From positions 10,044,001 through 10,108,000 of the forward strand of contig NC_134028.1 in the NCBI RefSeq assembly GCF_964204645.1: a DNA stretch of 64,000 nucleotides, written 5' to 3'. Position 1 is the first letter of the stretch. The number at the start of each line of letters is the position of its first letter. Source of the DNA: Tubulanus polymorphus. Its lineage: Eukaryota; Animalia; Nemertea. Below, piece by piece: positions 1 to 64,000 of this stretch. The notes below the pieces were generated by a model. It did not search any database and had not been told where the DNA came from. It saw only the letters and a list, made by a program, of their open reading frames with translations. The position numbers and the translations under genes were made by a program.

Positions 1-413
1 TTCGTAAAAGCGAAGTGGTGAAGATGTATCAACTGTCAACGATGATGAAATTGCCATATGTCTTCCAAATTCATTATCAGTTGGTGGTACGAAACGGGCC
101 TCGGGTATCCTAAATTTCCTTTTGTCAATTTGACAAGTTATTATTGCCAATCAATATATTATTAGGATAATTAGGATAATTCCGATAGGTTACCATCAAT
201 AAATCATTGCTTGCCAGGGTTTGATTGCCCCCGACCGAAGGTCACGCCTACACAAACTCTGGCTACAAACCTTGCATTGATCTATGCGATCGCCCTTGCG
301 TGGATGAGTTCAACTCAGCTCTCTCCATTCTATGTATCTGGCCATTCAGATGAATGGTAATTGATAGAGCGAACCTTCCGATAAAAATCAACGCATCTAT
401 GTGACTTGATATA

Positions 414-575
414 GGGGTCATTCATTTATTACGTACGCATCAAGGTAAGGGGGAGGGGTCAGTGCAATTGCGTACTGTAAAACTTAATGTATATGAAAAA
501 ATGGCCGATTTTGCGTACAGAGGGGGGGGGGGTGAAAATCCATATTTTCTGCGTACGTAATAAATGAATGATCCC
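414..575. mobile_element. MITE (~160 bp), possibly PIF/Harbinger-type
   Basis: TIRs GGGGTCATTCATTTATTACGTACGCA / TGCGTACGTAATAAATGAATGATCCC; ATA on both flanks (411-413, 576-578), a possible 3-bp TSD. Confidence 0.7.
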
Positions 576-1089
576 ATACAGAATAGTGGACGCTAAGTAC
601 GAACCGATCCGTCCAAGAAATCTTTTAGACCAATGCAGGGTTTGCAGCCAGGGTTTGTGAGGCTTGAGCTTAGGCGGGCCGCAATCTGGCAAGTGAAGGT
701 ACTACCCACCGTAAAATATGTTATGCGTTAATTGAATTTACCGTAGATTTTTAATCTCAAGCATGCAGCAATGTCATTGTTAATTATATAGATAGTTTAT
801 GTCAAGTCCTTCGCTTATGCATTATGAGATATCAAATATTTCTGAGCTTATAGATAGCGTTAATGCATAAATTATTAATTATGTTATGTGTGTAGTTGCG
901 TTTTTAATTTTATGACATTTATGTATTCGTACACTACGTACAGTTGATAATTTTCTTTCGGTATTTAATTATATTGTGCATGGACCTAATAGAACAGCCT
1001 TCTAATTCAGTCTATTCTTCAAGGTGGTTCACCGTGCCCCGCAGTGTGGTTCAATTAACAAAGGGACGGTTCCTTTATTAACAACATTA

Positions 1090-1660
1090 AGATCAACCGG
1101 AGATGCTGACCTGTTAATAGCTGAATCTGCATGTGAAAACGCATCAGCGACATCTTTTGTAACCGTTTTAGGTGAAGATACTGATCTACTTATTTTGTAA
1201 CTGCGCCACTACACTGTAGGCAGGGAACCAATACACTTGCAGATTGCAAAGCAGACCAACTCAGTTGATGCCATGAAAGGTTAAACTGATGCCAAGTTTT
1301 TTTAGTTATCTTTTCTTCGTTCATAGTAAGGCAGGATGTAATAGAGCGCCAAGGCGTATACGGCGTAAGCAAGCAGAAAGCAATATCCCGGTACGAACAA
1401 GTGGAACCTAGAAGTTCCTTGATCCTAAAGCAACATCATTAGATATTGAAACTGATGATCAAGATTCTACAGCAGAACTATGTAACGTTGAGACCAATTT
1501 AAGCATGGCCAGGTCATCTAAGTTCAGTGAAAAGGTTTCCAAATCAACTCAACACATTTCACTCGAGAAACCTCTACCTGCACCAACATCTGCAAAGTTT
1601 CATTACTATCGTCTACAGGCTTGGTTGGGCAATGATCTTGCGCCAGAAGAATCGTATGTG
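1090..1660 (+). pseudogene. Degenerate PIN/FEN1-like nuclease fragment, probably a DNA transposon relic
   Basis: Translates as GDADLLIAE...TVLGEDTDLLIL, then LPAPTSAKFHYYRLQAW; several stops and frameshifts. Confidence 0.4.
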
Positions 1661-2191
1661 ATGAACACCCATTGCCCATTTCAATCTATGTTGTATACAC
1701 ACCCTTCTCGTTAAGATGGCGACACCGATCAATAATTGAGCCGTGACGTCATACGGTGAAAAATACTTCCGTGCTATAATGGCGCTCTTTGCAAAAGTTG
1801 GTGAGTAAACAGGAGAAACATTTCATTGTTTTTCGTCATTAAAGCACTCAAATCATGGATGTAAACGAATGAGAGAATCGCTTAACCTGCCGTACCTATA
1901 ATAGATATCGAATCCTTTCAAATGGACGAATAAGTTCAACAAAATCCGGCTGCCCTTTCCTAGAATTTTACTCGTGTCGTGGGTCGTCACCGTCCAGTCA
2001 TCAGTATAGTATTCTCACTCCCTGTTGTGCGGAAATATTGCAGAAATAATATATACATATGGGAAAAACCGGGACCGCAGAATGCTCGCACAAAGGAGCG
2101 AGCACCTACAACGACTTTTGCCTTTTTTTTCAAAAATGACACCGCTGGACTAATGAACTCCACTCAACAGCACAGCTGGCCTAACCAACCC

Positions 2192-2388
2192 AACCAAAGC
2201 CAAACTGACTTCTTCTGTCTGTCCGCAGCGTCACGTAGTGAGAATAGCAACAATTAAGAAGCTCAACAGACATAAACAGGAGCAATGAAAATGCTAAACC
2301 ACAACCGTAAAAGCACGTCCGACAGCGAGGAGAACCAAAGCCAAACTGACTTCTTCCGTCTGTCCGCAGCACCACGTAGTGAGAATAG
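2192..2388. repeat. ~56-bp direct repeat, two copies
   Basis: AACCAAAGCCAAACTGACTTCTTCYGTCTGTCCGCAGC..CACGTAGTGAGAATAG at ~2192 and ~2333. Confidence 0.8.
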
Positions 2389-3399
2389 TTAGCCTTGTCT
2401 AAGTCAGAGACAGACTGGTCAATTTAGAAATGTGCGCTTGGTTTTGACGGCCTCATTTCAAAATATGGCCTAGACTGGATTTATAAAACACCAATATTTA
2501 GAATCTTTAATTCCATCATAGGCGTATTGTATACCTACTTTCGAATCCCGAATTTTATTGACAGTCGGAGTCATCATAACATGAATCACATAAATCAATA
2601 TACCTACTTCACTTTTTAGGGGATGCTGCCTCAAGAACAACTGTCACTGATCATGGATATGTTGCGGCCAGCACACTTGTTGACGTCTACGATCGAGGTT
2701 ATGACACTTTCTGCACGTGCAATTTAAGAACATAAAATAGTGTGTCTTTTATATTCCGGGCTAATTCAAATACCAATATTCATTCGACCGTATTTTGGAT
2801 GTATCTATTTTTACATGAAATAATAATTGTGAGAAATTTTCACCGCAGACTTAATTCTTTTATTTAATCGTGAATGTCCAGAGATAGTACTATTGCTCTA
2901 CCGGTACTATGCATGTTGTTTTAATGCCCAAAAATCTACCCCCTCACCTTGTAGTTAATTCAAGTGACTAAACAGATTTTTCGATTTTACCTAGCGGCCA
3001 TTGATATACCAGGAGCGCTTCTACAGAAACGGCTTAAGACTGCAAGAACGGTGAACTTCAATTCTGGTTGAAATGTCTTAAACCGCAGTAGAGAGCTGCT
3101 GACACAAAAGCTGTCTTGGCGATTAAGTACTGAATTGAATTCTATCATGTTAATGTTAAGTTTAATTTTTAATAAACTATATTGATTTATTTTAAGTCGT
3201 ATTTTAGTTACCAGGATTTGCAGTCCTCTTCTTCTTTCGTGGAACTTCGTGAACAACAAGACGACTGCGAACGTAGCTTTTCATTTCGAAGATCACTTTG
3301 AAGATCTCGCATAAGATTGTTGACCCTGACCCTCTTAAGTGCTTATCTAATTTGAAGAAATTCAAATGCACCTCCTGCAGTAGTAGCACTAATCCAAGA

Positions 3400-4970
3400 A
3401 ACTTTACTAATACTAGCAGTACTAGTAATTATGATATGAAAACATTCAGTTCCATCAGAGAACGGGGAAACTATGTAGAAAATATTCCAAACATATCATA
3501 TGTTACAATCAGACAACACGTAGAGACATCAGGAAGGAGGATTACTGGAATACATATATTGAAAAGACCTTAAAAGGATATACATTTTTCCTCGGAAACA
3601 ATATTAATAATGTATTTTCTGCTCGGGGTAATGAAAGGAATTTGTGCTTGATTAAATGTCAGAGTTTTGAATCTCAAAAGAAATATTAAGAGCCCCACAG
3701 ATTACAGTGTACACAAAAAGATACCGTGTATGTAGCAAATCCAACATGTTCCTGTGTCGCTGGCTTAACGGTCACTGTAACCATATTGTTGGTTTACTTT
3801 TCTATCTAAACCATTGCAAATATATGGAACTGAAGGAATTCCGAAAACCTGGAACTTGTACTAACGAACCCCAGCAGTGGCATAGACCAGCTGGTGTCAG
3901 TGCTGAGCCTATCATAGGGCGATATGTGCTAAAACCTGAGTATGAAAAACAAAAGGAGTGAGCAGTACACTTTATGATGCTAGAGGCCTAGCAATTAGGA
4001 GTTATGATGGTGCTCAACTACTTTTAGAGGAAATGAAAAAACTAAATCCTCATTCAGGTTTTTTGGGGTAAAAACCTCAATCTCCTCATATCGGTTGGAT
4101 ACGTTCGAACAAGAATGGGCTTTGAAACTCCAGTTGGGTCTACATTAGGTCACCAATTAGCAATTACTGAAGGTGACATGACTGTATACTGCAGTCTGGA
4201 AATGGAAGCAGACAAATCTTACCCATATACCAAGCGAACATTTCCAGACCTACCGTTATCAAACCCAGATGGAAAACTTGCGTTTAATTGTGTTTTGCCA
4301 GACATTTTGTTACATGAACTCGAACTGGAAATCCAACTCAACTGACTTTGGATCATTACATTAGCTTAGAAAAATCTACAGTTGGACAAAATACAAAACC
4401 GCTCTGGTCGGATGCAAGAAAATGATCACTAGCAGTAATTTCGGTAGAATTCTCGGAAGAAAATCCTATTTTGTGGAATAGGATTTTCGTACGATAATGT
4501 ACGATAAGAACGAATCGAAGGCTCTAGATAGGTATATTCAATATATGCAAAACATAGGTTATCCTGTCACTTGTTTCGAATCAGGAATGGTGGTACATCC
4601 ACATGTCCCCTGGCTGGGTGCCTCTCCTGATCGCAGATGTATCGATCGTAAAGTAGGCTTAGGACTTCTCGAAATCAAATGTCACTATTCTTTTCGGGAC
4701 ATAAAGCCACACGGAGCCCGTTCCAATCCAACGTTTTGCTGAGCAGAAGTATAGGAAGCAAATATTTTCTTTGAAAAAGACCATGATTACTATGCCCAGA
4801 TTCAAGGCCAGATGGCTGTGACTGGGTTAACTTGGTGTGACTTTCTGGTGTACACAAGTAAAGGCATGTTTATTATCCGTGTTCCATTTGATCTTGAATT
4901 TTGTAATGAGGCGGTTGCCAAATAAGCAAATTTCTTCATTAGGTATTTTCTTCCTGTCACGAATGAAAAT
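3400..4970 (+). pseudogene. SWIM zinc finger + YqaJ (lambda-exonuclease-like) gene relic, as found in ISL2EU-type DNA transposons
   Basis: Fragments CSCVAG..GHCNHIVGLL (SWIM, frameshifted), CTNEPQQWHRP, ITSSNFGRI, PWLGASPD...GLLEIKC, HDYYAQIQGQMAVTGLTWCDFLVYT; many disruptions. Confidence 0.75.
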
Positions 4971-5084
4971 TTAAAAAAATCCATGATACAGTATCTAATT
5001 GATTGAAACAATTTATTATTACACAGATAGAGTTAAACAACCTTAGGAATGTGCACATGTACTGTATATCTTTAATAAGATACA

Positions 5085-5275
5085 AGTAATAGGGATAATA
5101 GGCTTTTATACCAAAGGTCGAAAGGTCGAGAAATTTTCCAAATGTGAAAATAACAATAATTTCTACTTGAATTAGTCGCGTACACTCCTAGAAGTAGAAA
5201 TTATTATTATTTTAACATTTGGAAAATTTCTCAACCTCTCAACCTTTGATATGAAAGCCCATTATCCCTATTACT
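5085..5275. repeat. 191-bp imperfect terminal palindrome (hairpin) of copy A
   Basis: AGTAATAGGGATAAT...TTTCTACTT, loop GAATTAGTCGCGTACACTCCTAG, AAGTAGAAA...ATTATCCCTATTACT. Confidence 0.9.
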
Positions 5276-5599
5276 CTTAAAATAATCATATACATGAATA
5301 AAATATAAATGAATAACATATATAAGTAATTAGAAAATCAGGCTTTCAAGCCAGAGTTAAAGAGTACGAGCTCTTTGAGAATAGATAGATAGATATATTT
5401 TAAACATTATTTCAATATTTATATTTGTATGAGTTAGATTTTTAAACATTGAAAGTGTTAGTTAAGTGTGATTGATTTAATACATAGCATTTGCTTATAC
5501 TAGAACATGATTCTATTTGAGCCTATATACATTTCATGTAATGAACTATTGAATACATCTATAAACTCACAGCTGTCACAGCTGTTACTATGACGCCGA

Positions 5600-5790
5600 G
5601 ACATATGAGTCATAATACTGCAAACGCGTAGAACATTCTAGAAGGTGTACCGGAACTGTGAATAGATGACATGTCATATTCAAAAACGTGTAGAACATTC
5701 TAGAAGGTGTACCGGAACTCTGAATAGAGATGACGTTTCATAATCCCAGACGTGTTCATTCTAGAAATCGCACCGGAACTGAATAGATGA
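5600..5790. promoter_or_regulatory. ~62-bp tandem repeat (about 3 copies) with heat-shock elements; adjacent AP-1 site
   Basis: aGAAcaTTCtaGAAg at 5630-5644 and 5692-5706; TGAGTCA at 5606-5612; ACCGGAA in each unit. Confidence 0.55.
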
Positions 5791-6326
5791 TGTAACATAA
5801 CGCTTAGGATATTCTCTCTCGAAACGCAATTAGGAGTTTATAGTTTACAATTCTAAATCTAAATGTAAGTACTGTTTTTTGTAGTTATTAGGGCTATTAA
5901 ATATGAAACCTTTAGATATATTTAAGTGTATTTAGTATATCTTTTAGATAGCTAGATTTACCGCTGATATCTTTTAGATTAATAAAACGTCATACACATC
6001 AAGAAGCGATAGAGAAACTCAAGATACTCTTTCTGACTGAGGAATCAACAGCAATGGATATCGAACCAATAGAAATTGACGTAGAAGCACAAGAATCACA
6101 AAAGATCGAAGAAGAAACTATATAAGAATTTCAAAAACATTAAGACTCCAATGATTAAGTTTAACATTTGTTGATGTAGTTAAATATTTACCAACAATTG
6201 AAAAAATGTTTGTAATTATAAATTGTATTTATAGAAATCAAATGATGTATTGGAAGAAACGACTGAACAACTTGTATAATGTATTGTGTAAATCTGCTTG
6301 GTGAATGTTCTTTGTTCGGTCGTTTC

Positions 6327-6523
6327 AATTATGATTAGCGCATGCGCATTGATCCAAACCGGGCCTGAATGCCCGGTCTTGCCTAGTGCGCATGCGTTTG
6401 AATTTTCTGTGTTCAGTTGTTTCTATTTTACAGAATTTACAGAATGAATATATAATTATGATTAGCGCATGCGCATTGATCCAAAACGGGCCTGAATGCC
6501 CGGTCTTGCCTAGTGCGCATGCG
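6327..6523. repeat. ~70-bp GC-rich stem-loop unit, duplicated
   Basis: AATTATGATTAGCGCATGCGCATTGATCCAAAMCGGGCCTGAATGCCCGGTCTTGCCTAGTGCGCATGCG at 6327-6396 and 6454-6523. Confidence 0.85.
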
Positions 6524-6674
6524 GCACGGATATTATAACTGGTATGATTTAGATATCAAGGAATAGAAACGACTTATCAAAAGCAGCGAGGAATGAAAAA
6601 GGATGACGTTGGTCGAAGAAATGGAAGAGGATTCTAAAATATTAACCAATTTAGTAAAAAAATATGTATAATAA

Positions 6675-7310
6675 ATGGAATCAGAACAACCACAAACTAT
6701 CAATATTACAAATAACACTGGTGTTATAAATATATACTACAAGAAGTGTTCTAAGTGTGAATTAGCTATAACAGAATTTAGTAAGCGTAAGATTAGCAAA
6801 GATGGTTTTCAATATTGCTGTAAAACTTGTTTTAAACTATATACCAAACAATATCGAGCAGATAATATAGAACATTATAATTATTATATGGCAGAATATA
6901 TGAGAGAAAGATATCAAACAGATCTTAATTTTAGATTGAAACAATGCTTAAGGACTAGATTAACACAATTATTCAACAAAGAAACACATTCAGAAATATA
7001 ATCTAATTTGTTGAGTTGTACAGATAAATTTCTTAAATCATGGATTATATTTCAATTCGATGGTCAAATGAATATAGATAATTATGGAGATTATTTTCAT
7101 ATTGATCATACGTTACAAATATCTAAATTTAACATGAATGATGAATACAATAAAAAACTTATTTGGAATTGGAAAAATTTAAGACCTCTTGAAAAGAAAG
7201 AAAATAAAATCAAATCTAATGAACTAGATTTACAGTTAGATTTAGAACAGTTAACAAAGGCAAAGAAATTTATTGATCAATGGAACAATGATCCGAATAA
7301 TGAACAATAA
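6675..7310 (+). pseudogene. HNH/endonuclease-VII-like nuclease with N-terminal CxxC...CxxC, giant-virus/phage type
   Basis: CSKC...KDGFQYCCKTC; NYGDYFHIDH...NWKNLRPLEKKENKIKSN; two ORFs in the same frame separated by one in-frame TAA (6999-7001). Confidence 0.75.
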
Positions 7311-7603
7311 GTTGAGTCTTTAATGAGTGGTTAAAGATTAATATATCTCAAATAAAATATAATAAAAAAACAATAACTATCCATTATTTCTATTTTAATT
7401 TTTAATATTTTCTTTTACAATTCTTTTCAAAAGAGAATACTTTATATCACAAATAAAAAATACTAAAAAAACAATAACTAATACTAAAATTCTTTACCTT
7501 TAACTAACTAGTATTAACCCAAAGAGATGCTGGTATCATTTTATAATACTTATAATACTTATAATACTTATAATATTTTTCTTATTAAATTTCTATAATA
7601 TAA

Positions 7604-8206
7604 ATGTCAAAGAAATCTAATAAGAATAGTATTAATATTGAAAAAACATTAGATGATTTGGGTATAAGTGATAATAAGGATCCAGTTGTTTCTAATTCTA
7701 TTCAAGTTAATAACAATATTGATTATGAATACTACTTATATTGTAAACACCATCTTGAATTACTAATTGCTGGCGGGAAATCTAAAGAGTTTTTAACTAA
7801 GATAATTACTTTTCAAGAATTAGATGCTATGAAACCAGATAAAGTAATGAAATATTTTAAGATTTATGAAGAAGCTAGATTAGCTAGAATAAATGATTCT
7901 ATTTCAGATGGTATTGTCAAATGTTATTCTAAGTTATGTAACCAGTTAATACCAATTGATGACGAAAATAAATTATATAGTGATTTGAAAAATGACTATT
8001 TAGTTATGACTGAATTACAAAAATGGGTTGGATATGCTTCATTCCAATTTCTTATGACATTAATTTCTACTGGTGTCATAACATTTTCGAACATCAAACC
8101 TATGGAATATAAATCAGGTAAGAACGAAACTGATGACGCTGTACTACAACCAAACGGTGAAACAGAAAATGAATCAGAACAAAAATTAACTAAAATAAAT
8201 GAGTGA
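7604..8206 (+). CDS. Conserved Polinton hypothetical protein, homologue of 52295-52900
   Basis: Shared IEKTLDDLGI, YEYYLYCKH, IYEEAR.ARIND, LYSDLKNDYLVMTEL; starts TATAAATG. Confidence 0.8.
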   Translation: MSKKSNKNSINIEKTLDDLGISDNKDPVVSNSIQVNNNIDYEYYLYCKHHLELLIAGGKSKEFLTKIITFQELDAMKPDKVMKYFKIYEEARLARINDSISDGIVKCYSKLCNQLIPIDDENKLYSDLKNDYLVMTELQKWVGYASFQFLMTLISTGVITFSNIKPMEYKSGKNETDDAVLQPNGETENESEQKLTKINE

Positions 8207-8572
8207 TGGCGTTAAGAAAAAGGCTAGATCAGAGAAACAAATTAAATGGGCAAGAGCATTAGGTAAAAGATCTTCAGAATTAAAAAAGCTAAGAAAAAGA
8301 AATTAACTGATATAAATGAATCACAGAAATTATCTGATATTGATTCAAATAACAATCCATCTAATGCTTCTAATAGTGGAAGAAATAATTACTTATATAT
8401 TACAATTGGATTAGTAACAGTTATTATATTCTCTGGTGTAATATATAAATCTAAATTCAATAATGATTCTGATGATAAAGATGATTCCAATGATAATAAA
8501 CCTATTATACCAGAAAATAAGTCAAATCATAAAGGCATTGAAACTAAATCTAAATTATTATTGATAGATTAA
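8199..8572 (+). pseudogene. Small basic/TM protein, homologue of 52833-53201, frameshifted
   Basis: MSDGVKKKARSEKQIKWARALG resembles KKKPRTQKQIEWSRQLG; hydrophobic YLYITIGLVTVIIF segment lies in another frame. Confidence 0.65.
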
Positions 8573-8578
8573 AATAAG

Positions 8579-9204
8579 ATGAAAAAAGAACAATATTTAA
8601 GAGATTTATATTACAACCCAGAAAGTGAAATATCATATTCTAGCGTTTCTGAATTATGGAATAAAATTAAATCTGATAATGAAAATGGTGCCGTATGGCA
8701 CCCACATGGTGATATAAAATATAGTGAATTAAAAACAAAATCAACCAACATATCAAATCCACAAGAAAATGGATAAAACTTATTTGACAAGAAAAGTTAT
8801 GGTTTCATATATCGATCAACAATGGCAAGCAGATTTAATTGACATGAAGAACTTAGAGGAATACAACAAAAGATATTTCTGGATACTGAATGTTATAGAC
8901 ATATTCAGTAGATACACATGGTCAATTCCAATCAAAAATAAAACTGGTATAGAAGTGACAAATGCTTTTAAATCAATATTTAAAGAAGCTATTCCAGATA
9001 ATTTGATGAAGGTAAGGAATTTTATAACAAACATTTTAAAAAACTATTATCTGATAACGATGTAGATTATTTTTCAACACACGCAGATAAAAGAGCATCT
9101 ATTATAGAAAGATTTAATAAAACATTGAAAACTAGAATGTGGAAATATTTACTGCTAATGAAACATATAAATATATCGATGTGTTAGATGATTTAGTGAA
9201 AGGT
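8579..9204 (+). pseudogene. RVE integrase, frameshifted, truncated by insertion of copy B
   Basis: YLRDLYYNPE, DQQWQADLIDM, IDIFSRY, IIERFNKTLKTRMWKY; ends abruptly at the TIR of copy B. Confidence 0.85.
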
Positions 9205-9292
9205 AGAAATAGGAAAAGTAGGCTTTCAGATCAGAGGTCGAGAGGTCGAGACACCACTCATCACCACAAGTAATTTTTTTCCCTTATAAATG
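9205..9292 (+). repeat. Left TIR of copy B
   Basis: AGAAATAGGAAAAGTAGGCTTTCAGATCAGAGGTCGAGAGGTCGAGACACCACTCATCACC...TATAAATG, similar to C TIR. Confidence 0.85.
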
Positions 9293-12200
9293 GAGAATGA
9301 ACAACAGCCAGAAAACAATAATGTCAATAAAATCAATATTATTGCCAATATTGTAAAAAATACATCGATAAATCCCAAAAATCACGACATGAAAAATCTG
9401 CAAATCATATAAAAAATGTAATAGATTTTGAAACTCCAGAAAATTCCAATGAAAGAAAAGAACGATTAGATGATATGAATGTGGATGAAATAAAATGTGA
9501 AGTTTGTAATGAATTTATAGTAAAAAGGAATTTTAATAGACTCGAATCACAAAAACACCACCAAAATTTGAGTAATAATGTTTTAGGAAAATATTATTTC
9601 GATGATAAACCTCAACAAGTAAAAAAACCAACTTCAAAAACTAAATCCATTTCAAATAAACCTTACATGGAAAATGTTAGAAATTATATTGATTCACTAG
9701 AAATAAAAGATACAATTGAAATATTAGAAACATTACGTAGTAAAATTGGTCCTGCAGCTATTATATTTAGATTTTTTAAAGGTACAACAATAGAAGATTA
9801 TAGTGAATTTAATGAAATAATAGAAAAAATACTAGATTTGATAACAGATGTTGAATATCCAAAAATTAGTATCTCTGGGAAAGTAAGTTTTTTAAAGTCG
9901 GAAGATAAAATGGATTATAATATTCAAACACTCTCTGAAGAAATAATTTCAAAAACACAAATAAAAGAGAAGTTAGAAAAAATATTTAATGAATTTAAAC
10001 GTCACATTGAAGAAAGATATTTTGAGGGTTCTGGCTTAACATTGAATGAAATTATATTTTTAGATTTAAATGTTTATAATACAAAAAAAAATAAAACATC
10101 AAAAAGTAATAAAATGTTTAAAAATGATTCAAACTTTACAACAGAAAAGGAGGATATTAAAGCATCATCTTATATTAAATTACCATTTACAACAAAAGCA
10201 GTAATAAATATTCAAAATGAAGATAATAAATGTTTTCTATGGTCAATTATTAGTTGCTTACATCCAACACAGGAAAATGTTTGTAGAATAACAGATTACC
10301 GGAAATATGAAACATTATATAAAATTTATCAATATCCAGTAACTATAAAAATGATTCCTAAAATAGAAAAAGTTAATAATTTAAAAATAAATGTATTCGA
10401 ATTAATGCAATTACCAAAGACAAAAGGTGAAAATATTAAAGATTATACATTGGAAGCTTTATATTAAACAGAATATTATGATGATGAAAATGCTATAGAT
10501 TTGTTATATTACAAAAAAGATGCAAATGAACATTATATGTGGTTAAAACAAATTGATTTATTCTTTAGAACAGAAAGTGATCATCATCATAAAATTTATC
10601 TATGTGGAAAATGTTTATCTAAATTTATGACTGAGAATACATTATTAAAACATAAAGAATTATGTGATTATAAAGATTTTTGTAAATTAATAATGCCAAC
10701 AGAAAAAGATTATAAATTGAAATTTACTAATCATAAATTTAAGAATATTGTTCCATTTGTAATTTATGGGGATTTTGAATCGTTGAATAAAGAATTAACT
10801 GATCAAGATAGAAAAGAAATATATAACAAAAAGCAATTATTAAAATCAATGGAAAAAGGAAATGAATTAAATGAAGACACAACACAAGACCTGCCAATTA
10901 TAAATACAATTAAAAAAGTTCATCAAAGAGCTGCTGCTTATGGAATTTATATAAAATCAAATTATCCTGAATTATATGAAAGTCAATATATTTCTTTTAG
11001 AGGTGAAAATGTAGTTAATGATTTTTGTAACAAAATAATTGAATTAGAAAGTGATTTTGCAGAATTATTAAACAATAATAAAAGAATAGTTATGACAAAA
11101 GAAGATGAAATTGATTTTAATTATGCAACTCATTGTTGTTATTGTGAAAAATGTTTTTATTCATTTGATAAAAAAGTTAGAGATCATGATCATTTAAATT
11201 CAAAATATCGTGGAGCTGCTCATGAAGATTGTAATTTACAAGCTAAAAAAGTAAATTTCGTTCCAATATTATTTCATAATTTATTAGGCTATGATACCCA
11301 TCTATTTATAAAACAATTATCGGGAAAATTGGGCGCAATTAATCAAGAAATAGAAGAATATAATGCTGTGAATGGTGTAAATGTAAGAAAATATGATTTT
11401 AAAATATTAGCTAAAACATCTGAAAATTATATTTCATTTCAATTTGGTTGCATTAGATTTTTAGATTCTTATAGATTTCTAGCAAGTTCATTAGATAATT
11501 TATCAAAAAGTTTAGTTGATAATGATTTTAAAATAACTCGATATTATTTTCCAAATGAACAAGATTTTAAATTATTGAGATATAAAGGCGCAATTCCTTA
11601 TTCATTTTATAAAACGCATGATGATTTCAAAGAAACAAAATTAATGAAAGAACAATTTTATGATCAATTAAAAAATGAGTACGTGAAAGATTAAGTTTTT
11701 GAAAGAACGATTAATATATGGAATCATTTTAGAATAAAAAACCATGGTGAATTAGTTGATCTTTACTTAAAATCAGATGTTATGATATTAGCCGATATAT
11801 TTGAAAAATTTAGAGAAGTCAATTTGAATCATGTTAATGGTGATCCATGCTATTGCTACTCAAGTCCTGGTTTAACCTGGCAATGTCGATTAAAATTTAC
11901 AGATATAAAAATGGATTTGTTAACAAATATAGATATGGTTTTATTATTTGAAAAATCAATTAGAGGTGGAATTAGTGGTGTTATGGGAGATAGATATTTT
12001 AAAGCAAATGATGAATATAAATTATTATATATTGACGCCAATAATTTATATGGCTGGGCAATGATGCAACCTCAACCATATAAAATTTTTATATTAACAG
12101 AAGTTGAAACAGATTGGGAAAGTGAAATTGCGAGTTTAAAAGATGAAGCACCCATTGGTTATTTCTTTGTAGTTGATTTAGAATATCTGAAAATATAAAG

Positions 12201-12507
12201 TTTAATACAAGAAACTTACCTTATTGCCCAGAACATTTAGTTGTAGGTGATAGTTATTTAAGTGAATACCAGAAGAAAATAAAACCGAAAGATCATGTTT
12301 TTACAGAAAAATTAATACTTACTCAAAATAATAAATACAATTATATTGTTCATTATAGAATGTTAAAATTTCATCTAAAACAAGGAATGAAATTAAAGAA
12401 AGTACATAGATATATTGAATTTAATCAATCGAAGTGGTTAGAAAAATACATAGATTTCAATACTCAACAAAGAACCATATCACAAACAGATTTCGAAAAA
12501 GATTTTT

Positions 12508-14790
12508 TTAAATTAATGAACAATAGTTTTTATGGTAAAACATGTGAAAATATTAGAAATAGAAATGATATTGAATTAGTAAATAATTCTGAAAGATTAA
12601 GACACCTACAATCAAGTCCTAGACATTTAGGAAAATAAAAGATTTGAAGATTATTTAACAGCAGTTAAATTAAAAAGAACATCAATGAAATTTAATAAAC
12701 CTATATTTATTGGTTCAACTGTTTTAGAAGTATCAAAATTATTAATGTATGATTTTTATTATAATGTTTTACAACCACTTTTTGGGGAAAAGCATATTGA
12801 AATATTATATTTTGATTCTGTAACAGCTGACACCCCAATATTATTAAAATGTAATGATAAAATATTGATGAGAAGAATTTCAGAAATAAAAACAAAACAA
12901 AACGAATGTTATATTTCATATGGTGAAAAAGAATTAATACAAATAAATGGTTTAATGGATGTTTGGACAAGAAGTGGATGGAAAAAATTAAAGAATATTA
13001 TTAGGCATAAAACAAATAAGAAAATCTATAGAGTTAGAACTAAATTAGGGTTTGTAGATGTTACAGAAGATCATAGTTTAATTAAACGAAATGGTGATGA
13101 AATAAAACCAACTGATATAAAAATTGGATATGAATTATTACATAAAAGATTTTTCCAAAGAATGAATCATATGTCATTTGATGAAATAATTGATAATATT
13201 TATAATATAGAACCTGATAATATGTTTGGGGTAATAAATATTGTTGGTATTTATGCAATCAAGATTTGATATTATTAGAAAGAATAAAGAAATATTGTGA
13301 AGAAGTTTATCCAAATAAAACATTTAAAATCATGGACGTTATCAAATCATCAGCAGTTTATAGAATACTTGTAAATAATCCTAAAGATTTTGCTATAAAA
13401 TATAATGATGAATTCTATATTCATGCAATAGTGAAAAGTAATACTTCAACAAAAGAACAGATAGTACCAGATTATGTATTAAATGCAAAAGATAATTTAA
13501 GAAAATGGTTCTTCATTGGGTTCTACGCAGCAGATGGTGCTAAAAAATTTACGAGTTCTCCAGCAATATCTTTAGCTCAAAAAGGAAAAGTTGCTATATC
13601 AGGGTTAAATATATTATGTAATTCATTAGGCTTCAATATGAATATTGGATTAAATTAATGAACAATAGTTTTTATGGTAAAACATGTGAAAATATTAGAA
13701 ATAGAAATGATATTGAATTAGTAAATAATTCTGAAAGATTAAGACACCTACAATCAAGTCCTAGACATTTAGGAAATAAAAGATTTGAAGATTATTTAAC
13801 AGCAGTTAAATTAAAAAGAACATCAATGAAATTTAATAAACCTATATTTATTGGTTCAACTGTTTTAGAAGTATCAAAATTATTAATGTATGATTTTTAT
13901 TATAATGTTTTACAACCACTTTTTGGGGAAAAGCATATTGAAATATTATATTTTGATTCTGTAACAGCTGACACCCCAATATTATTAAAATGTAATGATA
14001 AAATATTGATGAGAAGAATTTCAGAAATAAAAACAAAACAAAACGAATGTTATATTTCATATGGTGAAAAAGAATTAATACAAATAAATGGTTTAATGGA
14101 TGTTTGGACAAGAAGTGGATGGAAAAAATTAAAGAATATTATTAGGCATAAAACAAATAAGAAAATCTATAGAGTTAGAACTAAATTAGGGTTTGTAGAT
14201 GTTACAGAAGATCATAGTTTAATTAAACGAAATGGTGATGAAATAAAACCAACTGATATAAAAATTGGATATGAATTATTACATAAAAGATTTTTCCAAA
14301 GAATGAATCATATGTCATTTGATGAAATAATTGATAATATTTATAATATAGAACCTGATAATATGTTTGGGGTAATAAATATTGTTGGTATTTATGCAAT
14401 CAAGATTTGATATTATTAGAAAGAATAAAGAAATATTGTGAAGAAGTTTATCCAAATAAAACATTTAAAATCATGGACGTTATCAAATCATCAGCAGTTT
14501 ATAGAATACTTGTAAATAATCCTAAAGATTTTGCTATAAAATATAATGATGAATTCTATATTCATGCAATAGTGAAAAGTAATACTTCAACAAAAGAACA
14601 GATAGTACCAGATTATGTATTAAATGCAAAAGATAATTTAAGAAAATGGTTCTTCATTGGGTTCTACGCAGCAGATGGTGCTAAAAAATTTACGAGTTCT
14701 CCAGCAATATCTTTAGCTCAAAAAGGAAAAGTTGCTATATCAGGGTTAAATATATTATGTAATTCATTAGGCTTCAATATGAATATTGGA
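12508..14790 (+). repeat. ~1142-bp near-identical tandem duplication inside polB of copy B
   Basis: ATGAACAATAG at 12516 and 13658; identical ORF translations offset by 1141 bp. Confidence 0.9.
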
Positions 14791-14955
14791 TCGATTAAAT
14801 CTAAACCAAATTGCTTTAATTTAAGCCACACAGAAAAAGATTTAACTGAAGAAGTTAAAGATTTATTTGAAATATATAACCCAACAGATTATGTTTATGA
14901 TTTATCAACTGAAGATGGTACATTTAACTGTGGATTTCCATTAATTTGCTTCAAT
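13958..14955 (+). mobile_element. Intein in copy B polB with degenerate homing endonuclease; partial duplicate at 12817-13649
   Basis: SVTADTPIL...TEDH...GFYAADG...YVYDLSTEDGTFNCGFPLICFN/T; first LAGLIDADG motif deleted, with frameshift. Confidence 0.88.
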
Positions 14956-15407
14956 ACTGACGCCTACATACTAAAAATCAAGACAAATGACATAACAAAA
15001 GACTTAAAAACATTAAAACATCATTTTGATTTTAGCAATTATCCCAAAGATCATGAACTATTTAGCAATAATTATAAAAAGATTGCTGGTAAATTTAAAG
15101 ATGAATTAGGGGGTGATGAAATGATTGAATTTGTTGGGATAAGAAGTACAATGTATAGTTATAGAACAAAAGATCATGAAGCTAAAAAGTTAAAAGGAAT
15201 AACAAAACATATAGTTGATAAACATATAGAATTTCAAGATTATATAAAGTGTTTATATAACTCAATTGTAATGAAACACAAAATGAATTGTTTAAGATCA
15301 GAAGATCACGAGATGTACATTAATGAAGTTGAAAAAACTAGTTTGAATCCATTTGATGATAAAAGGCATATTTTAGATGATAGTATAAAAACATTACCTT
15401 ATGGTTA

Positions 15408-16739
15408 TTAAATTATAAAATCAATGTCATCAAACTCGAAATCACTATTGGTTTCTTCTTTTTCATTTAATTGTTCTTGTATAATTTGTTTAGGTTCTTC
15501 CATTTCATTTTTTCTCATTTAAATAACGTGTTATATTGTGCCACATTTCATCTCGCTCTCCTTGTTTCTTTTTGTTTGTTAATTCATCAAATGGAATTAT
15601 ATTATCGATGTTTAAATAATTTACAATCTTATTTAAAAAGAATTCATAATTAATTGAATCTGTTATTCTATTTTCCAAATAATACATTAATATTTGTTTG
15701 AATGTTTTCTTTTATATTTTCCATATCTTCTTCTGTTAATTTAGGTTTTTCATAATAATCGTTAAATAATAAATATAAATACATTTTCTTTTCTTTTGTG
15801 TTACATGTTGATGGAATAATTGTGTTTATTATATCTTTCTTAGTTATTTCACCATTTTTATTTTCTATTATTTTCATTTTTTCAAGCCATTGCATATATT
15901 CTGGTGTATGATTTTCTATAGAAAATATTTTAAAAATTTCATCTAGATAATTTAATTTTGGTTCTATGAGAAAATCTCTAGTTTTTTCTTCGTCCCATAA
16001 ATTCCTTTGCCATCCACATTCATTACAAAATAACACAGTACCTTCTTGTCTTAAGGTCGCATAACTACATTGTGGGCATTTTCGTTTATAATCTATTGGT
16101 AATAGATCTTCATTAAGCTCTTGGTATTTTCTTACGTTTTCTTTATGTTTTATTGTTCTATTATGTAGATTTGAATTACTTGTTGTGATAATCAATTTAC
16201 AATATTTACAATAATATGTTTTTCTTGTTAATTCATTATATTGTTTTTCTAACTTTTCAACTGTTTCTTTATTATCTGGTAACGTTTTCTCATATTTTAT
16301 TTTTTCTAATAAACTATTTTTTCTTTCATAGAATTCAGTTTCAAATTTATTAGAAATTTTATCTATATGTACTTTACGAAATTGATGATTCTCCCAATCC
16401 TCTTTATTTTCAGGGCTATACTTTATTCGACAAGGCTCACAGAAATGATCTTTCATTTTATCCTTGTCATAGAATAAGAAAGGTCTTTTCCAAATAATTT
16501 CAGGTTTAACTTCAACAGAATTACTATTACTTTCGTTACTATCAACATTAGCCGTTGCGCCATTAATTTTACACTTCTCTGAATGTTTTTTAACATAATT
16601 TCTTGAGAATAATTTACTACATTTTGGGCAGTTTATTTTAGGGGGTTTATAATTTTTCATCATGTTTTTTCATATGTCGAGCCATATTACTTTTTCTTAG
16701 AAGTTCACAAAAAATTTCGCATGGTATCTTCTCGTCCAT
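15408..16739 (-). pseudogene. Multi zinc-finger protein, homologue of 42498-43799
   Basis: CPKC..H..KC, CEPC..H..H, CKYC..H..H, CPQC..CNEC; frameshifts. Confidence 0.8.
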
Positions 16740-16807
16740 TTATTTAGGAAAAATTTTATCAAAATTAATTTTTAGTGATGAGCGGTAATTTTTTTATGTT
16801 ATAAATA

Positions 16808-17559
16808 ATGGTAGAATTAAAAGAATATAGAATATTTGTTGATTCTAGAAAACTTACAAATTCTAAATCACATAATTTATTAGTACAATTAGAATTTAAG
16901 AATTGTGTTGATTTAAAATTAGTAAATATAAGTTTATGTAATTCTTTTTATAATGTATCGGATAAAAGTCTAGAACATTTAATTTTTTCAATCTTTTACA
17001 AAAAAAGGAATAAATGGTTTTTTACATATTTAAAACCAGGATTATATAATTTAGATACATTAGCACAAGAAATTAATAGAAAAGCTCGAGCTAAATTAGG
17101 AAGTGATTCCGGATTTAGTATTAGATTTTCAAAAAGTGATATTTCTAATAAAATAAAGATTAGGTTAGCTCATGAAGAACAATTTAAATTTACAGTAAGA
17201 AAACCTTTAGCTAAACTGTTAGGAATTAACCCAGATATTGTAACAGTAAACGCAGAATGTAGATCAAATTTAATGCTTTAACACACTTTTATATTTATTC
17301 CAATTTAATTGATCCTACAAAAACATTTGAAGCAACTAAAGATAAAACTTGCAATTCTAGTATACTAAATATTTTACCATTAAAAAATGTTTAACAATTT
17401 GGAACTCAAATAAATTATAATTTAACAGAATGTGATTTTAAACCTTGTATACCACATTTCAATAATTTCAAATTAGAAGTTAGAAATCACAATGGATACA
17501 TAATTGATTTGAATAACTTTCCTGTAATTTATGAATTAGTTATAAGATGTAAAGATTAA
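16808..17559 (+). pseudogene. Putative minor capsid (penton) protein, frameshifted
   Basis: Homologous to 43868-44620. Confidence 0.65.
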
Positions 17560-17575
17560 TTTTTTCACTATATAA

Positions 17576-17929
17576 ATGAATATAACTGTTGGACCGAGTA
17601 TGTGTTTTGGATTTGATTTTAAACGTGACAAAGAAATGAAATTCAACATTACTGATGTAAGTATACATATTAGAAATATTGCATTTTCTAATGAAACAAC
17701 ATTTGAGTATGAAACAACAATAGATAAAGAAACTTTAAATGTAGAAATGATTACTAATTTAATTAGAGAAACTTTAAGATTTTATGAATTAGATGAAGAT
17801 TTTATTATAGATGATATTAAAAAAATAATAATTGAAATATATGCAAATGAAACTAGTAATGAAATAAATGTTGAAATAATCATAAATAAGTTAACTAAAT
17901 ATTTTGAAGATAGTAATTTTTTTGATTAA
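17576..17929 (+). CDS. Conserved 117-aa acidic Polinton protein
   Basis: Intact in B, C (44637) and D (61952); TATAAATG start. Confidence 0.75.
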   Translation: MNITVGPSMCFGFDFKRDKEMKFNITDVSIHIRNIAFSNETTFEYETTIDKETLNVEMITNLIRETLRFYELDEDFIIDDIKKIIIEIYANETSNEINVEIIINKLTKYFEDSNFFD

Positions 17930-17932
17930 TAA

Positions 17933-18154
17933 ATGAGTGATAATAAGTGGATAATAACTGGATTATATAATGAAGCATTACTATCAGTTGGAACTGTTGG
18001 TTATTCAATGGTATTAAAAAAATTATTTAAAATGGGAAGTGTTAATGTTGATAGATTTGATATAAATGATATTTTAAAATTAACATTAGCAGTTACTTGA
18101 TCTAATTTAACTATTGATTATTTGGAAAAACAAAAATATATTCCTCCCATATAA
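17933..18154 (+). pseudogene. 73-aa hydrophobic protein with premature TGA
   Basis: Homologous to 44994-45215. Confidence 0.7.
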
Positions 18155-18178
18155 ATACATAATTATTTTGCTAAATAA

Positions 18179-18577
18179 ATGGCTTCTGCAGTTATAACTA
18201 TTATAGGATCGGCAATTTTTAACGCTTTAGCATTTACTGGTGGTTGTTATTTATTTAAGCATATTGATAAAAATGGATCATTAACAGAACAAAAAAGGCA
18301 TAACTTAGCATTAGAGAAATACAATAAAGCAGCAGAAGAATATAGAGAAAAAAGACAAAACTATATGAATTATATTAACAAGGAATTATATGAACAGAAG
18401 ATTTCACATAGAGATTTTCAATCAGTTGATGATGCAATGAGTTTATATAACGCGGTAACCAATAAAGAAAAATTACATCTATACAAACCTAAATTATCAG
18501 ATTATTATACCCCGAGTAAAGAACAACAGAAATATGAAAAAATATGGATTTTAGGTGGAACAGTTATTCTTATATAG
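18179..18577 (+). CDS. 140-aa-family protein, 3' end cut by the Penelope insertion
   Basis: Homologous to 45243-45665. Confidence 0.75.
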   Translation: MASAVITIIGSAIFNALAFTGGCYLFKHIDKNGSLTEQKRHNLALEKYNKAAEEYREKRQNYMNYINKELYEQKISHRDFQSVDDAMSLYNAVTNKEKLHLYKPKLSDYYTPSKEQQKYEKIWILGGTVILI

Positions 18578-18581
18578 TAAC

Positions 18582-18941
18582 AGTTTGTCTTTCTTTTTAC
18601 TACTGACTTTAAGTTTTATTTATATTTATACTCACTATTGTTGTTTATAATTACCCCTTAGTTTGCTTCCCTTTAATCTATTTTAGCGTGTAACTGTTTC
18701 TAAGTTAATTTTCCTTTAGTTTGTATCATCTCTGATTACTTGAATTAGTCTCTTTGTCTCTGGAGTGTATATATATCTCATAATTTCTGTAGTATCTCAT
18801 TATTTCTGAAGATGACTATTACGATATAGTCGAAACGTTGAAATAAACTACTATCTCGAAGTTTCATTTTCGGACTTTTTATTATCATTGTGGGATTCTC
18901 TCCTCATCGCGTCAACACGGATATAGTGTTCTACCAATCGT
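18582..18941 (+). repeat. 5' pseudo-LTR
   Basis: AGTTTGTCTTT...CTACCAATCGT, near-identical to 21433-21792. Confidence 0.9.
18800..18847 (+). ncRNA. Minimal type I hammerhead ribozyme
   Basis: TTATTT CTGAAGA T GACTAT-TACGAT-ATAGTC GAAA CG TT GAAATAA: CUGANGA and GAAA cores, 6-bp stem II. Confidence 0.75.
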
Positions 18942-21340
18942 GATCATGCTACCCACGGATCGAAATATCGTATTAAAATTCTTCTTCTTCACGTTTCCGT
19001 ACCTCGTCGCTAGCTTCCGAAATTATGAGAAATGCTATATCAAATCCAGGATTGCCAAAAGTAAAGTCAAGTTCCTTCAGGAGTGTTATGCCGAAAAAGT
19101 GGTTCCGCGATCACTTTCTTGGATTTGGAAATACGACTTCAGCTCTGCGTTTCCATCCGAAGCTAACAAGCAACTCAAATTCGCTATAGATCGTGCTAAG
19201 GAAGACTTTAACTATCAGTTCTACAAATTCCGTCAATCTCAAAATTATTTGAAGTCACACGTACCGGACCTATTCCTCTGGAAATCGCTCTCCACAATTG
19301 TTCAAGGCTCTGGAAAATATCATCAGCACAGAAAGTCTTACCAACCAACTGAATAAACTCATTGATTCCAGCCCTTGGACTAGATTTAGCAACACCGAAA
19401 ACATAGTAAATTTGTCTTCAACCACGTTATCTTCTACTCAGTGTCAACTTCTCGGATACGGTTTGAATTTTTCTCTTCCTCATCAAGATAAACATGTTTT
19501 AGACTTTGTCACCCAATTGGAATATCGCAAATCATCTCCGAACAGTTTGGACTATAACTTTATATTCATGAATCTACAGGCTATTTGCGATCAACTCAAC
19601 AGGAACCTCTTTGAATATCTACCTCGTCGATTTCGGCTCGCCCTCCAAGAACTACTGAAGTTTAAGACTATTAAAATATCTAAGGCTGATAAAGGTGGCA
19701 AGATTGTGATTTTAGATCTGGATAATTATAATGTTAAAATGCAATCTCTCTTGGATAATCCTGGTGTTTATAAGAAACTTAAATCGAATCCTCTTCCTCG
19801 TATGCAAGCTAATTTCAACAGAAGTCTTTCGGATATTATTAAACGTTTCCCCTCCGCTAAAGAAACTCTGAATAAGTTCCATTCACGTCTTCCCTCTTTA
19901 CCATATATCTATGGATTGCCTAAAATTCATAAAGATAATGTTCCACTGCGCCCTATAGTCTCCAATTGTAATTCTCCTACATACCGGTTATCTAAATTTC
20001 TCGCGAAACAGTTATCTCCGGTGCTCGGTTCGTTCTCTCCGTCGCACCTTCGCCATAATCAACACTTACTTGAACGTATTAAGAATATTATCCCTGGCAA
20101 CGACAAATTTATATCATTTGATGTTACTTCCCTTTTTACCAATGTTCCTCTTGGACCTACTCTTGATTTCTTAAAACGCAGATTACCATCACTTAACATT
20201 AACTTCGGCATTCCTACGGATTGTATCATCGTCCTTATCTCTATTTGTACGACGGACTCCTTTTTTGAATTCAACAATTGTTTTTACGAACAGACATTCG
20301 GTATCGCTATGGGAAATCCTCTTAGTCCTATTCTAGCTAATTTATTCCTAGAACATGTTGAATCTGAAATATTGCCTCTTTACACTGATATTCACCCTAA
20401 AATCTGGCTCAGATATGTTGACGATGTTCTGGCTTTGGTTCCCTTTGACTTCAATGTTGATAACTTTCTTATATATTTAAACTCCCTTTACCCGTCTCTG
20501 GCTTTTACGTATGAATGGGAATCTAATAGTAAAATACCTTTTCTGGATGTTTTGATTTTTAACTGTGGATCCTTTTTGAAATTCGCGGTTTATAGGAAAC
20601 CTACCAACGCTGAATCCTACCTCCATTACTTCTCTTTTACTTCTCCGGATATTAAACTCGGTTTAGCTCAAGGATTATTTCTTCGCGCTTTGAGAATTTG
20701 CGACCCCTCATTTCTACCCGATGAAATTCACCATATTAACCAATCTCTCAAAAAACTTGCCTACCCGGATTTCCTATTGAAAAAAGCTCTACTTAAAGCT
20801 CGTACTACGCATTTTAGAAATAACAACCCTAGAACTCCTACGTTGGCTACCGATAAACAGCCTATCATTGTACCGTATGTACCTTTCCTCGAGAATTCTT
20901 AAGTTTCTCTTCGGTCACTAAATAAACAACTTATCTTTAAATACAATAATAAACTTAGTAACATATTGATTAATAACAAACCGAAAACCGAATCCCTAAA
21001 CTGTGGAATTTATAAAATACCTTGTAAAGTTTGCGACAAAGTATATATAGGAGAAACAGGTCGGAATCTTAATCAACGCATAAAAGAGCATAGATTAGAT
21101 GTAAAAAACTTTAAACCTGAAAGCGGAGTTGCTAGTCATGTTTTTCAGACTTCACACAATTTTGATTTTGCTAATGCTGAATTAATTTACCCTTGCAGCG
21201 ATAAAACTAGAAGACATATTTTGGAATCTGCATTAATTATTGAAAATTCGAACAACGTTGTAAACCTTAACAATGGTTTTTCACCCCATAATAAACTTAT
21301 ATCAAAATTCCTCTGTAAACTGGCTAAACTCAACACTTGA
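18940..21340 (+). pseudogene. Penelope reverse transcriptase + GIY-YIG endonuclease
   Basis: KADKG, YGLPKIHK, SFDVTSLFT, GIAMGNPLS, RYVDD, GIYKIPCKVCDKVYIGETGR; one frameshift (~19300-19356) and one in-frame TAA (20900). Confidence 0.92.
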
Positions 21341-21432
21341 TTTCCCCTTTGATTATTTGTTATTTGTTCTCTCATTCATTTCGTCTCTGACTTAACTTGT
21401 ATTCACCTTTGTTTTAATTTAAGTGCCCCCCT

Positions 21433-21792
21433 AGTTTGTCTTTCTTTTTACTACTGACTTTAAGTTTCATTTATATTTATACTCACTATTGTTGTTTATA
21501 ATTACCCCTTAGTTTGCTTCCCTTTAATCTATTTAAGCGTGTAACTGTTTCTAAGTTAATTTTCCTTTAGTTTGTATCATCTCTGATTACTTGAATTAGT
21601 CTCTTTGTCTCTGGAGTGTATATATATCTCATAATTTCTGTAGTATCTCATTATTCCTGAAGATGACTATTAGGATATAGTCGAAACGTTGAAATAAACT
21701 ACTATCTCGAAGTTTCATTTTCGGAATTTTTATTATCATTGTGGGATTCTCTCCTCATCGCGTCAACACGGATATAGTGTTCTACCAATCGT
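21433..21792 (+). repeat. 3' pseudo-LTR
   Basis: Direct repeat of 18582-18941. Confidence 0.9.
21651..21697 (+). ncRNA. Minimal type I hammerhead ribozyme, second copy
   Basis: CTGAAGA T GACTAT-TAGGAT-ATAGTC GAAA CGTTGAAATAA. Confidence 0.7.
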
Positions 21793-21821
21793 AATAAATT
21801 ATTAATTTTTTCATTATATAA

Positions 21822-23109
21822 ATGGTAGATAGTTTTCCAAAAGCTTTCCAATATAATAAATCAATTAAATATAATATTCCTGCAATAGATTTTAATAAAG
21901 ATATTACATATAGAAATGAAGTTTTAAATTCATTAATTGATTTATATATTTATGTTACTGAAAGTAATAATTTTCATGTAAAGATGGAAAATATATTTCA
22001 TGTGTATACAATTAATTTTAAAAATTTAAATGAGGCAAAACAATGGTTATTAAAATCTAATATGAAGTATTGACAGAACCAATTAAATTTTGCTGTTTAT
22101 TGCGCAACAACAGGATGTGGAATTAGTTGGAATGATCATTTAAATAAACCAAGTTTACCATTGATGTTATCACTTTTTAGATTTCATACTTATTTTCAAA
22201 TAAAATTAATATTAAATGAATTGAATAATAATATTGATTTTTCTAAGTTTTATAAAATATGTAATGAATTTAATATTAATTCAAATAAAGATTTTAGAGC
22301 AAAAATTGGAACAATTGGAGGATTAGGAATATTATATACTAAAGAATTTGGAAAAATAATGACAAATTCAGATATAAGAACACTAAATTAGAATGAATTA
22401 CCAAAATATTATAATAATATACAACAACAAAACAATAATGGTTGGGTTAATTTCATTTTAGAAAATAGTGAAGGTTTTACTAAAGCTGGAATACAAAGAA
22501 TAAATCAATCTATTAGAACTTATTTAATTTGTATTTTAGGCGCGCAAGTTGAAACAAGATCCCCAATAATTGGAAATGATAACACTTTATTCGATGCGCA
22601 GAAACAATTCAAAGTATTATTTGAAGATTCAATCCATAATGATAAAAATAGATCGATTCCAGAAAACATTGTAAGATATCAAAATTATCTAGATAAATCA
22701 CATATTAGATTAAATTATTGTATAGGCCCTAATCTATTAATTATTACTAATGATTTAGTATTAAAAATGGGAAATATAATTGGTTACAACAATCTAATTA
22801 AAACTGCAACAATAAATAATTCATTTGGATTGAATGATATAAATAAAAAGATTATTACTGCTCCAAAATTAATGGAAGGTGAAAAAAATAAAAAAACATA
22901 TTCAATCAACAGAAACTAAACCTAAGAATATTAAATTAAATAATGATTCTAAAATAAAAGATTACAATACATCAGAAAATATCAAAACTGATAATATTCA
23001 ACATGAAATAATTAAAACTGATAATGATAATAAATTCCATGAAAATACTAAATTAGCTTTAACTTGTATAGGAATTGTTATAGGAGGAATATTATATTTT
23101 AAATTTTAA
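21822..23109 (+). pseudogene. 433-aa-family protein with C-terminal TM anchor, disrupted
   Basis: Homologous to 46136-47437. Confidence 0.8.
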
Positions 23110-23125
23110 TTTTTTTATTATATAA

Positions 23126-24590
23126 ATGGATGTAGAAGGTGGAGAAGATATTGGAATAAATAATTTTGGAGAACCTGGCATAACTGATGAACAACAACCT
23201 GATTTTAGTGAAACAAGTTTTAATGACGGTAATGAGCCAGGACATAATAATAATTTAAATATACCTGATTATATTAAAAACGCAGAATCAGAATTAAATC
23301 CCGAAAATTTAGACCCAGATTTAGTAAAACAAGATTTAGATAATTTAAACAAAATACCTAAATTAGAACATTTAATTGAAAATTCTGAACTTAATATAAA
23401 TGATGAAGACGTTGGACCTTTAGCAGATTAAATAAACATTTTTAGATAATGGTAAATGGTATTATCATTTGAAAGGTGATTATTATATTGATATCATGTA
23501 TAAAAATAATAAAAATAAAATATTAACAAAATCAACTTTGAGTAATCTAGATCCAGATAGAATTAAAAGAATTAGTAATAGTAATGTACTAACTGATATT
23601 ATAAAACAAGAATAAACTGATAATGATATAGACATATTTAAACAAAGAATTAATGAATTATTTGAAATAATCAAAAAGAAATCAGAAACAGAAACAACTT
23701 CTGAACAGAATATAACTTCCAAAACTAGTAAACTTAAATCAAATAAAGTTCCAATCGAAAAACTTTTACCGAATGGATTAATTGATGCAACAGATCAACA
23801 ATTAGAAGATTTAAATATATTTTCTGATGAAGCAATTAGAGAAACTATTAGTATAAGAAATGAAGCTGATAAAATTGCACATAATAAAAGTATGAGATAT
23901 TATAATTAGAACTTTAGAAAAAGAATTAACTGATAAAAATAAAGAAATAGAACAATTAAAGTCGGATCTTGATCGTCAAGTAATTGATAAAATGGAATAT
24001 AGGCAAAAAGAATTACGTTTAGAAAAAGAAATTAATAATTTAAAAGATAATTTAGAATTACAAAAAGAAGAAATTAAATCATTATTTAAATCATATGATT
24101 ATAATATTAATAGATTAAAAGTTATTTTCAAAAATTTGTTGATAAAACAAAATTCTGAAATATCATTGAAAGATAGAATAGAATTATTATTTAAATTAGA
24201 AGGAATAACAATTCGTTCAATTCTAACAGCTGTAACTATGTTATTTACAACAATTGGTTTAGCTATATCAAATTAATTAAAATCTACTCCTACTCCAAAT
24301 AAACCGGATAAACCCCCGAATGATAATAATTCTATACAAGATAAAGTTAAAGATGGTTTAAAGAAATTAGCAAAATATTTATGGGAACTATCTAAAAAAT
24401 CTGCTGCAGCATTACCAGGAATTATTGCATCAATTGTTGGTTTTATATTGAAATCTGCAGGAAACATTATTAACTTTGCTGCTGAACATATTATTTTATT
24501 TTTAATTACAGTTGTAAGTGCTATTATTTTTGGGTTAGTAAACATGATATCAAAAAATATCAAGTAAACATGATAAAAAATAAATGATTA
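23126..24590 (+). pseudogene. Coiled-coil/membrane protein (474-aa family), disrupted
   Basis: Homologous to 47454-48878. Confidence 0.8.
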
Positions 24591-24607
24591 ATTTTTTTGT
24601 TAAATAA

Positions 24608-25864
24608 ATGAGTGGGCGTTATATCAATCCTTCTAAGAATCATAGAATATCTAATGCTTTTAAAGCAGAAAGATCACATCATATAATTACTCATAACCCT
24701 TCTAATATTAATCCTGATGAAACTTTATATGCTAGAATTCCTCGATTATCACAAAATACTTTTTATGTTCCAAATAGTATTTATTTATCAGCCGATATAA
24801 AAGTAACCGGTAATAATAATAATTATGTTGTTGATAATGTTGGAAGATATTTGATTAAAAAATTAACTATAAAGATTGGTCCAGAAACAGTTTTCTCATT
24901 AGATGATTATAATTTATTTATGCATTATAAAGATTTATGGTTAACTAAAGAAAATAGAAATAATATGATATTTCAAGGCATCCAATCAGAAAACCAAAAT
25001 AAATTAAGATCTGAAACCAATAATGCGTTAGTAGCTAATGATGTAGATAATTTGATTAAAAAGATTTATGGAAGCAAATATAAAATTCCATTAGCCCTTT
25101 GAATTGATAAATAATAATGCACCTTTATATAAATATGTAATTCAAGAAGATATTATATTTGAGATAACATTTGCTCCTGTAAATGAAATTGTATTATCCA
25201 GCGTTGCTAAAGATATGGGTTATAAATTATCGAATATATGTTTAGAATATAATACAGTAACTAATGAAAATATTGCTAACACAATTCAAACTAAATACAA
25301 TCAATGATTTTCATTATTATATGATTATATTGATAAATTTAAAACTGTAACTATTAATGCAAATGATGAAATAATTAATTAGAATATTAACTTCCCAAGA
25401 AGATCTATTAAAGGTATATTAATATTTTTTACCATTGCAACATATTCTAATGGCGCCATAAAGGTAGATAATTAATGATTAATTATTAATCCTGAAATAA
25501 CAAAAGTAGAAATAACTATCGAAGGAATAGCAAATAAAATATTTTGTCAAGGAATGAGAATGATAGATCAATGGCCAGAAATTAGAAAACATTTTATGAA
25601 TGAAAAAGTAAAATCATCTGAAAATTGTAATATTAATCAAATTGATTATTATATCGGTAATAAATATGCATTATGGTTAGATTTTAGAACAACAGAGGAT
25701 AATTCATTACATGGTTCTGGGAAAAACTACAGAACACTAAAGATGGAATACAATCATTCATGAAAAAGAAAAAAGGAAGCTTAAATTTTAAAATCCACAT
25801 TTATATTATATCTAACGCACAATTAAATATTGTAAATTCACAATTAGATAGTATTCAATATTAG
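24608..25864 (+). pseudogene. Putative major capsid protein, disrupted
   Basis: Homologous to 48898-50148. Confidence 0.7.
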
Positions 25865-25894
25865 AAATATAAAGTTAAAATTAAGGATATATAA

Positions 25895-26385
25895 ATGGGT
25901 GGTAAAAAAACTCCTAATACTAAAGAACAATATTTAAGAAATGTATATTACAACCTTGAGTTGCTTATTCTTTTACCAAAAATATATGGCGTCAAGTAAA
26001 ACAAGATAAATTAGATAAGATAATCCCACAAAATTTAGTTAAATATAAAGATATAAATGAATTTATGTTAGAACAACCAACATATACAACATAAAAAAAT
26101 TGTTAGAAAATATAAAACTCGTAAAACTATGGTAAGTTATGTAGATCAACAGTGGCAAGGAGATTTAATTGATATGAAAAATGTTAAGAAAGATAATGAT
26201 GATTATTGGTGGTTATTGAATATAATTGATATTTTTAGTCGTTATGTATGGAGCTTCCCACTTTATAGAAAAGATGCTGTACAAATATCAAATGTTTTAA
26301 GAAAATTTCTTTCGGATGATAAACTAAAACCAGAAAAAATACAATTTGATGATGGAAAAGAATTTGATAATTCACTTGTTCATGA
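25895..26385 (+). pseudogene. RVE integrase 5' part, truncated at inversion junction
   Basis: DQQWQGDLIDM, IDIFSRY, IQFDDGKEF. Confidence 0.85.
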
Positions 26386-26685
26386 ACAATCATCTATAAT
26401 GAATAATGTATTTGATCCTTTATAAATATCAATTGCTATTTTTATACAATTATCTAAATTTTCTTTTACTGTTTTAGGATCTAATATAATAAATTTATTA
26501 TTTCTAGTAATATTTCTATCATAAGTTTGATTAAATTCATATGTTGGACAAAATAATACTATATTATCAAAATAGTTTTTATAAACAGTTTCTAATAAAT
26601 TTAATATAAAATAAGTTTTTCCACAATTTGTTACGCCAGAAATTAACATATTATGAGGCTCAAATATAAATAATTTCTTATTCAT
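26380..26685 (-). pseudogene. Packaging ATPase, N-terminal half
   Basis: GVTNCGKT (Walker A), FIIDDC (Walker B), then truncated. Confidence 0.85.
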
Positions 26686-27813
26686 TTATATATTTTTAAT
26701 TTTACTTGATAATATCCATTCATTAAATTTATCTGGCCATCCAACCCATTTTACTAAAGAATATTTTTTTCTTTTAACAGTTTTTGTTTTTAATACTTTT
26801 TCAATTTTTTATTCTTGTTCTAGATTTTCAGTAGTTAAACTTAATTCTTCTTCGTAAAAGTAGCCATCAACTTCTTCACCATCTAAATCTTCTAATTTAT
26901 AGACATATGGTTTTGTTGTTATTACCTTTTTTATTTTATATATTTCCCTAGTAAAATTTCGATCGTATCCTTTGTCAAATATCTTTTTATACTTAGAAAT
27001 TCTAACATTTTGACCAACTTTAAATTTAGGTTCACCAAATTCATCTACAAGAAATGCTCCATATAAATTATTCCAAACAATTTCAGCATTTTCAGGTTTT
27101 CTAGCATCAATAGGTTTCATTCCAATAGAAGAATGATAAGAATTATTATATCCTTCTATCAATTTTGGTAAAACATCAATCCATTTAGTAGTATTATTTG
27201 CTGTAAAATATTTCCACATTCTTGTTCTTAATGTTCTATTAAATCGTTCAACAACTGCTGCTTTTTTATTTGATTTTGTTGAAAAATATTTAATATTATG
27301 ATTATCTAAGAGTTCATGAACAAGTGAATTATCAAATTCTTTTCCATCATCAAATTGTATTTTTTCTGGTTTTAGTTTATCATCCGAAAGAAATTTTCTT
27401 AAAACATTTGATGTTTGTACAGCATCTTTTCTATAAAGTGCGAAACTCCATACGTAACGACTAAAATTATCAATTATATTCAATATCCACCAATAATCAT
27501 CATTATCTTTCTTAACATTTTTCATATCAATTAAATCTCCTTGCCACTGTTGATCTACATAACTTACCATAGTTTTACGAGTTTTATATTTTCTAACAAT
27601 TTTTTTATGTGTTGTGTATGTTGGTTGTTCTAACATAAATTCATTTATATCTTTATATTTAACTAAATTTTGTGGGATTATCTTATCTAATTTATCTTGT
27701 TTTACTTGACGCCATATATTTTTGTTAGCAGGATAAGCAACCGAACTATCAGGGTTGTAATATAAATTTCTTAAATATTGTTCTTTAGTATTAGGAGTTT
27801 TTTTACCACCCAT
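26686..27813 (-). pseudogene. RVE integrase; premature stop removes the chromodomain
   Basis: 334-aa ORF with D-D-E core; chromodomain coding sequence continues at 26686-26808. Confidence 0.88.
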
Positions 27814-27843
27814 TTATATATCCTTAATTTTAACTTTATATTT

Positions 27844-29087
27844 CTAATATTGAATACTATCTAATTGTGAATTTACAATATTTAATTGTGCGTCAGATAT
27901 AATATAAAAGTGCATTTTGAAATTTTTGTCTCCTCTTTTCTTTACCATGAATAATTGTATTCCATCTTTAGTGTTCTGTAGTTTTTTCCCAGAACCATGT
28001 AGTGAATTATCCTCTGTTGTTCTAAAATCTAACCATAGTGCGTATTTATTGCCGGTATAATAATCAATTTGATTAATATTACAATTTTCAAATGATTTCA
28101 CTTCTTCATATATAAAATGTTTTCTAATTTCTGGCCATTGATCTATCATTCTCATTCCTTGACAAAATATTCTATTTGCTATTCCTTCGATAGTTATTTC
28201 TACTTTTGTTATTTCAGGATTATAATAATTATCAACATTTATTGCGCCATTAGAATATGTTGCAATGGTAAAAAATATATACCTTTAATAGATCTTCTTG
28301 GGAAGTTAATATTCTCATTAATTATTTCATCATTTGCATTAATAGTTACAGTTTTAAATTTATCAATATAATCATATAATAATGAAAATCCTTGATTGTA
28401 TTGGGTTTAAATTGTGCTAGCAATATTTTCATTAGTTACTGTATTTTATTCTAAACATATATTCGATAATTTATATCCCATATCTTTAACAACGCTAGAT
28501 AATACAATTTCATTTACAGGAGCAAATGTTATCTCAAATATAATATCTTCTTGAATTACATATCTATATAAAGGTGCATTATTATTCATCAATTCAAAGT
28601 CTAATGGAATTTTATATTTGCTTCCATAAATCTTTTTAATCAAATTATCTACATCATTAGCTACTATTGCATTATTGGTTTCAGATCTTAATTTATTTTG
28701 GTTTTCTGATTGGATGCCTTGAAATATCATATCATTTCTATTTTCTTTAGTTAACCATAAATCTTCATAATGCATAAATAAATTATAATCATCTAATGAG
28801 AAAACTGTTTCTGGACCAATCTTTATAGTTAATTTTTTAATCAAATATCTCCCAACATTATCGACAACATAATTATTATCATGACCAGTTACTTTTATAT
28901 CGGCTGATAAATAAATACTATTTGGAACATAAAAAGTATTTTGTGTTAATCTAGGAATTCTAACATATAAAGTTTCATCGGGATTAATATTTGAAGGATT
29001 ATGAGTAATTATATGATGTGATCTTTCTGCTTTAATAGCATTAGATATTCTAGAATTCTTAGAAGGACTTATATAACTCCCACTCAT
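27844..29087 (-). pseudogene. Putative major capsid protein, disrupted
   Basis: Homologous to 48898-50148. Confidence 0.7.
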
Positions 29088-29107
29088 TTATTTAGCAAAA
29101 AAATTAA

Positions 29108-30575
29108 TTACTTATTTTTTATTATTTTTTCTTGATATCTTTTTGATATCATATTCACTAACCCAAAAATAATAGCACTTACAACTGTAATTAAAAATAA
29201 AATAATATGTTCAGCAGCGAAGTTAAGAATATTACCTGCAGATTTCAATATAAAACCAACAATTGATGCAATAAATCCGGGTAAAGCTGCAGCAGATTTT
29301 TTAGATAGTTCCCATAAATATTTTGCTAATTTTTTTAAACCATCTTTAACTTTATCTTGTATAGAATTATTACCTGGGGGTTTATCTGGTTTATTTGGAG
29401 TAGAAGTAGATTTTAAAGCATTTGATATTGCTAAACCAATTGTTGTAAATAACATAGTTAGAGCTGTTAGAATTGAAAGAATTGTTATTCCTTCTAATTT
29501 AAATGATAACTTTATTCTATCTTTTGATGATATTTCAGAATTTGGTTTTATCAACAAATCTTTAAAAATAACTTTTAATCTATTAATATTATAATCATAT
29601 GATTTTAATAACAATTTAATTTCTTCTTTTTGTAATTCTATGTTATATTCTAAATCATCTTTTTCTTTTTCTAAACGTAATTCTTTTTGCCTATATTCTA
29701 TTTCATCAATTACTTGATGATCTAAATCAGACTTTAATTGTTCTATTTCTTTATTTTTATCAGTTAATTCTTTTTCTAAAGTTCTAATTTTAAAATCTCT
29801 TATACTTTTATCATGCGCAATTTTATCAGATGCAAGTCTTATACTTTTAATTTCTCTAATTGCTTCAACAGAAAATATATTACTTAAATCTTCTAATTGT
29901 TGATCTGTTGCATCAATTAATCCATTCGGTAAAAGTTTTTCAATTGTCAATTGGAACTTTATTTGATTTAAGTTTACTAGTTTTGGAAGTTATATTCTGT
30001 TCAGAAGTTGTTTCTGTTTCTGATTTCTTTTTGATTATTTCAAATAATTCATTAATTCTTTGTTTAAATACGTCTATATCATTAACAGTTAATTCTTGTT
30101 CTATAACATCAGTTATTACATTACTATTACTAATTCTTTTAATTCTACCTGGTTCTAATTTTTCTAAAGTTGATTTTGCTAATATTTTGTTTTCATTTTT
30201 AAAAGTGATATCAATATAATAATCATCTTTCAAATGATAATACCATTTACCATTATCTAAAAAGTTTAATTTATCTGCTAAAGGTCCAACGTCTTCATCA
30301 TTTATGTTAAATTTAGAATTTTCAATTATACGTTCTAATTTAGGTATTTTGTTTAAATTATCTAAATCTTGTTTTACTAAATCTGGGTCTAAATTTTCAG
30401 GATTTAATTGTAATTCTGCATTTTTAATATAATAAGTCATATTTAAATTATTATTATATTCTGGCTCATTACCGTCATTAAAACTTGTTTCACTAAAATC
30501 AGGTTGTTGTTCATCAGTTATGCCAGGTTCATCTAAAGGATCCATTCCAATATCTTCTCCACCTTCTACATCCAT
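29108..30575 (-). pseudogene. 474-aa-family coiled-coil/membrane protein, one frameshift
   Basis: Two overlapping ORFs (211 aa and 280 aa) homologous to 47454-48878. Confidence 0.8.
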
Positions 30576-30591
30576 TTATATAATAAAAAAA

Positions 30592-30857
30592 TTAAAATTT
30601 AAAATATAATATTCCTCTTATAACAATTCCTATACAAGTTAAAGCTAATTTAGTATTTTCATGGGATTTATTATCATTATCAGTTTTAATTATATCATGT
30701 TGAATATTATCAGTTTTAATATTTTCTGTAGTATTGTAATCTTTTATTTTGGAATCATTATCCAATTTAATATTCTTAGTTTTAGTTTCTGTTGATTGAA
30801 TGTGTTTTCTATTTTTTTCACCTTCCATTAATTTTGGAGCAGTAATAATCTTTTACA
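30592..30857 (-). pseudogene. C-terminal fragment of the 433-aa family
   Basis: HENTKLALTCIGIVI.GILYFKF. Confidence 0.75.
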
Positions 30858-31530
30858 TTTATATCTTTATATTTAACTAAATTTTGTGGGATTATCTTAT
30901 CTAATTTATCTTGTTTTACTTGACGCCATATATTTTTGTTAGAAGGATAAGCAACCGAACTATCAGGGTTGTAATATAAATTTCTTAAATATTGTTCTTT
31001 AGTATTAGGAGTTTTTTTACCACCCATTTATATATCCTTAATTTTAACTTTATATTTCTAATATTGAATACTATCTAATTATGAATTTACAATATTTAAT
31101 TGTGCGTCAGATATAATATAAAAGTGCATTTTGAAATTTTTGTCTCCTCTTTTCTTTACCATGAATAATTGTATTCCATCTTAAGTGTTCTGTAGTTTTT
31201 TCCCAGAACCATGTAATGAATTATCCTCTGTTGTTCTAAAATCTAACCATAGTGCGTATTTATTGCCGGTATAATAATCAATTTGATTAATATTACAATT
31301 TTCAAATGATTTCACTTCTTCATATATAAAATGTTTTCCAATTTCTGGCCATTGATCTATCATTCTCATTCCTTGACAAAATATTTTATTTGCTATTCCT
31401 TCGATAGTTATTTCTACTTTTGTTATTTCAGGATAATAATAGTTATCAACCTTTATTGCGCCATTAGAATATGTTGCAATGGTAAAAAATATTAATATAC
31501 CTTTAATAGATCTTCTTGGGAAGTTAATAT

Positions 31531-32630
31531 TTAGGGTTTTCTGTTATTTCACAGAAAACCCTATTGATATCCGCGTGATTATTATTACTATTATTTTCTT
31601 CCACACTATTTTTACCAAAAGAACATAGGCTTTGTTACCTTACCGCTGTTTCATATACAATCCATATAATATCGTTCAGCTCACTGAGATCTACAAATAG
31701 CCCGCGTGTTTTTTCACGAATCATCGTTACAAAAGCGCTGTCGGGCCGTAAACATCGAAAATTTAGCCCCATTCAATGGGGCGACATGTTTTTCGAGTCG
31801 TCATCCCGAAATCAACCCGCAGGCCGACTGTCACTTCGATTATCAATTCAAGTATAATTGAACTAATTTTTTGCCGCAGACTTCACATTCAGTCGCGGTC
31901 TTCAAACAGTGATTTTAACAATAGCCCATTTTCCTCATCAAATCATATTACCGATACACTAGAAATTTACTACTTTAGATTTTAAAAGCACTGTCGAGCC
32001 GAAAACATCGACGAATCGACGTGTGTTACTACATCGTCGTTCCGGGGATCAGCTGCGAGTTTCTCCTCATCATGAGAATCAAATCGAGTACAAATTAATT
32101 TATAACTACCAGTGATTTGGCTGCAGGCGTCAAGCAGTTAGTTTAGCAATACCTATTTTTCTTTACCAAATTAACCGTGTATTTACTAAGATAAATCATA
32201 AGTGTACCGGGGAGTCGTAGGCCAAAACTAAACACGCCGAAGAGATATAGCGGAGAAAAGGTGTTATGTCGACGAGGTATCAAAATAAAGAAATATATTT
32301 ATCCGGCCGCGGGCTTCAACCTCTATATCAATACTATCAATACTCTATATTTCCTACTGTACATACCGATCATTGTCAAATCCACAAGGTATTTACTAAA
32401 TACAAGTATACAACACACTCCTATCCGTATGCTGGACTCACACTTGACATTCGGAGTAAGCGTTCGCTGTGGAGGAAAGGAGATCGTTCGCTGTGTCGCT
32501 TGAAGTGTTTATCGAGTTTTACGCGACCTTAAGGCTTTAGTATGGTGGCTGATACGATAAAAAAACACGAATATGCAAATGAGGGCGACATTACGACAAA
32601 ACGACAAAACTAAAATAACGCGAGAAAACA
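31531..32630 (+). mobile_element. Non-coding host interspersed repeat, possibly Helentron-derived non-autonomous element
   Basis: Starts with hairpin TAGGGTTTTCTG..CAGAAAACCCTA and an (ATT)n tract; ~950 bp recur at ~36345-37290; distal part recurs at ~54775-54960. Confidence 0.55.
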
Positions 32631-32635
32631 ATGAT

Positions 32636-34360
32636 TTTGATTTTGTCGCCCGCGACAATTCAATATTTTGGTTTTATCGCCCGCGACAATTCATTATTTT
32701 GGTTTTATCACTTGCGACAATTCATTATTTTGGTTTTGTTGCCCGCGAAAATTCAATATTTTGGTTTTAACGCCCACGACAATTAACTACTTTGGTTTTA
32801 CCGCCAGCGACAATTCAGTATTTTGGTTTTATCACTTGCGACAATTCATTATTTTGGTTTTGTTGCCCGCGAAAATTCAAAATTTTTTTGTTTTATCGCC
32901 CACGACAATTCACTACTTTGGTTTTATCGCCAGCGACAATTCATTATTTTGGTTTTATCGCCCGCGACAATTCTTCTTTATGGTTTTGTCGCACGCAACA
33001 ATTCATTATTTTGGTTTTATATTTTGTTTTTGTCGCCCGCGACAATTCAATATTTTGGTTTTATCGCCTGCGAAAATTCAATATTTTGGTTTTATCGCCC
33101 GAGACAATTCATTATTTTGGTTTTATCGCCGGCGACAATTCATTATTACGGTTTTATCGCCCGCGACAATTCATTATTTTGGTTTTGTCGCCCGCGACAA
33201 TTCACCATTTTGGTTTTGTAACCCGCGACAATTCATTATTTTGGTTTTATCGCCCGCGACAATTCATTATTTTGGTTTTATCGCCCGCGACAATTCATTA
33301 TTTTGGTTTTGTCGCCCCGACAATTCTTTTTTGGTTTTGTTGCCCGCGACAAATCATTAGTTTGGTTTTGTCGCCCGCGACAATTCAATATTTTGGTTTT
33401 GTCGCCCGCAACAATTCAATATTTTGGTTTTATCGCCCGCGACAATTCATTACTTTGGTTTTATCTCCAGCGACAATTCATTATTTTGGTTTTGTCGCCC
33501 GCGACAATTCTTCTTTTTGGTTTTGTCGCCCGCGACAATTCATTAGTTTGGTTTTGTCGCCCGCGACAATTCAATATTTTGGTTTTGTTGCCCGCAACAA
33601 TTCAATATTTTGGTTTTATCGACCGCGACAATTCATTACTTTGGTTTTATCTCCAGCGACAATTCATTATTTTGGTTTTGTCGCCCGCGACAATTCTTCT
33701 TTTTGGTTTTGTCGCCCGCGACAATTCATTATTTTGGTTTTATATTTTGTTTTAGTCGCCCGCGACAATTTTTTTTTTGGTTTTGTCGCCCGCGACAATT
33801 CAATATTTTGGTTTTGTCGCTTGCGACAATTCATTATTTTGGTTTAATCGCCCGTGACAATTCAATATTTTGGTTTTATCGCCTGGACAATTCACCATTT
33901 TGGTTTTGTCGCCCGCGACAATTTATTATTTTGGTTTTGTCGCCCCAACAATTCTTTTTTTGGTTTTGTCGCCCGCGACAATTCAATGTTTTGGTTTTAT
34001 CGCCCATGACAATTCATTACTTTGGTTTTATCTCCAGTGACAATTCATTATTTTGGTTTTGTCACCCGCGACAATTCTTCTTTTGGTTTTGACGCCCGCG
34101 AAAATTCATTATTTTGGTTTTATATTTTGTTTTTGTCGCCCGCGACAATCTTTTTTTTTGGTTTTGTCGCCCGCGACAATTCATTATTTTGGTTTTATCG
34201 CCCGCGACAATTCAATATTTTGGTTTTATCGCCCGCGATAATTCATTATTTTGGTTTGATTGCTTGCGACAATTCATTATTTTGGTTTTGTCGCACGAGA
34301 CAATTCATTATTTTGGTTTTATCGCCCGCGACAATTCCTTATTTTGGTTTTGTCACCCGA
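32636..34360. repeat. 31-bp minisatellite array (~55 units)
   Basis: Unit ACAATTCATTATTTTGGTTTTATCGCCCGCG. Confidence 0.95.
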
Positions 34361-34689
34361 AGAAAATTTTGAAGACGCTTTGATCAATTACCTTGATCTT
34401 TCGTTTATATTTGAATCTACCAAAGGCCCATCAGCATAAGAAAATTGGGTCGATCTGACTCAAGATGGCCGTCCTATGACCTTTTTAGTGCCCAAAAATG
34501 TCAATTTTGGCCAGAATTCTAGGTCCTGTAGCTTCCTACTGGTTTGCCATTTCTCATTGCAATTGCTGATGGGTATTCTTTAGAGAGGGATGTTTTATAC
34601 CTGGGACAGGTATTTTGATCAGCCAATTATGACGCAATTTGCGGCCATCTTGGTGTCATCAGTACTCATTCGTAGGTGGGAAAAAGTTT

Positions 34690-35445
34690 TTCCACATTAA
34701 ATTGATACCTAAGCATATTGTGTTACTATATTCAATTGGAAAGTTGTAGCCCATAACGTGTTCTATGATTTTGGTGAGTTTCAAGGTCATGGGTTTTTGT
34801 ATGTGGCCATCAGGGGGCGTTGAATAATACAATAACTTAGCATCGCTATATTATATTTGTACCAAGGCATATTTTGTTACCACAACCAATTGCAAAGTTA
34901 TATCTCATGACATCGTCTATGATTGTGGTGAGTTTTTAAGAACATTAGTTATTCCATATAGTCACCAGGGGGCGTTGAATAGTAGAAAAGCTTAGTTTTT
35001 CCTTATTAGATTGGTACCTAGGCATAGTTTGTTACCATGATCCATTGCAAAGTTGTAGTTCATGACATCGTCTATGATTGTGGTGAGTTTTTAAGGACAT
35101 TAGTTATTCCATATAGTCACCAGGGGGCGCTGAATAGTAGAATGGCTTAGTATTTCCTTATTAGATTGGTGCCTAGGCATATTTTGTTACTATGATCAAT
35201 TGCAAAGTTGTATTTCATGACATGTACTACGATTGTGGTGAGTTTTAAGGTCATTGGGTTTTGCATATGGTCACCAGGGGGCGTTGAATAGTAGAATAAC
35301 TTAGTATTTTCATATTAAATTGGTAACGAGGCATATTTTGTTATCACAATCAATTACAAAATCAAAGCTTCTCACATGTTCTATGATTGTGGTGGGTTTC
35401 AATGTCATTGGTTTTTGTATATGGTCACTAGAGGGCGTTATGTAT
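34690..35445. repeat. ~155-bp tandem repeat (~5 units), each with a CTCF-like motif
   Basis: CAGGGGGCG core at 34811, 34966, 35121, 35275; TAGAGGGCG at 35429. Confidence 0.88.
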
Positions 35446-35512
35446 TGAAATTGTTAGATTGTTGAGCATTTGAAACCACTTCCCAAGTGAGCATGGTGTC
35501 CCTGGACCCCTA

Positions 35513-35960
35513 TTTTGGTTTTGTCACCCGCGACAATTCAATATTTTGTTTTGCCGTCTGCAACAATTCATTATTTGGTTTTATCGCCCGCTACAATTCA
35601 ATATTTTGGTTTTAACGCCCGCGTCAATTCATATTGCGGTTTTATCGCCCGCGAAAATTCATTATTGCGGTTTTATCGCCCGCGACAATTCATTATTTTG
35701 GTTTTGTCGCACGCAACAATTCAATATTTTGTTTTGCCGTCTGCGACAATTCATTGTTTGGTTTTATCGCCCGCGACAATTCAATATTTTGGTTTTAACG
35801 CCCGCGTCAATTCATTATTGCGGTTTTATCGCCCGCGAAAATTCATTATTTTGGTTTTATCGCCCGCGACAATTCATTATTTTTGTTTTGTCGCCCGTGA
35901 CAAATCAATATTTTGGTTTTGTCACCCGCGACAATTCATAATTTTGGTTTTGTCGCCCGT
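35513..35960. repeat. 31-bp minisatellite array (~14 units)
   Basis: Same unit as 32636-34360. Confidence 0.92.
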
Positions 35961-36304
35961 GGTTTTGTCAGAACATTAAGTTTTTTGGTCGAACAGTGTG
36001 TTAAGGTCGTTTTGGAAATTTACTCGGTCTGGTATATTTTGGATTACTGTGTATGTCATTTGTCAGGACATTAAACAGAAGACGACTTAGGATACTACCT
36101 TGCGTTACTCCAATAGTTAGACCGTCTCATTCCAAGATGAGGCGTTCCGTTGATTTCGGTTACAAGTTTCCGTTCAGAGATAACTGCTGAGCCATTTGGG
36201 TGACCTATCATTGATACTGTTTCCTAATAGCCTGTTTAGTAATGGCTGATGCTGAGCCTTATCAAATGCTTTGTTGAAATCCACCGTTGGACATGATTCT
36301 AAGA

Positions 36305-37290
36305 CTGTGCAGAAAACCCGTTATCGCTGCTTTGCAGCTATATTCATTATTATTTTCTTCCACACTATTTTTACTAAAAGAACAAAGGCTTTGTTACCTT
36401 GACGCTGTTGTCGATACAATCCATCTGATATCATTCAGCTCACTTCGATCTACAAATACCCCGTGCGTATTTCGAAGAATCATCGTTACAAAAGCACTGT
36501 CGGACCGTAAACATCGAAAATTGAGCCCCATTCAAAGAGCCGACATGTTTTTCTAAGTCCTCTTTCCGAAATCTACCGCACGTTTCTTGTCACATCAATT
36601 ATCAATTCAAGCATAAATTAACAAATTTATTACCCAAAGATTGCCCATTCTGTCGCGGTTTTTAAAAACTAATTTTAACAATAGCCCATTTTCCTCATCA
36701 AATCGTATTACCGATATACAGGAAATTTACTACTTTAGATTTTAAAAGCACTGTCGAGCCGTAAACATCGACGAATCGACGTGTGTCACTACATCGTCGT
36801 TCGGGGGGATCAGCTGCGAGTTTCACCTCATGGGAATCAAATCGAGTACAAATTAATTTATTACTACCAGTGATTTGGCTGCGGGCGTCATGCAGTTAGT
36901 TTAGCAATACCTATTTTTCTTTATCAAATTAACCGTGTATTTACTAAGATAAATAATAAGTGTACCGGGGAGTCGTAGACCTAAACGAAACACGCCGAAG
37001 AGATATAGCGGAGAAAAGCTGTTATGTCGACGAGGTATCAAAATAAAAGAATATATTACTTTATTTGGCCGCGGGCTTCAACCTCTATATCAATACCATC
37101 AATACTCTATATTTCCTACAGTACATACCGATCATTGTCAAATGCACAAGGTATTTACTAAATACAAGTATATAACACAATCCTTTCCGTATGCTGGACT
37201 CACACTTGACATTCGGAGTAAGCGTTCGCTGTGGGGGAAAGGGATCGTTCGCTGTGTCGCTTCATTGAAGTGTTTATCGAGTTTGACGCG
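36305..37290 (+). repeat. Second copy of the host repeat at 31531-32560
   Basis: Collinear high identity, e.g. TATTTTCTTCCACACTATTTTTAC...GAAGTGTTTATCGAGTTT. Confidence 0.85.
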
Positions 37291-37349
37291 GCTGTAGGCC
37301 TACCGGTACTGAGCTTTACTGTCTCAAACGAACACAGTATAATTGTTGC

Positions 37350-37429
37350 AGTAATTGGAAAAGTGGGCTTTCATACCAGAGGGCGAGACACCACTCATCA
37401 CCAAGTAATTTGTTTTCCTTATAAATGGG
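37350..37429 (+). repeat. Left TIR of copy C (80 bp)
   Basis: AGTAATTGGAAAAGTGGGCTTTCATACCAGAGGGCGAGACACC...TATAAATGGG. Confidence 0.95.
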
Positions 37430-40400
37430 GGAGAATGAACACCAACCAGAAAACAATAATGTCAATAAAAATCAATATTATTGTCAATATTGTAAAAAAT
37501 ACATCGATACATCTCATAAAACACGACATGAAAAATCTGCAAATCATATAAAAAATGTAATAGATTTTGAAACTCCAGAAAATTCCAATGAAAGAAAAGA
37601 ACGATTAGAAAATATGAATGTGGATGAAATAAAATGTGAAGTTTGTAATGAATTTATAGTAAAAAGGAATTATAATAGACATCTCGAATCACAAAACATT
37701 ATAAAAATTTAAATAAAAATGTTTTAGGATTAGAATATTTTGATAATAAACCTCAACAAGTAAAAGAATCAACTTCAAAAACTAAATCCATTTCAAATAA
37801 ACCTTACACGGAAAATGTTAGAAATTATATTGATTCACTAGAAATAAAAGATACAATTGAAATTTTAGAAACATTACATAGTAAAATTGGTCCTGCAGCT
37901 ATTATATTTAGATTTTTTAAAGGTACAACAATAGAAGATTATAGTAAATTTAATGAAATAATAGAAAAAATACTTGATTTGATAACAGATGTTGAATATC
38001 CAAAAATTAGTATCTCTGGGAAAGTAAGTTTTATAAAGTCAGAAGAAAAAATGAATTATAATATTCAAACACTCTCTGAAGAAATAATTTCAAAAACACA
38101 AATAAAAGAGAAGTTAGAAAAAATATTTAATGAATTTAAACGTCATATTGAAGAAAGATATTTTGAGGGTTCTGGCTTAAAATTGAATGAAATTATATAT
38201 TTAGATTTAAATGTTTATAATACAAAAAGAAATAAAACATCAAAAAGTAATAAAATGTTTAAAAATGATTCAAACTTTACAACAGAAAAGGATATTAAAG
38301 CATCATCTTATATTAAATTACCATTTACAACAAAAGCAGTAATAAATATTCAAAATGAAGATAATAAATGTTTTCTATGGTCAATTATTAGTTGTTTACA
38401 CCAAACAGAAGATATGACGCATAGTTTTAGAATAACAAATTACCGGAAATATGAAACATTATATAAAATTGATCAATATCCAGTAACTATAAAAATGATT
38501 CCTAAAATAGAAAAAGTTAATAATTTAAAAATAAATGTATTCGAATTAATGCAATTACCAAAGACAAAAGGTGAAAATATTAAAGATTATACATTGGAAG
38601 CTTTATATTTAACAGAATATTATGATGATGAAAATGCTATAGATTTGTTATATTACAAAAAAGATGAAAATGAACATTATATGTGGTTAAAACAAATTGA
38701 TTTATTCTTTAGAACAGAAAGTGATCATCATCATAAAATTTATCTATGTAGAAAATGTTTATCTAAATTTATGACTGGGAATACATTACTAAAACATAAA
38801 GAATTATGTGATAATAAAGATTTTTGTAAATTAATAATGCCAACAGAAAAAGATTATAAATTGAAATTTACTAATCATAAATTTAAAAATATTGTTCCAT
38901 TTGTAATTTATGGGGATTTTGAATCGTTGAATAAAGAATTAACTGATCAAGATAGAAAAGAAATATATAACAAAAAGCAATTATTAAAATCAATGGATAA
39001 AGGAAGTGAATTAAATGAAGATATAATTCAAGACCCAACAATTATAAATACAATTAAAAAAGTTCATCAAAGAGCTGCTGCTTATGGAATTTATATAAAA
39101 TCAAATTATCCCGAATTATATGAAAGTCAATATATTTCTTTTAGAGGTGAAAATGTAGTTAATGATTTTTGTGATAAAATGATTGAATTAGAAAGTGATT
39201 CTGTAAAATTATTAAACAAAAATAAAAGAATAGTTATGACAAAAGAAGATGAAATTGATTTTAATTATGCAACATATTGTTGTTATTGTGAAAAACGTTT
39301 TTATTCATTTGATAAAAGAGTTAGAGATCATGATCATTTAAATTCAAAATATCGTGGAGCTGCTCATGAAGATTGCAATTTACAAGCTAAAAAAGTAAAT
39401 TTCGTACCAATATTATTTCATAATTTATCAGGATATGATACCCATCTATTTATAAAACAATTATCGGGAAAATTGGATGCAATTAATCAAGAAATAGAAG
39501 AATATAATGCTATGAATGAAGCAAATGTAAGAAAATATGATTTTAAACTATCAGCTAAAACATCTGAAAATTATATTTCATTTCAATTTGGTTGCATTAG
39601 ATTTTTAGATTCTTATAGATTTCTAGCAAATTCATTAGATATTTTATCAAAAAGTTTAGTTGATAATGATTTTGTTATAACTCGATATTATTATCCAAAT
39701 GACCAAGATTTTAAATTATTGAGATATAAAGGCGCAATACCTTACTCATTTTATAAAACGCATGATGATTTCAAAGAAACAAAATTATTAAAAGATCAAT
39801 TTTATGATAAATTAAAAGAGGAGTATGTGAAAGATGAAGTGTTTAATAGAACATAAATATTTTAAATATTTGGAACCATTTTAAGATGAAAAATCATGGT
39901 GAATTAGTTGATTTATATTTAAAATCAGATGTTATGATATTGGCTGATATATTTGAAAAATTTAGAGAAGTTAATTTGAATCATTTTAATGTTGATCCTT
40001 GTTATTGCTACTCTAGTCCTGGTTTAACCTGGCAATGTGGTTTAAAATATACAAATGTAGAATTAGATTTATTAAAAGAACCAGATATGGTTTTATTATT
40101 TGAAAAATCAATTAGAGGTGGAATTAGTGGTGTTATGGGAGATAGGTATTTTAAAGCAAATGATGAATATAAATTATTATATATTGACGCCAATAATTTA
40201 TATGGTTGGGCAATGATGCAACCTCAACCACATAAAAATTTTATATTAACAGACGTTGAAAATGGTGATAAAACTGATTGGGAAAGCGCAATTGCGAGTT
40301 TAAAAGATGAAGCACCAATTGGTTATTTCTTTGTAGTTGATTTAGAATATCCTGAAAATATAAAGTTTAAAACAAGAAACTTACCTTATTGCCCAAAACA

Positions 40401-42501
40401 TTTAACTGTAGATGATAGTTATTTAAGTGAATACCAGAAGAAAATAAAACCGAAAGATCATGTTTTTACAGAAAAATTAATACTTACTCAAAATAATAAA
40501 TACAATTATATTGTTCATTATAGAATGTTAAAATTTTATCTAAAACAAGGAATGAAATTAAAGAAAGTACATAGATATATTGAATTTAATCAATCGAAGT
40601 GGTTAGAAAAATATATAGATTTCAATACTCAACAGAGAACCATATCAAAAACAGATTTTGAAAAAGATTTTTTCAAATTGATGAACAATAGTTTTTATGG
40701 AAAAACATGTGAAAATATTAGAAATAGAAATGATATTGAATTAGTAAATAATTCTGAAAGATTAAGACATTTACAATCAAGTCCTAGACATTTAGGAAAT
40801 AAAAGGTTTGAAGATTATTTAACCACGGTAAAATTAAAAAGAACGTCCATGAAATTTAATAAACCAATATTTATAGGTTCAACTGTTTTAGAAATATCAA
40901 AATTATTAATGTATGATTTTTATTATAATGTTTTGCAACCACTTTTTGGGGAAAAGCATATTGAAATATTATATTTTGATTCTGTAACAGCTGACACCCC
41001 AATATTATTAAAATGTAATAATAAAATATTGGTAAGAAGAATTTCAGAAATAATTCCAAAACAAAATGAACTTTATATTTCATATGGTGAAAAAGAATTA
41101 ATACAAATAAATGGTTTAATAGATGTTTGGACAAGAAATGGATGGAAAAAATTAAAGAATATTATTAGACATAAAACAAATAAGAAAATCTATAGAGTTA
41201 GAACTAAATTAGGATTTGTAGATGTTACAGAAGATCATAGTTTAATTAAACGAAATGGTGATGAAATAAAACCAACTTATATAAAAATTGGAGATGAATT
41301 ATTACATAAAAGATTTTTCCAAAGAATGAATCATATGTCATTTGATGAAATAATTGATAATATTTATAATATAGAACCCGAAACATTAGAACAAAAAGAA
41401 TATTTTATCAAAGGATTTTTCATGGGCGATGGTTCAGCAGGTGTGTATAATTATGTTTGGGGTAATAAATATTGTTGGTATTTATGCAATCAAGACTTAA
41501 AATTATTAGAAAGAATTAAGAAATTCTGTAAAGAAGTTTATCCAAATAAAACATTTAGAATCATGGATGTTATGAAATCAACAGCAGTTTATAGAATACT
41601 TGTAAATAATCCTAAAGATTTTGCTATGAAATATAATGATGAATTCTATATTCATGCAATAGTGAAAAGTAATACTTCAACTAAAGAAAGAATAGTACCA
41701 GATTATGTATTAAATACAAAAAATAATTTAAGAAAGTGGTTCTTCATTGGATTCTATGCCGCAGATGGTTCAAAAAGTTTCCAAAACCGCAAAACAATAT
41801 CCTTTGCTCAAAAAGGAAAAGTTGCTATATCAGGATTGAATATATTATGTAGTTCATTAGGATTTAATATGAATATAGAATTAATTAAATCTAAACCAAA
41901 TTGTTTTAATTTAAGGCATGTAGAAAATGAGTTAACAGAAGAAGTTAAAGATTTATTTGAAATATATAACCCAACTGACTATGTTTATGATTTATCAACA
42001 GATGATGGAACATTCAATTCTGGGTTCCCATTAATCCAAAAAAATACCGACAGTTACATACTAAAAATCAAGACAAATGATATAACAAAAGACTTAAAAA
42101 CATTAAAACATTATTTTGATTTCAGCAATTACCCCAAAGATCATGAACTATTTAGCAATGATAATAAAAAGATTCCTGGTAAGTTTAAAGATGAATTAGG
42201 AGGTGATGAAATGATTGAATTTGTTGGGATAAGAAGTAAAATGTATAGTTACAGAACAAAAGATCATGAAGCTAAAAAGTTAAAAGGAATAACAAAACAT
42301 GTGGTTGATAAACATATAGAATTTCAAGATTATATAAAGTGTTTATATAACTCAATTGTAATGAAACACAAAATGAATTGTTTAAGATCAGAAGATCACG
42401 AGATGTACATTAATGAAGTTGAAAAAACTAGTTTAAATCCATTTGATGATAAAAGGCATATTTCAGATGATGGTATAAAAACATTACCTTATGGCTATTA
42501 A
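37425..42501 (+). pseudogene. polB: pPolB: N-terminal Zn fingers, OTU-like region, exonuclease with EndoVII-like HNH insert, polymerase with intein; two frameshifts
   Basis: C2H2-like fingers; DNKCFLWSI...EHYMW; YGDFES; VRDHDH...GAAHEDCN; FHNLSGYD; YIDANNLYG; KLMNNSFYGK; YFD/TDS; shifts at ~37700 and ~39855. Confidence 0.94.
40981..42045 (+). mobile_element. Intein (355 aa) with intact LAGLIDADG homing endonuclease, inserted in pPolB motif C
   Basis: Block A SVTADTPIL; block B VTEDHSL; LAGLIDADG motifs FIKGFFMGDGS and FFIGFYAADGS; block F YVYDLST; block G IQKN followed by Thr; removal restores YFDTDS. Confidence 0.95.
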
Positions 42502-43799
42502 AACATAAAATCAATATCATCAAACTCGAAATCACTATTGTCTTCTTCATTTTCATTTAATTGTTTAGGTTCTTCTTCTATTCCATTTTTTTCATTTAAA
42601 TAAAGTTCTATCTTGTTCCACATTTCATCTCGCTCTCTTTGTTTCTTTTTGTTTGTTAATTCATCAAATGGAATTATAATATCTAGGTTTAAATAATTTA
42701 CAATCTTATTTAAAAAGAATTCATAATATATTGAATCTGTTATTCTATTTTCTAAATGATATATTAATATTTGTTTGAATATTTTTTTTATATTTTCTAT
42801 ATCTTCTTCTGTTAATTTAGGTTTTTCATAATAATCGTTAAATAATAAATATAAATACATTTTCTTTTCTTTTGTGTTGAATGTTGACGGAATAATTGTA
42901 TTTATAATATCTTTTTTAGTTATTTCACCATTTTCATTTTCTATTATTTTCATTTCTTCAAGCCATTGCATATATTCTAATGTATGATCTTCCATAGAAA
43001 ATATCTTAAAAATTTCATCAAGATAATTTAATTTTGGTTCTATGAGAAAATCTCTAGTTTTTTCTTCGCCCCATAAATTCCTTTGCCATCCACAATCAAC
43101 ACAAAATAACACAGGACCTTCTTGTCTTAAGGTCGTATAATAACATTGTGGGCATTTTTGTTTATAAATTATTGGTAATAGATCTTCATTAAGCTCTTGG
43201 TATTTTCTTACGTTTTCTTTATGTTTTATTGTTCTATCATGTAGATTTGAATTACTTGCTGTAATAATCAATTTACAATATTTACAATAATATGTTTTTC
43301 TTGTTAATTCATTATATTGTTTTTCTAAATTTTCAACTGTTTCTTCATTATCTGGTAACGTTTTCTCATATTTTATTTTTTCTAATAAATTATTTTTTCT
43401 TGCATTGAATTCGGTTTCAAATTTATTAGAAATTTTATCTATATGTGCTTTACGAAATTGATGATTCTCCCAATCTTCTATATTTTCAGGGCTATATTTT
43501 ATTCGACAAGGCTCACAGAAATGATCTTTTATATTATCCTTGTCATAGAATAAGAAAGGTCTTTTCCAAATAATTTCAGGTTCAACTTCAACAGAATTAT
43601 TATCAACATTAGCCATTGCGCCATTAATTCTACACTTCTCTGAATGTTTTTTAACATAATTTCTTGAGAATGATTTATTACATTTTGGACAGTTCATTCT
43701 GGGGGGTTTATAATTTTCTTCATGTTTTTTCATATGTCGAGCCATATTACTTTTTCTGATAAGTTCACCACAAATTTCACAAGCTATCTTCTCATCCAT
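42498..43799 (-). CDS. Multi zinc-finger protein with acidic C-terminus, possible regulator
   Basis: CEIC..H..H, CPKC, CEPC..H, CKYC..H, CPQC..CVDC; acidic tail EEDNSDFEFDDIDF. Confidence 0.8.
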   Translation of the reverse strand: MDEKIACEICGELIRKSNMARHMKKHEENYKPPRMNCPKCNKSFSRNYVKKHSEKCRINGAMANVDNNSVEVEPEIIWKRPFLFYDKDNIKDHFCEPCRIKYSPENIEDWENHQFRKAHIDKISNKFETEFNARKNNLLEKIKYEKTLPDNEETVENLEKQYNELTRKTYYCKYCKLIITASNSNLHDRTIKHKENVRKYQELNEDLLPIIYKQKCPQCYYTTLRQEGPVLFCVDCGWQRNLWGEEKTRDFLIEPKLNYLDEIFKIFSMEDHTLEYMQWLEEMKIIENENGEITKKDIINTIIPSTFNTKEKKMYLYLLFNDYYEKPKLTEEDIENIKKIFKQILIYHLENRITDSIYYEFFLNKIVNYLNLDIIIPFDELTNKKKQRERDEMWNKIELYLNEKNGIEEEPKQLNENEEDNSDFEFDDIDFMF

Positions 43800-43867
43800 T
43801 TATTAAGGAAAAATTTTATTAAAATTAATTTTTAGTGATGAGCGGTAATTTTTTTATGTTATAAATA

Positions 43868-44620
43868 ATGGTAGAATTAAAAGAATACAGAATATTTGTT
43901 GATTCAAGAAAACTTACAAATTATAAATCTCATAATTTATTAGTACAATTAGATAGAGAATTTAAGAATTGTGTAGATTTAAAATTAGTAAATATAAGTT
44001 TATGTAACTCATTTTATAATATAACGGCTAAAAGTCTTGAACATTAATTTTTTTCAATCAGGAGTAAGAATAAATGGAATTATCTATTTTTAAAACCAGG
44101 ATTATATAATTTAGATACATTAGCGCAGGAAATTAATAAAAAAGCTCGGATCAAATTAGGTAGTGATGCTGAATTTAACATTAGATTTTTGAAAAGTGAT
44201 AATTCTAATAAAATGAAGATAAGGTTAGCTCATAATGAAAAATATCAATTTTCAGTTAAAAAACCTATAGCTAAACTATTAGGAATTACACCAGATAAAT
44301 TTTATTCAAATGTTGATACTACGCCAAATATAATACCTTTTACGCACTTCTATATTTATTGCAATTTAATCGATCCTATAAAAACATTTGAAGCAACTAA
44401 AGATACAACATGTAATTCTAGTATATTAAATATTTTACCAATGAAGAACGTTAAACAATTTGGAACGCAAATAAATTATAATTTAGCTGAATGTGATTTC
44501 AAACCTTGTATTCCTCAATTTAATAATTTTAAATTAGAAATAAGAAATCATAATGGATACTTAATTGATTTGAATAACTTTCCTGTAATTTATGAATTAG
44601 TTATAAGATGTAAAGAGTAA
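43868..44620 (+). pseudogene. Putative minor capsid (penton, single jelly-roll) protein; in-frame TAA at 44045
   Basis: IFVDSR, PGLYN, FYIYCNLI, EIRNHNGYLIDLNN..YEL motifs resemble Polinton/virophage mCP; ~250 aa. Confidence 0.65.
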
Positions 44621-44636
44621 TTTTTCGCCTATATAA

Positions 44637-44990
44637 ATGAATATAACTGTTGGACCGAGTATATGTTTTGGGTTTGATTTTAAACGTGAGAAAGAAATAA
44701 AATTTAACATGAATGATGTAATTACACATATCAAAAATATTGCATTTTCTAATGAAACAACATTTGAGTATGAAACAACAATAGATAAAGAAACTTTTAA
44801 TGCAGAAAAGATTACTAATTTAATTAGAGAATCTTTAAGATTTTATGAATTAGATGAAGATTTTATCATCGATGATATTAAAAAAATAATAATTGAAATA
44901 TACACAAATGAAACTAGTAATAAAATAAATGTTGAATTAATCATCACTAAGATAACAAAATATTTTAAAGATAGTAATTTTTTTGATTAA
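44637..44990 (+). CDS. Conserved 117-aa protein
   Basis: Intact in three copies. Confidence 0.78.
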   Translation: MNITVGPSICFGFDFKREKEIKFNMNDVITHIKNIAFSNETTFEYETTIDKETFNAEKITNLIRESLRFYELDEDFIIDDIKKIIIEIYTNETSNKINVELIITKITKYFKDSNFFD

Positions 44991-44993
44991 TAA

Positions 44994-45215
44994 ATGAGTG
45001 ATAATAAGTGGATAATAACTGGATTATATAATGGCGCATTACTATCAGTTGGAACTGTTGGTTATTCAATGGTATTAAAAAAAGTATTCAAAATGGGAAG
45101 TGTTAATGTTGATAGATTTGATATAAATGATATTTTAAAGTTAACATTAGCAGTTACTTTATCTAATTTAACAATTGATTATTTGGAAAAACAAAAATAT
45201 ATTCCTCCCATATAA
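44994..45215 (+). CDS. 73-aa hydrophobic, probable membrane protein
   Basis: Two hydrophobic segments; conserved in D (62309). Confidence 0.75.
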   Translation: MSDNKWIITGLYNGALLSVGTVGYSMVLKKVFKMGSVNVDRFDINDILKLTLAVTLSNLTIDYLEKQKYIPPI

Positions 45216-45242
45216 GAAGTGTGTAATTTTTTTGCTAAATAA

Positions 45243-45665
45243 ATGGCTTCTGCAATTATAACTATTATAGGATCGGCAATTGTTAACGCTTTAGCATTTA
45301 CTGGTGGTGGTTATTTATTTAAACATATTGATAAAAATAGTTCATTAGGAGAACAAAGAAGACATAACTTAGCGTTAGAGAAATACAATAAAGCTGCAGA
45401 AGAATATAGAGAAAAGAGACAAAACTATATGGATTACATCAATAAAGAATTATATGATCAGAAGATTTCACATAGAGATTTTCAATCAGTTGATGATGCA
45501 ATGAGTTTATATAACGCGGTAACCAATAAAGAAAAATTACATCTATACAAACCTAAATTATCAGATTATTGTACCCCAAGTAAAGAACAACAGAAATATG
45601 AAATAATATGGATTTTAGGTGGAACAGTTATTGTTATATTTGTTGCTTATAAATTTACTAATTAG
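45243..45665 (+). CDS. 140-aa protein with hydrophobic N- and C-terminal helices and an EQRRHNLALE coiled segment
   Basis: Conserved in B, C and D. Confidence 0.8.
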   Translation: MASAIITIIGSAIVNALAFTGGGYLFKHIDKNSSLGEQRRHNLALEKYNKAAEEYREKRQNYMDYINKELYDQKISHRDFQSVDDAMSLYNAVTNKEKLHLYKPKLSDYCTPSKEQQKYEIIWILGGTVIVIFVAYKFTN

Positions 45666-45684
45666 TAATTTTTTTTCTAAATAA

Positions 45685-46119
45685 ATGGAAGATAAAGTTG
45701 ATAGTATTGATATTATTCCTCATGATATAAATAAAACTAAATTAAAAACATATTTAGAAAAACAAATATTAGAATTTGAAAGTGACTTAAAGATAAAAAA
45801 GAAAAAATATTTAAAAAGTAAAATTATATATTATTTGATTATAAGTGGTTCGGTTACAATTAGTTCTGTAATAACATTTTTAGCAATATTCAGCCCATTA
45901 ACACCTTTAGCTATATCAATTGGTGTATTAGGATTAAGTTCAAGTGTTTTAACTGGTATAAGTTCAAAATTAAATATAAAAAGTAATAAAGAAAAAATTA
46001 AAACTTATATAAAAGAAATTAATAAATTAAAGAACACACTAGATTATATAATAAGTTTAAATGGTCATATAACAGTTGAAGAACAAGATAAATTATTAAA
46101 AGAATTAATAAATTATTAA
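45685..46119 (+). CDS. 144-aa two-TM protein
   Basis: IIYYLIISGSVTISSVITFLAIF / LAISIGVLGLSSSVL; conserved in D (62998). Confidence 0.8.
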   Translation: MEDKVDSIDIIPHDINKTKLKTYLEKQILEFESDLKIKKKKYLKSKIIYYLIISGSVTISSVITFLAIFSPLTPLAISIGVLGLSSSVLTGISSKLNIKSNKEKIKTYIKEINKLKNTLDYIISLNGHITVEEQDKLLKELINY

Positions 46120-46135
46120 TTTTTTAGTTATATAA

Positions 46136-47437
46136 ATGGGGTTTCCAAAAGCTTTCCAATATAATAAATCAATTAAATATAATATTCCGGCAATAGATTT
46201 TAAGAAAAATATTACATATAAAAATGTAGTTTTAAATTCATTAACTAATTTAGAAATTTATGTTAATGAATCACAGTTTTTTATTTCTAAAATGGAAAAT
46301 ATATTTAATACATATGAAGTTACTTTTACTCGAGATGAATATCATATATATAAAGTAAAATCTAATATGAAATATTGGCAGAATCAATTAAATTTTGCTG
46401 TTTATTGTGCAACAACAGGATGTGGAATAAGTTGGAATGATAATTTAAATAACTTAGATAAAAATTTGAAGTATTCTGATTTAAAATTAATTCACACAAT
46501 ATTTAGATTTCACACATATTTTCAAATCAGAATAATATTAAATGAATTAGAATGTCCTTTACCCGGGTCTAAATATTTTAAAGAATTGGATAATAATATT
46601 AATATATCCAAGTTTTATAAAATATGTAATGAATTTAATATAAATATTAATTCCGATTTCAGAGCGCATGGTAAATTGCAAGGTGTTGGTGAACAGTATG
46701 AAATAAAAAGAATTGATTATATGCATAGAATTGGAGCTTATCATAATTATAAAATTGATAATAATAATGGTTGGGTTAATTTCATTTTAGAAAATGGTGA
46801 AGGTTTTACAAAATCAGGTATACAAAGAATAAATCAATCTATTAGAATTTATTTGATATGTATTTTAGGCGCTCAAGTTGAAACAAGATCCCCAATAATT
46901 GGAAATGATAACACTTCATTCGATGCGCAGAAACAATTTAAAGTTTTATTTGAAGATTCAATTCATAATGATAAAAATAGATCGATTCCAGAAAACATTG
47001 TAAGATATCAAAATTATTTAGATAAATCTCATGTAAGACTTAATTATTGTATAGGCCCTAATCTATTAATTACTTCTAATGATTTAGTATTAAAGATGGG
47101 AAACATAATTGGTTATAATAATCTAATTAAAACTGCAACAATAAATAATTCATTTGGATTAAATGATATAAATAAAAAGATTATCACTGCTCCAAAATTA
47201 ATGGAAGGTGAAAAAAATAAAAAACATATTCAATCAACAGAAACTAAAACTAATAATATTAAATTAAATAATGATTCCAAAATAAAAGATTACAATACTA
47301 CAGAAAATAATAGAACTGATATTATTCAACATGATATAATTAAACTAAATGATGATAATAAATCCCATGAAAATACTAAATTAGCTATAACTTGTATAGG
47401 AATTGTTATAGGAGGAATATTATATTTTAAATTTTAA
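46136..47437 (+). CDS. 433-aa conserved Polinton protein with C-terminal TM anchor
   Basis: WQNQLNFAVYCATTGCGIS, RFHTYFQIR, GWVNFI; C-terminal LAITCIGIVIGGILYF. Confidence 0.82.
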   Translation: MGFPKAFQYNKSIKYNIPAIDFKKNITYKNVVLNSLTNLEIYVNESQFFISKMENIFNTYEVTFTRDEYHIYKVKSNMKYWQNQLNFAVYCATTGCGISWNDNLNNLDKNLKYSDLKLIHTIFRFHTYFQIRIILNELECPLPGSKYFKELDNNINISKFYKICNEFNININSDFRAHGKLQGVGEQYEIKRIDYMHRIGAYHNYKIDNNNGWVNFILENGEGFTKSGIQRINQSIRIYLICILGAQVETRSPIIGNDNTSFDAQKQFKVLFEDSIHNDKNRSIPENIVRYQNYLDKSHVRLNYCIGPNLLITSNDLVLKMGNIIGYNNLIKTATINNSFGLNDINKKIITAPKLMEGEKNKKHIQSTETKTNNIKLNNDSKIKDYNTTENNRTDIIQHDIIKLNDDNKSHENTKLAITCIGIVIGGILYFKF

Positions 47438-47453
47438 TTTTTTTATTATATAA

Positions 47454-48878
47454 ATGGATGTAGAAGGTGGAGAAGATATTGGAATGGATCCTTTTGATGA
47501 ACCTGGTATAACTGAACAACCACCTGATTTTGATGAAACAAGTTTTAATGATGGTAATGAGCCAGAATATAATAATAATTTGAATACACCTCAATATATT
47601 GATAAAACACGTTCAAAGATAAGTATTGAAAATGAAGTACCAGAAATAACAGAAAAAGAATACAATTATAATGAAATTATTCATGAATTTAAACCAATAT
47701 TAAAAAGATCTGGTTTCAATATAACAAATAAAGGTATGAATTATTTAGTAAAAGATTTAAAATATTTAAATGGTGATTATTATTGGAAATTGAAAGGCGA
47801 CTATTATTTTAAGATTTCAAATCTTAAAAGTAGCGATAAAATAATAACACAATCAACTTTTAATTTATTTAAACCAGATAGAATTAAGAAAATCATTGAT
47901 GATGTTATAACTGATGTTACACAAGAAGAAAGAGATGATAATATAAAAGAATTTAAACAAAGAAATGCTAAATTTTTTAAGATAATTAATGAAAATTTAA
48001 GACAAAAAAAAATTCCTAAAGAAGTTATTAATTCCAAAACTAGTAAACCTAATTCAAGCGAAGTTCAAACTGAAAAACTTTTACCAAATGGATTACTTGA
48101 TGCAACAGATCAACAATTAGAAGATTTAAATATATTTTCTGATGAAGCAATTAGAGAAATTATTAGTATAAGAAATGAAGCTGATAAAATTGCACATAAT
48201 AAAAGTATAAGAGATCAAAAAATTAGAACTTTAGAAAAAGAATTAACTGATAAAAATAAAGAAATAGAACAATTAAAGTCTGATTTAGATCATCAAGTAA
48301 TTGATGAAATAGAATATAAACAAAAAGAATTACGTTTAGAAAAAGAAATAGATGATTTGAAATATAACAAAGAATTACAAAAAGAAGAAAGAGATACATT
48401 ATTAAAATCATATGATTATAATATTAATAGATTAAAAGTTATTTTTAAAGATTTGTTGATTAAACCAAATTCTGAAATATCATTAAAAGACAGAATAAGA
48501 TTATTATTTAAATTAGAAGGAATAACAATTCTTTCAATTCTAACAGCTGTAACTATGTTATTTACAACAATTGGTTTAGCAATATCAAATGCTTTGAAAT
48601 CTACTCCTACTCCCAATAAACCGGATAAACCCCCGAATGATAATAATTCTATAAAAGATAAAGTTAAAGATGGTTTAAAGAAATTAGCAAAATATTTATG
48701 GGAACTATCTAAAAAATCTGCTGCAGCATTGCCAGGAGTTATTGCATCAATTGTTGGTTTTATATTGAAATCTGCTGGGAATATTCTTAACTTTGCTGCT
48801 GAACATATTATTTTATTTTTAATTACAGTTGTAAGTGCTATTATTTTTGGTTTAGTAAACATAATCAAAAATAAATAA
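47454..48878 (+). CDS. 474-aa protein: acidic N-terminus, coiled coil, hydrophobic C-terminal helices
   Basis: Heptad-rich middle; GITILSILTAVTMLFTTIGLAI and LPGVIASIVGFIL...IILFLITVVSAIIFGLV. Confidence 0.82.
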   Translation: MDVEGGEDIGMDPFDEPGITEQPPDFDETSFNDGNEPEYNNNLNTPQYIDKTRSKISIENEVPEITEKEYNYNEIIHEFKPILKRSGFNITNKGMNYLVKDLKYLNGDYYWKLKGDYYFKISNLKSSDKIITQSTFNLFKPDRIKKIIDDVITDVTQEERDDNIKEFKQRNAKFFKIINENLRQKKIPKEVINSKTSKPNSSEVQTEKLLPNGLLDATDQQLEDLNIFSDEAIREIISIRNEADKIAHNKSIRDQKIRTLEKELTDKNKEIEQLKSDLDHQVIDEIEYKQKELRLEKEIDDLKYNKELQKEERDTLLKSYDYNINRLKVIFKDLLIKPNSEISLKDRIRLLFKLEGITILSILTAVTMLFTTIGLAISNALKSTPTPNKPDKPPNDNNSIKDKVKDGLKKLAKYLWELSKKSAAALPGVIASIVGFILKSAGNILNFAAEHIILFLITVVSAIIFGLVNIIKNK

Positions 48879-48897
48879 TTAATTTTTTGTTAAATAA

Positions 48898-50148
48898 ATG
48901 AGTGGGAGTTATATAAGTCCTTCTAAGATTTCTAGAATATCTAATGCTATTAAAGCAGAAAGATCACATCATATAATTACTCATAACCCTTCAAATATTA
49001 ATCCCAATGAAACTTTATACGTTAGAATCCCTCGATTAACACAAAATACTTTTTATGTTCCAAATAGTATTTATTTATCAGCCGATATAAAAGTAACTGG
49101 CCATGATAACAATTATGTTGTTGATAATGTTGGGAGATATTTGATTAAAAAATTAATTATAAAGATTGGTCCAGAAACAGTTTTCTCATTAGATGATTAT
49201 AATTTATTTATGCATTATAAAGATTTATGGTTAACTAAAGAAAATAGAAATAATATGATATTCCAAGGCATTCAATCGGTAAACCAAAATAAATTAAGCC
49301 AATAATAATGAAGCCAATAATGCAGTAGTAGCTAATGACGTAGATAATTTGATTAAAAAGATTTATGGAAGCAAATATAAAATTCCGTTAGATTTTGAAT
49401 TGATAAATAATAATGCACCTTTATATAAATACGCAATTCAAGAAGATATTATATTTGAGATAACATTTGCTCCTGTAAATGAAATTGTATTATCTAGCGT
49501 TGTTAAAGATATGGGTTATAAATTATCGAATATATGTTTAGAATATAATACAGTAACTAATGAAATTATTGCTAATACAATTCAAACTCAATACAATCAA
49601 GGATTTTCATTATTATATGATTATATTGATAAATTTAAAACTGTAACTATTAATGCAAATGATGAAATAATTAATGAGAATATTAACTTCCCAAGAAGAT
49701 CTATTAAAGGTATATATTTTTTACCATTGCAACATATTCTAATGGCGCAATAAATGTTGACAATTATTATAATCCTGAAATATCAAAAGTAGAAATAACT
49801 ATTGAAGGTATAGCAAATAAAATATTTTGCCAAGGAATGAGAATGATTGATCAATGGCCAGAAATTAGAAAACATTTTATGAATGAAAAAGTAAAATCAT
49901 TTGAAAATTGTAATATTAATCAAATTGATTATTATACCGGCAATAAATATGCATTATGGTTAGATTTTAGAACAACAGAGGATAATTCATTACATGGTTC
50001 TGGGAAAAAACTACAGAACACTAAAGATGGAATACAATTATTCATGAAAAAGAAAAAAGGAAGCTTAAATTTCAAAATGCACATTTATATTATATCTGAC
50101 GCGCAATTAAATATTGTAAATTCACAATTAGATAGTATTCAATATTAG
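48898..50148 (+). pseudogene. Putative major capsid protein (double jelly-roll), two frameshifts
   Basis: ~415 aa, beta-rich; ITHNPSNI, NVGRYLIKKL, NICLEY, PRRSIKGI, YALWLDFRT..DNSLHGSG; adjacent to integrase and ATPase. Confidence 0.7.
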
Positions 50149-50178
50149 AAATATAAAGTTAAAATTAAGGATATATAA

Positions 50179-51306
50179 ATGGGTGGTAAAAAAACTCATA
50201 ATACTAAAGAACAATATTTAAGAAATTTATATTACAACCCTGAGAGTTCGGTTGCTTATTCTTCTACTAAAAATATATGGCGTAAAGTAAAACAAGATAA
50301 ATTAGATAAGATAATCCCACAAAATTTAGTTAAATATAAAGATATAAATGAATTTATGTTAGAACAACCAACGTATACAACACATAAAAAAATTGTTAGA
50401 AAATATAAAACTCGTAAAACTATGGTAAGTTATGTAGATCAACAGTGGCAAGGAGATTTAATTGATATGAAAAATCTTAAAAAAGATAATAATGATTATT
50501 GGTGGATATTGAATATAATTGATATTTTTAGTCGTTATGTATGGAGCTTCCCACTTTATAGAAAAGATGCTGCACAAACATCACATGTTTTAAGAAAATT
50601 TCTTTCAGGTGGTAAACTAAAACCAGAAAAAATTCAATTTGATGATGGAAAAGAATTTGATAATTCATCTATTCATGGTCTCTTAGATTTTCATAATATT
50701 AAATATTTTTTGACAAAATCGGATAAAAAAGCAGCAGTTGTTGAACGATTTAATAGAACATTAAGAACAAGAATGTGGAAATATTTTACAGCAAATAATA
50801 CTTTTAAATGGATTGATGTTTTACCAAAATTTATAGAAGGATATAATAATTCTTATCATTCTTCTATTGGAATGAAACCTATTGATGCTAGAAAACCTGA
50901 AAATGCTGAAATTGTTTGGAATAATTTATATGGAGCATTTCTTGTAGATGATTTTGGTGAACCTAAATTTAAAGTTGGTCAAAATGTTAGAATTTCTAAG
51001 TATAAAAAGATATTTGATAAAGGATGCGATCGAAATTTTACTAGAGAAATATATAAAATAATAAAGGTAATAACAACTAAACCATATGTCTATAAATTAG
51101 AAGATTTAGATGGTGAAGAAGTTGATGGATATTTTTATGAAGAAGAATTAAGTTTAACTACTGAAAATCTAGAACAAGAATATAAAATTGAAAAAGTATT
51201 AAAAACAAAAACTGTTAAAAGAAAAAAATATTCTTTAGTAAAATGGGTTGGATGGCCAGATAAATTTAATGAATGGATATTATCAAGTAAAATTAAAAAT
51301 ATATAA
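50179..51306 (+). CDS. RVE integrase with C-terminal chromodomain (intact)
   Basis: WQGDLIDM (D), IQFDDGKEF (D), VVERFNRTL (E); YKIEKVL...LVKWVGWPDKFNEWI. Confidence 0.94.
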   Translation: MGGKKTHNTKEQYLRNLYYNPESSVAYSSTKNIWRKVKQDKLDKIIPQNLVKYKDINEFMLEQPTYTTHKKIVRKYKTRKTMVSYVDQQWQGDLIDMKNLKKDNNDYWWILNIIDIFSRYVWSFPLYRKDAAQTSHVLRKFLSGGKLKPEKIQFDDGKEFDNSSIHGLLDFHNIKYFLTKSDKKAAVVERFNRTLRTRMWKYFTANNTFKWIDVLPKFIEGYNNSYHSSIGMKPIDARKPENAEIVWNNLYGAFLVDDFGEPKFKVGQNVRISKYKKIFDKGCDRNFTREIYKIIKVITTKPYVYKLEDLDGEEVDGYFYEEELSLTTENLEQEYKIEKVLKTKTVKRKKYSLVKWVGWPDKFNEWILSSKIKNI

Positions 51307-51915
51307 ATGAATAAGGAATTATTTATATTTGAGCCTCATAATATGTTAATTTCTGGTGTAACAAATTGTGGAAAAACTTATTTTATATTAAATTTATTAG
51401 AAACTGTTTATGAAAACTATTTTGATAATATAGTATTATTTTGTCCAACATATGAATTTAATCAAACTTATAATAGAAATATTACTAGAAATAATAAATT
51501 TATTATATTAGATCCTAAAACAGTAAAAGAAAATTTAGATAATTGTATAAAAATAGCAATTGATATTTATAAAGGATCAAATACATTATTCATTATAGAT
51601 GATTGTGCTAATCTACATGATTCAAAAGTTAGAGAAAGTGAGTTATGTTATTTAGCTTTTTCTGGCAGACATTTTGGGATAACAACTTGGGTTTTAAATC
51701 AAAAATATAATTCAATTGTTAAAGACTTTAGAGAAAACATTAGATTTCTAGTTTTATTCTACAATAAAGATAGAAAATCGATGAAAAATGCACTTGAGGA
51801 AAATGATATTATTCCACATGATTTACATAATGAATATATGGATAAGTTGAAAAATATTAAAAGATCAAAATTACTATTTAGATTACAACACCCATTTAAA
51901 TATGAATTTATTTAA
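51307..51915 (+). CDS. A32/FtsK-HerA-type DNA packaging ATPase (intact)
   Basis: GVTNCGKT, FIIDDC, GRHFGITTWVLNQ, FREN. Confidence 0.92.
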   Translation: MNKELFIFEPHNMLISGVTNCGKTYFILNLLETVYENYFDNIVLFCPTYEFNQTYNRNITRNNKFIILDPKTVKENLDNCIKIAIDIYKGSNTLFIIDDCANLHDSKVRESELCYLAFSGRHFGITTWVLNQKYNSIVKDFRENIRFLVLFYNKDRKSMKNALEENDIIPHDLHNEYMDKLKNIKRSKLLFRLQHPFKYEFI

Positions 51916-51924
51916 ATTCAATTA

Positions 51925-52265
51925 GTTTGTTAATCTAGTTGAATTCTAGTTATTGGTAGTTGTAACAAAAATCAAATAGATTTAACAATATTTTAACTAG
52001 CTTGTTAATCTAGTTTAATTCTAGTTACATTCTAGTTGAATTCTAGTTGTTAGTAGTTGTAACAAAAATCAAATAGATTTAACAATATTTTAACTAGCTT
52101 GTTAATCTAGTTTAATTCTAGTTATATTCTAGTTGAATTCTAGTTGTTAGTAGTTGAAACAAAAATCAACTAGATTTAACAAGAAATAAACAAACACAAC
52201 AATATTTCAACTAGCTTGTTAATCTAGTTGAATTCTAGTTACATTCTAGTTAAATTCTAGTTGCA
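51925..52265. repeat. 97-bp tandem repeat (~3.5 units) built of CTAG-rich subunits
   Basis: AACAAAAATCAA at 51964, 52061, 52158; recurring TTCTAGTT. Confidence 0.85.
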
Positions 52266-52294
52266 ACATCACAACTAATTTTTTTGTTATATAA

Positions 52295-52900
52295 ATGGTA
52301 GGTGAAAAGAAAATAAAATCTAAAAATGGTGATGTTCCAATTGAAAAAACTTTAGATGATTTAGGAATAACAGAAAACAAATTAATTCCAGATGATGGTG
52401 CTTTAAGTAATGTTACAACAAATAATAATTATGAATATTATCTTTATTGTAAACATCAATTAGAAATATTAATAGCATCTGGAAAATGTAAAAATTTTGT
52501 CGGTAAAAATTTAACTTATAATGAATTAGATACAATGAAATCAGATGAAATTATTAGATTATTTAAGATTTATGAAGCCGCGAGAACAGCTAGAATTAAT
52601 GACGCGATATCAGAAAATGTAGTAAAAGGTTATAGTAAATTATGTAATTATATACTACCAATTGAAAATGAAAATAGATTATATTCCGATTTAAAAAATG
52701 ATTATTTAGTTATGACTGAATTAAATAAATGGATTGGATATTTATCATTTCAATTAGGTGGATTTATGACATTATTATCAACGGGGGTTATAACATTTTC
52801 AAATATTGAAAGTAAAAATATTTCTATAATAAATGAGCGAGGTGAAAGAAGTGAAGGAATTAACTGTGAAGAAAAAACCGAGAACTCAGAAACAAATTGA
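52295..52900 (+). CDS. Conserved 201-aa Polinton protein
   Basis: Homologue at 7604-8206. Confidence 0.8.
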   Translation: MVGEKKIKSKNGDVPIEKTLDDLGITENKLIPDDGALSNVTTNNNYEYYLYCKHQLEILIASGKCKNFVGKNLTYNELDTMKSDEIIRLFKIYEAARTARINDAISENVVKGYSKLCNYILPIENENRLYSDLKNDYLVMTELNKWIGYLSFQLGGFMTLLSTGVITFSNIESKNISIINERGERSEGINCEEKTENSETN

Positions 52901-53201
52901 ATGGTCTCGACAATTAGGAATTAAATCACAAGAATATAAAAAAGCTGTAAAAGAAAAAATAAGTAATAAAAATGTTAATAAAAATGGTGAAAATATTGTT
53001 ATTTCTACTCCTTCTGATAGTAGAATATTTGATAAATATTTATATTTTACAGTTGGATTTGTAATTGTATTCATTTTGATTGGGTGTAATTGGTATAAGA
53101 AATCAAATAAAATTCATGATATTAGTAATTCTGAACCAACTGCTATCAAAAATGAAAGTACTTCTGAAATTCCAAAATTGATAATAAAAAAAATGGATTA
53201 A
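52833..53201 (+). CDS. 122-aa basic protein with a single TM
   Basis: YLYFTVGFVIVFILIGC; homologue at 8199. Confidence 0.75.
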   Translation: MSEVKEVKELTVKKKPRTQKQIEWSRQLGIKSQEYKKAVKEKISNKNVNKNGENIVISTPSDSRIFDKYLYFTVGFVIVFILIGCNWYKKSNKIHDISNSEPTAIKNESTSEIPKLIIKKMD

Positions 53202-54207
53202 TATTTTAGAAAAAAAGCAAAAAAAATAATTGAATATCTCACTACTTTTGTCTATCTATGCGGAGCAATTAAATTGTCCAGATAAGTCATTTCGGATTCT
53301 AGATATTCATTATTTTTATCAATTTATTTTGTTTTTATTTGAATATTTGAATTTGAATTTGTTAATCAATTAACATAGTAATTGATTACTAATTTGATTA
53401 AAAATTATATCATAATGAAGTTAAAAATACATAATTCATTTATCAGTTTTCATTCTTACATTCTTTTCATTCGGAATAATTTATAATTTCAAATTTCACA
53501 TATTTTTTTAAGCACCAACAACATTTACTTAAGTGTTTTAGCTAAGTATATAAGGCAATTCATTCAACCACTGGAGTGCCGCCGGGCTTGGCTTGCAGGG
53601 GCATTTCGAAAATGCGCCTTTGTCCACCTTCCGTGGTTCTCCTTCAGTTTCGACTTTCGATCCTCCTTTCGGGGGTAAGGGGTTGATAGGAAATGCATTA
53701 GGCGCCTTTAATATAATGTGTTTCCTGTCAACCATTGAAGGAGAATTGGTGAGGTGTGGGTCACAGGGGTGTAATTAGAAATGCTTGGGGAAAGGTATCT
53801 CGTGGCGCCTCTCAATAACGGGATGCTTATCCCCTAAAAACTCTGTGAGTCAAGTCGGGTGGTTTTGCTAAAACTTACCGTAAAAACATTGAAATATTCC
53901 TTTTAATCACGAGAGAATGATGACTATCCTCCTGTCGTCACGGCTGAGCTAATTTAAATAAACCTCGCTTTCAGCAACTAATGAAAACGCAGTAATTCAA
54001 TACCAGCTAACTGGCTTGTGTGGTGTTGTATGTACTGCGTGCTAATTATATAACAACAACGTTGTGCAACACCTGTTTGATTGATCAATATTCAAATGAA
54101 GCACTCTCTTATAATAACATGTAACAGATGTACTGTATGATTGTAGTTGTTTATAAAACGACTAAGGTCATTTTGGATTCTAGATATTCATTATTTTTAT
54201 TTTTTAT

Positions 54208-54534
54208 TCAATCAACAATTTCTAAATCATGATGACCGTCTTCATTTTTCCCATGATATATTATTTTAAATCCTACTAAATCTTTCAATTCCTCCGTACT
54301 CAATGAAACCCATTTATCGGGTAAAAACACTTTAAATTCTCGCGATGTACTAACATTACAGTAGCTTAAATTAGCTGATACTTTCTCTCCATATTTAGTT
54401 TTTATCTTTTCTAATTTCAATATTTTATGTTCAATTTCTTTTGTAACATCAACTAACTTTTTTATTTCAAATTGTTTTTTTGCTGGTTTTATTCTGTTAT
54501 TTATTGTTGCTAAGAATGCTTTTCTATCTCCCAT
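54208..54534 (-). CDS. 108-aa protein starting inside the right TIR; possible OB-fold ssDNA-binding protein
   Basis: TKYG..FKVFLPDKW..IIYHGKN; degenerate homologue at 60781-61130; fold is a guess. Confidence 0.65.
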   Translation of the reverse strand: MGDRKAFLATINNRIKPAKKQFEIKKLVDVTKEIEHKILKLEKIKTKYGEKVSANLSYCNVSTSREFKVFLPDKWVSLSTEELKDLVGFKIIYHGKNEDGHHDLEIVD

Positions 54535-54617
54535 TTATAAGGAAAACAAATTACTTGGTGATGAGTGGTGTCTCGCCCTCTCGCCCTCTGGTATGAAAGC
54601 CCACTTTTCCAATTACT
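54530..54617 (-). repeat. Right TIR of copy C (88 bp)
   Basis: Reverse complement of the left TIR with one extra 8-bp AGGGCGAG unit. Confidence 0.95.
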
Positions 54618-54959
54618 TGTTGCATTTATTAACGGACTCATTGGATTGAACTTCAAAACAAAATTTACGATATTTAGGTGGGTTGTTATTCAATAGGCCT
54701 ACGACCAATCTGTCCGGATGTAAGGCCTACGCATATACATAGGCCTACATAGGCTAGTAGCCTCTACTAGGTTAAGCGTTCGCTGTGGGGGAAAGGAGAT
54801 CGTTCGCTGTGTCGCTTGAAGTGTTTATCGAGTTTTACGCGACCTTAAGGCTTTATAGTATGGTGGCTGATAAGGGCCATGCGTAAAAAAACACGTATAT
54901 GCAAATGAGGGCGACATTATGACAAAACGACAAAACTAAAATAACGCGACAAAACAATA

Positions 54960-55670
54960 ATTTTAGTTTTGTCGCCCGCGACAATTCATTATTTTGGTTT
55001 TATCGCCCGCGACAATTCATTATTTTGGTTTTATCGCCCGCGACAATTCATTATTTTGGTGTTGTCGCACGCGACAATTCATTATTTTGGTTTTATCGCC
55101 CGCGACAATTTTTTTTTTTTGTCGCGGTTTTATCGCCTGTGACAATTCAATATTTTGGTTTTATCGCCAGCGACAATTCATTATTTTGGTTTTATCGCCC
55201 GCAACAATTCATTAGTTTGGTTTTGTCGCCCGCGACAATTCAATATTTTGGTTTTGTCGCCCGCGACAATTCATTATTTTGGTTTTATCGCCCGCGACAA
55301 TTCATTATTTTGGTTTTATCGCCCGCGACAGTTCATTATTTTGGTTTTGTCGCACGCGACAATTCATTATTTTGGTTTTATCACCCGCGACAATTTTTTT
55401 TTTGCCGCGGTTTTATCGCCTGCGACACTTCAATATTTTGGTTTTATCGCCTGCGACAATTCAATATTTTGGTTTTATCACCAGCGACAATTCATTATTT
55501 TGGTTTTATTGCCCGCGACAATTCATTTTTTTGGTTTTGTCGCCCGCGACAATTCAATATTTTGGTTTTATCGCCAGCGACAATTGATTATTTTGGTTTT
55601 ATCGCCCGCGACAAATGATTATTTTGGTTTTATCGCCCGCGACAATTAATTTTTTTGGTTTTGTCGCCCA
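54960..55670. repeat. 31-bp minisatellite array (~23 units)
   Basis: Same unit and same upstream flank as the 32636 array. Confidence 0.93.
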
Positions 55671-55759
55671 CTTTATTAGCTTTTGAATAATTAGGCCAAT
55701 TAATAACGTAATAAAGACTTATGCTTTCGCCTATTTTGAAGTCGATTAATCTGATATAG

Positions 55760-56175
55760 TACGGGAGCGATAAAGGGCCTCGAGTTGTCGCATTCAAACT
55801 CGACAAGTCGCCATATTTATGTCGATATATCGCGATATATCGCGTCAAGTCCACATGAATATGTCTACATATCGTGACGTTTTCACAACAAATTTCGCTT
55901 TTTTGCTCATTTTCCACGGGACAAGCCGTCATTTGAAGACATGTCTGAATGTAAGATGAAGACGCTAGTAATATGACGACTGAGTTTCAAGTCGTCATGA
56001 ATATGTCGATTTGTCACGAGGAAAATGGTCGAGAAAACGAAATATGTCGTCAAAACGTCACGATATATCGACATATTCACGTCGACTTGACGCGATATAT
56101 CGCGGTATGTCGACAAAAATATGGCGACTTGTCGAGTTGGAACGCGACATCTCGAGGCCCCTTATCGCTTCCGTA
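55760..56175. mobile_element. Fold-back MITE (416 bp) with 7-bp TSD
   Basis: TACGG...CCGTA termini, ~155-bp imperfect inverted arms, GATATAG at 55753-55759 and 56176-56182. Confidence 0.88.
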
Positions 56176-56278
56176 GATATAGTGTCGAATAATAAGGTCA
56201 TTTTGGCAGATTCTTTTTTTTTTAAAGTGATATTAAAGCGATCATTCAAGTGATCCTACTTAATGAAAAATCGACGGA

Positions 56279-56465
56279 AGTAATAGGGGTAATAGGCTTT
56301 CAGGCCAAAGGTCGAAGGGTCGAGCTCGCAAAAAATGAAAATAACAATAATTTCCAGTTCAATTAGTCGCGCACACTCCTAATTCAACTGGAAATTATTG
56401 TTATTTTCATTTTTACTCACTCGCTCCTTCAACCTTTAGCCTGAAAGCCTATTACTCCTATTACT
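56279..56465. repeat. 187-bp terminal palindrome of copy D
   Basis: AGTAATAGGGGTAATAGGCTTTCAGGC...TTTCCAGTT / AACTGGAAA...GCCTGAAAGCCTATTACTCCTATTACT. Confidence 0.9.
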
Positions 56466-56712
56466 CTAAAAATATTCATATACATGAATAAAATATAAAT
56501 GAATAACATTTAAATTGACAGATTATTCAATATAAAAGTGTGAGCTCTTATAGAATAGATATATAGATATATTTACAACATTATTTAAATATTTATATTT
56601 GTATGAGTTAGATTTTAAACATTAAAAGTGTTAGTAAAGTGTGATTGAAATAATACATGATATAAATCATTGAACTTCTAAAATCAATTTAAAAAAAAAA
56701 TTTAGTATTAAA

Positions 56713-59700
56713 ATGGAAGCAAATAAGTACTACTGTCCAACATGTAATATCAATATAGATAAATCCCAAAAAGCAAGACACAATAAAACTAAAACACATT
56801 TAGAGAATAAATTGAAACTAGAATATAAAGATGATATATTAGAAACTAAATTAGATGAATTAAAGAATGAAAAAGAAACATACAAATGTGATACATGTAA
56901 TCAATCAATCAGTGTTAAAAGATATTATAAAGAACATTTAAAATCAAAAAGTCATATTAGAAATATGAATAATGTTATTTTAGGTGAAGATTATTTTGAT
57001 AAAGATAATGATAAGAAACAGAAGACAATTAAAAGCATAACAAATAAATTAAACAATAAAAGACCATACATGGAAGATGTAAGAAATTATATTAATTCAT
57101 TAGATAATAAAAAAGATATAGAGATAACCGAAGCATTTAAAAGTGATATTGGTCCAGCAGCTATCGAGTTTAAATTTCATAAAGGAAAAACATTAGAAGA
57201 AAATAAAAAACATTTAGAAAATTTGAAAGAAATAATAAAAATAATTACAGATGTTGAATATCCTAAAATAAGTATATCTTCTAAAGTAAAGTTTATAAAA
57301 TCTAAAGATAAACCAATATATAATATAAATTCTCATTCACAACATATTATATATAAACAACATATAGATGATAAATTAGATAAATGTTATAATGAAGTAA
57401 AAACTAAAATAGAAGAGAAATATTTTGAAGGATCTGGTTTAATATTTGATGAAATAATATTTATGACTTTACATGTCTAAAACACAAAATATAATAAGTT
57501 AACTAAATCAAAACCAATTGATGAAAATAATGTATCATATTATAAAGAACCAGATATTGAAGCATCGAGTTATATTAAACTACCATTTAAAACTAATGCT
57601 GTTATAAATGTACAAAATGAAGATGATAAATATTTTCTATGGGCTATAATAAGTTGCTTACACCCAGTTGAAGATTATAATAAACATACTTAAGGATTAA
57701 CAAATTATTGACAATTTGAAAATAATTATAAGATAGATAAGTATCCTGTTATAATTAAAAACATCCCAAAAATAGAAAGAGATAATAATATAAAGATAAA
57801 TGTATTTGATTGAATCAAATTACCAAATACAAAAGGTAACAATATAAAACATAATACATTAGAACCTTTATATCTATCAAAAGAATATGATTTAAACGAT
57901 GTTATAGATATACTATATTATGAGAATCATTATATGTGGATTAAACATATCGATTTATTTTTTAAATCAGAAAATGATCACCATAATAAAATATATATAT
58001 GTAGAAAATGTTTACATGAATTCAGTAATGAAAGTACATTATTAAATCATAAACAATTATGTGAAAATCATGATTATTGTAAATTAGTTTTACCAAATGA
58101 AATGGATAAAATATTAGAATTCAAAAAATATGATTACAAAAATAAAGTACCATTTGTAATATATGGAGATTTTGAATCATTAAATAAAGAACTAACTGAT
58201 CAAGATAGAAAAGAAATATATTATAAGAGAAAGAAATTAAATTCTAATGAAAATGATTATTCTGAAGAACCACCAAAAACAAATACTATTAAAAAGATTC
58301 ATCAATCAGCTGCTGCTTTCGGGTTATATATAAAATCTGATTATCCAGAACTAATCGAAAGTGAATATTATGATTATAGAAATGAAAATGTTATCAATCA
58401 TTTTTGTGACTTATTAATTGAATATGAAATAAGATTTAGTAAATTATTGAATACAAATATAGAAATTATAATGACAGAAGAAGATAAAAAAGAATTTGCG
58501 TTTGCAGATAAATGTTATTATTATGAAAAGATATTTAATTATAAAGATAAAAAAGTAAGAGACCATGATCATTTGAATGGAAAGTTTAGAGGCGCTGCAC
58601 ATGAGAATTGTAACTTACAAGCTAAGAAAATTAACTTTGTACCAGTTATATTTCATAATCTATCAGGATATGATGCACATTTATTTATCAATCAGTTATG
58701 CCAAAAAATAGAAGAAATTAATAATGAAATAGAAAGATTAAATTCAAATAGATCAAAAGATAACATACCAACTTATAAATTTAGAATGTTAGCTAAAACA
58801 TCTGAGAAGTATATATCATTCCAATTTGGGTGTTTAAGATTTATAGATTCATATAGATTTTTAAATAGTTCATTAGATAACTTATCAAAATCATTAGTTG
58901 ATGATGAATTAAAAAATATTAAAGCAACACTACCCAAATAATGATGATTTTCAATTAATGAGATATAAAGGAGCAATTCCATATTCATTTTATAAATCAC
59001 ATAATGATTTCAATATAACTGAATTATTGAAAGAACAATTCGATGATGAATTAAAAAATGAATATGTTAAAGATGAAGTATATAATAGAACATTGAATAT
59101 TTGGAATCATTTTAGAATGAAAAATCATGGACAATTAGTAGATTTATATTTAAAATCAGATGTATTATTGTTAACTGATATATTCGAAAGGTTTAGAGAT
59201 GTAAACCTAAAATATTTTAACATTGATCCTTGTCATTGTTATTCAAGTCCAGGTTTAACATGGGATTGTGTATTAAAATTTACAGATATAAAAATGGATT
59301 TGTTAACAAATACAGATCAATTACTATTATTTGAAAAATCTATAAGAGGAGGAGTTTCAGGTGTATTAGGTGATAGATATTTCAATGTAAATGATAACCC
59401 TGGCTATAAGTTATTATATATAGATGCAAATAATTTGTATGGTTGGGCAATGATGGAACCACAACCTTATGGAGTATTTGAAATAAGTGAAGTTTTACAA
59501 CGTGAAAATAATGATAAATTTGATTGGAAGAAAAGAATTCTAGATATTGCAGATGATTCAGATACTGGTTACTTCTTTGTTGTAGATTTAGAATATCCTG
59601 AACATATTAAATTTAAATCTAGAAATCTAGCTTACTGTCCCGAACATAAAACTGTAACTCATGAAGAATTATCAAATTACCAAAAAAGAATTAAACCCGA

Positions 59701-60751
59701 AAATCATATTCATACAGAAAAGTTAATGGTAACTCAAGAAGATAAATATAATTATGTCGTACATTATAGAATGTTAAAGTTTTATCTAAAACAAGGAATG
59801 ATCCTAAAAAAAGTACATAGATATATTTCATTTAGTCAATCTAAGTGGTTAGAAAAATATATAGATTTTAACACCAAACAGAGAACTGAAGCTAAAAACT
59901 GATTTCGAGAAAGATTTCTTCCAGTTAATGAATAATGCATTCTATGGTAAGACTTGTGAAAATATTAGAAATAGAAATGATATTGAGTTAGTTAGTAATG
60001 GTAAAAGAATTAGACATTTACAAACATATCCTAAGTTCATTGGTAACAGAATATTTGATGAGAATTTAGCTGCAGTTAAAATGAGAAGAACATCAATGAA
60101 ATTTAATAAACCAATCTATGTTGGCGCTTCAGTTTTAGAATTATCAAAATTACTAATGTATGAATTCTATTATAATGTATTACAACCACTTTTTGGAGAA
60201 AAACATATAGAAATATTATATTTTGATACTGAAAGTTACATATTAAACATAAAAACTGATAACATAAAGATGATTTAAAAACATTAAAACATCATTTTGA
60301 TTTTAGTAACTATCCTAAAGATCATGAATTGTTTAGCAATGATAATAAAAAAGTTCCAGGGAAGTTTAAGGATGAATTAGGTGGTGAAGAAATGATAGAG
60401 TTCATAGGTATTAGATCTAAAATGTATTCAAATAAAACTAAAGAACATGAAGCTAAAAAGTTAAAAAGAATAACGAAAAGTGAAGTAGAAAAGAATATTC
60501 ATTTCAAAGATTACATCAATTGTATATTCAATGAAGAAGTTAGAAAACATAAGATGAGATCTGAAGATCATGAAATGTTTATTGAAGAAATTGAAAAGAT
60601 TAGTCTAAACCCATTTGATGATGAAAGATATATTTTAGATGATGGAATTCATACAGTTGCTTATGGTTGCAATTTAGATGAATACTTAAAATTTAAAAGA
60701 GAAGAAACAAAAGAGAAGGAAATAATAAAAAAAAGAATTCTAACGTGTTAA
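56713..60751 (+). pseudogene. polB: pPolB without intein; multiple stops and frameshifts
   Basis: YGDFES, VRDHDH, FHNLSGYD, YIDANNLYG, MNNAFYGK, uninterrupted YFDTES at ~60219-60236. Confidence 0.92.
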
Positions 60752-60780
60752 TCAAATTTTAATAAAAATATGTTATTAAA

Positions 60781-61130
60781 ATGGAGAGTAAACAAACACA
60801 CAGTGAGAACAACAAATTATTTCTAGATAGAATAAAAGATACTTCAAATGTCAAATCAGTAGATTATAAATTTAAGAAGTTAAAAGAATTAATAATCCAT
60901 AAGAAATATCTTATTACAGATATTGTTACAGTTACTAACAAATATGGATTTTAGTTATACACTTAGAATATGAAGGATTAAAAGGAAATACATATAAATT
61001 CAGAACATATTTACCGGATAGATTTCATAGATTATCAAGTGAAGACTTAGCAGAATTATGTTCTGGAGATTTTTATTTCGTATACAAAGGTAAGAATGAA
61101 AAAGGGCACCATGAAATAGATTTCGAATAA
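60781..61130 (+). pseudogene. Homologue of the 108-aa protein at 54208-54534, frameshifted
   Basis: FKKLKEL..TNKYG..FRTYLPDRF..FVYKGKNEKGHHEIDF. Confidence 0.7.
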
Positions 61131-61147
61131 GAAAATATGTAAAATAA

Positions 61148-61935
61148 ATGGTAGAATTAAAAGAATACAGAATATTTGTTGATTCTAGAAGGCTTACAAA
61201 TTATAAATCTCATAATTTACTAGTACTATTAGATAGAGAATTTAAGAATTGTGTAGATTTAAAATTAGTTAATATAAGTTTATGTAATTCTTTTTATAAT
61301 ATATCGGATAAAACTATTGAAGATAATACTGTTTTAATTCATATTAGAAATGTAGATAAATGGTTTCATCTAATTTTAAAACCAGGATTATATAATTTAG
61401 ATACATTAGCTCAAGAAATTAATCGAAGAGCACGGTTGAAAATTAGAAGAGCTGATAAATTTTTAATTAGATTTATAAAAAGTGATAGCACAAATAAAAT
61501 TAAAATAAAGGTATATGATGAAAGTCAACATGCATTTATGGTAAAAAAAACCTATAGCTAAACTGTTAGGAATTGTACCAGATACTGTTACAGGAAACGT
61601 AGATGTTAATTCAAATATAATACCTTTTACAAACTTTTATATTTATTGCAATTTAATCGATCCTACAAAAACTTTCGAAGCAACTAAAGAAACAATTTGT
61701 AGTTCTAGTATACTAAATATTTTACCGTTAAAAAATGTCGGAAACTCAAATAACTCAAAATGTCGGAAACTCATTTGGAGCTCAAATAAATTATAATTTA
61801 ACAGAATGTGATTTTAAACCTTGCATTCCTCAATTTAATAATTTTAAATTAGAAATTAGAAATCATAATGGATACTTAATTGATTTGAATAACTTTCCTG
61901 TAATTTATGAATTAGTTATAAGATGTAGAGAGTAA
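61148..61935 (+). pseudogene. Putative minor capsid protein, frameshifted
   Basis: Homologous to 43868-44620. Confidence 0.65.
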
Positions 61936-61951
61936 TTTTTTCATTATATAA

Positions 61952-62308
61952 ATGAATATAACTGTTGGACCGAGTATATGTTTTGGATTTGATTTTAAAC
62001 GTGAGAAAGAAATGATATTTAACATTAATGATGTAATTACACAAATCAAAAATATTGCATTTTCTAATGAAACAACATTTAAGTATGAAAAAACAATAGA
62101 TAAAGAAACTTTAAATGTAGAAAAGATTACTAATTTAATTAGAGAATCTTTAAGATTTTATGAATTAGATGAAGATTTTATCATCGATGATATTAAAAAA
62201 ATAATAATTGAAATATATACAAATGAAACTAGTAATGAAATAAATGTTGAATTAATCATCACTAAGATAACTAAATATTTTGAAGATAGTAATTTTTTCG
62301 ATAAATAA
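61952..62308 (+). CDS. Conserved 118-aa protein
   Basis: Near-identical to 44637-44990. Confidence 0.78.
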   Translation: MNITVGPSICFGFDFKREKEMIFNINDVITQIKNIAFSNETTFKYEKTIDKETLNVEKITNLIRESLRFYELDEDFIIDDIKKIIIEIYTNETSNEINVELIITKITKYFEDSNFFDK

Positions 62309-62530
62309 ATGAGTGATAATAAGTGGATAATAACCGGATTATACAATGGAGCATTACTATCAGTTGGAACTGTTGGTTCTTCAATGGTATTAAAAAAAGT
62401 ATTTAAAATGGGAAGTGTTAATGTTGATAGATTTGATATAAATGATATTTTAAAATTAACATTAGCAGTTACTTTATCTTATTTAACTATTGATTATTTG
62501 GAAAAACAAAAATATATTCCTCCCATATAA
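62309..62530 (+). CDS. 73-aa hydrophobic protein
   Basis: Near-identical to 44994-45215. Confidence 0.75.
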   Translation: MSDNKWIITGLYNGALLSVGTVGSSMVLKKVFKMGSVNVDRFDINDILKLTLAVTLSYLTIDYLEKQKYIPPI

Positions 62531-62554
62531 ATGCATAATTTTTTTGCTAAATAA

Positions 62555-62977
62555 ATGGCTTCTGCAATTATAACTATTATAGGATCGGCAATTGTTTACG
62601 CTTTAGCATTTACTGGTGGCGGTTATTTATTTAGGCATATTGATAAAAATAGTTCATTAGGAGAACAAAGAAGACATAACTTAGCATTAGAGAAATACAA
62701 TAAAGCAGCAGAAGAATACAGAGAAAAACGACAAAACTATATGGATTATATTAACAAGGAATTATATGATCAGAAGATTTCACATAGAGATTTTCAATCA
62801 GTTGATGATGCAATGAGTTTATATAACGCGGTAACAAATAAAGAAAAATTACATCTATACAAACCTAAATTATCAGATTATTATACCCCAAGTAAAGAAC
62901 AACAGAAATATGAAATAATTTGGATTTTAGGGGGAACAGTTATTGTTATATTTGTTGCTTATAAGTTTACTAATTAG
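62555..62977 (+). CDS. 140-aa protein
   Basis: Near-identical to 45243-45665. Confidence 0.8.
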   Translation: MASAIITIIGSAIVYALAFTGGGYLFRHIDKNSSLGEQRRHNLALEKYNKAAEEYREKRQNYMDYINKELYDQKISHRDFQSVDDAMSLYNAVTNKEKLHLYKPKLSDYYTPSKEQQKYEIIWILGGTVIVIFVAYKFTN

Positions 62978-62997
62978 TAATTTTTTTTGCTAAATAA

Positions 62998-63432
62998 ATG
63001 GATGATAATATTGATAATATTGATATATTTCCTCATGATATAAATAAAACTAAATTAAAAATATATTTAGAAAAACAAATATTAGAATTTGAAAGTGATT
63101 TAAAAGTTAAAAAGAAAAAATATTTTAAAAGTAAAATTATATATTATTTGATTATAAGTGGTTCGGTTACAAGTAGTTCTGTAATAATATTTCTAGCAAT
63201 ATTCAGCCCATTTACACCTTTAGCTATATCAATTGGTGTATTAGGATTAAGTTCAAGTGTTTTAACTGGTATAAGTTCAAAATTAAATATAAAAAGTAAT
63301 AAAGAAAAAATTAAAACTAATATAAAAGAAATTAATAAATTAAAAAATACACTAGATTATATAATAAGTTTAAATGGCCATATAACAGTTGAAGAACAAG
63401 ATAAATTATTAAAAGAATTAATACATTATTAA
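62998..63432 (+). CDS. 144-aa two-TM protein
   Basis: Near-identical to 45685-46119. Confidence 0.8.
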   Translation: MDDNIDNIDIFPHDINKTKLKIYLEKQILEFESDLKVKKKKYFKSKIIYYLIISGSVTSSSVIIFLAIFSPFTPLAISIGVLGLSSSVLTGISSKLNIKSNKEKIKTNIKEINKLKNTLDYIISLNGHITVEEQDKLLKELIHY

Positions 63433-63448
63433 TTTTTTAATTATATAA

Positions 63449-64000
63449 ATGGCAGATAGTTTTCCAAAATCTTTCCAATATAATAAACCAATTAAATATA
63501 ATATTCCTGCAATAGATTTTAATAAAGATATTACATATAGAAATGAAGTTTTAGATTCATTAACTAATTTAGAAATTTATGTTACTGAAACTAATAATTT
63601 TAATGCAAAGATGGAAAATATATTTCATGTATATTTAATTAATTTTAAAAAATTGAAAGATGAAAAACAATGGTTATTAAAATCTAATATGAAGTATTGG
63701 CAGAACCAATTAAATTTTGCAGTTTATTGTGCAACAACAGGATGTGTAATTAGTTGGAATGATCATTTGAATAATTCTAAATATAAATTAATTCAAAGTT
63801 TATTTAGATTTCATACATACTTTCAAATAAGAATAATATTAAATGAATTAGAGTGTGCTTTACCAGGATCTAGATATTTTAAAGAATTAGATAATAATAT
63901 TAATTTATCAAAGTTTTATAAAATTTGCAATGAATTTAATATAGATATAAATAATTCTGATTTTAGAACAAAAATTGGAACAATAAGATCACTTCCTTGC
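63449..64000 (+). CDS. 433-aa-family protein, 5' part (partial at window edge)
   Basis: MADSFPKSFQYNK...WQNQLNFAVYCATTGC. Confidence 0.75.
   Translation, partial: MADSFPKSFQYNKPIKYNIPAIDFNKDITYRNEVLDSLTNLEIYVTETNNFNAKMENIFHVYLINFKKLKDEKQWLLKSNMKYWQNQLNFAVYCATTGCVISWNDHLNNSKYKLIQSLFRFHTYFQIRIILNELECALPGSRYFKELDNNINLSKFYKICNEFNIDINNSDFRTKIGTIRSLPC

Follow-up and report, generated by a model that had tools for sequence, protein, structure and literature searches.

What the end of a Polinton must accomplish is a question on which the comparison of closely related elements might bear, as neither the replication of these elements nor the preparation of their ends for integration has yet been demonstrated in the field. 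Polintons/Mavericks are known to be bounded by terminal inverted repeats (TIRs) of 100-1500 bp and target-site duplications (TSDs) of 5-8 bp (Jeong et al. 10.1101/2023.08.22.554363), and how the terminal protein comes off ahead of integration has been called unclear (PMC11161782). We analyzed a stretch of 64,000 nucleotides from the nemertean Tubulanus polymorphus (NC_134028.1, positions 10,044,001 to 10,108,000, forward strand; hereinafter the window), within which lie four Polinton-type elements, A, B, C and D (Table 1). This one genome holds both hairpin-ended and simple-ended sisters, with near-identical central genes, different polymerases and many variants of the hairpin, and the comparison of these sisters amounts to a natural test of what a Polinton end must do. 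We show that the hairpin is a real, family-wide terminal structure of a Polinton lineage with a protein-primed DNA polymerase (pPolB), and that its two arms evolve in concert.

Table 1. Coordinates of the elements and features discussed in the text
Feature	Position in window	Strand	Description
Element A	from 5085		One end only in window; left end is the 191-bp hairpin
Terminal hairpin of A, 191 bp	5085..5275	.	Outer 46-bp end core, inner arm, loop, inverted inner arm, inverted core
Inner AT-rich part of ~400-bp terminal repeat (A)	5276..5485	+	Common to D; length-variable among copies
Third, direct copy of end core (A)	5325..5370	+	Depth about 145-165
Endonuclease VII/HNH-like ORF of A	6675..7310	+	One in-frame stop; phrog_1035 E 1.6e-8 (first piece)
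Counterparts in A of two C genes, and a frameshifted rve integrase interrupted by B	7604..9187	+	Integrase E 1e-4, 47-58% to C
Simple (non-folding) left TIR of Polinton B	9205..9293	+	Fold -4.2 kcal/mol
C, full-length sister Polinton	37350..54617	+	Simple ~90-bp TIRs, 6-bp TSD TGTTGC, pPolB, capsid-like ORF, rve integrase, A32 ATPase
Multicopy host repeat with 416-bp palindrome; D inserted in it	55760..56278	.	Depth 580-820; 353 empty-site reads
Element D	from 56279		One end only in window; 187-bp hairpin
Terminal hairpin of D, 187 bp	56279..56465	.	Loop 56367-56378
Inner part of D terminal repeat	56466..56658	+	Shared with A
D broken, intein-free protein-primed DNA polymerase	56713..60667	+	Zinc fingers, predicted terminal-protein domain (57040-57477), EndoVII insert, polymerase

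The gene products of the full-length element C gave Pfam matches to the rve integrase (E 8.7e-10) and Pox_A32 (E 1.2e-12), and a weak one to Capsid_N (E 0.003). B starts at 9205 inside the integrase gene of A and is rearranged at its right, where its right half is inverted and partly duplicated (26386-31531); its right TIR was not found. B also contains an inserted reverse-transcriptase element (18582-21795), whose direct terminal repeats measure 363 bp (98%), and tandem arrays of 31-bp and 155-bp units flank C (32634-35959 and 54945-55669). Read inward, A presents an EndoVII/HNH-like ORF, lacking a good Pfam match, followed by the two C homologues and the integrase; possibly A represents the other end of a D-like element. 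Genes for a packaging ATPase or a capsid were not found in those parts of A and D that lie inside the window, and the position of the D integrase would fall outside it. Those homologues of the integrase that bear an organism name are from animals. The Pfam scans, with 24 + 9 protein queries, gave no match to an adenovirus-like maturation protease, nor was there an Rfam match anywhere in the window. The host repeat that received D contains a palindromic stretch (55760-56175) of nested inverted repeats, which is foldback/MITE-like and multicopy in the reads, with more units downstream at empty sites.

Both termini are, as a preliminary description of this DNA had held, long imperfect palindromes that start with AGTAAT and finish with ATTACT. 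As single-stranded DNA they fold far below shuffled controls, with energies of -59 kcal/mol for A and -67.5 kcal/mol for D (z of -17.5 and -19.2; in neither case did any of 200 shuffles reach this stability), against a window-wide median of -11.4 kcal/mol over 672 windows of 190 nt; in both folds the 3' tip is paired perfectly up to the last base. The arm pairs singled out in that description are present, including TTTCAGG/CCTGAAA in D, but TTTTATA/TATGAAA in A contains one T-G mismatch. Likewise, the sequence given as a shared loop is mostly stem in D, where the true loop measures 12 nt; in A the stem is opened in this region by a private 3-bp deletion. The sequence common to A and D indeed extends ~210 bp past the inner end of the hairpin, and the homology as a whole (5084-5485 versus 56278-56658) begins at the outer A and amounts to 78% over 409 columns. 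The supposed kinship of the outer arm with the simple TIRs is also borne out, its outer 46 bp matching the TIR starts of B at 78-81% and those of C at 72-79%; the simple TIRs of B and C themselves are without a fold (-4 to -6 kcal/mol). Since these 46 bp are a version of the B/C TIR start, the hairpin may be parsed as the end core followed by a spacer arm and a loop, after which arm and core return in inverted form. The third copy of the core in A is restricted to few copies of the element, most reads at this place being D-like. An assembly artefact is ruled out, as Logan contigs cross the loop and the reads of another study (run X5) cover both arms.

To place the hairpin relative to the insertion junction we turn to these X5 reads: raw reads of a single run, with the same species label and from a study separate from the assembled sequence, mapped onto both hairpins at 80% or more, where arm reads may map to either arm. 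At D, mixed loose ends precede 56279/56278 in 1940 + 415 of 11209 reads (agreement 0.34-0.36), depth continues beyond the inner end (from 1272 to 1583), and the reads of the empty site run into the host repeat seen at 55768. At A, the depth outside is 0.46 (5060-5072), mixed loose ends precede 5085 in 1189 of 6032 reads, and depth is similar over the left core (1975-2186), the right core (1918-2405) and the inner flank (2143). Among the best six X5 loose-end rows for A and for D, none lies at an inner hairpin end. Hence, the many different flanks at the outer AGTAAT, the shared inner flank and the empty site together identify the hairpin as the tip of a multicopy element, with the outer core copy as its insertion junction. 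Further, given the similar depth of left arm, right arm and inner flank, most of the mapped ends look like hairpins, and of the ends that map at 80% or more the majority seem to have both arms, contrary to the possibility raised earlier that the hairpin is absent from most family termini. As A and D each display one end in the window, that a hairpin caps both ends of the same element is something we infer.

The same reads bear on the idea that an independent MITE or mini-Polinton of 190 bp happens to be lodged at the element ends. It has the right form for this, with TIR-like arms around a short core. However, no TSD surrounds the unit itself in A (6-bp flanks GATACA/CTTAAA) or in D (GACGGA/CTAAAA), whereas C does have one; A and D share a homologous inner flank, which is covered as deeply as the arms, and mixed flanks occur at the outer end only. 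We therefore deem an independent unit highly improbable, even if the ancient capture of a MITE-like unit could have given rise to the element end. As to whether the TSD abuts the outer or the inner end of the hairpin, the reads place the junction at the outer end, although A and D themselves have no readable TSD pair.

We then aligned the four arms from the tip inward across 91 columns. In nine of these the two arms of a copy agree with each other and differ between copies, in one the same side agrees, and in none do the arms agree crosswise; the remainder comprises 58 invariant columns, 14 with a single change, two of other kinds and seven with gaps. Accordingly, the two arms of one copy are more often identical (79/88 and 77/87) than corresponding arms of the two copies (72/88 and 62/84). 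Nine out of ten has a binomial probability of 3.6e-4, and leaving out a hard-to-align block still gives six of seven (p 0.007). An independent-decay simulation of matching divergence produced 0.35-1.6 such columns and reached nine in 0 of 20000 runs, and among eight simulation settings only the most extreme one did so (0.2%). RNAalifold found both sides changed in 8 of 71 pairs. Columns 47-60 form a mirrored multi-base block, which by its layout looks templated rather than stepwise in origin. At arm position 35, A and D have a C-A mismatch in common, and wholesale copying would erase such a mismatch; the base A is kept at 5233 in 430 of 623 reads. The concerted evolution of the arms is clear. 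The preliminary description had taken it to mean that the structure is selected or actively converted. That the arms change together stands, but fold-back conversion produces the same pattern without selection; the correction of imperfect palindromes by folding back needs none, and co-variation alone is consequently no proof of use.

Comparable behavior is seen among the further genomic copies represented in the reads. The variant tables for the two hairpins are unphased, derive from one run, and comprise 40 of 129 rows for D and 40 of 119 for A. Of the 19 listed rows that fall in the D hairpin, ten make up five complementary partner pairs (e.g. 56354 C>A in 516/1081 reads with 56391 G>T in 453/1290, and 56357 G>C in 328/1051 with 56388 C>G in 511/1287), four turn a mismatch into a pair, as at 56360 (1065/1081 reads), four alter a paired base without a listed partner row and one stays mismatched. 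For A, 21 listed rows were scored, leaving aside 5181 in the loop and 5191 beside an indel: eight form four pairs, seven resolve a mismatch, as at 5107 (1950/1983 reads), and six alter a paired base and lack a listed partner. Joints within reads disclose shorter hairpins of about 90, 96 and 122 bp in reads mapped to A (7, 62 and 14 reads) and of about 119 bp in those mapped to D (67 reads), two of these short classes bearing a CACAC-type loop. Another class has a different inner arm, entered by 715 reads from the left and 723 from the right, the mirror relation being judged by eye. The 715 reads, which leave at 56327, were considered as simple TIRs and rejected as such in view of this mirror on the right arm. 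Similarly, opposite-strand joints at 5172-5190 and from 56279 (79 reads), initially candidates for flip/flop forms, are explained by private changes in the reference arms. The loop has the same orientation in both assembled copies, and the read tables are of a kind that does not phase loop against flank. At 5180 and 56374, 325-396 reads go from the half loop into what by eye is an apparent second inner-arm unit, possibly a longer, nested class of hairpin. In sum, the copies retain the fold and the end core, and vary in length and inner sequence.

In D, the hairpin-bearing end is directly followed by the pPolB gene, a single long reading frame broken by stops (Pfam DNA_pol_B_2, E 7.7e-8), whose N-terminal ORF is 66% identical to a 1365-aa homologue. 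Against C, this pPolB is 60-76% identical, and the central gene block 94-96%; the hairpin end in the D copy is thus paired with a distinct polymerase. D is accordingly a mosaic (56279-64000), with its end module and pPolB at 70-79% to C and 61879-63478 at 94-96%, a composition which fits the turnover of end modules proposed for polinton-like viruses (PLVs; PMC11296320). The structure model of the terminal-protein region (pLDDT 86, from an alignment of eight rows) shows strands and helices in the order that has been described for this domain in polintons, and a Ser-Gly invariant in 8/8 rows sits in the loop before the last strand, again as described there (PMC11161782). Among viral proteins the model matches one from an adintovirus best (E 2e-6), and next polymerases with the labels densovirus and MELD virus; the top PDB matches, with E about 0.01 and no value under 0.001, are Y-family polymerases, and a relation of this domain to the Y-family has been reported (PMC11161782). 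Glutamate-cysteine-ligase look-alikes of this piece in the ESM Atlas were weak, below the recognition mark, and were rejected. Given that the predicted domain is kept even in this broken gene, protein priming is likely, on the strength of the model, to be retained in the D lineage. The pPolBs of C (39886-42501) and B (12508-14791) share an intein-like insert, with a LAGLIDADG domain in C, which D is without, and that of B has in addition a 1141-bp tandem duplication; endonuclease insertions in polinton pPolBs have been mentioned before (PMC11161782).

These observations can be accommodated by an account, whose chance of being correct we regard as about even, in which the hairpin is an inverted duplicate of the 46-bp end core, fold-back copying maintains the match between its arms, and the folded end provides terminal-protein-primed replication with a local duplex origin and a template for end repair. 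The account starts from two findings: insertion at the outer AGTAAT and not the inner one, as the reads place it, and arms that change together, including the mirrored block and the hairpins of different lengths. With its predicted terminal-protein domain, the pPolB would start by protein priming and proceed by strand displacement. The displaced strand could then fold at each tip, whereby a duplex end would be rebuilt without pairing ends many kilobases apart. Template switching, or trimming and refilling on the fold, might copy one arm onto the other, and such arm-to-arm copying would result in both the co-variation and the symmetric length classes. In the wider family the hairpin is not required, since B and C share the end core without it and C is full-length with a TSD.

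The principal rival, possible if doubtful in our view, is that the hairpin is a neutral by-product: a fold-back error would once have duplicated the end core, TIR copying from end to end would have spread it, and template-switch correction would keep the arms alike to no benefit. Template switching yields mirrored block changes and symmetric length classes, and both are encountered here; the simple TIRs of B and C, and an inner arm variable in sequence and length, are equally in its favor. Nevertheless, the fold is retained between copies about 20% apart and in spite of different inner arms, the hairpin appears to be the majority end type among the mapped reads, and the CACAC-type loop motif recurs in the short classes. 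Moreover, long palindromes are usually lost quickly, which we count against a neutral origin.

The two remaining rivals assign the fold a different role. In self-priming of the parvovirus/poxvirus kind, the folded 3' end would act as primer and a nick opposite the inner end would resolve the product, giving flip and flop forms. The perfectly paired 3' tip would furnish such a primer, the EndoVII/HNH-like ORF 1.4 kb inside A and the EndoVII-like insert in the D pPolB might supply a nuclease, and hairpin priming has been proposed for Halocafeteria virophages/PLVs (bioRxiv 10.64898/2026.07.28.741278). Yet the C pPolB has, by eye, the same EndoVII-like motif and no hairpin, the Halocafeteria palindromes as described there mostly accompany non-pPolB elements, D has a predicted terminal-protein domain with a Ser-Gly linking loop, and the loop orientation is the same in 2/2 copies; also, no match to an HUH Rep or telomere-resolvase family was obtained with 24 + 9 protein queries, which are part of the 52 window ORFs of at least 100 aa, A and D being incomplete. 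We consider self-priming unlikely. Alternatively, the fold or the inner inverted core could be a binding signal for the integrase or packaging machinery instead of the polymerase. Consistent with this, the whole end core is repeated in the inner arm, and mismatches in the vaccinia hairpin matter for assembly and not for DNA synthesis (PMC8956199), which recalls the C-A mismatch common to A and D. However, there is no visible sign of insertion at the inner core, with no loose ends there among the best six rows, and with its central genes near those of C and its end module diverged, D suggests that the hairpin travels with the polymerase and not with the central genes. A binding signal thus seems very unlikely, and we favor the local origin and repair template among the readings considered.

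Elsewhere, the loop pattern had 0 matches in viral_contigs and metagenome_contigs, and the arm pattern 0 in viral_contigs. Neither a hairpin nor an end-core homologue was present in the 81 metagenomic integrase loci (0, 80 and 1 from three integrase searches), 11 of which show some local inverted repeat; a TIR pair was found in 0 of the 15 contigs over 6 kb among them, and hence they offer no gauge of conservation in other hosts. Unrelated local palindromes were noted in these integrase loci, at L002:3554-3636, L003:768-856 and 3033-3105, L009:2276-2570 and L076:3908-4161. A motif of AGTAAT, a T-run and ATAAATG precedes several Polinton start codons in the window (37404, 45664, 52273), including those inside simple TIRs, and recurs in metagenomic relatives (L001:1712); it is a candidate promoter or leader of the element. 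The region inside the end of A (5590-6530) contains repeated sites that we take to be heat-shock-element-like (5631, 5693) and NRF1-like (6338, 6465), and is possibly a stress-responsive promoter region.

With the pPolB, rve integrase and A32 ATPase in the family, the 6-bp TSD of C and an end core common to B and C, these elements agree with known Polintons/Mavericks; A and D differ in that the terminal ~190 bp self-folds and includes a second, inverted end core, whereas the standard model, as generally presented, pairs end with end. Parvovirus ITRs are long imperfect terminal hairpins in which structure may matter more than sequence. The flip/flop telomeres of poxviruses are similarly long imperfect terminal hairpins in which structure may outweigh sequence (PMC8956199). 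The early analogy with these viruses holds as far as the long terminal hairpin but is otherwise weakened: the scanned ORFs gave no match to a Rep or resolvase, flip/flop was not seen in the two copies, D keeps its predicted terminal-protein domain, and integration is at the outer end of the hairpin. In a more far-reaching proposal, which is tentative and on the unlikely side, the lineage would have given up end-to-end pairing for self-folding ends that themselves prime or resolve replication, still with a terminal protein and integration at the tip. It would then be a living intermediate between adenovirus-type and parvovirus/poxvirus-type ends, in which the end and its own pPolB are passed on together as a single module.

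Adenovirus and PRD1 likewise are protein-primed linear replicons with inverted repeats, and their panhandles have been proposed, in an account offering no direct proof, as duplex origin and for the restoration of end homology (PMC11886824); such a panhandle joins both genome ends, whereas here each end could act locally. The terminal-protein-capped telomeres of Streptomyces have fold-back palindromes on which the ends are repaired (PMC5449611), but these are several and short, and serve end patching after replication from an internal origin, with Tap/Tpg; we claim no sequence relation. Casposon TIRs, too, can contain internal palindromes (PMC4046053). In the openly accessible full-text literature on hairpins, palindromes or stem-loops at Polinton, Maverick and virophage ends, we found one direct precedent, namely the Halocafeteria seosinensis virophages/PLV subtype 4, whose supplements may list pPolB cases; neither "hairpin" nor "palindrom" occurs in the main texts of the surveys on corals, nematodes and cryptophytes. 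There, too, a palindrome lies in the TIR at the insertion junction of rve-integrating elements, hairpin priming being only proposed (bioRxiv 10.64898/2026.07.28.741278). Those palindromes, however, measure 52 nt in the figured subtype, as against 90-190 bp with a pPolB here, where a predicted terminal protein is kept, co-variation extends across many copies and the D hairpin is directly followed by the pPolB. Terminal palindromes as such were thus already known, and the long, co-varying, self-folding ends of this pPolB Polinton depart from them in these respects.

Follow-up and report, generated by a model that had tools for sequence, protein, structure and literature searches.

Mavericks/Polintons (Polintoviricetes, animal 'adintoviruses') have been described as elements of 15–20 kb bounded by AGT-ended inverted repeats and a 6-bp target duplication, with genes for a DNA polymerase B of the protein-primed type (pPolB), an RVE integrase, an A32 ATPase, a double jelly-roll capsid protein and a probable penton (PMC8502044). 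According to the available part of a preprint that reports Aquintovirus/Gezel-like PLVs from Octocorallia, Hydrozoa and Bivalvia, virions of animal Mavericks/Polintons have yet to be observed (bioRxiv 2026.06.19.733378). Other small parasites have a promoter motif in common with a large DNA virus, namely mavirus and type-4 EMALEs (CroV late motif TCTA), Gezel-14T (PgV early motif AAAATTGA) and the pacmanvirus transpoviron, and shared promoters have been proposed as the basis of virophage activation (PMC8547959; bioRxiv 2022.07.28.501842). Polinton-like viruses associated with entomopoxviruses have been proposed as poxvirus hyperparasites in animals; these came from occlusion bodies and have a protease but no RVE integrase, and the main text of that report, in its available part, holds no promoter or intein analysis (PMC11296320).

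The element studied here (element C) is a decayed 17.3-kb Maverick/Polinton with a GC content of ca. 24%, located at 37350..54617 of a 64,000-nt stretch of the Tubulanus polymorphus genome (the window). It shares the size, termini and gene set described above, with a candidate only for the penton (Table 1), and its empty insertion site was seen in reads joining 37342 to 54617. Like mavirus, it is integrated and has a pPolB and an RVE integrase; however, mavirus/EMALEs, Gezel-14T and the transpoviron have protist hosts, known helpers and other motifs, whereas element C lies in an animal and its helper is predicted. As judged from the sequence, a poxvirus-late-like start signal and a canonical intein appear to be new additions to the known Maverick/Polinton plan; neither is described in the available parts of PMC8502044 and PMC11131425, and no Polinton promoter of the TAAATG type was described in the literature searched, supplements apart.

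Table 1. Features of element C and its flanks (window coordinates).
Feature	Position	Strand	Remark
Left target-site duplication TGTTGC, 6 bp	37344..37349	+	right copy 54618-54623
Left terminal inverted repeat, begins AGT; holds promoter-like motif of first gene	37350..37432	+	
DNA polymerase B, presumably protein-primed, in three ORFs (37425-37712, 38051-39856, 39886-42501)	37425..42501	+	36-44% to intact P0003
355-aa intein inside polymerase, frame open	40981..42045	+	
433-aa zinc-finger protein, ATAAATG start	42498..43799	-	
Probable minor capsid (penton) gene, broken, start ATAAATAATG	43868..44620	+	42% to L001 protein
Four small conserved genes (117, 73, 140, 144 aa), T-run and ATAAATG ahead of each	44637..46119	+	
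Promoter-like signal, example: A, T-run (-16..-11), spacer, ATAAATG (ATG at 46136)	46119..46138	+	
433-aa protein, large unnamed family (1805 clusters)	46136..47437	+	
474-aa protein, coiled-coil-like stretch and hydrophobic C-terminal segments	47454..48878	+	
Double jelly-roll major capsid protein gene, three pieces (broken)	48898..50148	+	66-81% to P0148
RVE integrase, weak chromodomain match, frame open	50179..51306	+	PF00665 E 9e-10
A32-type packaging ATPase, frame open	51307..51915	+	PF04665 E 1e-12
97-bp tandem repeat within long intergenic gap	51934..52182	.	
Two conserved genes (201 and 122 aa), both starting ATAAATG	52295..53201	+	
108-aa terminal gene, predicted driven from right inverted repeat	54208..54534	-	74% to L001 terminal gene
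Right terminal inverted repeat	54527..54617	-	90% identity to left repeat over 91 nt

The polymerase, which we take to be of the protein-primed type from its sequence motifs, gave no DNA_pol_B_2 match in the Pfam scan of element C. A structure model of the capsid of the relative P0148 matched the PBCV-1 and iridovirus capsids (E 3e-14), whereas the Sputnik and mavirus capsids ranked far lower than these PBCV-1-type folds (10–13% identity); identity to any BFVD model was ≤15%. For the minor-capsid candidate of L001, a low-confidence model (pLDDT 52) had the mavirus penton as its best, weak match (E 8e-4). In contrast to described Mavericks/Polintons, element C and its relatives lacked a detected adenain-type protease, and Pfam scans of them returned no other protease family either. 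The combination of a virophage-type capsid with a cysteine protease that marks virophages (Lavidaviridae/Maveriviricetes) was not found in element C. The earlier note had called the locus virophage-like, a description that applies to the predicted lifestyle only, as the anatomy is that of a Maverick/Polinton. Pfam scans of element C and the scanned relatives' ORFs did not detect any family for RNA polymerase, TBP or TFIIB, and the Rfam search gave 0 matches. The 433-aa protein at 46136..47437 had no Pfam or PDB match, even when searched as a 60-member family, and scans of viral contigs with the ATPase, a full pPolB and the capsid alignment yielded no loci. Several genes of element C are broken, and this copy would be unable to run the predicted helper-dependent cycle unaided.

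The 15 gene starts listed in the earlier note were all located correctly, and 14 of them read ATAAATG, the minor capsid gene at 43868 (ATAAATAATG) being the exception. Because the starts at 37425 and 54534 lie in one inverted-repeat sequence, the independent count is 13/14. Among the 656 other ATGs of the element, ATAAATG was found at 12 and TAAATG at 33 (Fisher p 4e-21 and 1e-16, respectively, against the gene starts); on the sense strand, the counts were 10/422 and 21/422. The gaps between genes were short as claimed, with 11/14 below 35 bp when overlaps are counted and the other three at 68, 379 and 1006 bp. A T5 run was present at −35..−8 of 10/15 starts, but a strict TTTTTNT lay within 40 nt after only 5/15 stops, so that 'often TTTTTNT' is the weakest part of the description given for these gaps. 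Kozak context was rejected as the cause of the motif, which has T at −3, the opposite of the Kozak purine. The recurrence of the motif in copies A, B, B′ and D of the window was also confirmed, except that the polymerase of copy D starts at TAAAATG (56713). These copies are 74–98% identical to element C, and their agreement is therefore not independent. Their capsid gene is broken in every copy within the window, whereas the motif is intact at orthologous starts though the coding frames have decayed. Reads showed many more copies than the window holds.

Among metagenome relatives with capsids 52–100% identical to P0148, the motif was found in 52/61 ORFs, compared with 89/2210 other ATGs, and the group at 52–59% capsid identity alone had it at 22/28 ORFs. 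Distant relatives (35–46% capsid identity) had it at 1/17 ORFs. A branch with an SH-aLRT of 94 separates the motif-bearing loci from the others, and the motif is conserved across this one capsid clade, which spans 20–44% GC and includes two loci (L005, L006) at 40–44% GC. A T at −12 was present at 46/49 motif starts versus 34/108 non-start TAAATG (p 2e-14), and in 93% of 67 motif starts overall; in element C, it was present in 12/14, the integrase and ATPase being without it. A at −4 was found in 87% of motif starts, and the triplet before the ATG was TAA in 54/62 starts and TAG or TGA in 0/62. In six divergent gene pairs, two of which are near-copies and two more related, TAAATG stood on both sides with the ATGs only 19–30 nt apart.

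This conserved signal of ca. 20 bp, consisting of AA, a T-run peaking at −12, a spacer and ATAAATG, is likely a promoter. In late promoters of vaccinia, TAAAT(G) overlaps the start codon and a T ten bases upstream is conserved (PMC11980589). The element is arranged alike, with TAAATG fused to the ATG and, about ten bases ahead of TAAAT, one highly conserved T within a T-run (PMC11980589; PMC5294985). The claim of a poxvirus-late-type initiator is borne out by this overlap with the start codon together with the T at −12. The element differs from the poxvirus promoter in that its T-run peaks at −12 and not at −13 (by the count in PMC11980589), an extra AA occurs at −18/−17, the signal precedes all gene classes, the polymerase included, and no RNA polymerase is detectable in the element. 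The proposal that the T-run is an early terminator was not supported, because runs of T4+ precede divergent (13/16) and first genes (7/8) at least as often as tandem genes (17/30). Since the T-run tracks gene starts and not gene ends, it reads as a promoter core and not as TTTTTNT, although TTTTTNT is under-represented in the coding strands of element C (11 vs 24 in shuffles), which is a counterpoint; a terminator as its main role was rejected. An AATAAA poly(A) signal was likewise rejected, as AAATAA was equally common before divergent (6/16) and tandem genes (7/30).

These observations suggest that a large DNA virus co-infecting the cell probably provides the RNA polymerase that transcribes the element family in the poxvirus-late style, as had been proposed. 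The clade-wide motif, the T at −12, the closely spaced divergent starts, the lack of a detected RNA polymerase of its own and the intein described below all point in this direction. A poxvirus helper is not thereby shown, because TAAATG also stands at about half of the gene starts of two giant-virus MAG contigs, both chosen by the motif pattern itself (L115, 8/17; L118, 6/11). The scan with the helper pattern returned 15 loci, mostly chance matches away from gene starts, and the match fell on ORF starts only in these two and L117.

It is unlikely that the motif is instead a compact initiator of host Pol II, perhaps aided by an element-encoded factor, in an autonomous nuclear provirus or transposon. 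Integration into nuclear DNA and the many copies reached would suit such an element, several ORFs without assignment leave room for a self-encoded factor, and roughly every second motif has the form TATAAA. Coral polintovirus genes are also detectably expressed in host RNA-seq (PMC11131425), which counts against a helper polymerase as well. However, a TATA box touching the ATG would, by its established spacing, place the start inside the ORF, and the other half of the motifs read AATAAA, TTTAAA or GCTAAA. The 19–30 nt between divergent ATGs, the poor Kozak context created by T at −3 and the lack of TBP and TFIIB matches also argue against Pol II. Somewhat different is the idea that the signal is a relic of a helper in another host (a protist, symbiont or prey), with the worm copies spreading as transposons or dead ends, which we regard as distinctly unlikely. 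All close relatives found are metagenome contigs, giant-virus MAGs use the motif and no window copy has an unbroken capsid gene, but the several divergent copies in the window and the many more in the reads speak against it, as amplification in the worm genome required gene expression from motif starts. The preservation of the motif in decayed copies does so too, though promoters are small mutational targets.

A role of TAAATG in translation, either as an in-frame stop guarding the start or in stop–restart coupling on polycistronic RNAs, appears very unlikely. The TAA shares the frame of the ATG, genes are packed closely and, in element C, the TAA before the ATPase ATG is the stop codon of the integrase; nevertheless, the TAA ends the preceding gene at only 1/30 tandem starts, and coupling was rejected. 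Moreover, TAG and TGA never take its place, divergent and first genes also carry the motif, and the preferences at −4 and −12 would be left unexplained. The motif has practically no chance of being an artefact of ORF calling in DNA with 76% AT. The ATG that follows an in-frame TAA is necessarily the first of its ORF, and element C is AT-rich, but the background is 4–5%, the motif persists in the GC-richer relatives, and the counts at starts versus other ATGs refute this explanation in both element C and its relatives.

The insertion in the polymerase of element C is, by its sequence, a canonical intein with predicted splicing and homing. It has 355 aa, the pattern Ser...Asn/Thr (the slash marking the junction) and a LAGLIDADG endonuclease, and is inserted at YFD/TDS; its blocks read S...TEDH...KN/T, TIGR01445 scored 33 bits (cut-off 24.5), and Lys occupies the next-to-last position, which it also does in many viral alleles. 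The polymerase of copy D is without the intein and thus represents an empty allele, so that filled and empty alleles lie 19 kb apart. Some other motif-bearing elements may also be without it, as their loci hold no polymerase. The insertion position equals that of the Mimivirus PolB intein (pol-c allele), which resembles it in length (ca. 350 aa), Ser...Asn/Thr ends, LAGLIDADG endonuclease and catalytic-motif site, and the same allele is also found in archaea, as given in the available part of PMC549080. In contrast to the Mimivirus case, the host protein is a protein-primed Polinton polymerase integrated in an animal genome, and the intein is present in some copies and missing from another. 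In the kept viral contigs, found with a query built from polymerases like P0007, the intein was at YGD/TDS in 80/80, and the six best were giant-virus MAGs. The P0007 polymerase, which carries the same allele, looks phage-like and was among the nearest neighbours of the element C intein in a quick, unrooted tree from which 50/120 listed homologues were left out (51/121 input rows dropped for truncation, unparsed ends or length). Because the intein-bearing viral contigs showed modest motif enrichment only (112/930 starts), nothing ties the donor of the intein and the promoter partner to a single virus. A 2018 survey, in its available part, gave fungi, algae, some protists and viruses as the places where eukaryotic inteins occur and named no case from an animal nucleus, and the literature searched, supplements apart, contained no description of such a Polinton intein. 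That a Polinton carried an intein into an animal genome, where filled and empty alleles coexist, is notable in itself. Beside the promoter, the intein is another and separate sign of contact with large DNA viruses.

Given the poxvirus-late-like start signal and the giant-virus-type intein, the family likely parasitises a large DNA virus by which its genes are read. Under this helper-dependent reading, an integrated copy would remain silent until the helper infects the cell. The AAA within TAAAT would be where transcription starts, giving one mRNA per gene, almost without a templated leader, and slippage into a poly(A) leader would replace the genomic T at −3 by A. Free copies would then replicate and be packaged beside the DNA of the helper, and this co-replication could be the likely route of the intein into the polymerase of an ancestor. 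A more specific and rather doubtful scenario is that a so far undescribed poxvirus-like cytoplasmic virus of ribbon worms or related marine invertebrates has these integrated Polintons as silent virophages, which would be switched on through mimics of its late promoters, swap inteins with large-virus polymerases and restrain it.

Animal Mavericks/Polintons may live as autonomous viruses, as transposons or as parasites of larger viruses, and a clade-wide promoter of helper type makes this question of lifestyle directly testable. The promoter predicts the positions of transcript starts, untemplated A leaders and the form of the late promoters of the helper. If the more specific and rather doubtful scenario were true, these elements would represent an endogenous virophage defence in an animal, in which a short motif predicts the promoter of the helper.

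The boundaries of element C, a 17.3-kb copy with 15 genes, were confirmed by 620 reads (run X5) that joined its flanks across 17,274 bp; these reads may come from alleles lacking C or from further copies of the host repeat. C is a decayed Maverick/Polinton and lies outside the virophage family; the earlier note had called it virophage-like. An intact relative of its major capsid protein is predicted to fold as a double jelly roll, and C has a probable, weakly supported penton gene. Pfam scans of C and its relatives found no protease family, and all capsid genes within the window are broken. The unnamed protein family in the table is apparently a conserved gene of such elements. Other Polinton copies lie in both orientations, some nested; the polymerase of copy D is 74% identical to that of C. 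The reverse transcriptase inserted in copy A matched a protein that NCBI assigns to the ribbon worm Tubulanus polymorphus (99% identity over a third of its length), which makes this nemertean the probable host. A high-copy repeat surrounds C.

Features of element C and its surroundings (window coordinates)
Feature	Position	Details
Element C	37350-54617	AGT-ended inverted repeats; target duplication TGTTGC
Protein-primed polymerase of C		three pieces
RVE integrase of C		
A32 ATPase of C		
Major capsid gene of C		three pieces
Protein of unnamed family	46136-47437	1805 clusters at 50% identity; without Pfam or PDB match
Insertion in C polymerase	40981-42045	355 aa, at YFD|TDS
Filled intein, copy A	12806-14400	
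Tandem duplication, copy A	12500-14660	1141 bp, over intein start; two units near-identical
Empty intein site, copy D	60217	
Penelope-type retroelement	18600-21800	inside copy A; reverse transcriptase, probable GIY-YIG
Polinton copies or fragments (at least five)	5100-31530, 56700-64000	
Fragment	~6600-9200	only 65-73% identity to C
31-bp and 155-bp satellite arrays	32634-35959, 54945-55669	next to C
24-bp repeated stretch	37219, 54773	both flanks of C

The earlier note had placed ATAAATG at 14 of the 15 gene starts of C, and both its start coordinates and this count proved correct, although the independent count is 13/14 because both terminal genes start from the same inverted-repeat sequence. 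Among the 656 other ATGs in C, ATAAATG occurred at 12 and TAAATG at 33 (enrichment at gene starts, p ~1e-16 or lower). Orthologous starts in the other window copies, which are 74-98% identical to C, agreed with it. The start motif is a real feature. A capsid alignment recovered 25 metagenome loci, in which ORFs of at least 90 aa were counted. At 15 loci with capsid identity of at least 52%, TAAATG covered 52/61 ORF starts versus 89/2210 other ATGs; the ten loci at 52-59% alone gave 22/28, five loci at 35-46% gave 1/17, and five weak matches gave 0/8. A quick capsid tree put the motif-bearing loci together on one side of a branch (SH-aLRT 94); these loci spanned 20-44% GC and had several gene orders. 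Considered together, these sequence comparisons indicate that the start signal is a clade trait rather than an effect of composition. In the intact relative L001, a deoxynucleoside kinase gene (10340-10981; Pfam dNK, E 2e-31) stands behind the same motif. A-run starts (TAAAAATG, TAAAAATG, ATAAAAATG) replace TAAATG at 3/4 ORFs of the sister lineage L019, a possible variant initiator, and starts in loci L015 and L016 have yet another context.

The signal profile was built from 67 motif starts (C and 13 relative loci, two near-copies having been dropped). It comprises AA at -18/-17, a T-run from -15 to -10 that is strongest at -12 (93% T), A at -4 (87%), and TAAATG followed by G at +4 (70%). In the relatives, T at -12 was found at 46/49 motif starts versus 34/108 non-start TAAATG. 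The triplet preceding ATG was TAA in 54/62 starts and TAG or TGA in none, and this TAA was the upstream gene's own stop in only 1/30 tandem cases. A T at -3 runs against the Kozak context; transcription starting in the AAA with a slipped A leader would turn this T into A. In six divergent gene pairs both genes start at TAAATG and their ATGs are separated by 19-30 nt, leaving little room for leaders. In vaccinia late promoters, TAAAT(G) overlaps the start codon, and ten bases upstream a T that stands among further Ts is conserved (PMC11980589; PMC5294985); its position agrees to within one base with that of the conserved T in the C clade. The poxvirus-late-like reading of the start signal is supported.

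The companion proposal, that T-runs represent the early terminator TTTTTNT, fared differently. Gaps between C genes are indeed mostly short (11/14 below 35 bp) and a T5 run precedes 10/15 starts, but strict TTTTTNT follows only 5/15 stops. T4+ runs precede 13/16 divergent, 7/8 first and 17/30 tandem genes, and four of the five C genes without a motif close behind the stop (ends 42501, 51915, 53201 and 54208) lack T5 within 40 nt of it. The T-run goes with gene starts, not gene ends. In favour of a terminator, TTTTTNT is rarer in coding strands (11 versus 24 +/- 6 in codon shuffles, a crude control for broken genes).

RNA polymerase, TBP and TFIIB families had no match in C or the scanned relatives' ORFs. 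Activation through shared promoters has been proposed for mavirus and EMALEs (PMC8547959), Gezel-14T (bioRxiv 2022.07.28.501842) and a pacmanvirus transpoviron (PMC11788076). We consider it probable that the C clade is transcribed by a helper, i.e., a co-infecting large DNA virus with poxvirus-late-like promoters. Transcription by the host RNA polymerase appears unlikely, but stays alive because coral polintovirus genes show expression in the RNA-seq data of their hosts (PMC11131425). The helper virus need not be a poxvirus, since the giant-virus MAG contigs L115 and L118, although picked by this same pattern, use TAAATG at 8/17 and 6/11 gene starts, respectively. They possibly represent a helper type; some of their TAAATG starts have an upstream T-run. 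In intein-bearing contigs, TAAATG occurred at 112/930 starts.

The polymerase insertion in C, absent from the earlier note, begins with Ser, ends with Asn, is followed by Thr and contains a LAGLIDADG domain. By its sequence it is a canonical PolB intein with a homing endonuclease, lodged in a Polinton polymerase. Homologues numbered 245; among the 120 best, nine lay in Polinton-type polymerases and most others in RNA-primed PolB at YGD|TDS, with a few in topoisomerase II. The same family occupies the topoisomerase II site (DQD/DAD|TDG) in P0077, P0079, P0081, P0084, P0087, P0089 and P0114, which formed their own starred clade in a quick intein tree. In this tree of 70 full-length inteins, the five Polinton inteins formed one side of a branch (88) and nested in a starred group that also contained five inteins of RNA-primed PolB. 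Of 478 confirmed viral contigs, 80 were kept, and in each of these the intein sat at YGD|TDS; the set is biased by a query built from polymerases of that kind. Twenty-five of the 80, including the six best, are labelled giant-virus MAGs. The Mimivirus PolB intein (PMC549080) shares site, length and ends with that of C, and this likeness, with the giant-virus contigs, suggests past co-residence of C's lineage with a large DNA virus. This likeness does not single out a donor: archaea carry the same allele too, and a near neighbour of the Polinton inteins sits in a polymerase that looks phage-like.

Polinton-like viruses that accompany poxviruses have been described from insects, in a report whose main text has no promoter analysis (PMC11296320). 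Endonuclease insertions in Polinton polymerases have been mentioned as possible intein invasions, not as a canonical intein at C's site (PMC11161782). Our literature search, which covered mainly the main text of open-access papers, found no description of the start signal or of an intein in an animal Polinton. Here, filled and empty alleles of one PolB intein occur in Polinton polymerases within a single window of a probable animal genome.

Follow-up and report, generated by a model that had tools for sequence, protein, structure and literature searches.

Can a complete homing intein reside in the nuclear genome of an animal and, if so, in what kind of gene and by what route did it arrive? This question is raised by a 355-aa insert in a DNA polymerase gene within a stretch of 64,000 nucleotides (64 kb, the whole of which we analyzed and refer to as the window). 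The initial annotation held that inteins are essentially unknown from animal nuclear genes, and the accessible text of two reviews agrees, describing metazoan genomes as being without inteins (PMC5784728 and PMC8529194); inteins of animal-infecting Iridoviridae are already listed in the former. In the explanation that we prefer and consider probable, a full-length homing intein occupies motif C, the catalytic motif, of a Polinton polymerase, and the genome that contains it is likely that of an animal; the intein is predicted to excise itself from the polymerase and likely spreads by cutting empty copies of its target.

Residues, profiles, and predicted fold of the insert

The insert (positions 40981 to 42045, plus strand) is free of stop codons and lies in frame between the YFD and TDS of motif C of a Polinton protein-primed PolB (pPolB), as seen in the translation of the ORF at 39886 to 42501. 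It starts with Ser1, ends with Lys354-Asn355, and is followed by Thr+1 of the C-extein (42046 to 42048), which is the T of the motif C residues D-T-D. The translation, profile searches, and predicted fold delimit three parts, all on the plus strand. The N-terminal Hint (i.e., splicing) part (aa 1 to 115; 40981 to 41325) contains Ser1 and the block B residues T83-E-D-H86 (41227 to 41238). The two-motif LAGLIDADG homing endonuclease (approximately aa 116 to 313; 41326 to 41919) carries D150 in motif 1 (41404 to 41433) and D262 in motif 2 (41740 to 41769). The C-terminal Hint part (aa 314 to 355; 41920 to 42045) includes the block F residue D337, G343, the penultimate K354, and N355. The coordinates in the initial annotation were correct, and the features that it had named (i.e., Ser1, block B TEDH, two LAGLIDADG motifs, block F Asp, a Lys-Asn end, and Thr+1) are all present.

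In profile searches, TIGR01445 (intein_Nterm) scored 33.1 bits (cut-off, 24.5) and Pfam LAGLIDADG_3 (PF14528) was above its cut-off (E = 2.9e-7). Intein_splicing (PF14890) gave an E value of 9.9e-6, yet its 25.9 bits were below the cut-off of 35.8. An AlphaFold model based on a 50-row alignment had a pLDDT of 94, and its best matches among solved structures (Foldseek) were the TliVMA, PhoVMA, PI-PkoII, PI-PfuI, and PI-SceI inteins; after the endonuclease-bearing inteins, the next matches were I-DmoI and mini-inteins. The Hint domain implied by the initial annotation is thus borne out both by the TIGR01445 score and by the solved inteins among the fold matches.

We compared the insert with 189 related inteins (215 extracted by pattern, minus 9 near-duplicates and 17 outside 290 to 430 aa). 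Residues S1, T83, H86, D337, and N355 occupy columns conserved in 185 to 189 of the 189 sequences, with at least 187 for each of S1, H86, D337, and N355, counts that are inflated at the intein ends because the extraction pattern demands canonical ends. Both LAGLIDADG catalytic acids, which correspond to D150 and D262 here, are retained in 166 of the relatives. The penultimate His of inteins is usual, not universal. In the insert, G343 and K354 stand where two C-terminal histidines are usual, and the penultimate His is therefore absent; since the same pair is found in 77 of the 189 relatives (His-His in 82), it represents a family trait, not decay.

Its sequence and predicted fold identify the insert as a mimivirus-type, class 1 pol-c intein, and splicing is predicted. 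An acyl shift at Ser1, aided by T83 and H86, would be followed by transfer to Thr+1, and cyclization of Asn355, aided by D337, would then rejoin YFD and TDS. Since the intein interrupts the catalytic motif, imprecise removal would not be tolerated. We rejected a free-standing homing endonuclease fused to the pPolB, since the splice junctions and the two Hint halves are present; a Hedgehog-type Hint domain, since the insert is internal, with its Asn and Thr+1; and an assembly artefact, in view of the two intein copies within the window and the reads of another study.

The Polinton array and its host organism

The window is an array of AT-rich Polinton copies (21 to 25% G+C) bounded by satellites and relics of 38 to 40% G+C. 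It contains three pPolB copies, namely, E1 (with a broken intein), E2 (with the intact intein described above), and E3 (with no intein). The E2 polymerase gene (37425 to 42501, plus strand) also carries an Endonuclease_7/HNH-like insert (Pfam Endonuclease_7, E = 0.03) and is split into three by frame breaks, one near 37700 and the other near 39855 to 39870. At the break near 39855, 192 of 246 reads in X6 (raw reads from another study under the same species label; 1,934 Mb read) differ from the window sequence, and the break is therefore particular to a minority of copies. E2 further encodes, on the plus strand, a frameshifted major capsid protein (48898 to 50148), an rve-chromo integrase (50179 to 51306), and an A32 packaging ATPase (51307 to 51915). 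Among the Polinton hallmark profiles, we detected PF03175 (on copy E3 and relatives), PF00665, and PF04665; the capsid profile PF16903 was weak and below its cut-off. The term "intact" in the initial annotation consequently applies to the intein, and neither to its host pPolB gene nor to the E2 capsid gene.

The second intein-bearing copy, E1 (12817 to 14955, plus strand), has a frameshifted intein with a deletion that ends in Phe-Asn before Thr+1. As in E2, the polymerase gene that carries this intein is broken. The intein end (14944 to 14955), with Phe-Asn instead of Lys-Asn, also occurs on a contig of dataset X2, and a penultimate Phe is found in 4 of the 189 relatives. Most of the E1 intein is present twice in a 1,143-bp tandem duplication (12508 to 13650 and 13650 to 14791; 99.9% identical), which is either a very recent event or an assembly artefact. 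E3 presents an empty site, YFD|TES (60195 to 60260, plus strand; junction at 60227/60228); it is approximately 77% identical to E2 at the DNA level and lacks exactly the intein segment. At 60228 to 60236, E3 encodes TES, in contrast to the TDS of P0305, P0307, and P0308, which are closely related to it (i.e., the catalytic Asp is changed in E3).

The Polinton ends are self-complementary hairpins of approximately 190 bp. One hairpin-like terminus lies at the border with low-copy flanking DNA (5085 to 5280), and a related one lies at 56279 to 56465. No paired terminal inverted repeats were found for E2 in the window, where the copies are nested and rearranged and the termini at 5085 and 56279 are single. 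A separate 173-bp inverted repeat (55760 to 56175) is located shortly before E3, and the segment at 22833 to 31531 consists of inverted, partly duplicated Polinton segments (93% identical) that face E1; the nesting and rearrangement of the array resemble those of a cluster rich in transposons. Satellites with 31-bp and 155-bp units separate Polinton copies (32634 to 35959 and 54945 to 55669), and the flank contains a broken relic of a YqaJ-like recombinase (4482 to 4922; PF09588, E = 1.4e-6).

The start codon lies within TAAATG in 26 of the 51 ORFs of at least 100 aa (6675 to 63432), compared with 150 of the 2,423 ATGs in the window (6.2%); the other 25 ORFs mostly begin within broken genes, and multiple copies of a gene do not count as independent cases. 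The TAAATG starts are often preceded by a T run. TAAAT is the initiator of vaccinia intermediate/late genes according to the portion of PMC6211774 that is accessible. By analogy, these starts would fit transcription of the Polintons by a cytoplasmic large DNA virus, which would have provided a shared compartment for the first jump of the intein; a helper virus was not observed.

The host of the array is likely Tubulanus polymorphus (a ribbon worm, phylum Nemertea) or a close relative, and hence an animal, because a Penelope-like retroelement inside E1 (18582 to 21795, plus strand; 363-bp direct repeats, 98% identical) shows 91 to 97% identity over 363 of 373 aa to a T. polymorphus RefSeq protein from a 31.9-Mb record. 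The other named Penelope matches among the 120 listed are also from animals (crayfish and damselfly; 37 to 43%). About half of the sampled words from the intein region were found in four datasets (one study, one species label). In X6, the depth was 124 to 254 over eight intein bins and 286 to 472 over the upstream polymerase (85% likeness), versus 0.9 to 10 (median, approximately 3.7) over 14 low-copy flank bins (95% likeness). These values suggest roughly 30 to 70 intein copies per genome, given unequal thresholds (85% versus 95%) and a flank taken as single-copy; the estimate was drawn from the X6 reads, leaving out the summed contig depths of X1, X2, and X4. Eight X6 reads join both exteins without the intein, and empty sites are thus present besides filled ones. 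One contig from X1, which may be the source sample, spans the flank/element terminus with no mismatch and with flank-like depth. X5 (a marine metagenome; share, 0.08) yielded short pieces only and was left out of the evidence. From the occurrence in samples S1, S2, and S4, we infer that the intein is present in the germline. On the Penelope marker, the independent reads, and the flank-bridging contig, the animal context assumed in the initial annotation is likely.

Relatives, descent, and likely homing of the intein

A BLAST search with the E2 intein against longer proteins yielded 244 matches, and those with the top scores were same-site inteins in other pPolBs (identity of 61% for P0004; 48% for P0005; 46% for P0006, P0007, and P0008; 40% for P0010 and P0011). 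At least 11 other database pPolB clusters (90% identity) carry this intein (P0004 to P0008, P0010, P0011, P0086, P0324, P0389, and the fragment P0162), and full-length, uninterrupted intein-bearing pPolBs are found among them (P0004, P0005, P0010, and P0011). Ranked next were RNA-primed PolBs with pol-c inteins (up to 42%), followed by inteins of topoisomerase II. Among viral contigs, giant-virus MAGs matched best (41 to 42%), and the named fold matches were PolBs of a phycodnavirus, a pandoravirus, a marseillevirus, and a megavirus. An intein scan of viral_contigs returned 37 loci, 4 of which were checked and proved to be RNA-primed PolBs. The C-terminal junction pattern was found at 4 viral and 11 metagenome loci, 13 of these 15 being RNA-primed PolBs, 1 unassigned, and 1 a pPolB (L049), whose intein has two in-frame stops. 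The phage collection gave only 2 weak matches to the intein (26 to 27%).

Close intein relatives were also observed in P0013, P0016, P0017, and P0170, PolBs that are phage-like by eye, and the intein family may have entered large phages too. Several large-virus-like PolBs and topoisomerase II proteins (P0009, P0012, and P0158 to P0168) match the query in at least two stretches, and P0009 and P0012 carry inteins of this family in tandem at one site. P0306 is a Polinton-type pPolB labeled Sulfurimonas sp. in UniRef, and it is probably eukaryotic DNA in a bacterial bin.

In an IQ-TREE phylogeny of 47 intein rows, rooted on topoisomerase II inteins, all 10 pPolB inteins formed one clade (100/100) nested among the inteins of RNA-primed PolBs; this tree singled out no sister group of the clade. 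The 8 pPolB inteins in the 189-row tree again formed one clade. As judged from these sequences, the entry of the intein into Polintons is old and not a one-off jump. The initial annotation had proposed that a giant-virus-type intein, akin to NCLDV pol-c inteins, jumped into a pPolB. The nesting supports this origin, and outside Polintons the nearest relatives indeed occupy the pol-c site of RNA-primed PolBs, with contigs and named PolBs of giant viruses ranking first among them. The closest relatives overall, however, are pPolB inteins (40 to 61% identity), which points to an old Polinton-resident lineage instead of a fresh jump.

The intein is patchily distributed. It or its start occurs in 5 of the best 120 (of 3,860) pPolB relatives, with the query P0004 counted, and the site is empty in the other 115. 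We built a tree of 57 rows from the N-extein only, with 45 of 117 new relatives (the top 10 and 35 random ones), including P0324 and excluding P0007 for its long branch. The 10 intein-bearing rows require 9 changes on this tree, a number as low as that in 227 of 500 shuffles, and a single clade of intein-bearing polymerases was rejected (AU test, P = 1e-9). In six HNH-type relatives, the intein and polymerase identities run in parallel (61/59, 48/49, 46/43, 46/44, 40/45, and 40/46%), and the intein and extein trees broadly agree; the patchiness could therefore largely reflect loss, not gain.

Signs of mobility were found within clusters and between polymerase types. The P0005 cluster has 136 members on contigs of up to 1 Mb, and the 15 listed comprise 7 filled, 6 empty, and 2 uninformative alleles. 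When 6 filled and 4 empty alleles were compared, identity was 60% over the 10 aa to either side of the insertion site and 85 to 100% farther away, and the upstream flank of the filled alleles is that of P0389, which belongs to another lineage. This pattern is co-conversion-like, as homing would be expected to leave, and resistant empty alleles could contribute to it. The P0008 cluster has 121 members, and the 15 listed comprise 5 filled, 1 empty, and 9 uninformative alleles, with flanks 99 to 100% identical between filled and empty ones. For P0141 and P0144, the flanks with and without the intein are 99 to 100% identical, which exact loss fits as well as gain. P0007 has a VSR-like motif (by eye) and polymerase flanks that are unalignable to those of the E2 pPolB, yet its intein nests within the pPolB intein clade (94/88).

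A single pairwise comparison (E1 versus E2) gave dN/dS values of 0.25 for the intein, 0.20 for the nuclease, 0.19 for the C-terminal Hint part, and 0.17 to 0.19 for the flanking polymerase; the value for the N-terminal Hint part was 0.65, on 15 changes. The purifying selection on the nuclease and the retention of both catalytic acids point to continued homing, as do the co-conversion-like tract and the apparent jump into a VSR-type pPolB when taken together with them.

The preferred explanation can be stated as a cycle and a history. The excised LAGLIDADG nuclease would cut the empty motif C site of an intein-less Polinton copy, and repair off a filled copy would transfer the intein along with a few flanking codons. 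The lineage would go back to a single old transfer out of the corresponding site in an RNA-primed PolB, the donor most likely being a large DNA virus in one cell with a replicating Polinton. The DNA around the intein site matches RNA-primed PolB sites at 10 to 12 of 18 bases, and since no single sister group is apparent either, this first jump cannot be modeled as ordinary homing. The intein would then have co-descended for long with the HNH-type pPolB lineage, been lost repeatedly, re-invaded neighboring families, and, at least once, made a long jump to a pPolB of the VSR type. The intein would have reached animal chromosomes as cargo of an integrating Polinton and not by invading a host gene.

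The same data bear on four other explanations. The intein could be an old passenger that entered once, was inherited vertically with the polymerase, was lost many times, and still splices but homes no longer. The agreement between intein and polymerase identities in 6 of 7 comparisons, the broad congruence of the two trees, and the near-identical flanks of P0141 and P0144 are all compatible with this scenario, which we nevertheless judge to be unlikely. It does not account for the local flank replacement in the P0005 cluster, the intein inside the unrelated P0007 polymerase, or the selection on a nuclease with both catalytic acids, and it demands many exact losses to leave the intein in only 5 of the 120 listed relatives. 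Another proposal is that the insert is dead, does not splice for want of the block F and penultimate histidines, and persists only in decaying proviral copies, as the replacements G343 and K354 and the two broken host genes in the window might suggest. This proposal is highly improbable considering that the same replacements occur in the 77 relatives mentioned above, mostly single PolB genes in which splicing should be obligatory, that uninterrupted pPolBs with the intein exist, and that the dN/dS values indicate purifying selection.

Two further possibilities concern the source of the DNA. The array could derive from a co-sequenced symbiont, parasite, or food organism and not from animal chromosomes, given that the window contains no host gene, that Polintons are common in protists, and that five small datasets with the same label lacked all sampled words (which is no proof of absence). 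The ribbon-worm-like Penelope element within E1, the independent X6 reads that cover both the low-copy flank and the intein, and the X1 contig across the flank/element border make such a source very unlikely. Recent and direct transfer of the intein from a giant virus to the Polinton of this animal would agree with the giant-virus MAGs and PolBs among the matches; it is largely refuted by the intein tree, in which the E2 intein shares one well-supported clade with the closer pPolB inteins (up to 61% identity; 73% for one fragment), and we regard it as extremely improbable.

Implications and comparison with known systems

If the preferred explanation is correct, a complete intein with predicted homing activity resides in a likely animal nuclear genome, although its carrier is an endogenous virus-like element rather than a gene of the host. 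Protein-primed polymerases would join the list of intein hosts, and the intein would be a traceable marker linking Polintons to large DNA viruses. Many filled and empty alleles of one gene within one genome would also constitute a rare natural test bed, in which the steps of the homing cycle (i.e., invasion, co-conversion, resistance, and loss) are measurable. The question of why animals lack inteins becomes testable as well, since the barrier would be a missing carrier and target, not the animal cell. A bolder version, which we entertain only tentatively and would not bet on, is that a Polinton-specific intein lineage, derived from a large DNA virus parasitized by virophage Polintons, is actively homing among dozens of copies in the nuclei of several hosts. 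If true, this would be a natural protein-splicing gene drive inside animal nuclei.

In the literature searched, which left most subscription journals and Repbase outside its scope, neither a Polinton nor an animal nuclear genome was reported to carry a Hint-bearing intein. Word searches likewise returned no intein in a Polinton from Starrett 2021 (PMC8502044), a coral polintovirus paper (PMC11131425), PMC12220804, PMC13768754, or PMC5718144. The components are known. What appears undescribed is their combination, in which an intein lineage specific to Polintons shows signs of homing and is present in tens of copies in the genome of a likely animal.

Several known systems resemble parts of it. 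The solved inteins TliVMA (7qsu), PhoVMA (7qst), PI-PkoII (2cw7), and PI-SceI (1vde) match the E2 intein in fold over its whole length (E = 1e-16 to 4e-10), but they share only 11 to 18% identity with it and reside in other host proteins. HNH or VSR nuclease domains inserted into Polinton pPolBs are described in the accessible text of Jeong et al. 2023 (bioRxiv 2023.08.22.554363) and Krupovic et al. 2024 (PMC11071308), the latter speculating that such inserts stem from intein invasions. The E2 pPolB shares this feature in its Endonuclease_7-like insert. No Hint domain or splice junctions are described for those inserts in the accessible text, and the words "intein," "Hint," and "LAGLIDADG" are absent from that of Jeong et al.; the motif C insert of E2, in contrast, is a complete intein with both Hint and LAGLIDADG parts.

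Gallot-Lavallee et al. 2023 (PMC10710043) described nuclear scaffolds of Klebsormidium, Tetrabaena, and Hondaea that encode intein-containing, viral-like DNA polymerases. There, too, the polymerase gene of an endogenous virus brought an intein into a nuclear genome; the organisms concerned are algae and a protist, whereas the present carrier is a multicopy Polinton in a likely animal. The accessible main text of that paper does not contain the words "polinton," "maverick," "metazoa," or "animal," and its SI Appendix may list more inteins of endogenous viruses.

The closest parallel outside pPolBs is with the pol-c inteins of RNA-primed PolBs, which are 28 to 42% identical to the E2 intein at the same site. 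According to the accessible text of PMC549080, the mimivirus PolB intein interrupts YGD|TDS (YFD|TDS here), has Ser1, a terminal Asn, Thr+1, and a LAGLIDADG nuclease, and is 351 aa long versus 355 aa, in agreement with the site and similar length given in the initial annotation. Compared with these giant-virus inteins, the present one differs in that its host is the protein-primed PolB of an integrating Polinton, that it belongs to a clade separate from theirs, made up of pPolB inteins, and that a single genome contains tens of filled and empty alleles.

What the first reader, a model, noticed from the sequence alone, without database searches (positions are those of the whole stretch)
60200..60245. 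Intein-free allele in the same locus: three stages of the homing cycle side by side
Seen: copy D has the empty site (TATTTTGAT/ACTGAAAGT, YFD/TES; insertion point 60227/60228) with an upstream extein YYNVLQPLFGEKHIEILYFD identical to C. Copy C has an intact endonuclease and copy B a degenerate one. D's second motif C residue is Glu rather than Asp. Inference: intein-plus and intein-minus Polintons coexist and homing may occur between them. The D-to-E change is either neutral decay or a homing-resistant allele.
Basis: partly seen in the sequence, partly recalled or inferred. Interest (0 to 1): 0.7.

Follow-up and report, generated by a model that had tools for sequence, protein, structure and literature searches.

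The report
Polinton polymerase intein and empty site
The intein-free site is real, but it lies in a broken copy from a separate polymerase lineage of a virus-like transposon (Polinton) and its odd glutamate is a rare private change; the notable thing is the neighbouring giant-virus-type intein with a predicted homing nuclease, sitting in Polinton polymerase genes of what is likely an animal genome.

Summary
The empty site at 60227/60228 and the 20 identical upstream residues are confirmed. The 'three stages of one homing cycle' reading is not. Copy D is a separate insertion whose polymerase is only about 77% identical to C (dS 0.6-1.6) while its structural genes are 93-98% identical: a swapped-in, intein-free polymerase module. 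B, C and D are all broken genes. In raw reads at most 5 of 319 share D's base in the Glu codon, so TES is decay, not a resistant allele. No co-conversion between C and D was shown. The intein is genuine (Ser...Asn/Thr ends, two LAGLIDADG motifs, intein-endonuclease fold). Polinton inteins form one clade beside giant-virus PolB inteins; intein and extein trees agree at 5 of 5 splits, yet presence is patchy (7 changes). Homing footprints appear in relatives: full-length intein-plus and intein-free polymerases 99% identical except 8 of 20 residues around the site. The host is likely an animal (ribbon worm or kin). I found no description of such an intein in the papers searched. Verdict: specific claim partly wrong, underlying system a new variant worth following.

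The parts
60219..60245 (+). Empty intein insertion site in polB motif C of copy D (point 60227/60228, YFD/TES)
   Evidence: 319 reads of run X5 cross it without an intein
56713..60751 (+). Copy D protein-primed polB pseudogene, five frame pieces, intein-free D lineage
   Evidence: (PF03175)
56278..56465 (.). Likely left end of element D, an imperfect hairpin unlike C's terminal repeat beyond its first bases
61142..64000 (+). Copy D downstream genes, close to those of C (93-98% in 61739-63535); element runs off the window
37350..54617 (+). Element C: complete 17.3-kb Polinton with terminal inverted repeats (37350-37432, 54527-54617) and 6-bp target duplication TGTTGC
   Evidence: integrase PF00665 and ATPase PF04665
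37679..42501 (+). Copy C polB, broken into at least two frames near 39853
40981..42045 (+). Copy C intein, 355 aa, in frame, Ser1 ... Asn355, +1 Thr, two LAGLIDADG motifs
13958..14955 (+). Copy B intein, 998 nt, 67-nt loss removing the first LAGLIDADG motif, out of frame; followed by TDA
12508..14791 (+). 1143-bp tandem duplication (99.9% identical) that makes 'copies A and B' out of one polB gene
9205..15411 (+). Left end and polB pseudogene of the A/B element (C lineage, 92-95% identical to C)

Best explanation
Copy D is a dead Polinton that carries a polymerase gene from a separate, intein-free lineage on a C-like structural backbone, its Glu is a rare private change, and the intein in copies B and C is likely an old resident of this Polinton clade that persists by homing mainly among close relatives rather than between C-type and D-type copies. 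Shown: the anatomy, the split divergence of D (polB far, structural genes near), the rarity of the Glu in reads, the intein's motifs and predicted fold, its single clade next to giant-virus PolB inteins, the patchy presence on the polymerase tree, and site-centred differences between near-identical alleles in relatives. Inferred: one early capture from a giant-virus PolB at the same motif C site; self-splicing restoring YxD-TDS; the LAGLIDADG domain cutting empty motif C sites, with repair from an intein-plus copy when two related elements share a cell; loss by recombination with intein-free polymerase genes, of which D's whole-module swap would be one route.
For: D vs C polB dS 0.63-1.58 against 0.06-0.31 in four downstream genes; D groups with intein-free P0171-P0173 (support 99) and C with intein-free P0174 (99). 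Reads: 314 of 319 differ from D at 60233; a second substitution (321 of 323) and a one-base gap near the site are also nearly private to D; C has at least 23 such near-private places in 3.2 kb. TES in 1 of 120 homologues, TDS in 108. Synonymous C/D differences near the site 5 of 20 and 6 of 14 codons against 220 of 691 elsewhere, p 0.63 and 1.0. Intein 5' half read depth 219-255 against 233-298 in four C-type upstream bins, and no precise empty-site joint listed for raw reads. Foldseek top hits are endonuclease-bearing inteins, E 5e-17. 14 Polinton inteins one clade, 100/100; 7 changes of state on a 45-row tree; 5 of 5 shared splits, patristic r 0.92. Both DG motifs kept in 23 of 23 full-length Polinton inteins listed; B/C endonuclease dN/dS 0.25. 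Relatives: P0122 (plus) vs P0133 (minus) differ at 8 of 20 residues around the site and 8 of the other 1171; P0141/P0005 (plus) and P0144 (minus) have identical flanks.
Against: Two of the 7 residues that C and D share against all four relatives lie at -12 and -3 from the site (p 0.025, chosen after the fact), and the last 18 nt are identical: a faint hint of old C/D exchange. One contig of run X1 joins 40984 to 42055 and would read as an empty C-like site, but with only 25 letters on one side. Per-read phasing was not available, so a few D-type copies with an intein are not excluded. The reads are linked to the window only by shared words and a species label; 12% of one run was read. The 23 inteins were picked by full-length match, which favours intact ones. 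No cleavage or splicing was tested, and no unbroken intein-plus polB of this host was seen.
Confidence: 0.7

Rival explanations
1. One reading: B, C and D are degenerate, intact and empty stages of one homing cycle, with homing between them, and TES is a homing-resistant allele.
For: All three states lie within 50 kb; D-type flanks are nearly the same as C's over about 33 nt, so they look like a usable target; weak shared-residue hint at -12 and -3.
Against: D is another lineage; TES in at most 5 of 319 reads; the changed residue is the second Asp of YxDTDS, catalytic in phi29 polymerase (Asp458; PMC4974454 passages; its place in the motif is recalled); B is a wrecked gene, not a spliceable mini-intein; no synonymous conversion signal.
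Confidence: 0.07
2. The intein was gained once and only inherited and lost since; there is no ongoing homing, and intein-free alleles arise by ordinary recombination with intein-free polymerases.
For: Intein and extein trees agree at 5 of 5 splits with similar distances; intein state follows polymerase lineage in this host's reads.
Against: Endonuclease motifs kept across more than one change per site of divergence, dN/dS 0.25; plus and minus alleles 99% identical in two protein clusters; differences packed around the site.
Confidence: 0.13
3. The endonuclease acts mainly as an interference weapon: it would cut co-replicating intein-free Polintons whose flanks are too diverged for homing, selecting for altered target sites.
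For: About 320-deep empty sites persist beside about 240-deep intein copies although the core target is nearly identical; about 31% of empty-site reads carry a synonymous two-base Ser codon switch at +7/+8; two intein-free D-lineage proteins differ at 5 of 7 places within -13..+3 of the site; 6 of 6 intein-free members seen in one cluster lack TDS.
Against: No activity data; the variants may be subfamily markers or left-over conversion tracts; expression was not examined.
Confidence: 0.1

Closest known systems
Giant-virus PolB inteins (Mimivirus R322 intein; Nucleocytoviricota DdDP inteins)
   Same: About 350 aa, Ser start, Asn end, Thr +1, LAGLIDADG domain (PMC549080, first third of text); unnamed family-B polymerases with PF00136 carry the related intein at YGD/TDS with 30-42% identity.
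   Different: Host is a protein-primed polB (PF03175) of an integrating Polinton present in many chromosomal copies; the Polinton inteins form their own clade.
Archaeal endonuclease-bearing inteins (PI-PkoII, TliVMA, PhoVMA, PI-PfuI) and PI-SceI
   Same: Same two-part fold by Foldseek and weak sequence match to PI-PkoII (E 8.5e-6).
   Different: 9-17% identity; activity known for some of them, untested here.
HNH and VSR domains inserted in nematode, oomycete and mollusc Polinton pPolB2
   Same: Nuclease domain inside a Polinton polymerase (10.1101/2023.08.22.554363, passages); one sentence in PMC11071308 suggests such insertions come from intein invasions (passage). C and D also carry a weak endonuclease VII-like match upstream (D piece, E 0.007).
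   Different: Those passages describe no splicing domain and no LAGLIDADG; the element here interrupts catalytic motif C and has full splicing motifs.
Replication-module swapping in Polintons and relatives
   Same: polB exchanged on a shared structural backbone (10.64898/2026.10.13.758929 and PMC8502044, passages), as in copy D.
   Different: Here the swap is between polymerases 73-77% identical and changes intein state.
Inteins in eukaryotic nuclear genomes (fungal Prp8/VMA1, Anaeramoeba paralogues, endogenous giant-virus polymerases of algae)
   Same: Nuclear location, virus link, plus and minus paralogues in one genome (PMC10710043, passages and section 9; PMC5784728, passages).
   Different: No animal host in the passages seen; here the carrier is a multicopy Polinton in a likely animal genome.

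Membership tests
Class 1 intein with LAGLIDADG endonuclease | In-frame insertion at a conserved site with an empty counterpart | tested here: met
   C 40981-42045, 355 codons without stop; empty site in D and in 42 of 58 classified homologues
Class 1 intein with LAGLIDADG endonuclease | N-terminal Ser/Cys, block B TxxH, C-terminal Asn, +1 Ser/Thr/Cys | tested here: met
   SVTADT, VTEDH, QKN, +1 Thr; TIGR01445 33.1 bits over cut-off 24.5; penultimate Lys, not His, as in several relatives
Class 1 intein with LAGLIDADG endonuclease | Two LAGLIDADG motifs with acidic residues | tested here: met
   Copy C has both (PF14528 over cut-off). Copy B lacks the first
Class 1 intein with LAGLIDADG endonuclease | Hint plus endonuclease fold | tested here: met
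   Model pLDDT 84.6, pTM 0.87; best Foldseek hits are endonuclease-bearing inteins
Class 1 intein with LAGLIDADG endonuclease | Protein splicing and site-specific cleavage | not testable with these tools
   Needs bench assays
Polinton/Maverick (element C) | 15-20 kb, terminal inverted repeats, 6-bp target duplication (definition recalled) | tested here: met
   37350-54617, repeats 90% over 91 nt, TGTTGC on both sides
Polinton/Maverick (element C) | Protein-primed PolB, rve integrase, packaging ATPase | tested here: met
   PF00665 and PF04665 over cut-off in C; PF03175 over cut-off in the D piece that is 71% identical to C
Polinton/Maverick (element C) | Major capsid protein and maturation protease | tested here: inconclusive
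   Weak Capsid_N match (E 0.003, under cut-off) on a broken gene at 48898-50148; no protease match among the ORFs scanned
Three-stage homing cycle in this window | Empty allele belongs to the same gene pool as the invaded allele | tested here: not met
   D polB dS 0.63-1.58 from C; separate supported clades
Three-stage homing cycle in this window | Degenerate stage: dead endonuclease in a spliceable intein of a working gene | tested here: not met
   B intein out of frame in a pseudogene
Three-stage homing cycle in this window | Co-conversion tract between C and D | tested here: inconclusive
   No synonymous signal; faint shared-residue hint
Homing-resistant allele (TES) | Variant is common among empty copies and compatible with function | tested here: not met
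   At most 5 of 319 reads; 1 of 120 homologues, a 314-aa fragment

The most novel reading that the evidence does not exclude
A giant-virus-derived intein is actively homing among Polinton copies inside animal germ lines, and intein-free Polintons answer by changing the target (TDA or CDS in place of TDS, altered flanks, a synonymous Ser codon switch) or by swapping the whole polymerase module: a natural gene drive and its resistance running between multicopy elements of one animal genome.
Probability: 0.35. Interest if true: 0.8.

Novelty: new variant of a known kind. Interest (0 to 1): 0.58.

Why it matters
Inteins are described as scarce in eukaryotes, and the surveys read here list fungi, algae, protists and giant viruses, not animals. 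A complete intein in Polinton polymerases puts one, at high copy number, in what is likely an animal nucleus, and implies a meeting between Polintons and giant viruses. Because many invaded and empty copies share one genome, questions usually inferred across species become countable in one assembly: how long conversion tracts are, how much flank divergence blocks homing, and whether target sites escape. It also supplies a new small intein and a new LAGLIDADG enzyme. The single empty site flagged here is, by itself, ordinary pseudogene sequence.

Tried and rejected
No whole genome was held, so the census rests on reads. Single-sequence fold was unusable (pLDDT 38); the alignment-based one was used. 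Co-conversion between C and D by synonymous sites: rejected. D's lesions as scars of a nuclease cut: rejected, they are substitutions and a gap 6-40 nt away at a density like C's own private changes. A and B as two elements: rejected, one gene with a tandem duplication. Intein horizontally shuffled between distant Polinton lineages: not supported. Viral contigs gave no D-type relative; genome contigs gave 6 loci at 32-42%, not followed; the 117 intein loci were used only as alignment rows (30 of them). The 50%-representative search added one Polinton intein fragment (P0486, 73%, followed by TDA) among 141 new proteins; 127 had giant-virus or other family-B type exteins and 13 could not be typed. 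The Fisher value printed used a window chosen after the fact and hand-entered counts and is not relied on. Atlas search of ORF 46136-47434 gave no usable hit. Three look-ups of earlier findings were empty. RNA runs were not examined.

Full report
Observation. The window is AT-rich eukaryotic DNA holding several decayed Polinton copies. The 20 upstream residues are identical in C and D, 55 of 60 nt. That identity is not special: the same gene pair has identical runs of 17, 18, 19 and 25 residues elsewhere.

Anatomy. Element C is a complete Polinton, 37350-54617, with terminal inverted repeats and the 6-bp duplication TGTTGC, an rve integrase and a packaging ATPase. Its polB is broken near 39853, upstream of the intein. 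'A' and 'B' are one polB with a 1143-bp tandem duplication; its intein has lost 67 nt including the first LAGLIDADG motif and is out of frame, the gene has stops and further breaks, and the extein after the intein reads TDA. D begins near 56278 with a different, hairpin-like end, and its polB is in five pieces. So none of the three can make the protein as it stands.

D is another polymerase lineage on a shared backbone. D against C: 70-82% nucleotide identity across polB, but 93-98% across 61739-63535; dS 0.63-1.58 in four polB pieces against 0.06-0.31 in four downstream genes. In two downstream genes D is closer to C than B is. On a 45-row extein tree D groups with three intein-free proteins (support 99) and C with another intein-free protein (99). 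D is therefore best read as a recombinant that took an intein-free polymerase module, a kind of exchange described for Polintons (passages of 10.64898/2026.10.13.758929; PMC8502044; 10.1101/2023.08.22.554363).

The Glu is decay. Four runs hold 37-44% of the sampled words of the C region, and a raw-read run (X5) carries the same species label. Laid on D's site, 319 reads cover 60233 and 314 differ from D there (215 + 99), encoding the residue conserved in the family; a second substitution (321 of 323 reads differ) and a one-base gap about 40 nt downstream (263 reads have the extra base, depth 313-330) are also nearly private to D. C shows at least 23 near-private places in 3.2 kb among the 40 rows listed, the same order of density. 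Among 120 homologues TDS occurs 108 times and TES once, in a fragment; among 71 further cluster members 49 covered the site, 48 TDS and 1 TDA. The residue is the second Asp of YxDTDS, a catalytic carboxylate in phi29 polymerase (PMC4974454 passages; its place in the motif is recalled).

Census by reads. C-type depth is 219-255 over the 5' half of the intein and 233-298 in four upstream bins; no precise empty-site joint is listed for raw reads (15 joints shown, 6 not shown). Depth falls to 99-119 in the 3' third, where B and C differ most (dS 0.37), so this may be divergence or loss. One X1 contig joins 40984 to 42055 and would read as an empty site with TDA, but on a 25-letter side. At D's site 76 reads run off into the intein start, and 86-121 reads carry C-type bases at four flank positions, consistent with intein-plus reads being C-type; phasing was not available. 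Both types are abundant, roughly 240 against 320 deep at different thresholds. About 31% of empty-site reads (96-99 of 317-319) carry a synonymous two-base Ser codon switch at +7/+8. Caveats: 12% of one run, possibly another individual.

No C/D conversion shown. Synonymous differences in the 20 codons on each side of the site (5 of 20, 6 of 14) match the rest of the gene (220 of 691; p 0.63 and 1.0). Against this, 2 of 7 residues shared by C and D against four relatives lie at -12 and -3 (p 0.025 after the fact) and the last 18 nt are identical. I rate this inconclusive.

The intein is real. It has Ser1, TEDH, terminal Asn and +1 Thr, two LAGLIDADG motifs, passes PF14528 and TIGR01445, folds with pLDDT 84.6 and matches endonuclease-bearing inteins best (E 5e-17). 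Its closest relatives (39-48%; 63% for P0190; 73% for a fragment) are in other Polinton-type polymerases at the same site; next come family-B polymerases with PF00136, many on giant-virus contigs, at 30-42%. Fourteen Polinton inteins form one clade among 38 chosen others (100/100; midpoint root, so the direction of transfer is inferred). Intein state changes 7 times on the extein tree, at least 6 forced by supported branches (16 of 58 classified proteins were left out as near-copies or fragments), yet for 8 intein-plus lineages the two trees share 5 of 5 splits, one weakly supported in each, r 0.92. Both DG motifs survive in 23 of 23 full-length Polinton inteins listed, a set biased to intact ones, and the B/C endonuclease shows dN/dS 0.25. 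One old gain, repeated loss and short-range re-invasion fit this best (the cycle as summarised in PMC2814812, passages).

Homing footprints in relatives. In one 90% cluster (15 of 136 members seen) 7 full-length proteins carry the intein, 6 lack it, 2 do not cover the site. P0122 (plus) and P0133 (minus) differ at 8 of the 20 residues around the site and at 8 of the other 1171. All 6 intein-free members lack TDS (4 TDA, 2 CDS), and the plus form's first ten downstream residues match other intein-plus lineages (9-10 of 10) better than its own sister alleles (6 of 10). This is either co-conversion or target escape. In a second cluster (15 of 121 seen) plus and minus forms have identical flanks. 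In D's own lineage two intein-free proteins differ at 7 of 1241 residues, 5 of them at -13 to +3. Whether such forms share a genome is unknown. So altered targets exist, but they spare the catalytic Asp.

Host. A Penelope-like retroelement inserted in the A/B element matches a gene model named Tubulanus polymorphus (ribbon worm) at 231 of 253 residues, nearly all differences at the start of the match; the other named hits are crustaceans. The host is likely an animal, a nemertean or kin; this is inferred from one mobile element.

Known versus new. Searches for intein with Polinton, Maverick, adintovirus, pPolB, protein-primed and metazoan terms showed no description of a LAGLIDADG intein in a Polinton polymerase. 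PMC11071308 has one sentence suggesting intein origins for nuclease domains in pPolB (passage); the nematode paper it seems to rest on reports HNH and VSR domains and has no LAGLIDADG or homing (passages); a coral Polinton survey has no intein (term count); PMC12220804 treats GIY-YIG and HNH genes (passages). PMC5784728 and PMC10710043 (passages; section 9 of the latter) list fungi, algae, protists and giant viruses. Supplements were not read, and subscription papers and Repbase are outside the library, so an earlier mention is possible. It works like, and by every testable feature is, a class 1 PolB motif C intein; the carrier and likely host are what is new.

Verdict. Observation partly confirmed; interpretation partly supported. 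The flagged 46 bases are an ordinary empty site in a pseudogene with a private mutation. The system around it, an intein clade in Polinton polymerases with abundant plus and minus lineages in one likely animal genome and site-centred variation in relatives, is a new variant of a known kind. Interest 0.58.

Noticed in passing
window 18582-21795: Penelope-like retroelement (RT plus GIY-YIG, 363-bp direct repeats 98% identical) inserted in the A/B Polinton; its RT nearly matches a gene model named Tubulanus polymorphus.
   Followed up: partly
window 56278-56465 and 5084-5485: Hairpin-like terminal sequence before D's polB, with a 78% copy at 5084-5485 that precedes ORFs resembling C's right-arm genes and an integrase fragment (7604-9186): possibly the ends of a second Polinton family.
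   Followed up: partly
window 14362-14964 vs 41447-42054: B and C differ far more in the 3' half of the intein (dS 0.37) and just upstream of it (0.25) than in the 5' intein or far extein (0.07): mosaic exchange among intein-plus copies; contigs show further variants right after the second LAGLIDADG motif.
   Followed up: partly
window 22833-31531: Large inverted duplication of the capsid, integrase and ATPase block (22833-26387 vs 27312-30868, 93%) with a further 676-bp copy.
   Followed up: no
window 32634-34359, 35511-35959, 54945-55669: Arrays of a 31-bp unit (55, 15 and 23 copies) with 155-bp repeats at 34685-35439, flanking element C on both sides; likely another repeat family.
   Followed up: no
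window 55760-56175: A 416-bp imperfect palindrome (79%) between C and D, like a non-autonomous DNA element.
   Followed up: no
window 42498-43799 (minus) and 15668-16669: Zinc-finger ORF on the opposite strand follows polB in A/B and C but is replaced by about 390 nt of unrelated sequence in D (60752-61141), marking the right edge of the swapped module.
   Followed up: partly
proteins P0171-P0173, P0238, P0261, P0006, P0007: Many full-length relatives of these polymerases lie on contigs of only 4.5-8 kb; collapsed repeats or small stand-alone polymerase elements.
   Followed up: no
proteins P0482-P0490: Family-B polymerases of 1400-2400 aa with two or three matches to this intein each: multiply invaded relatives.
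   Followed up: no
window 41688-42039 (reads): A joint in all four runs removes 350 nt of the intein's 3' part with 8 letters between; another decayed copy, not a mini-intein since the C-terminal splicing block is lost.
   Followed up: no
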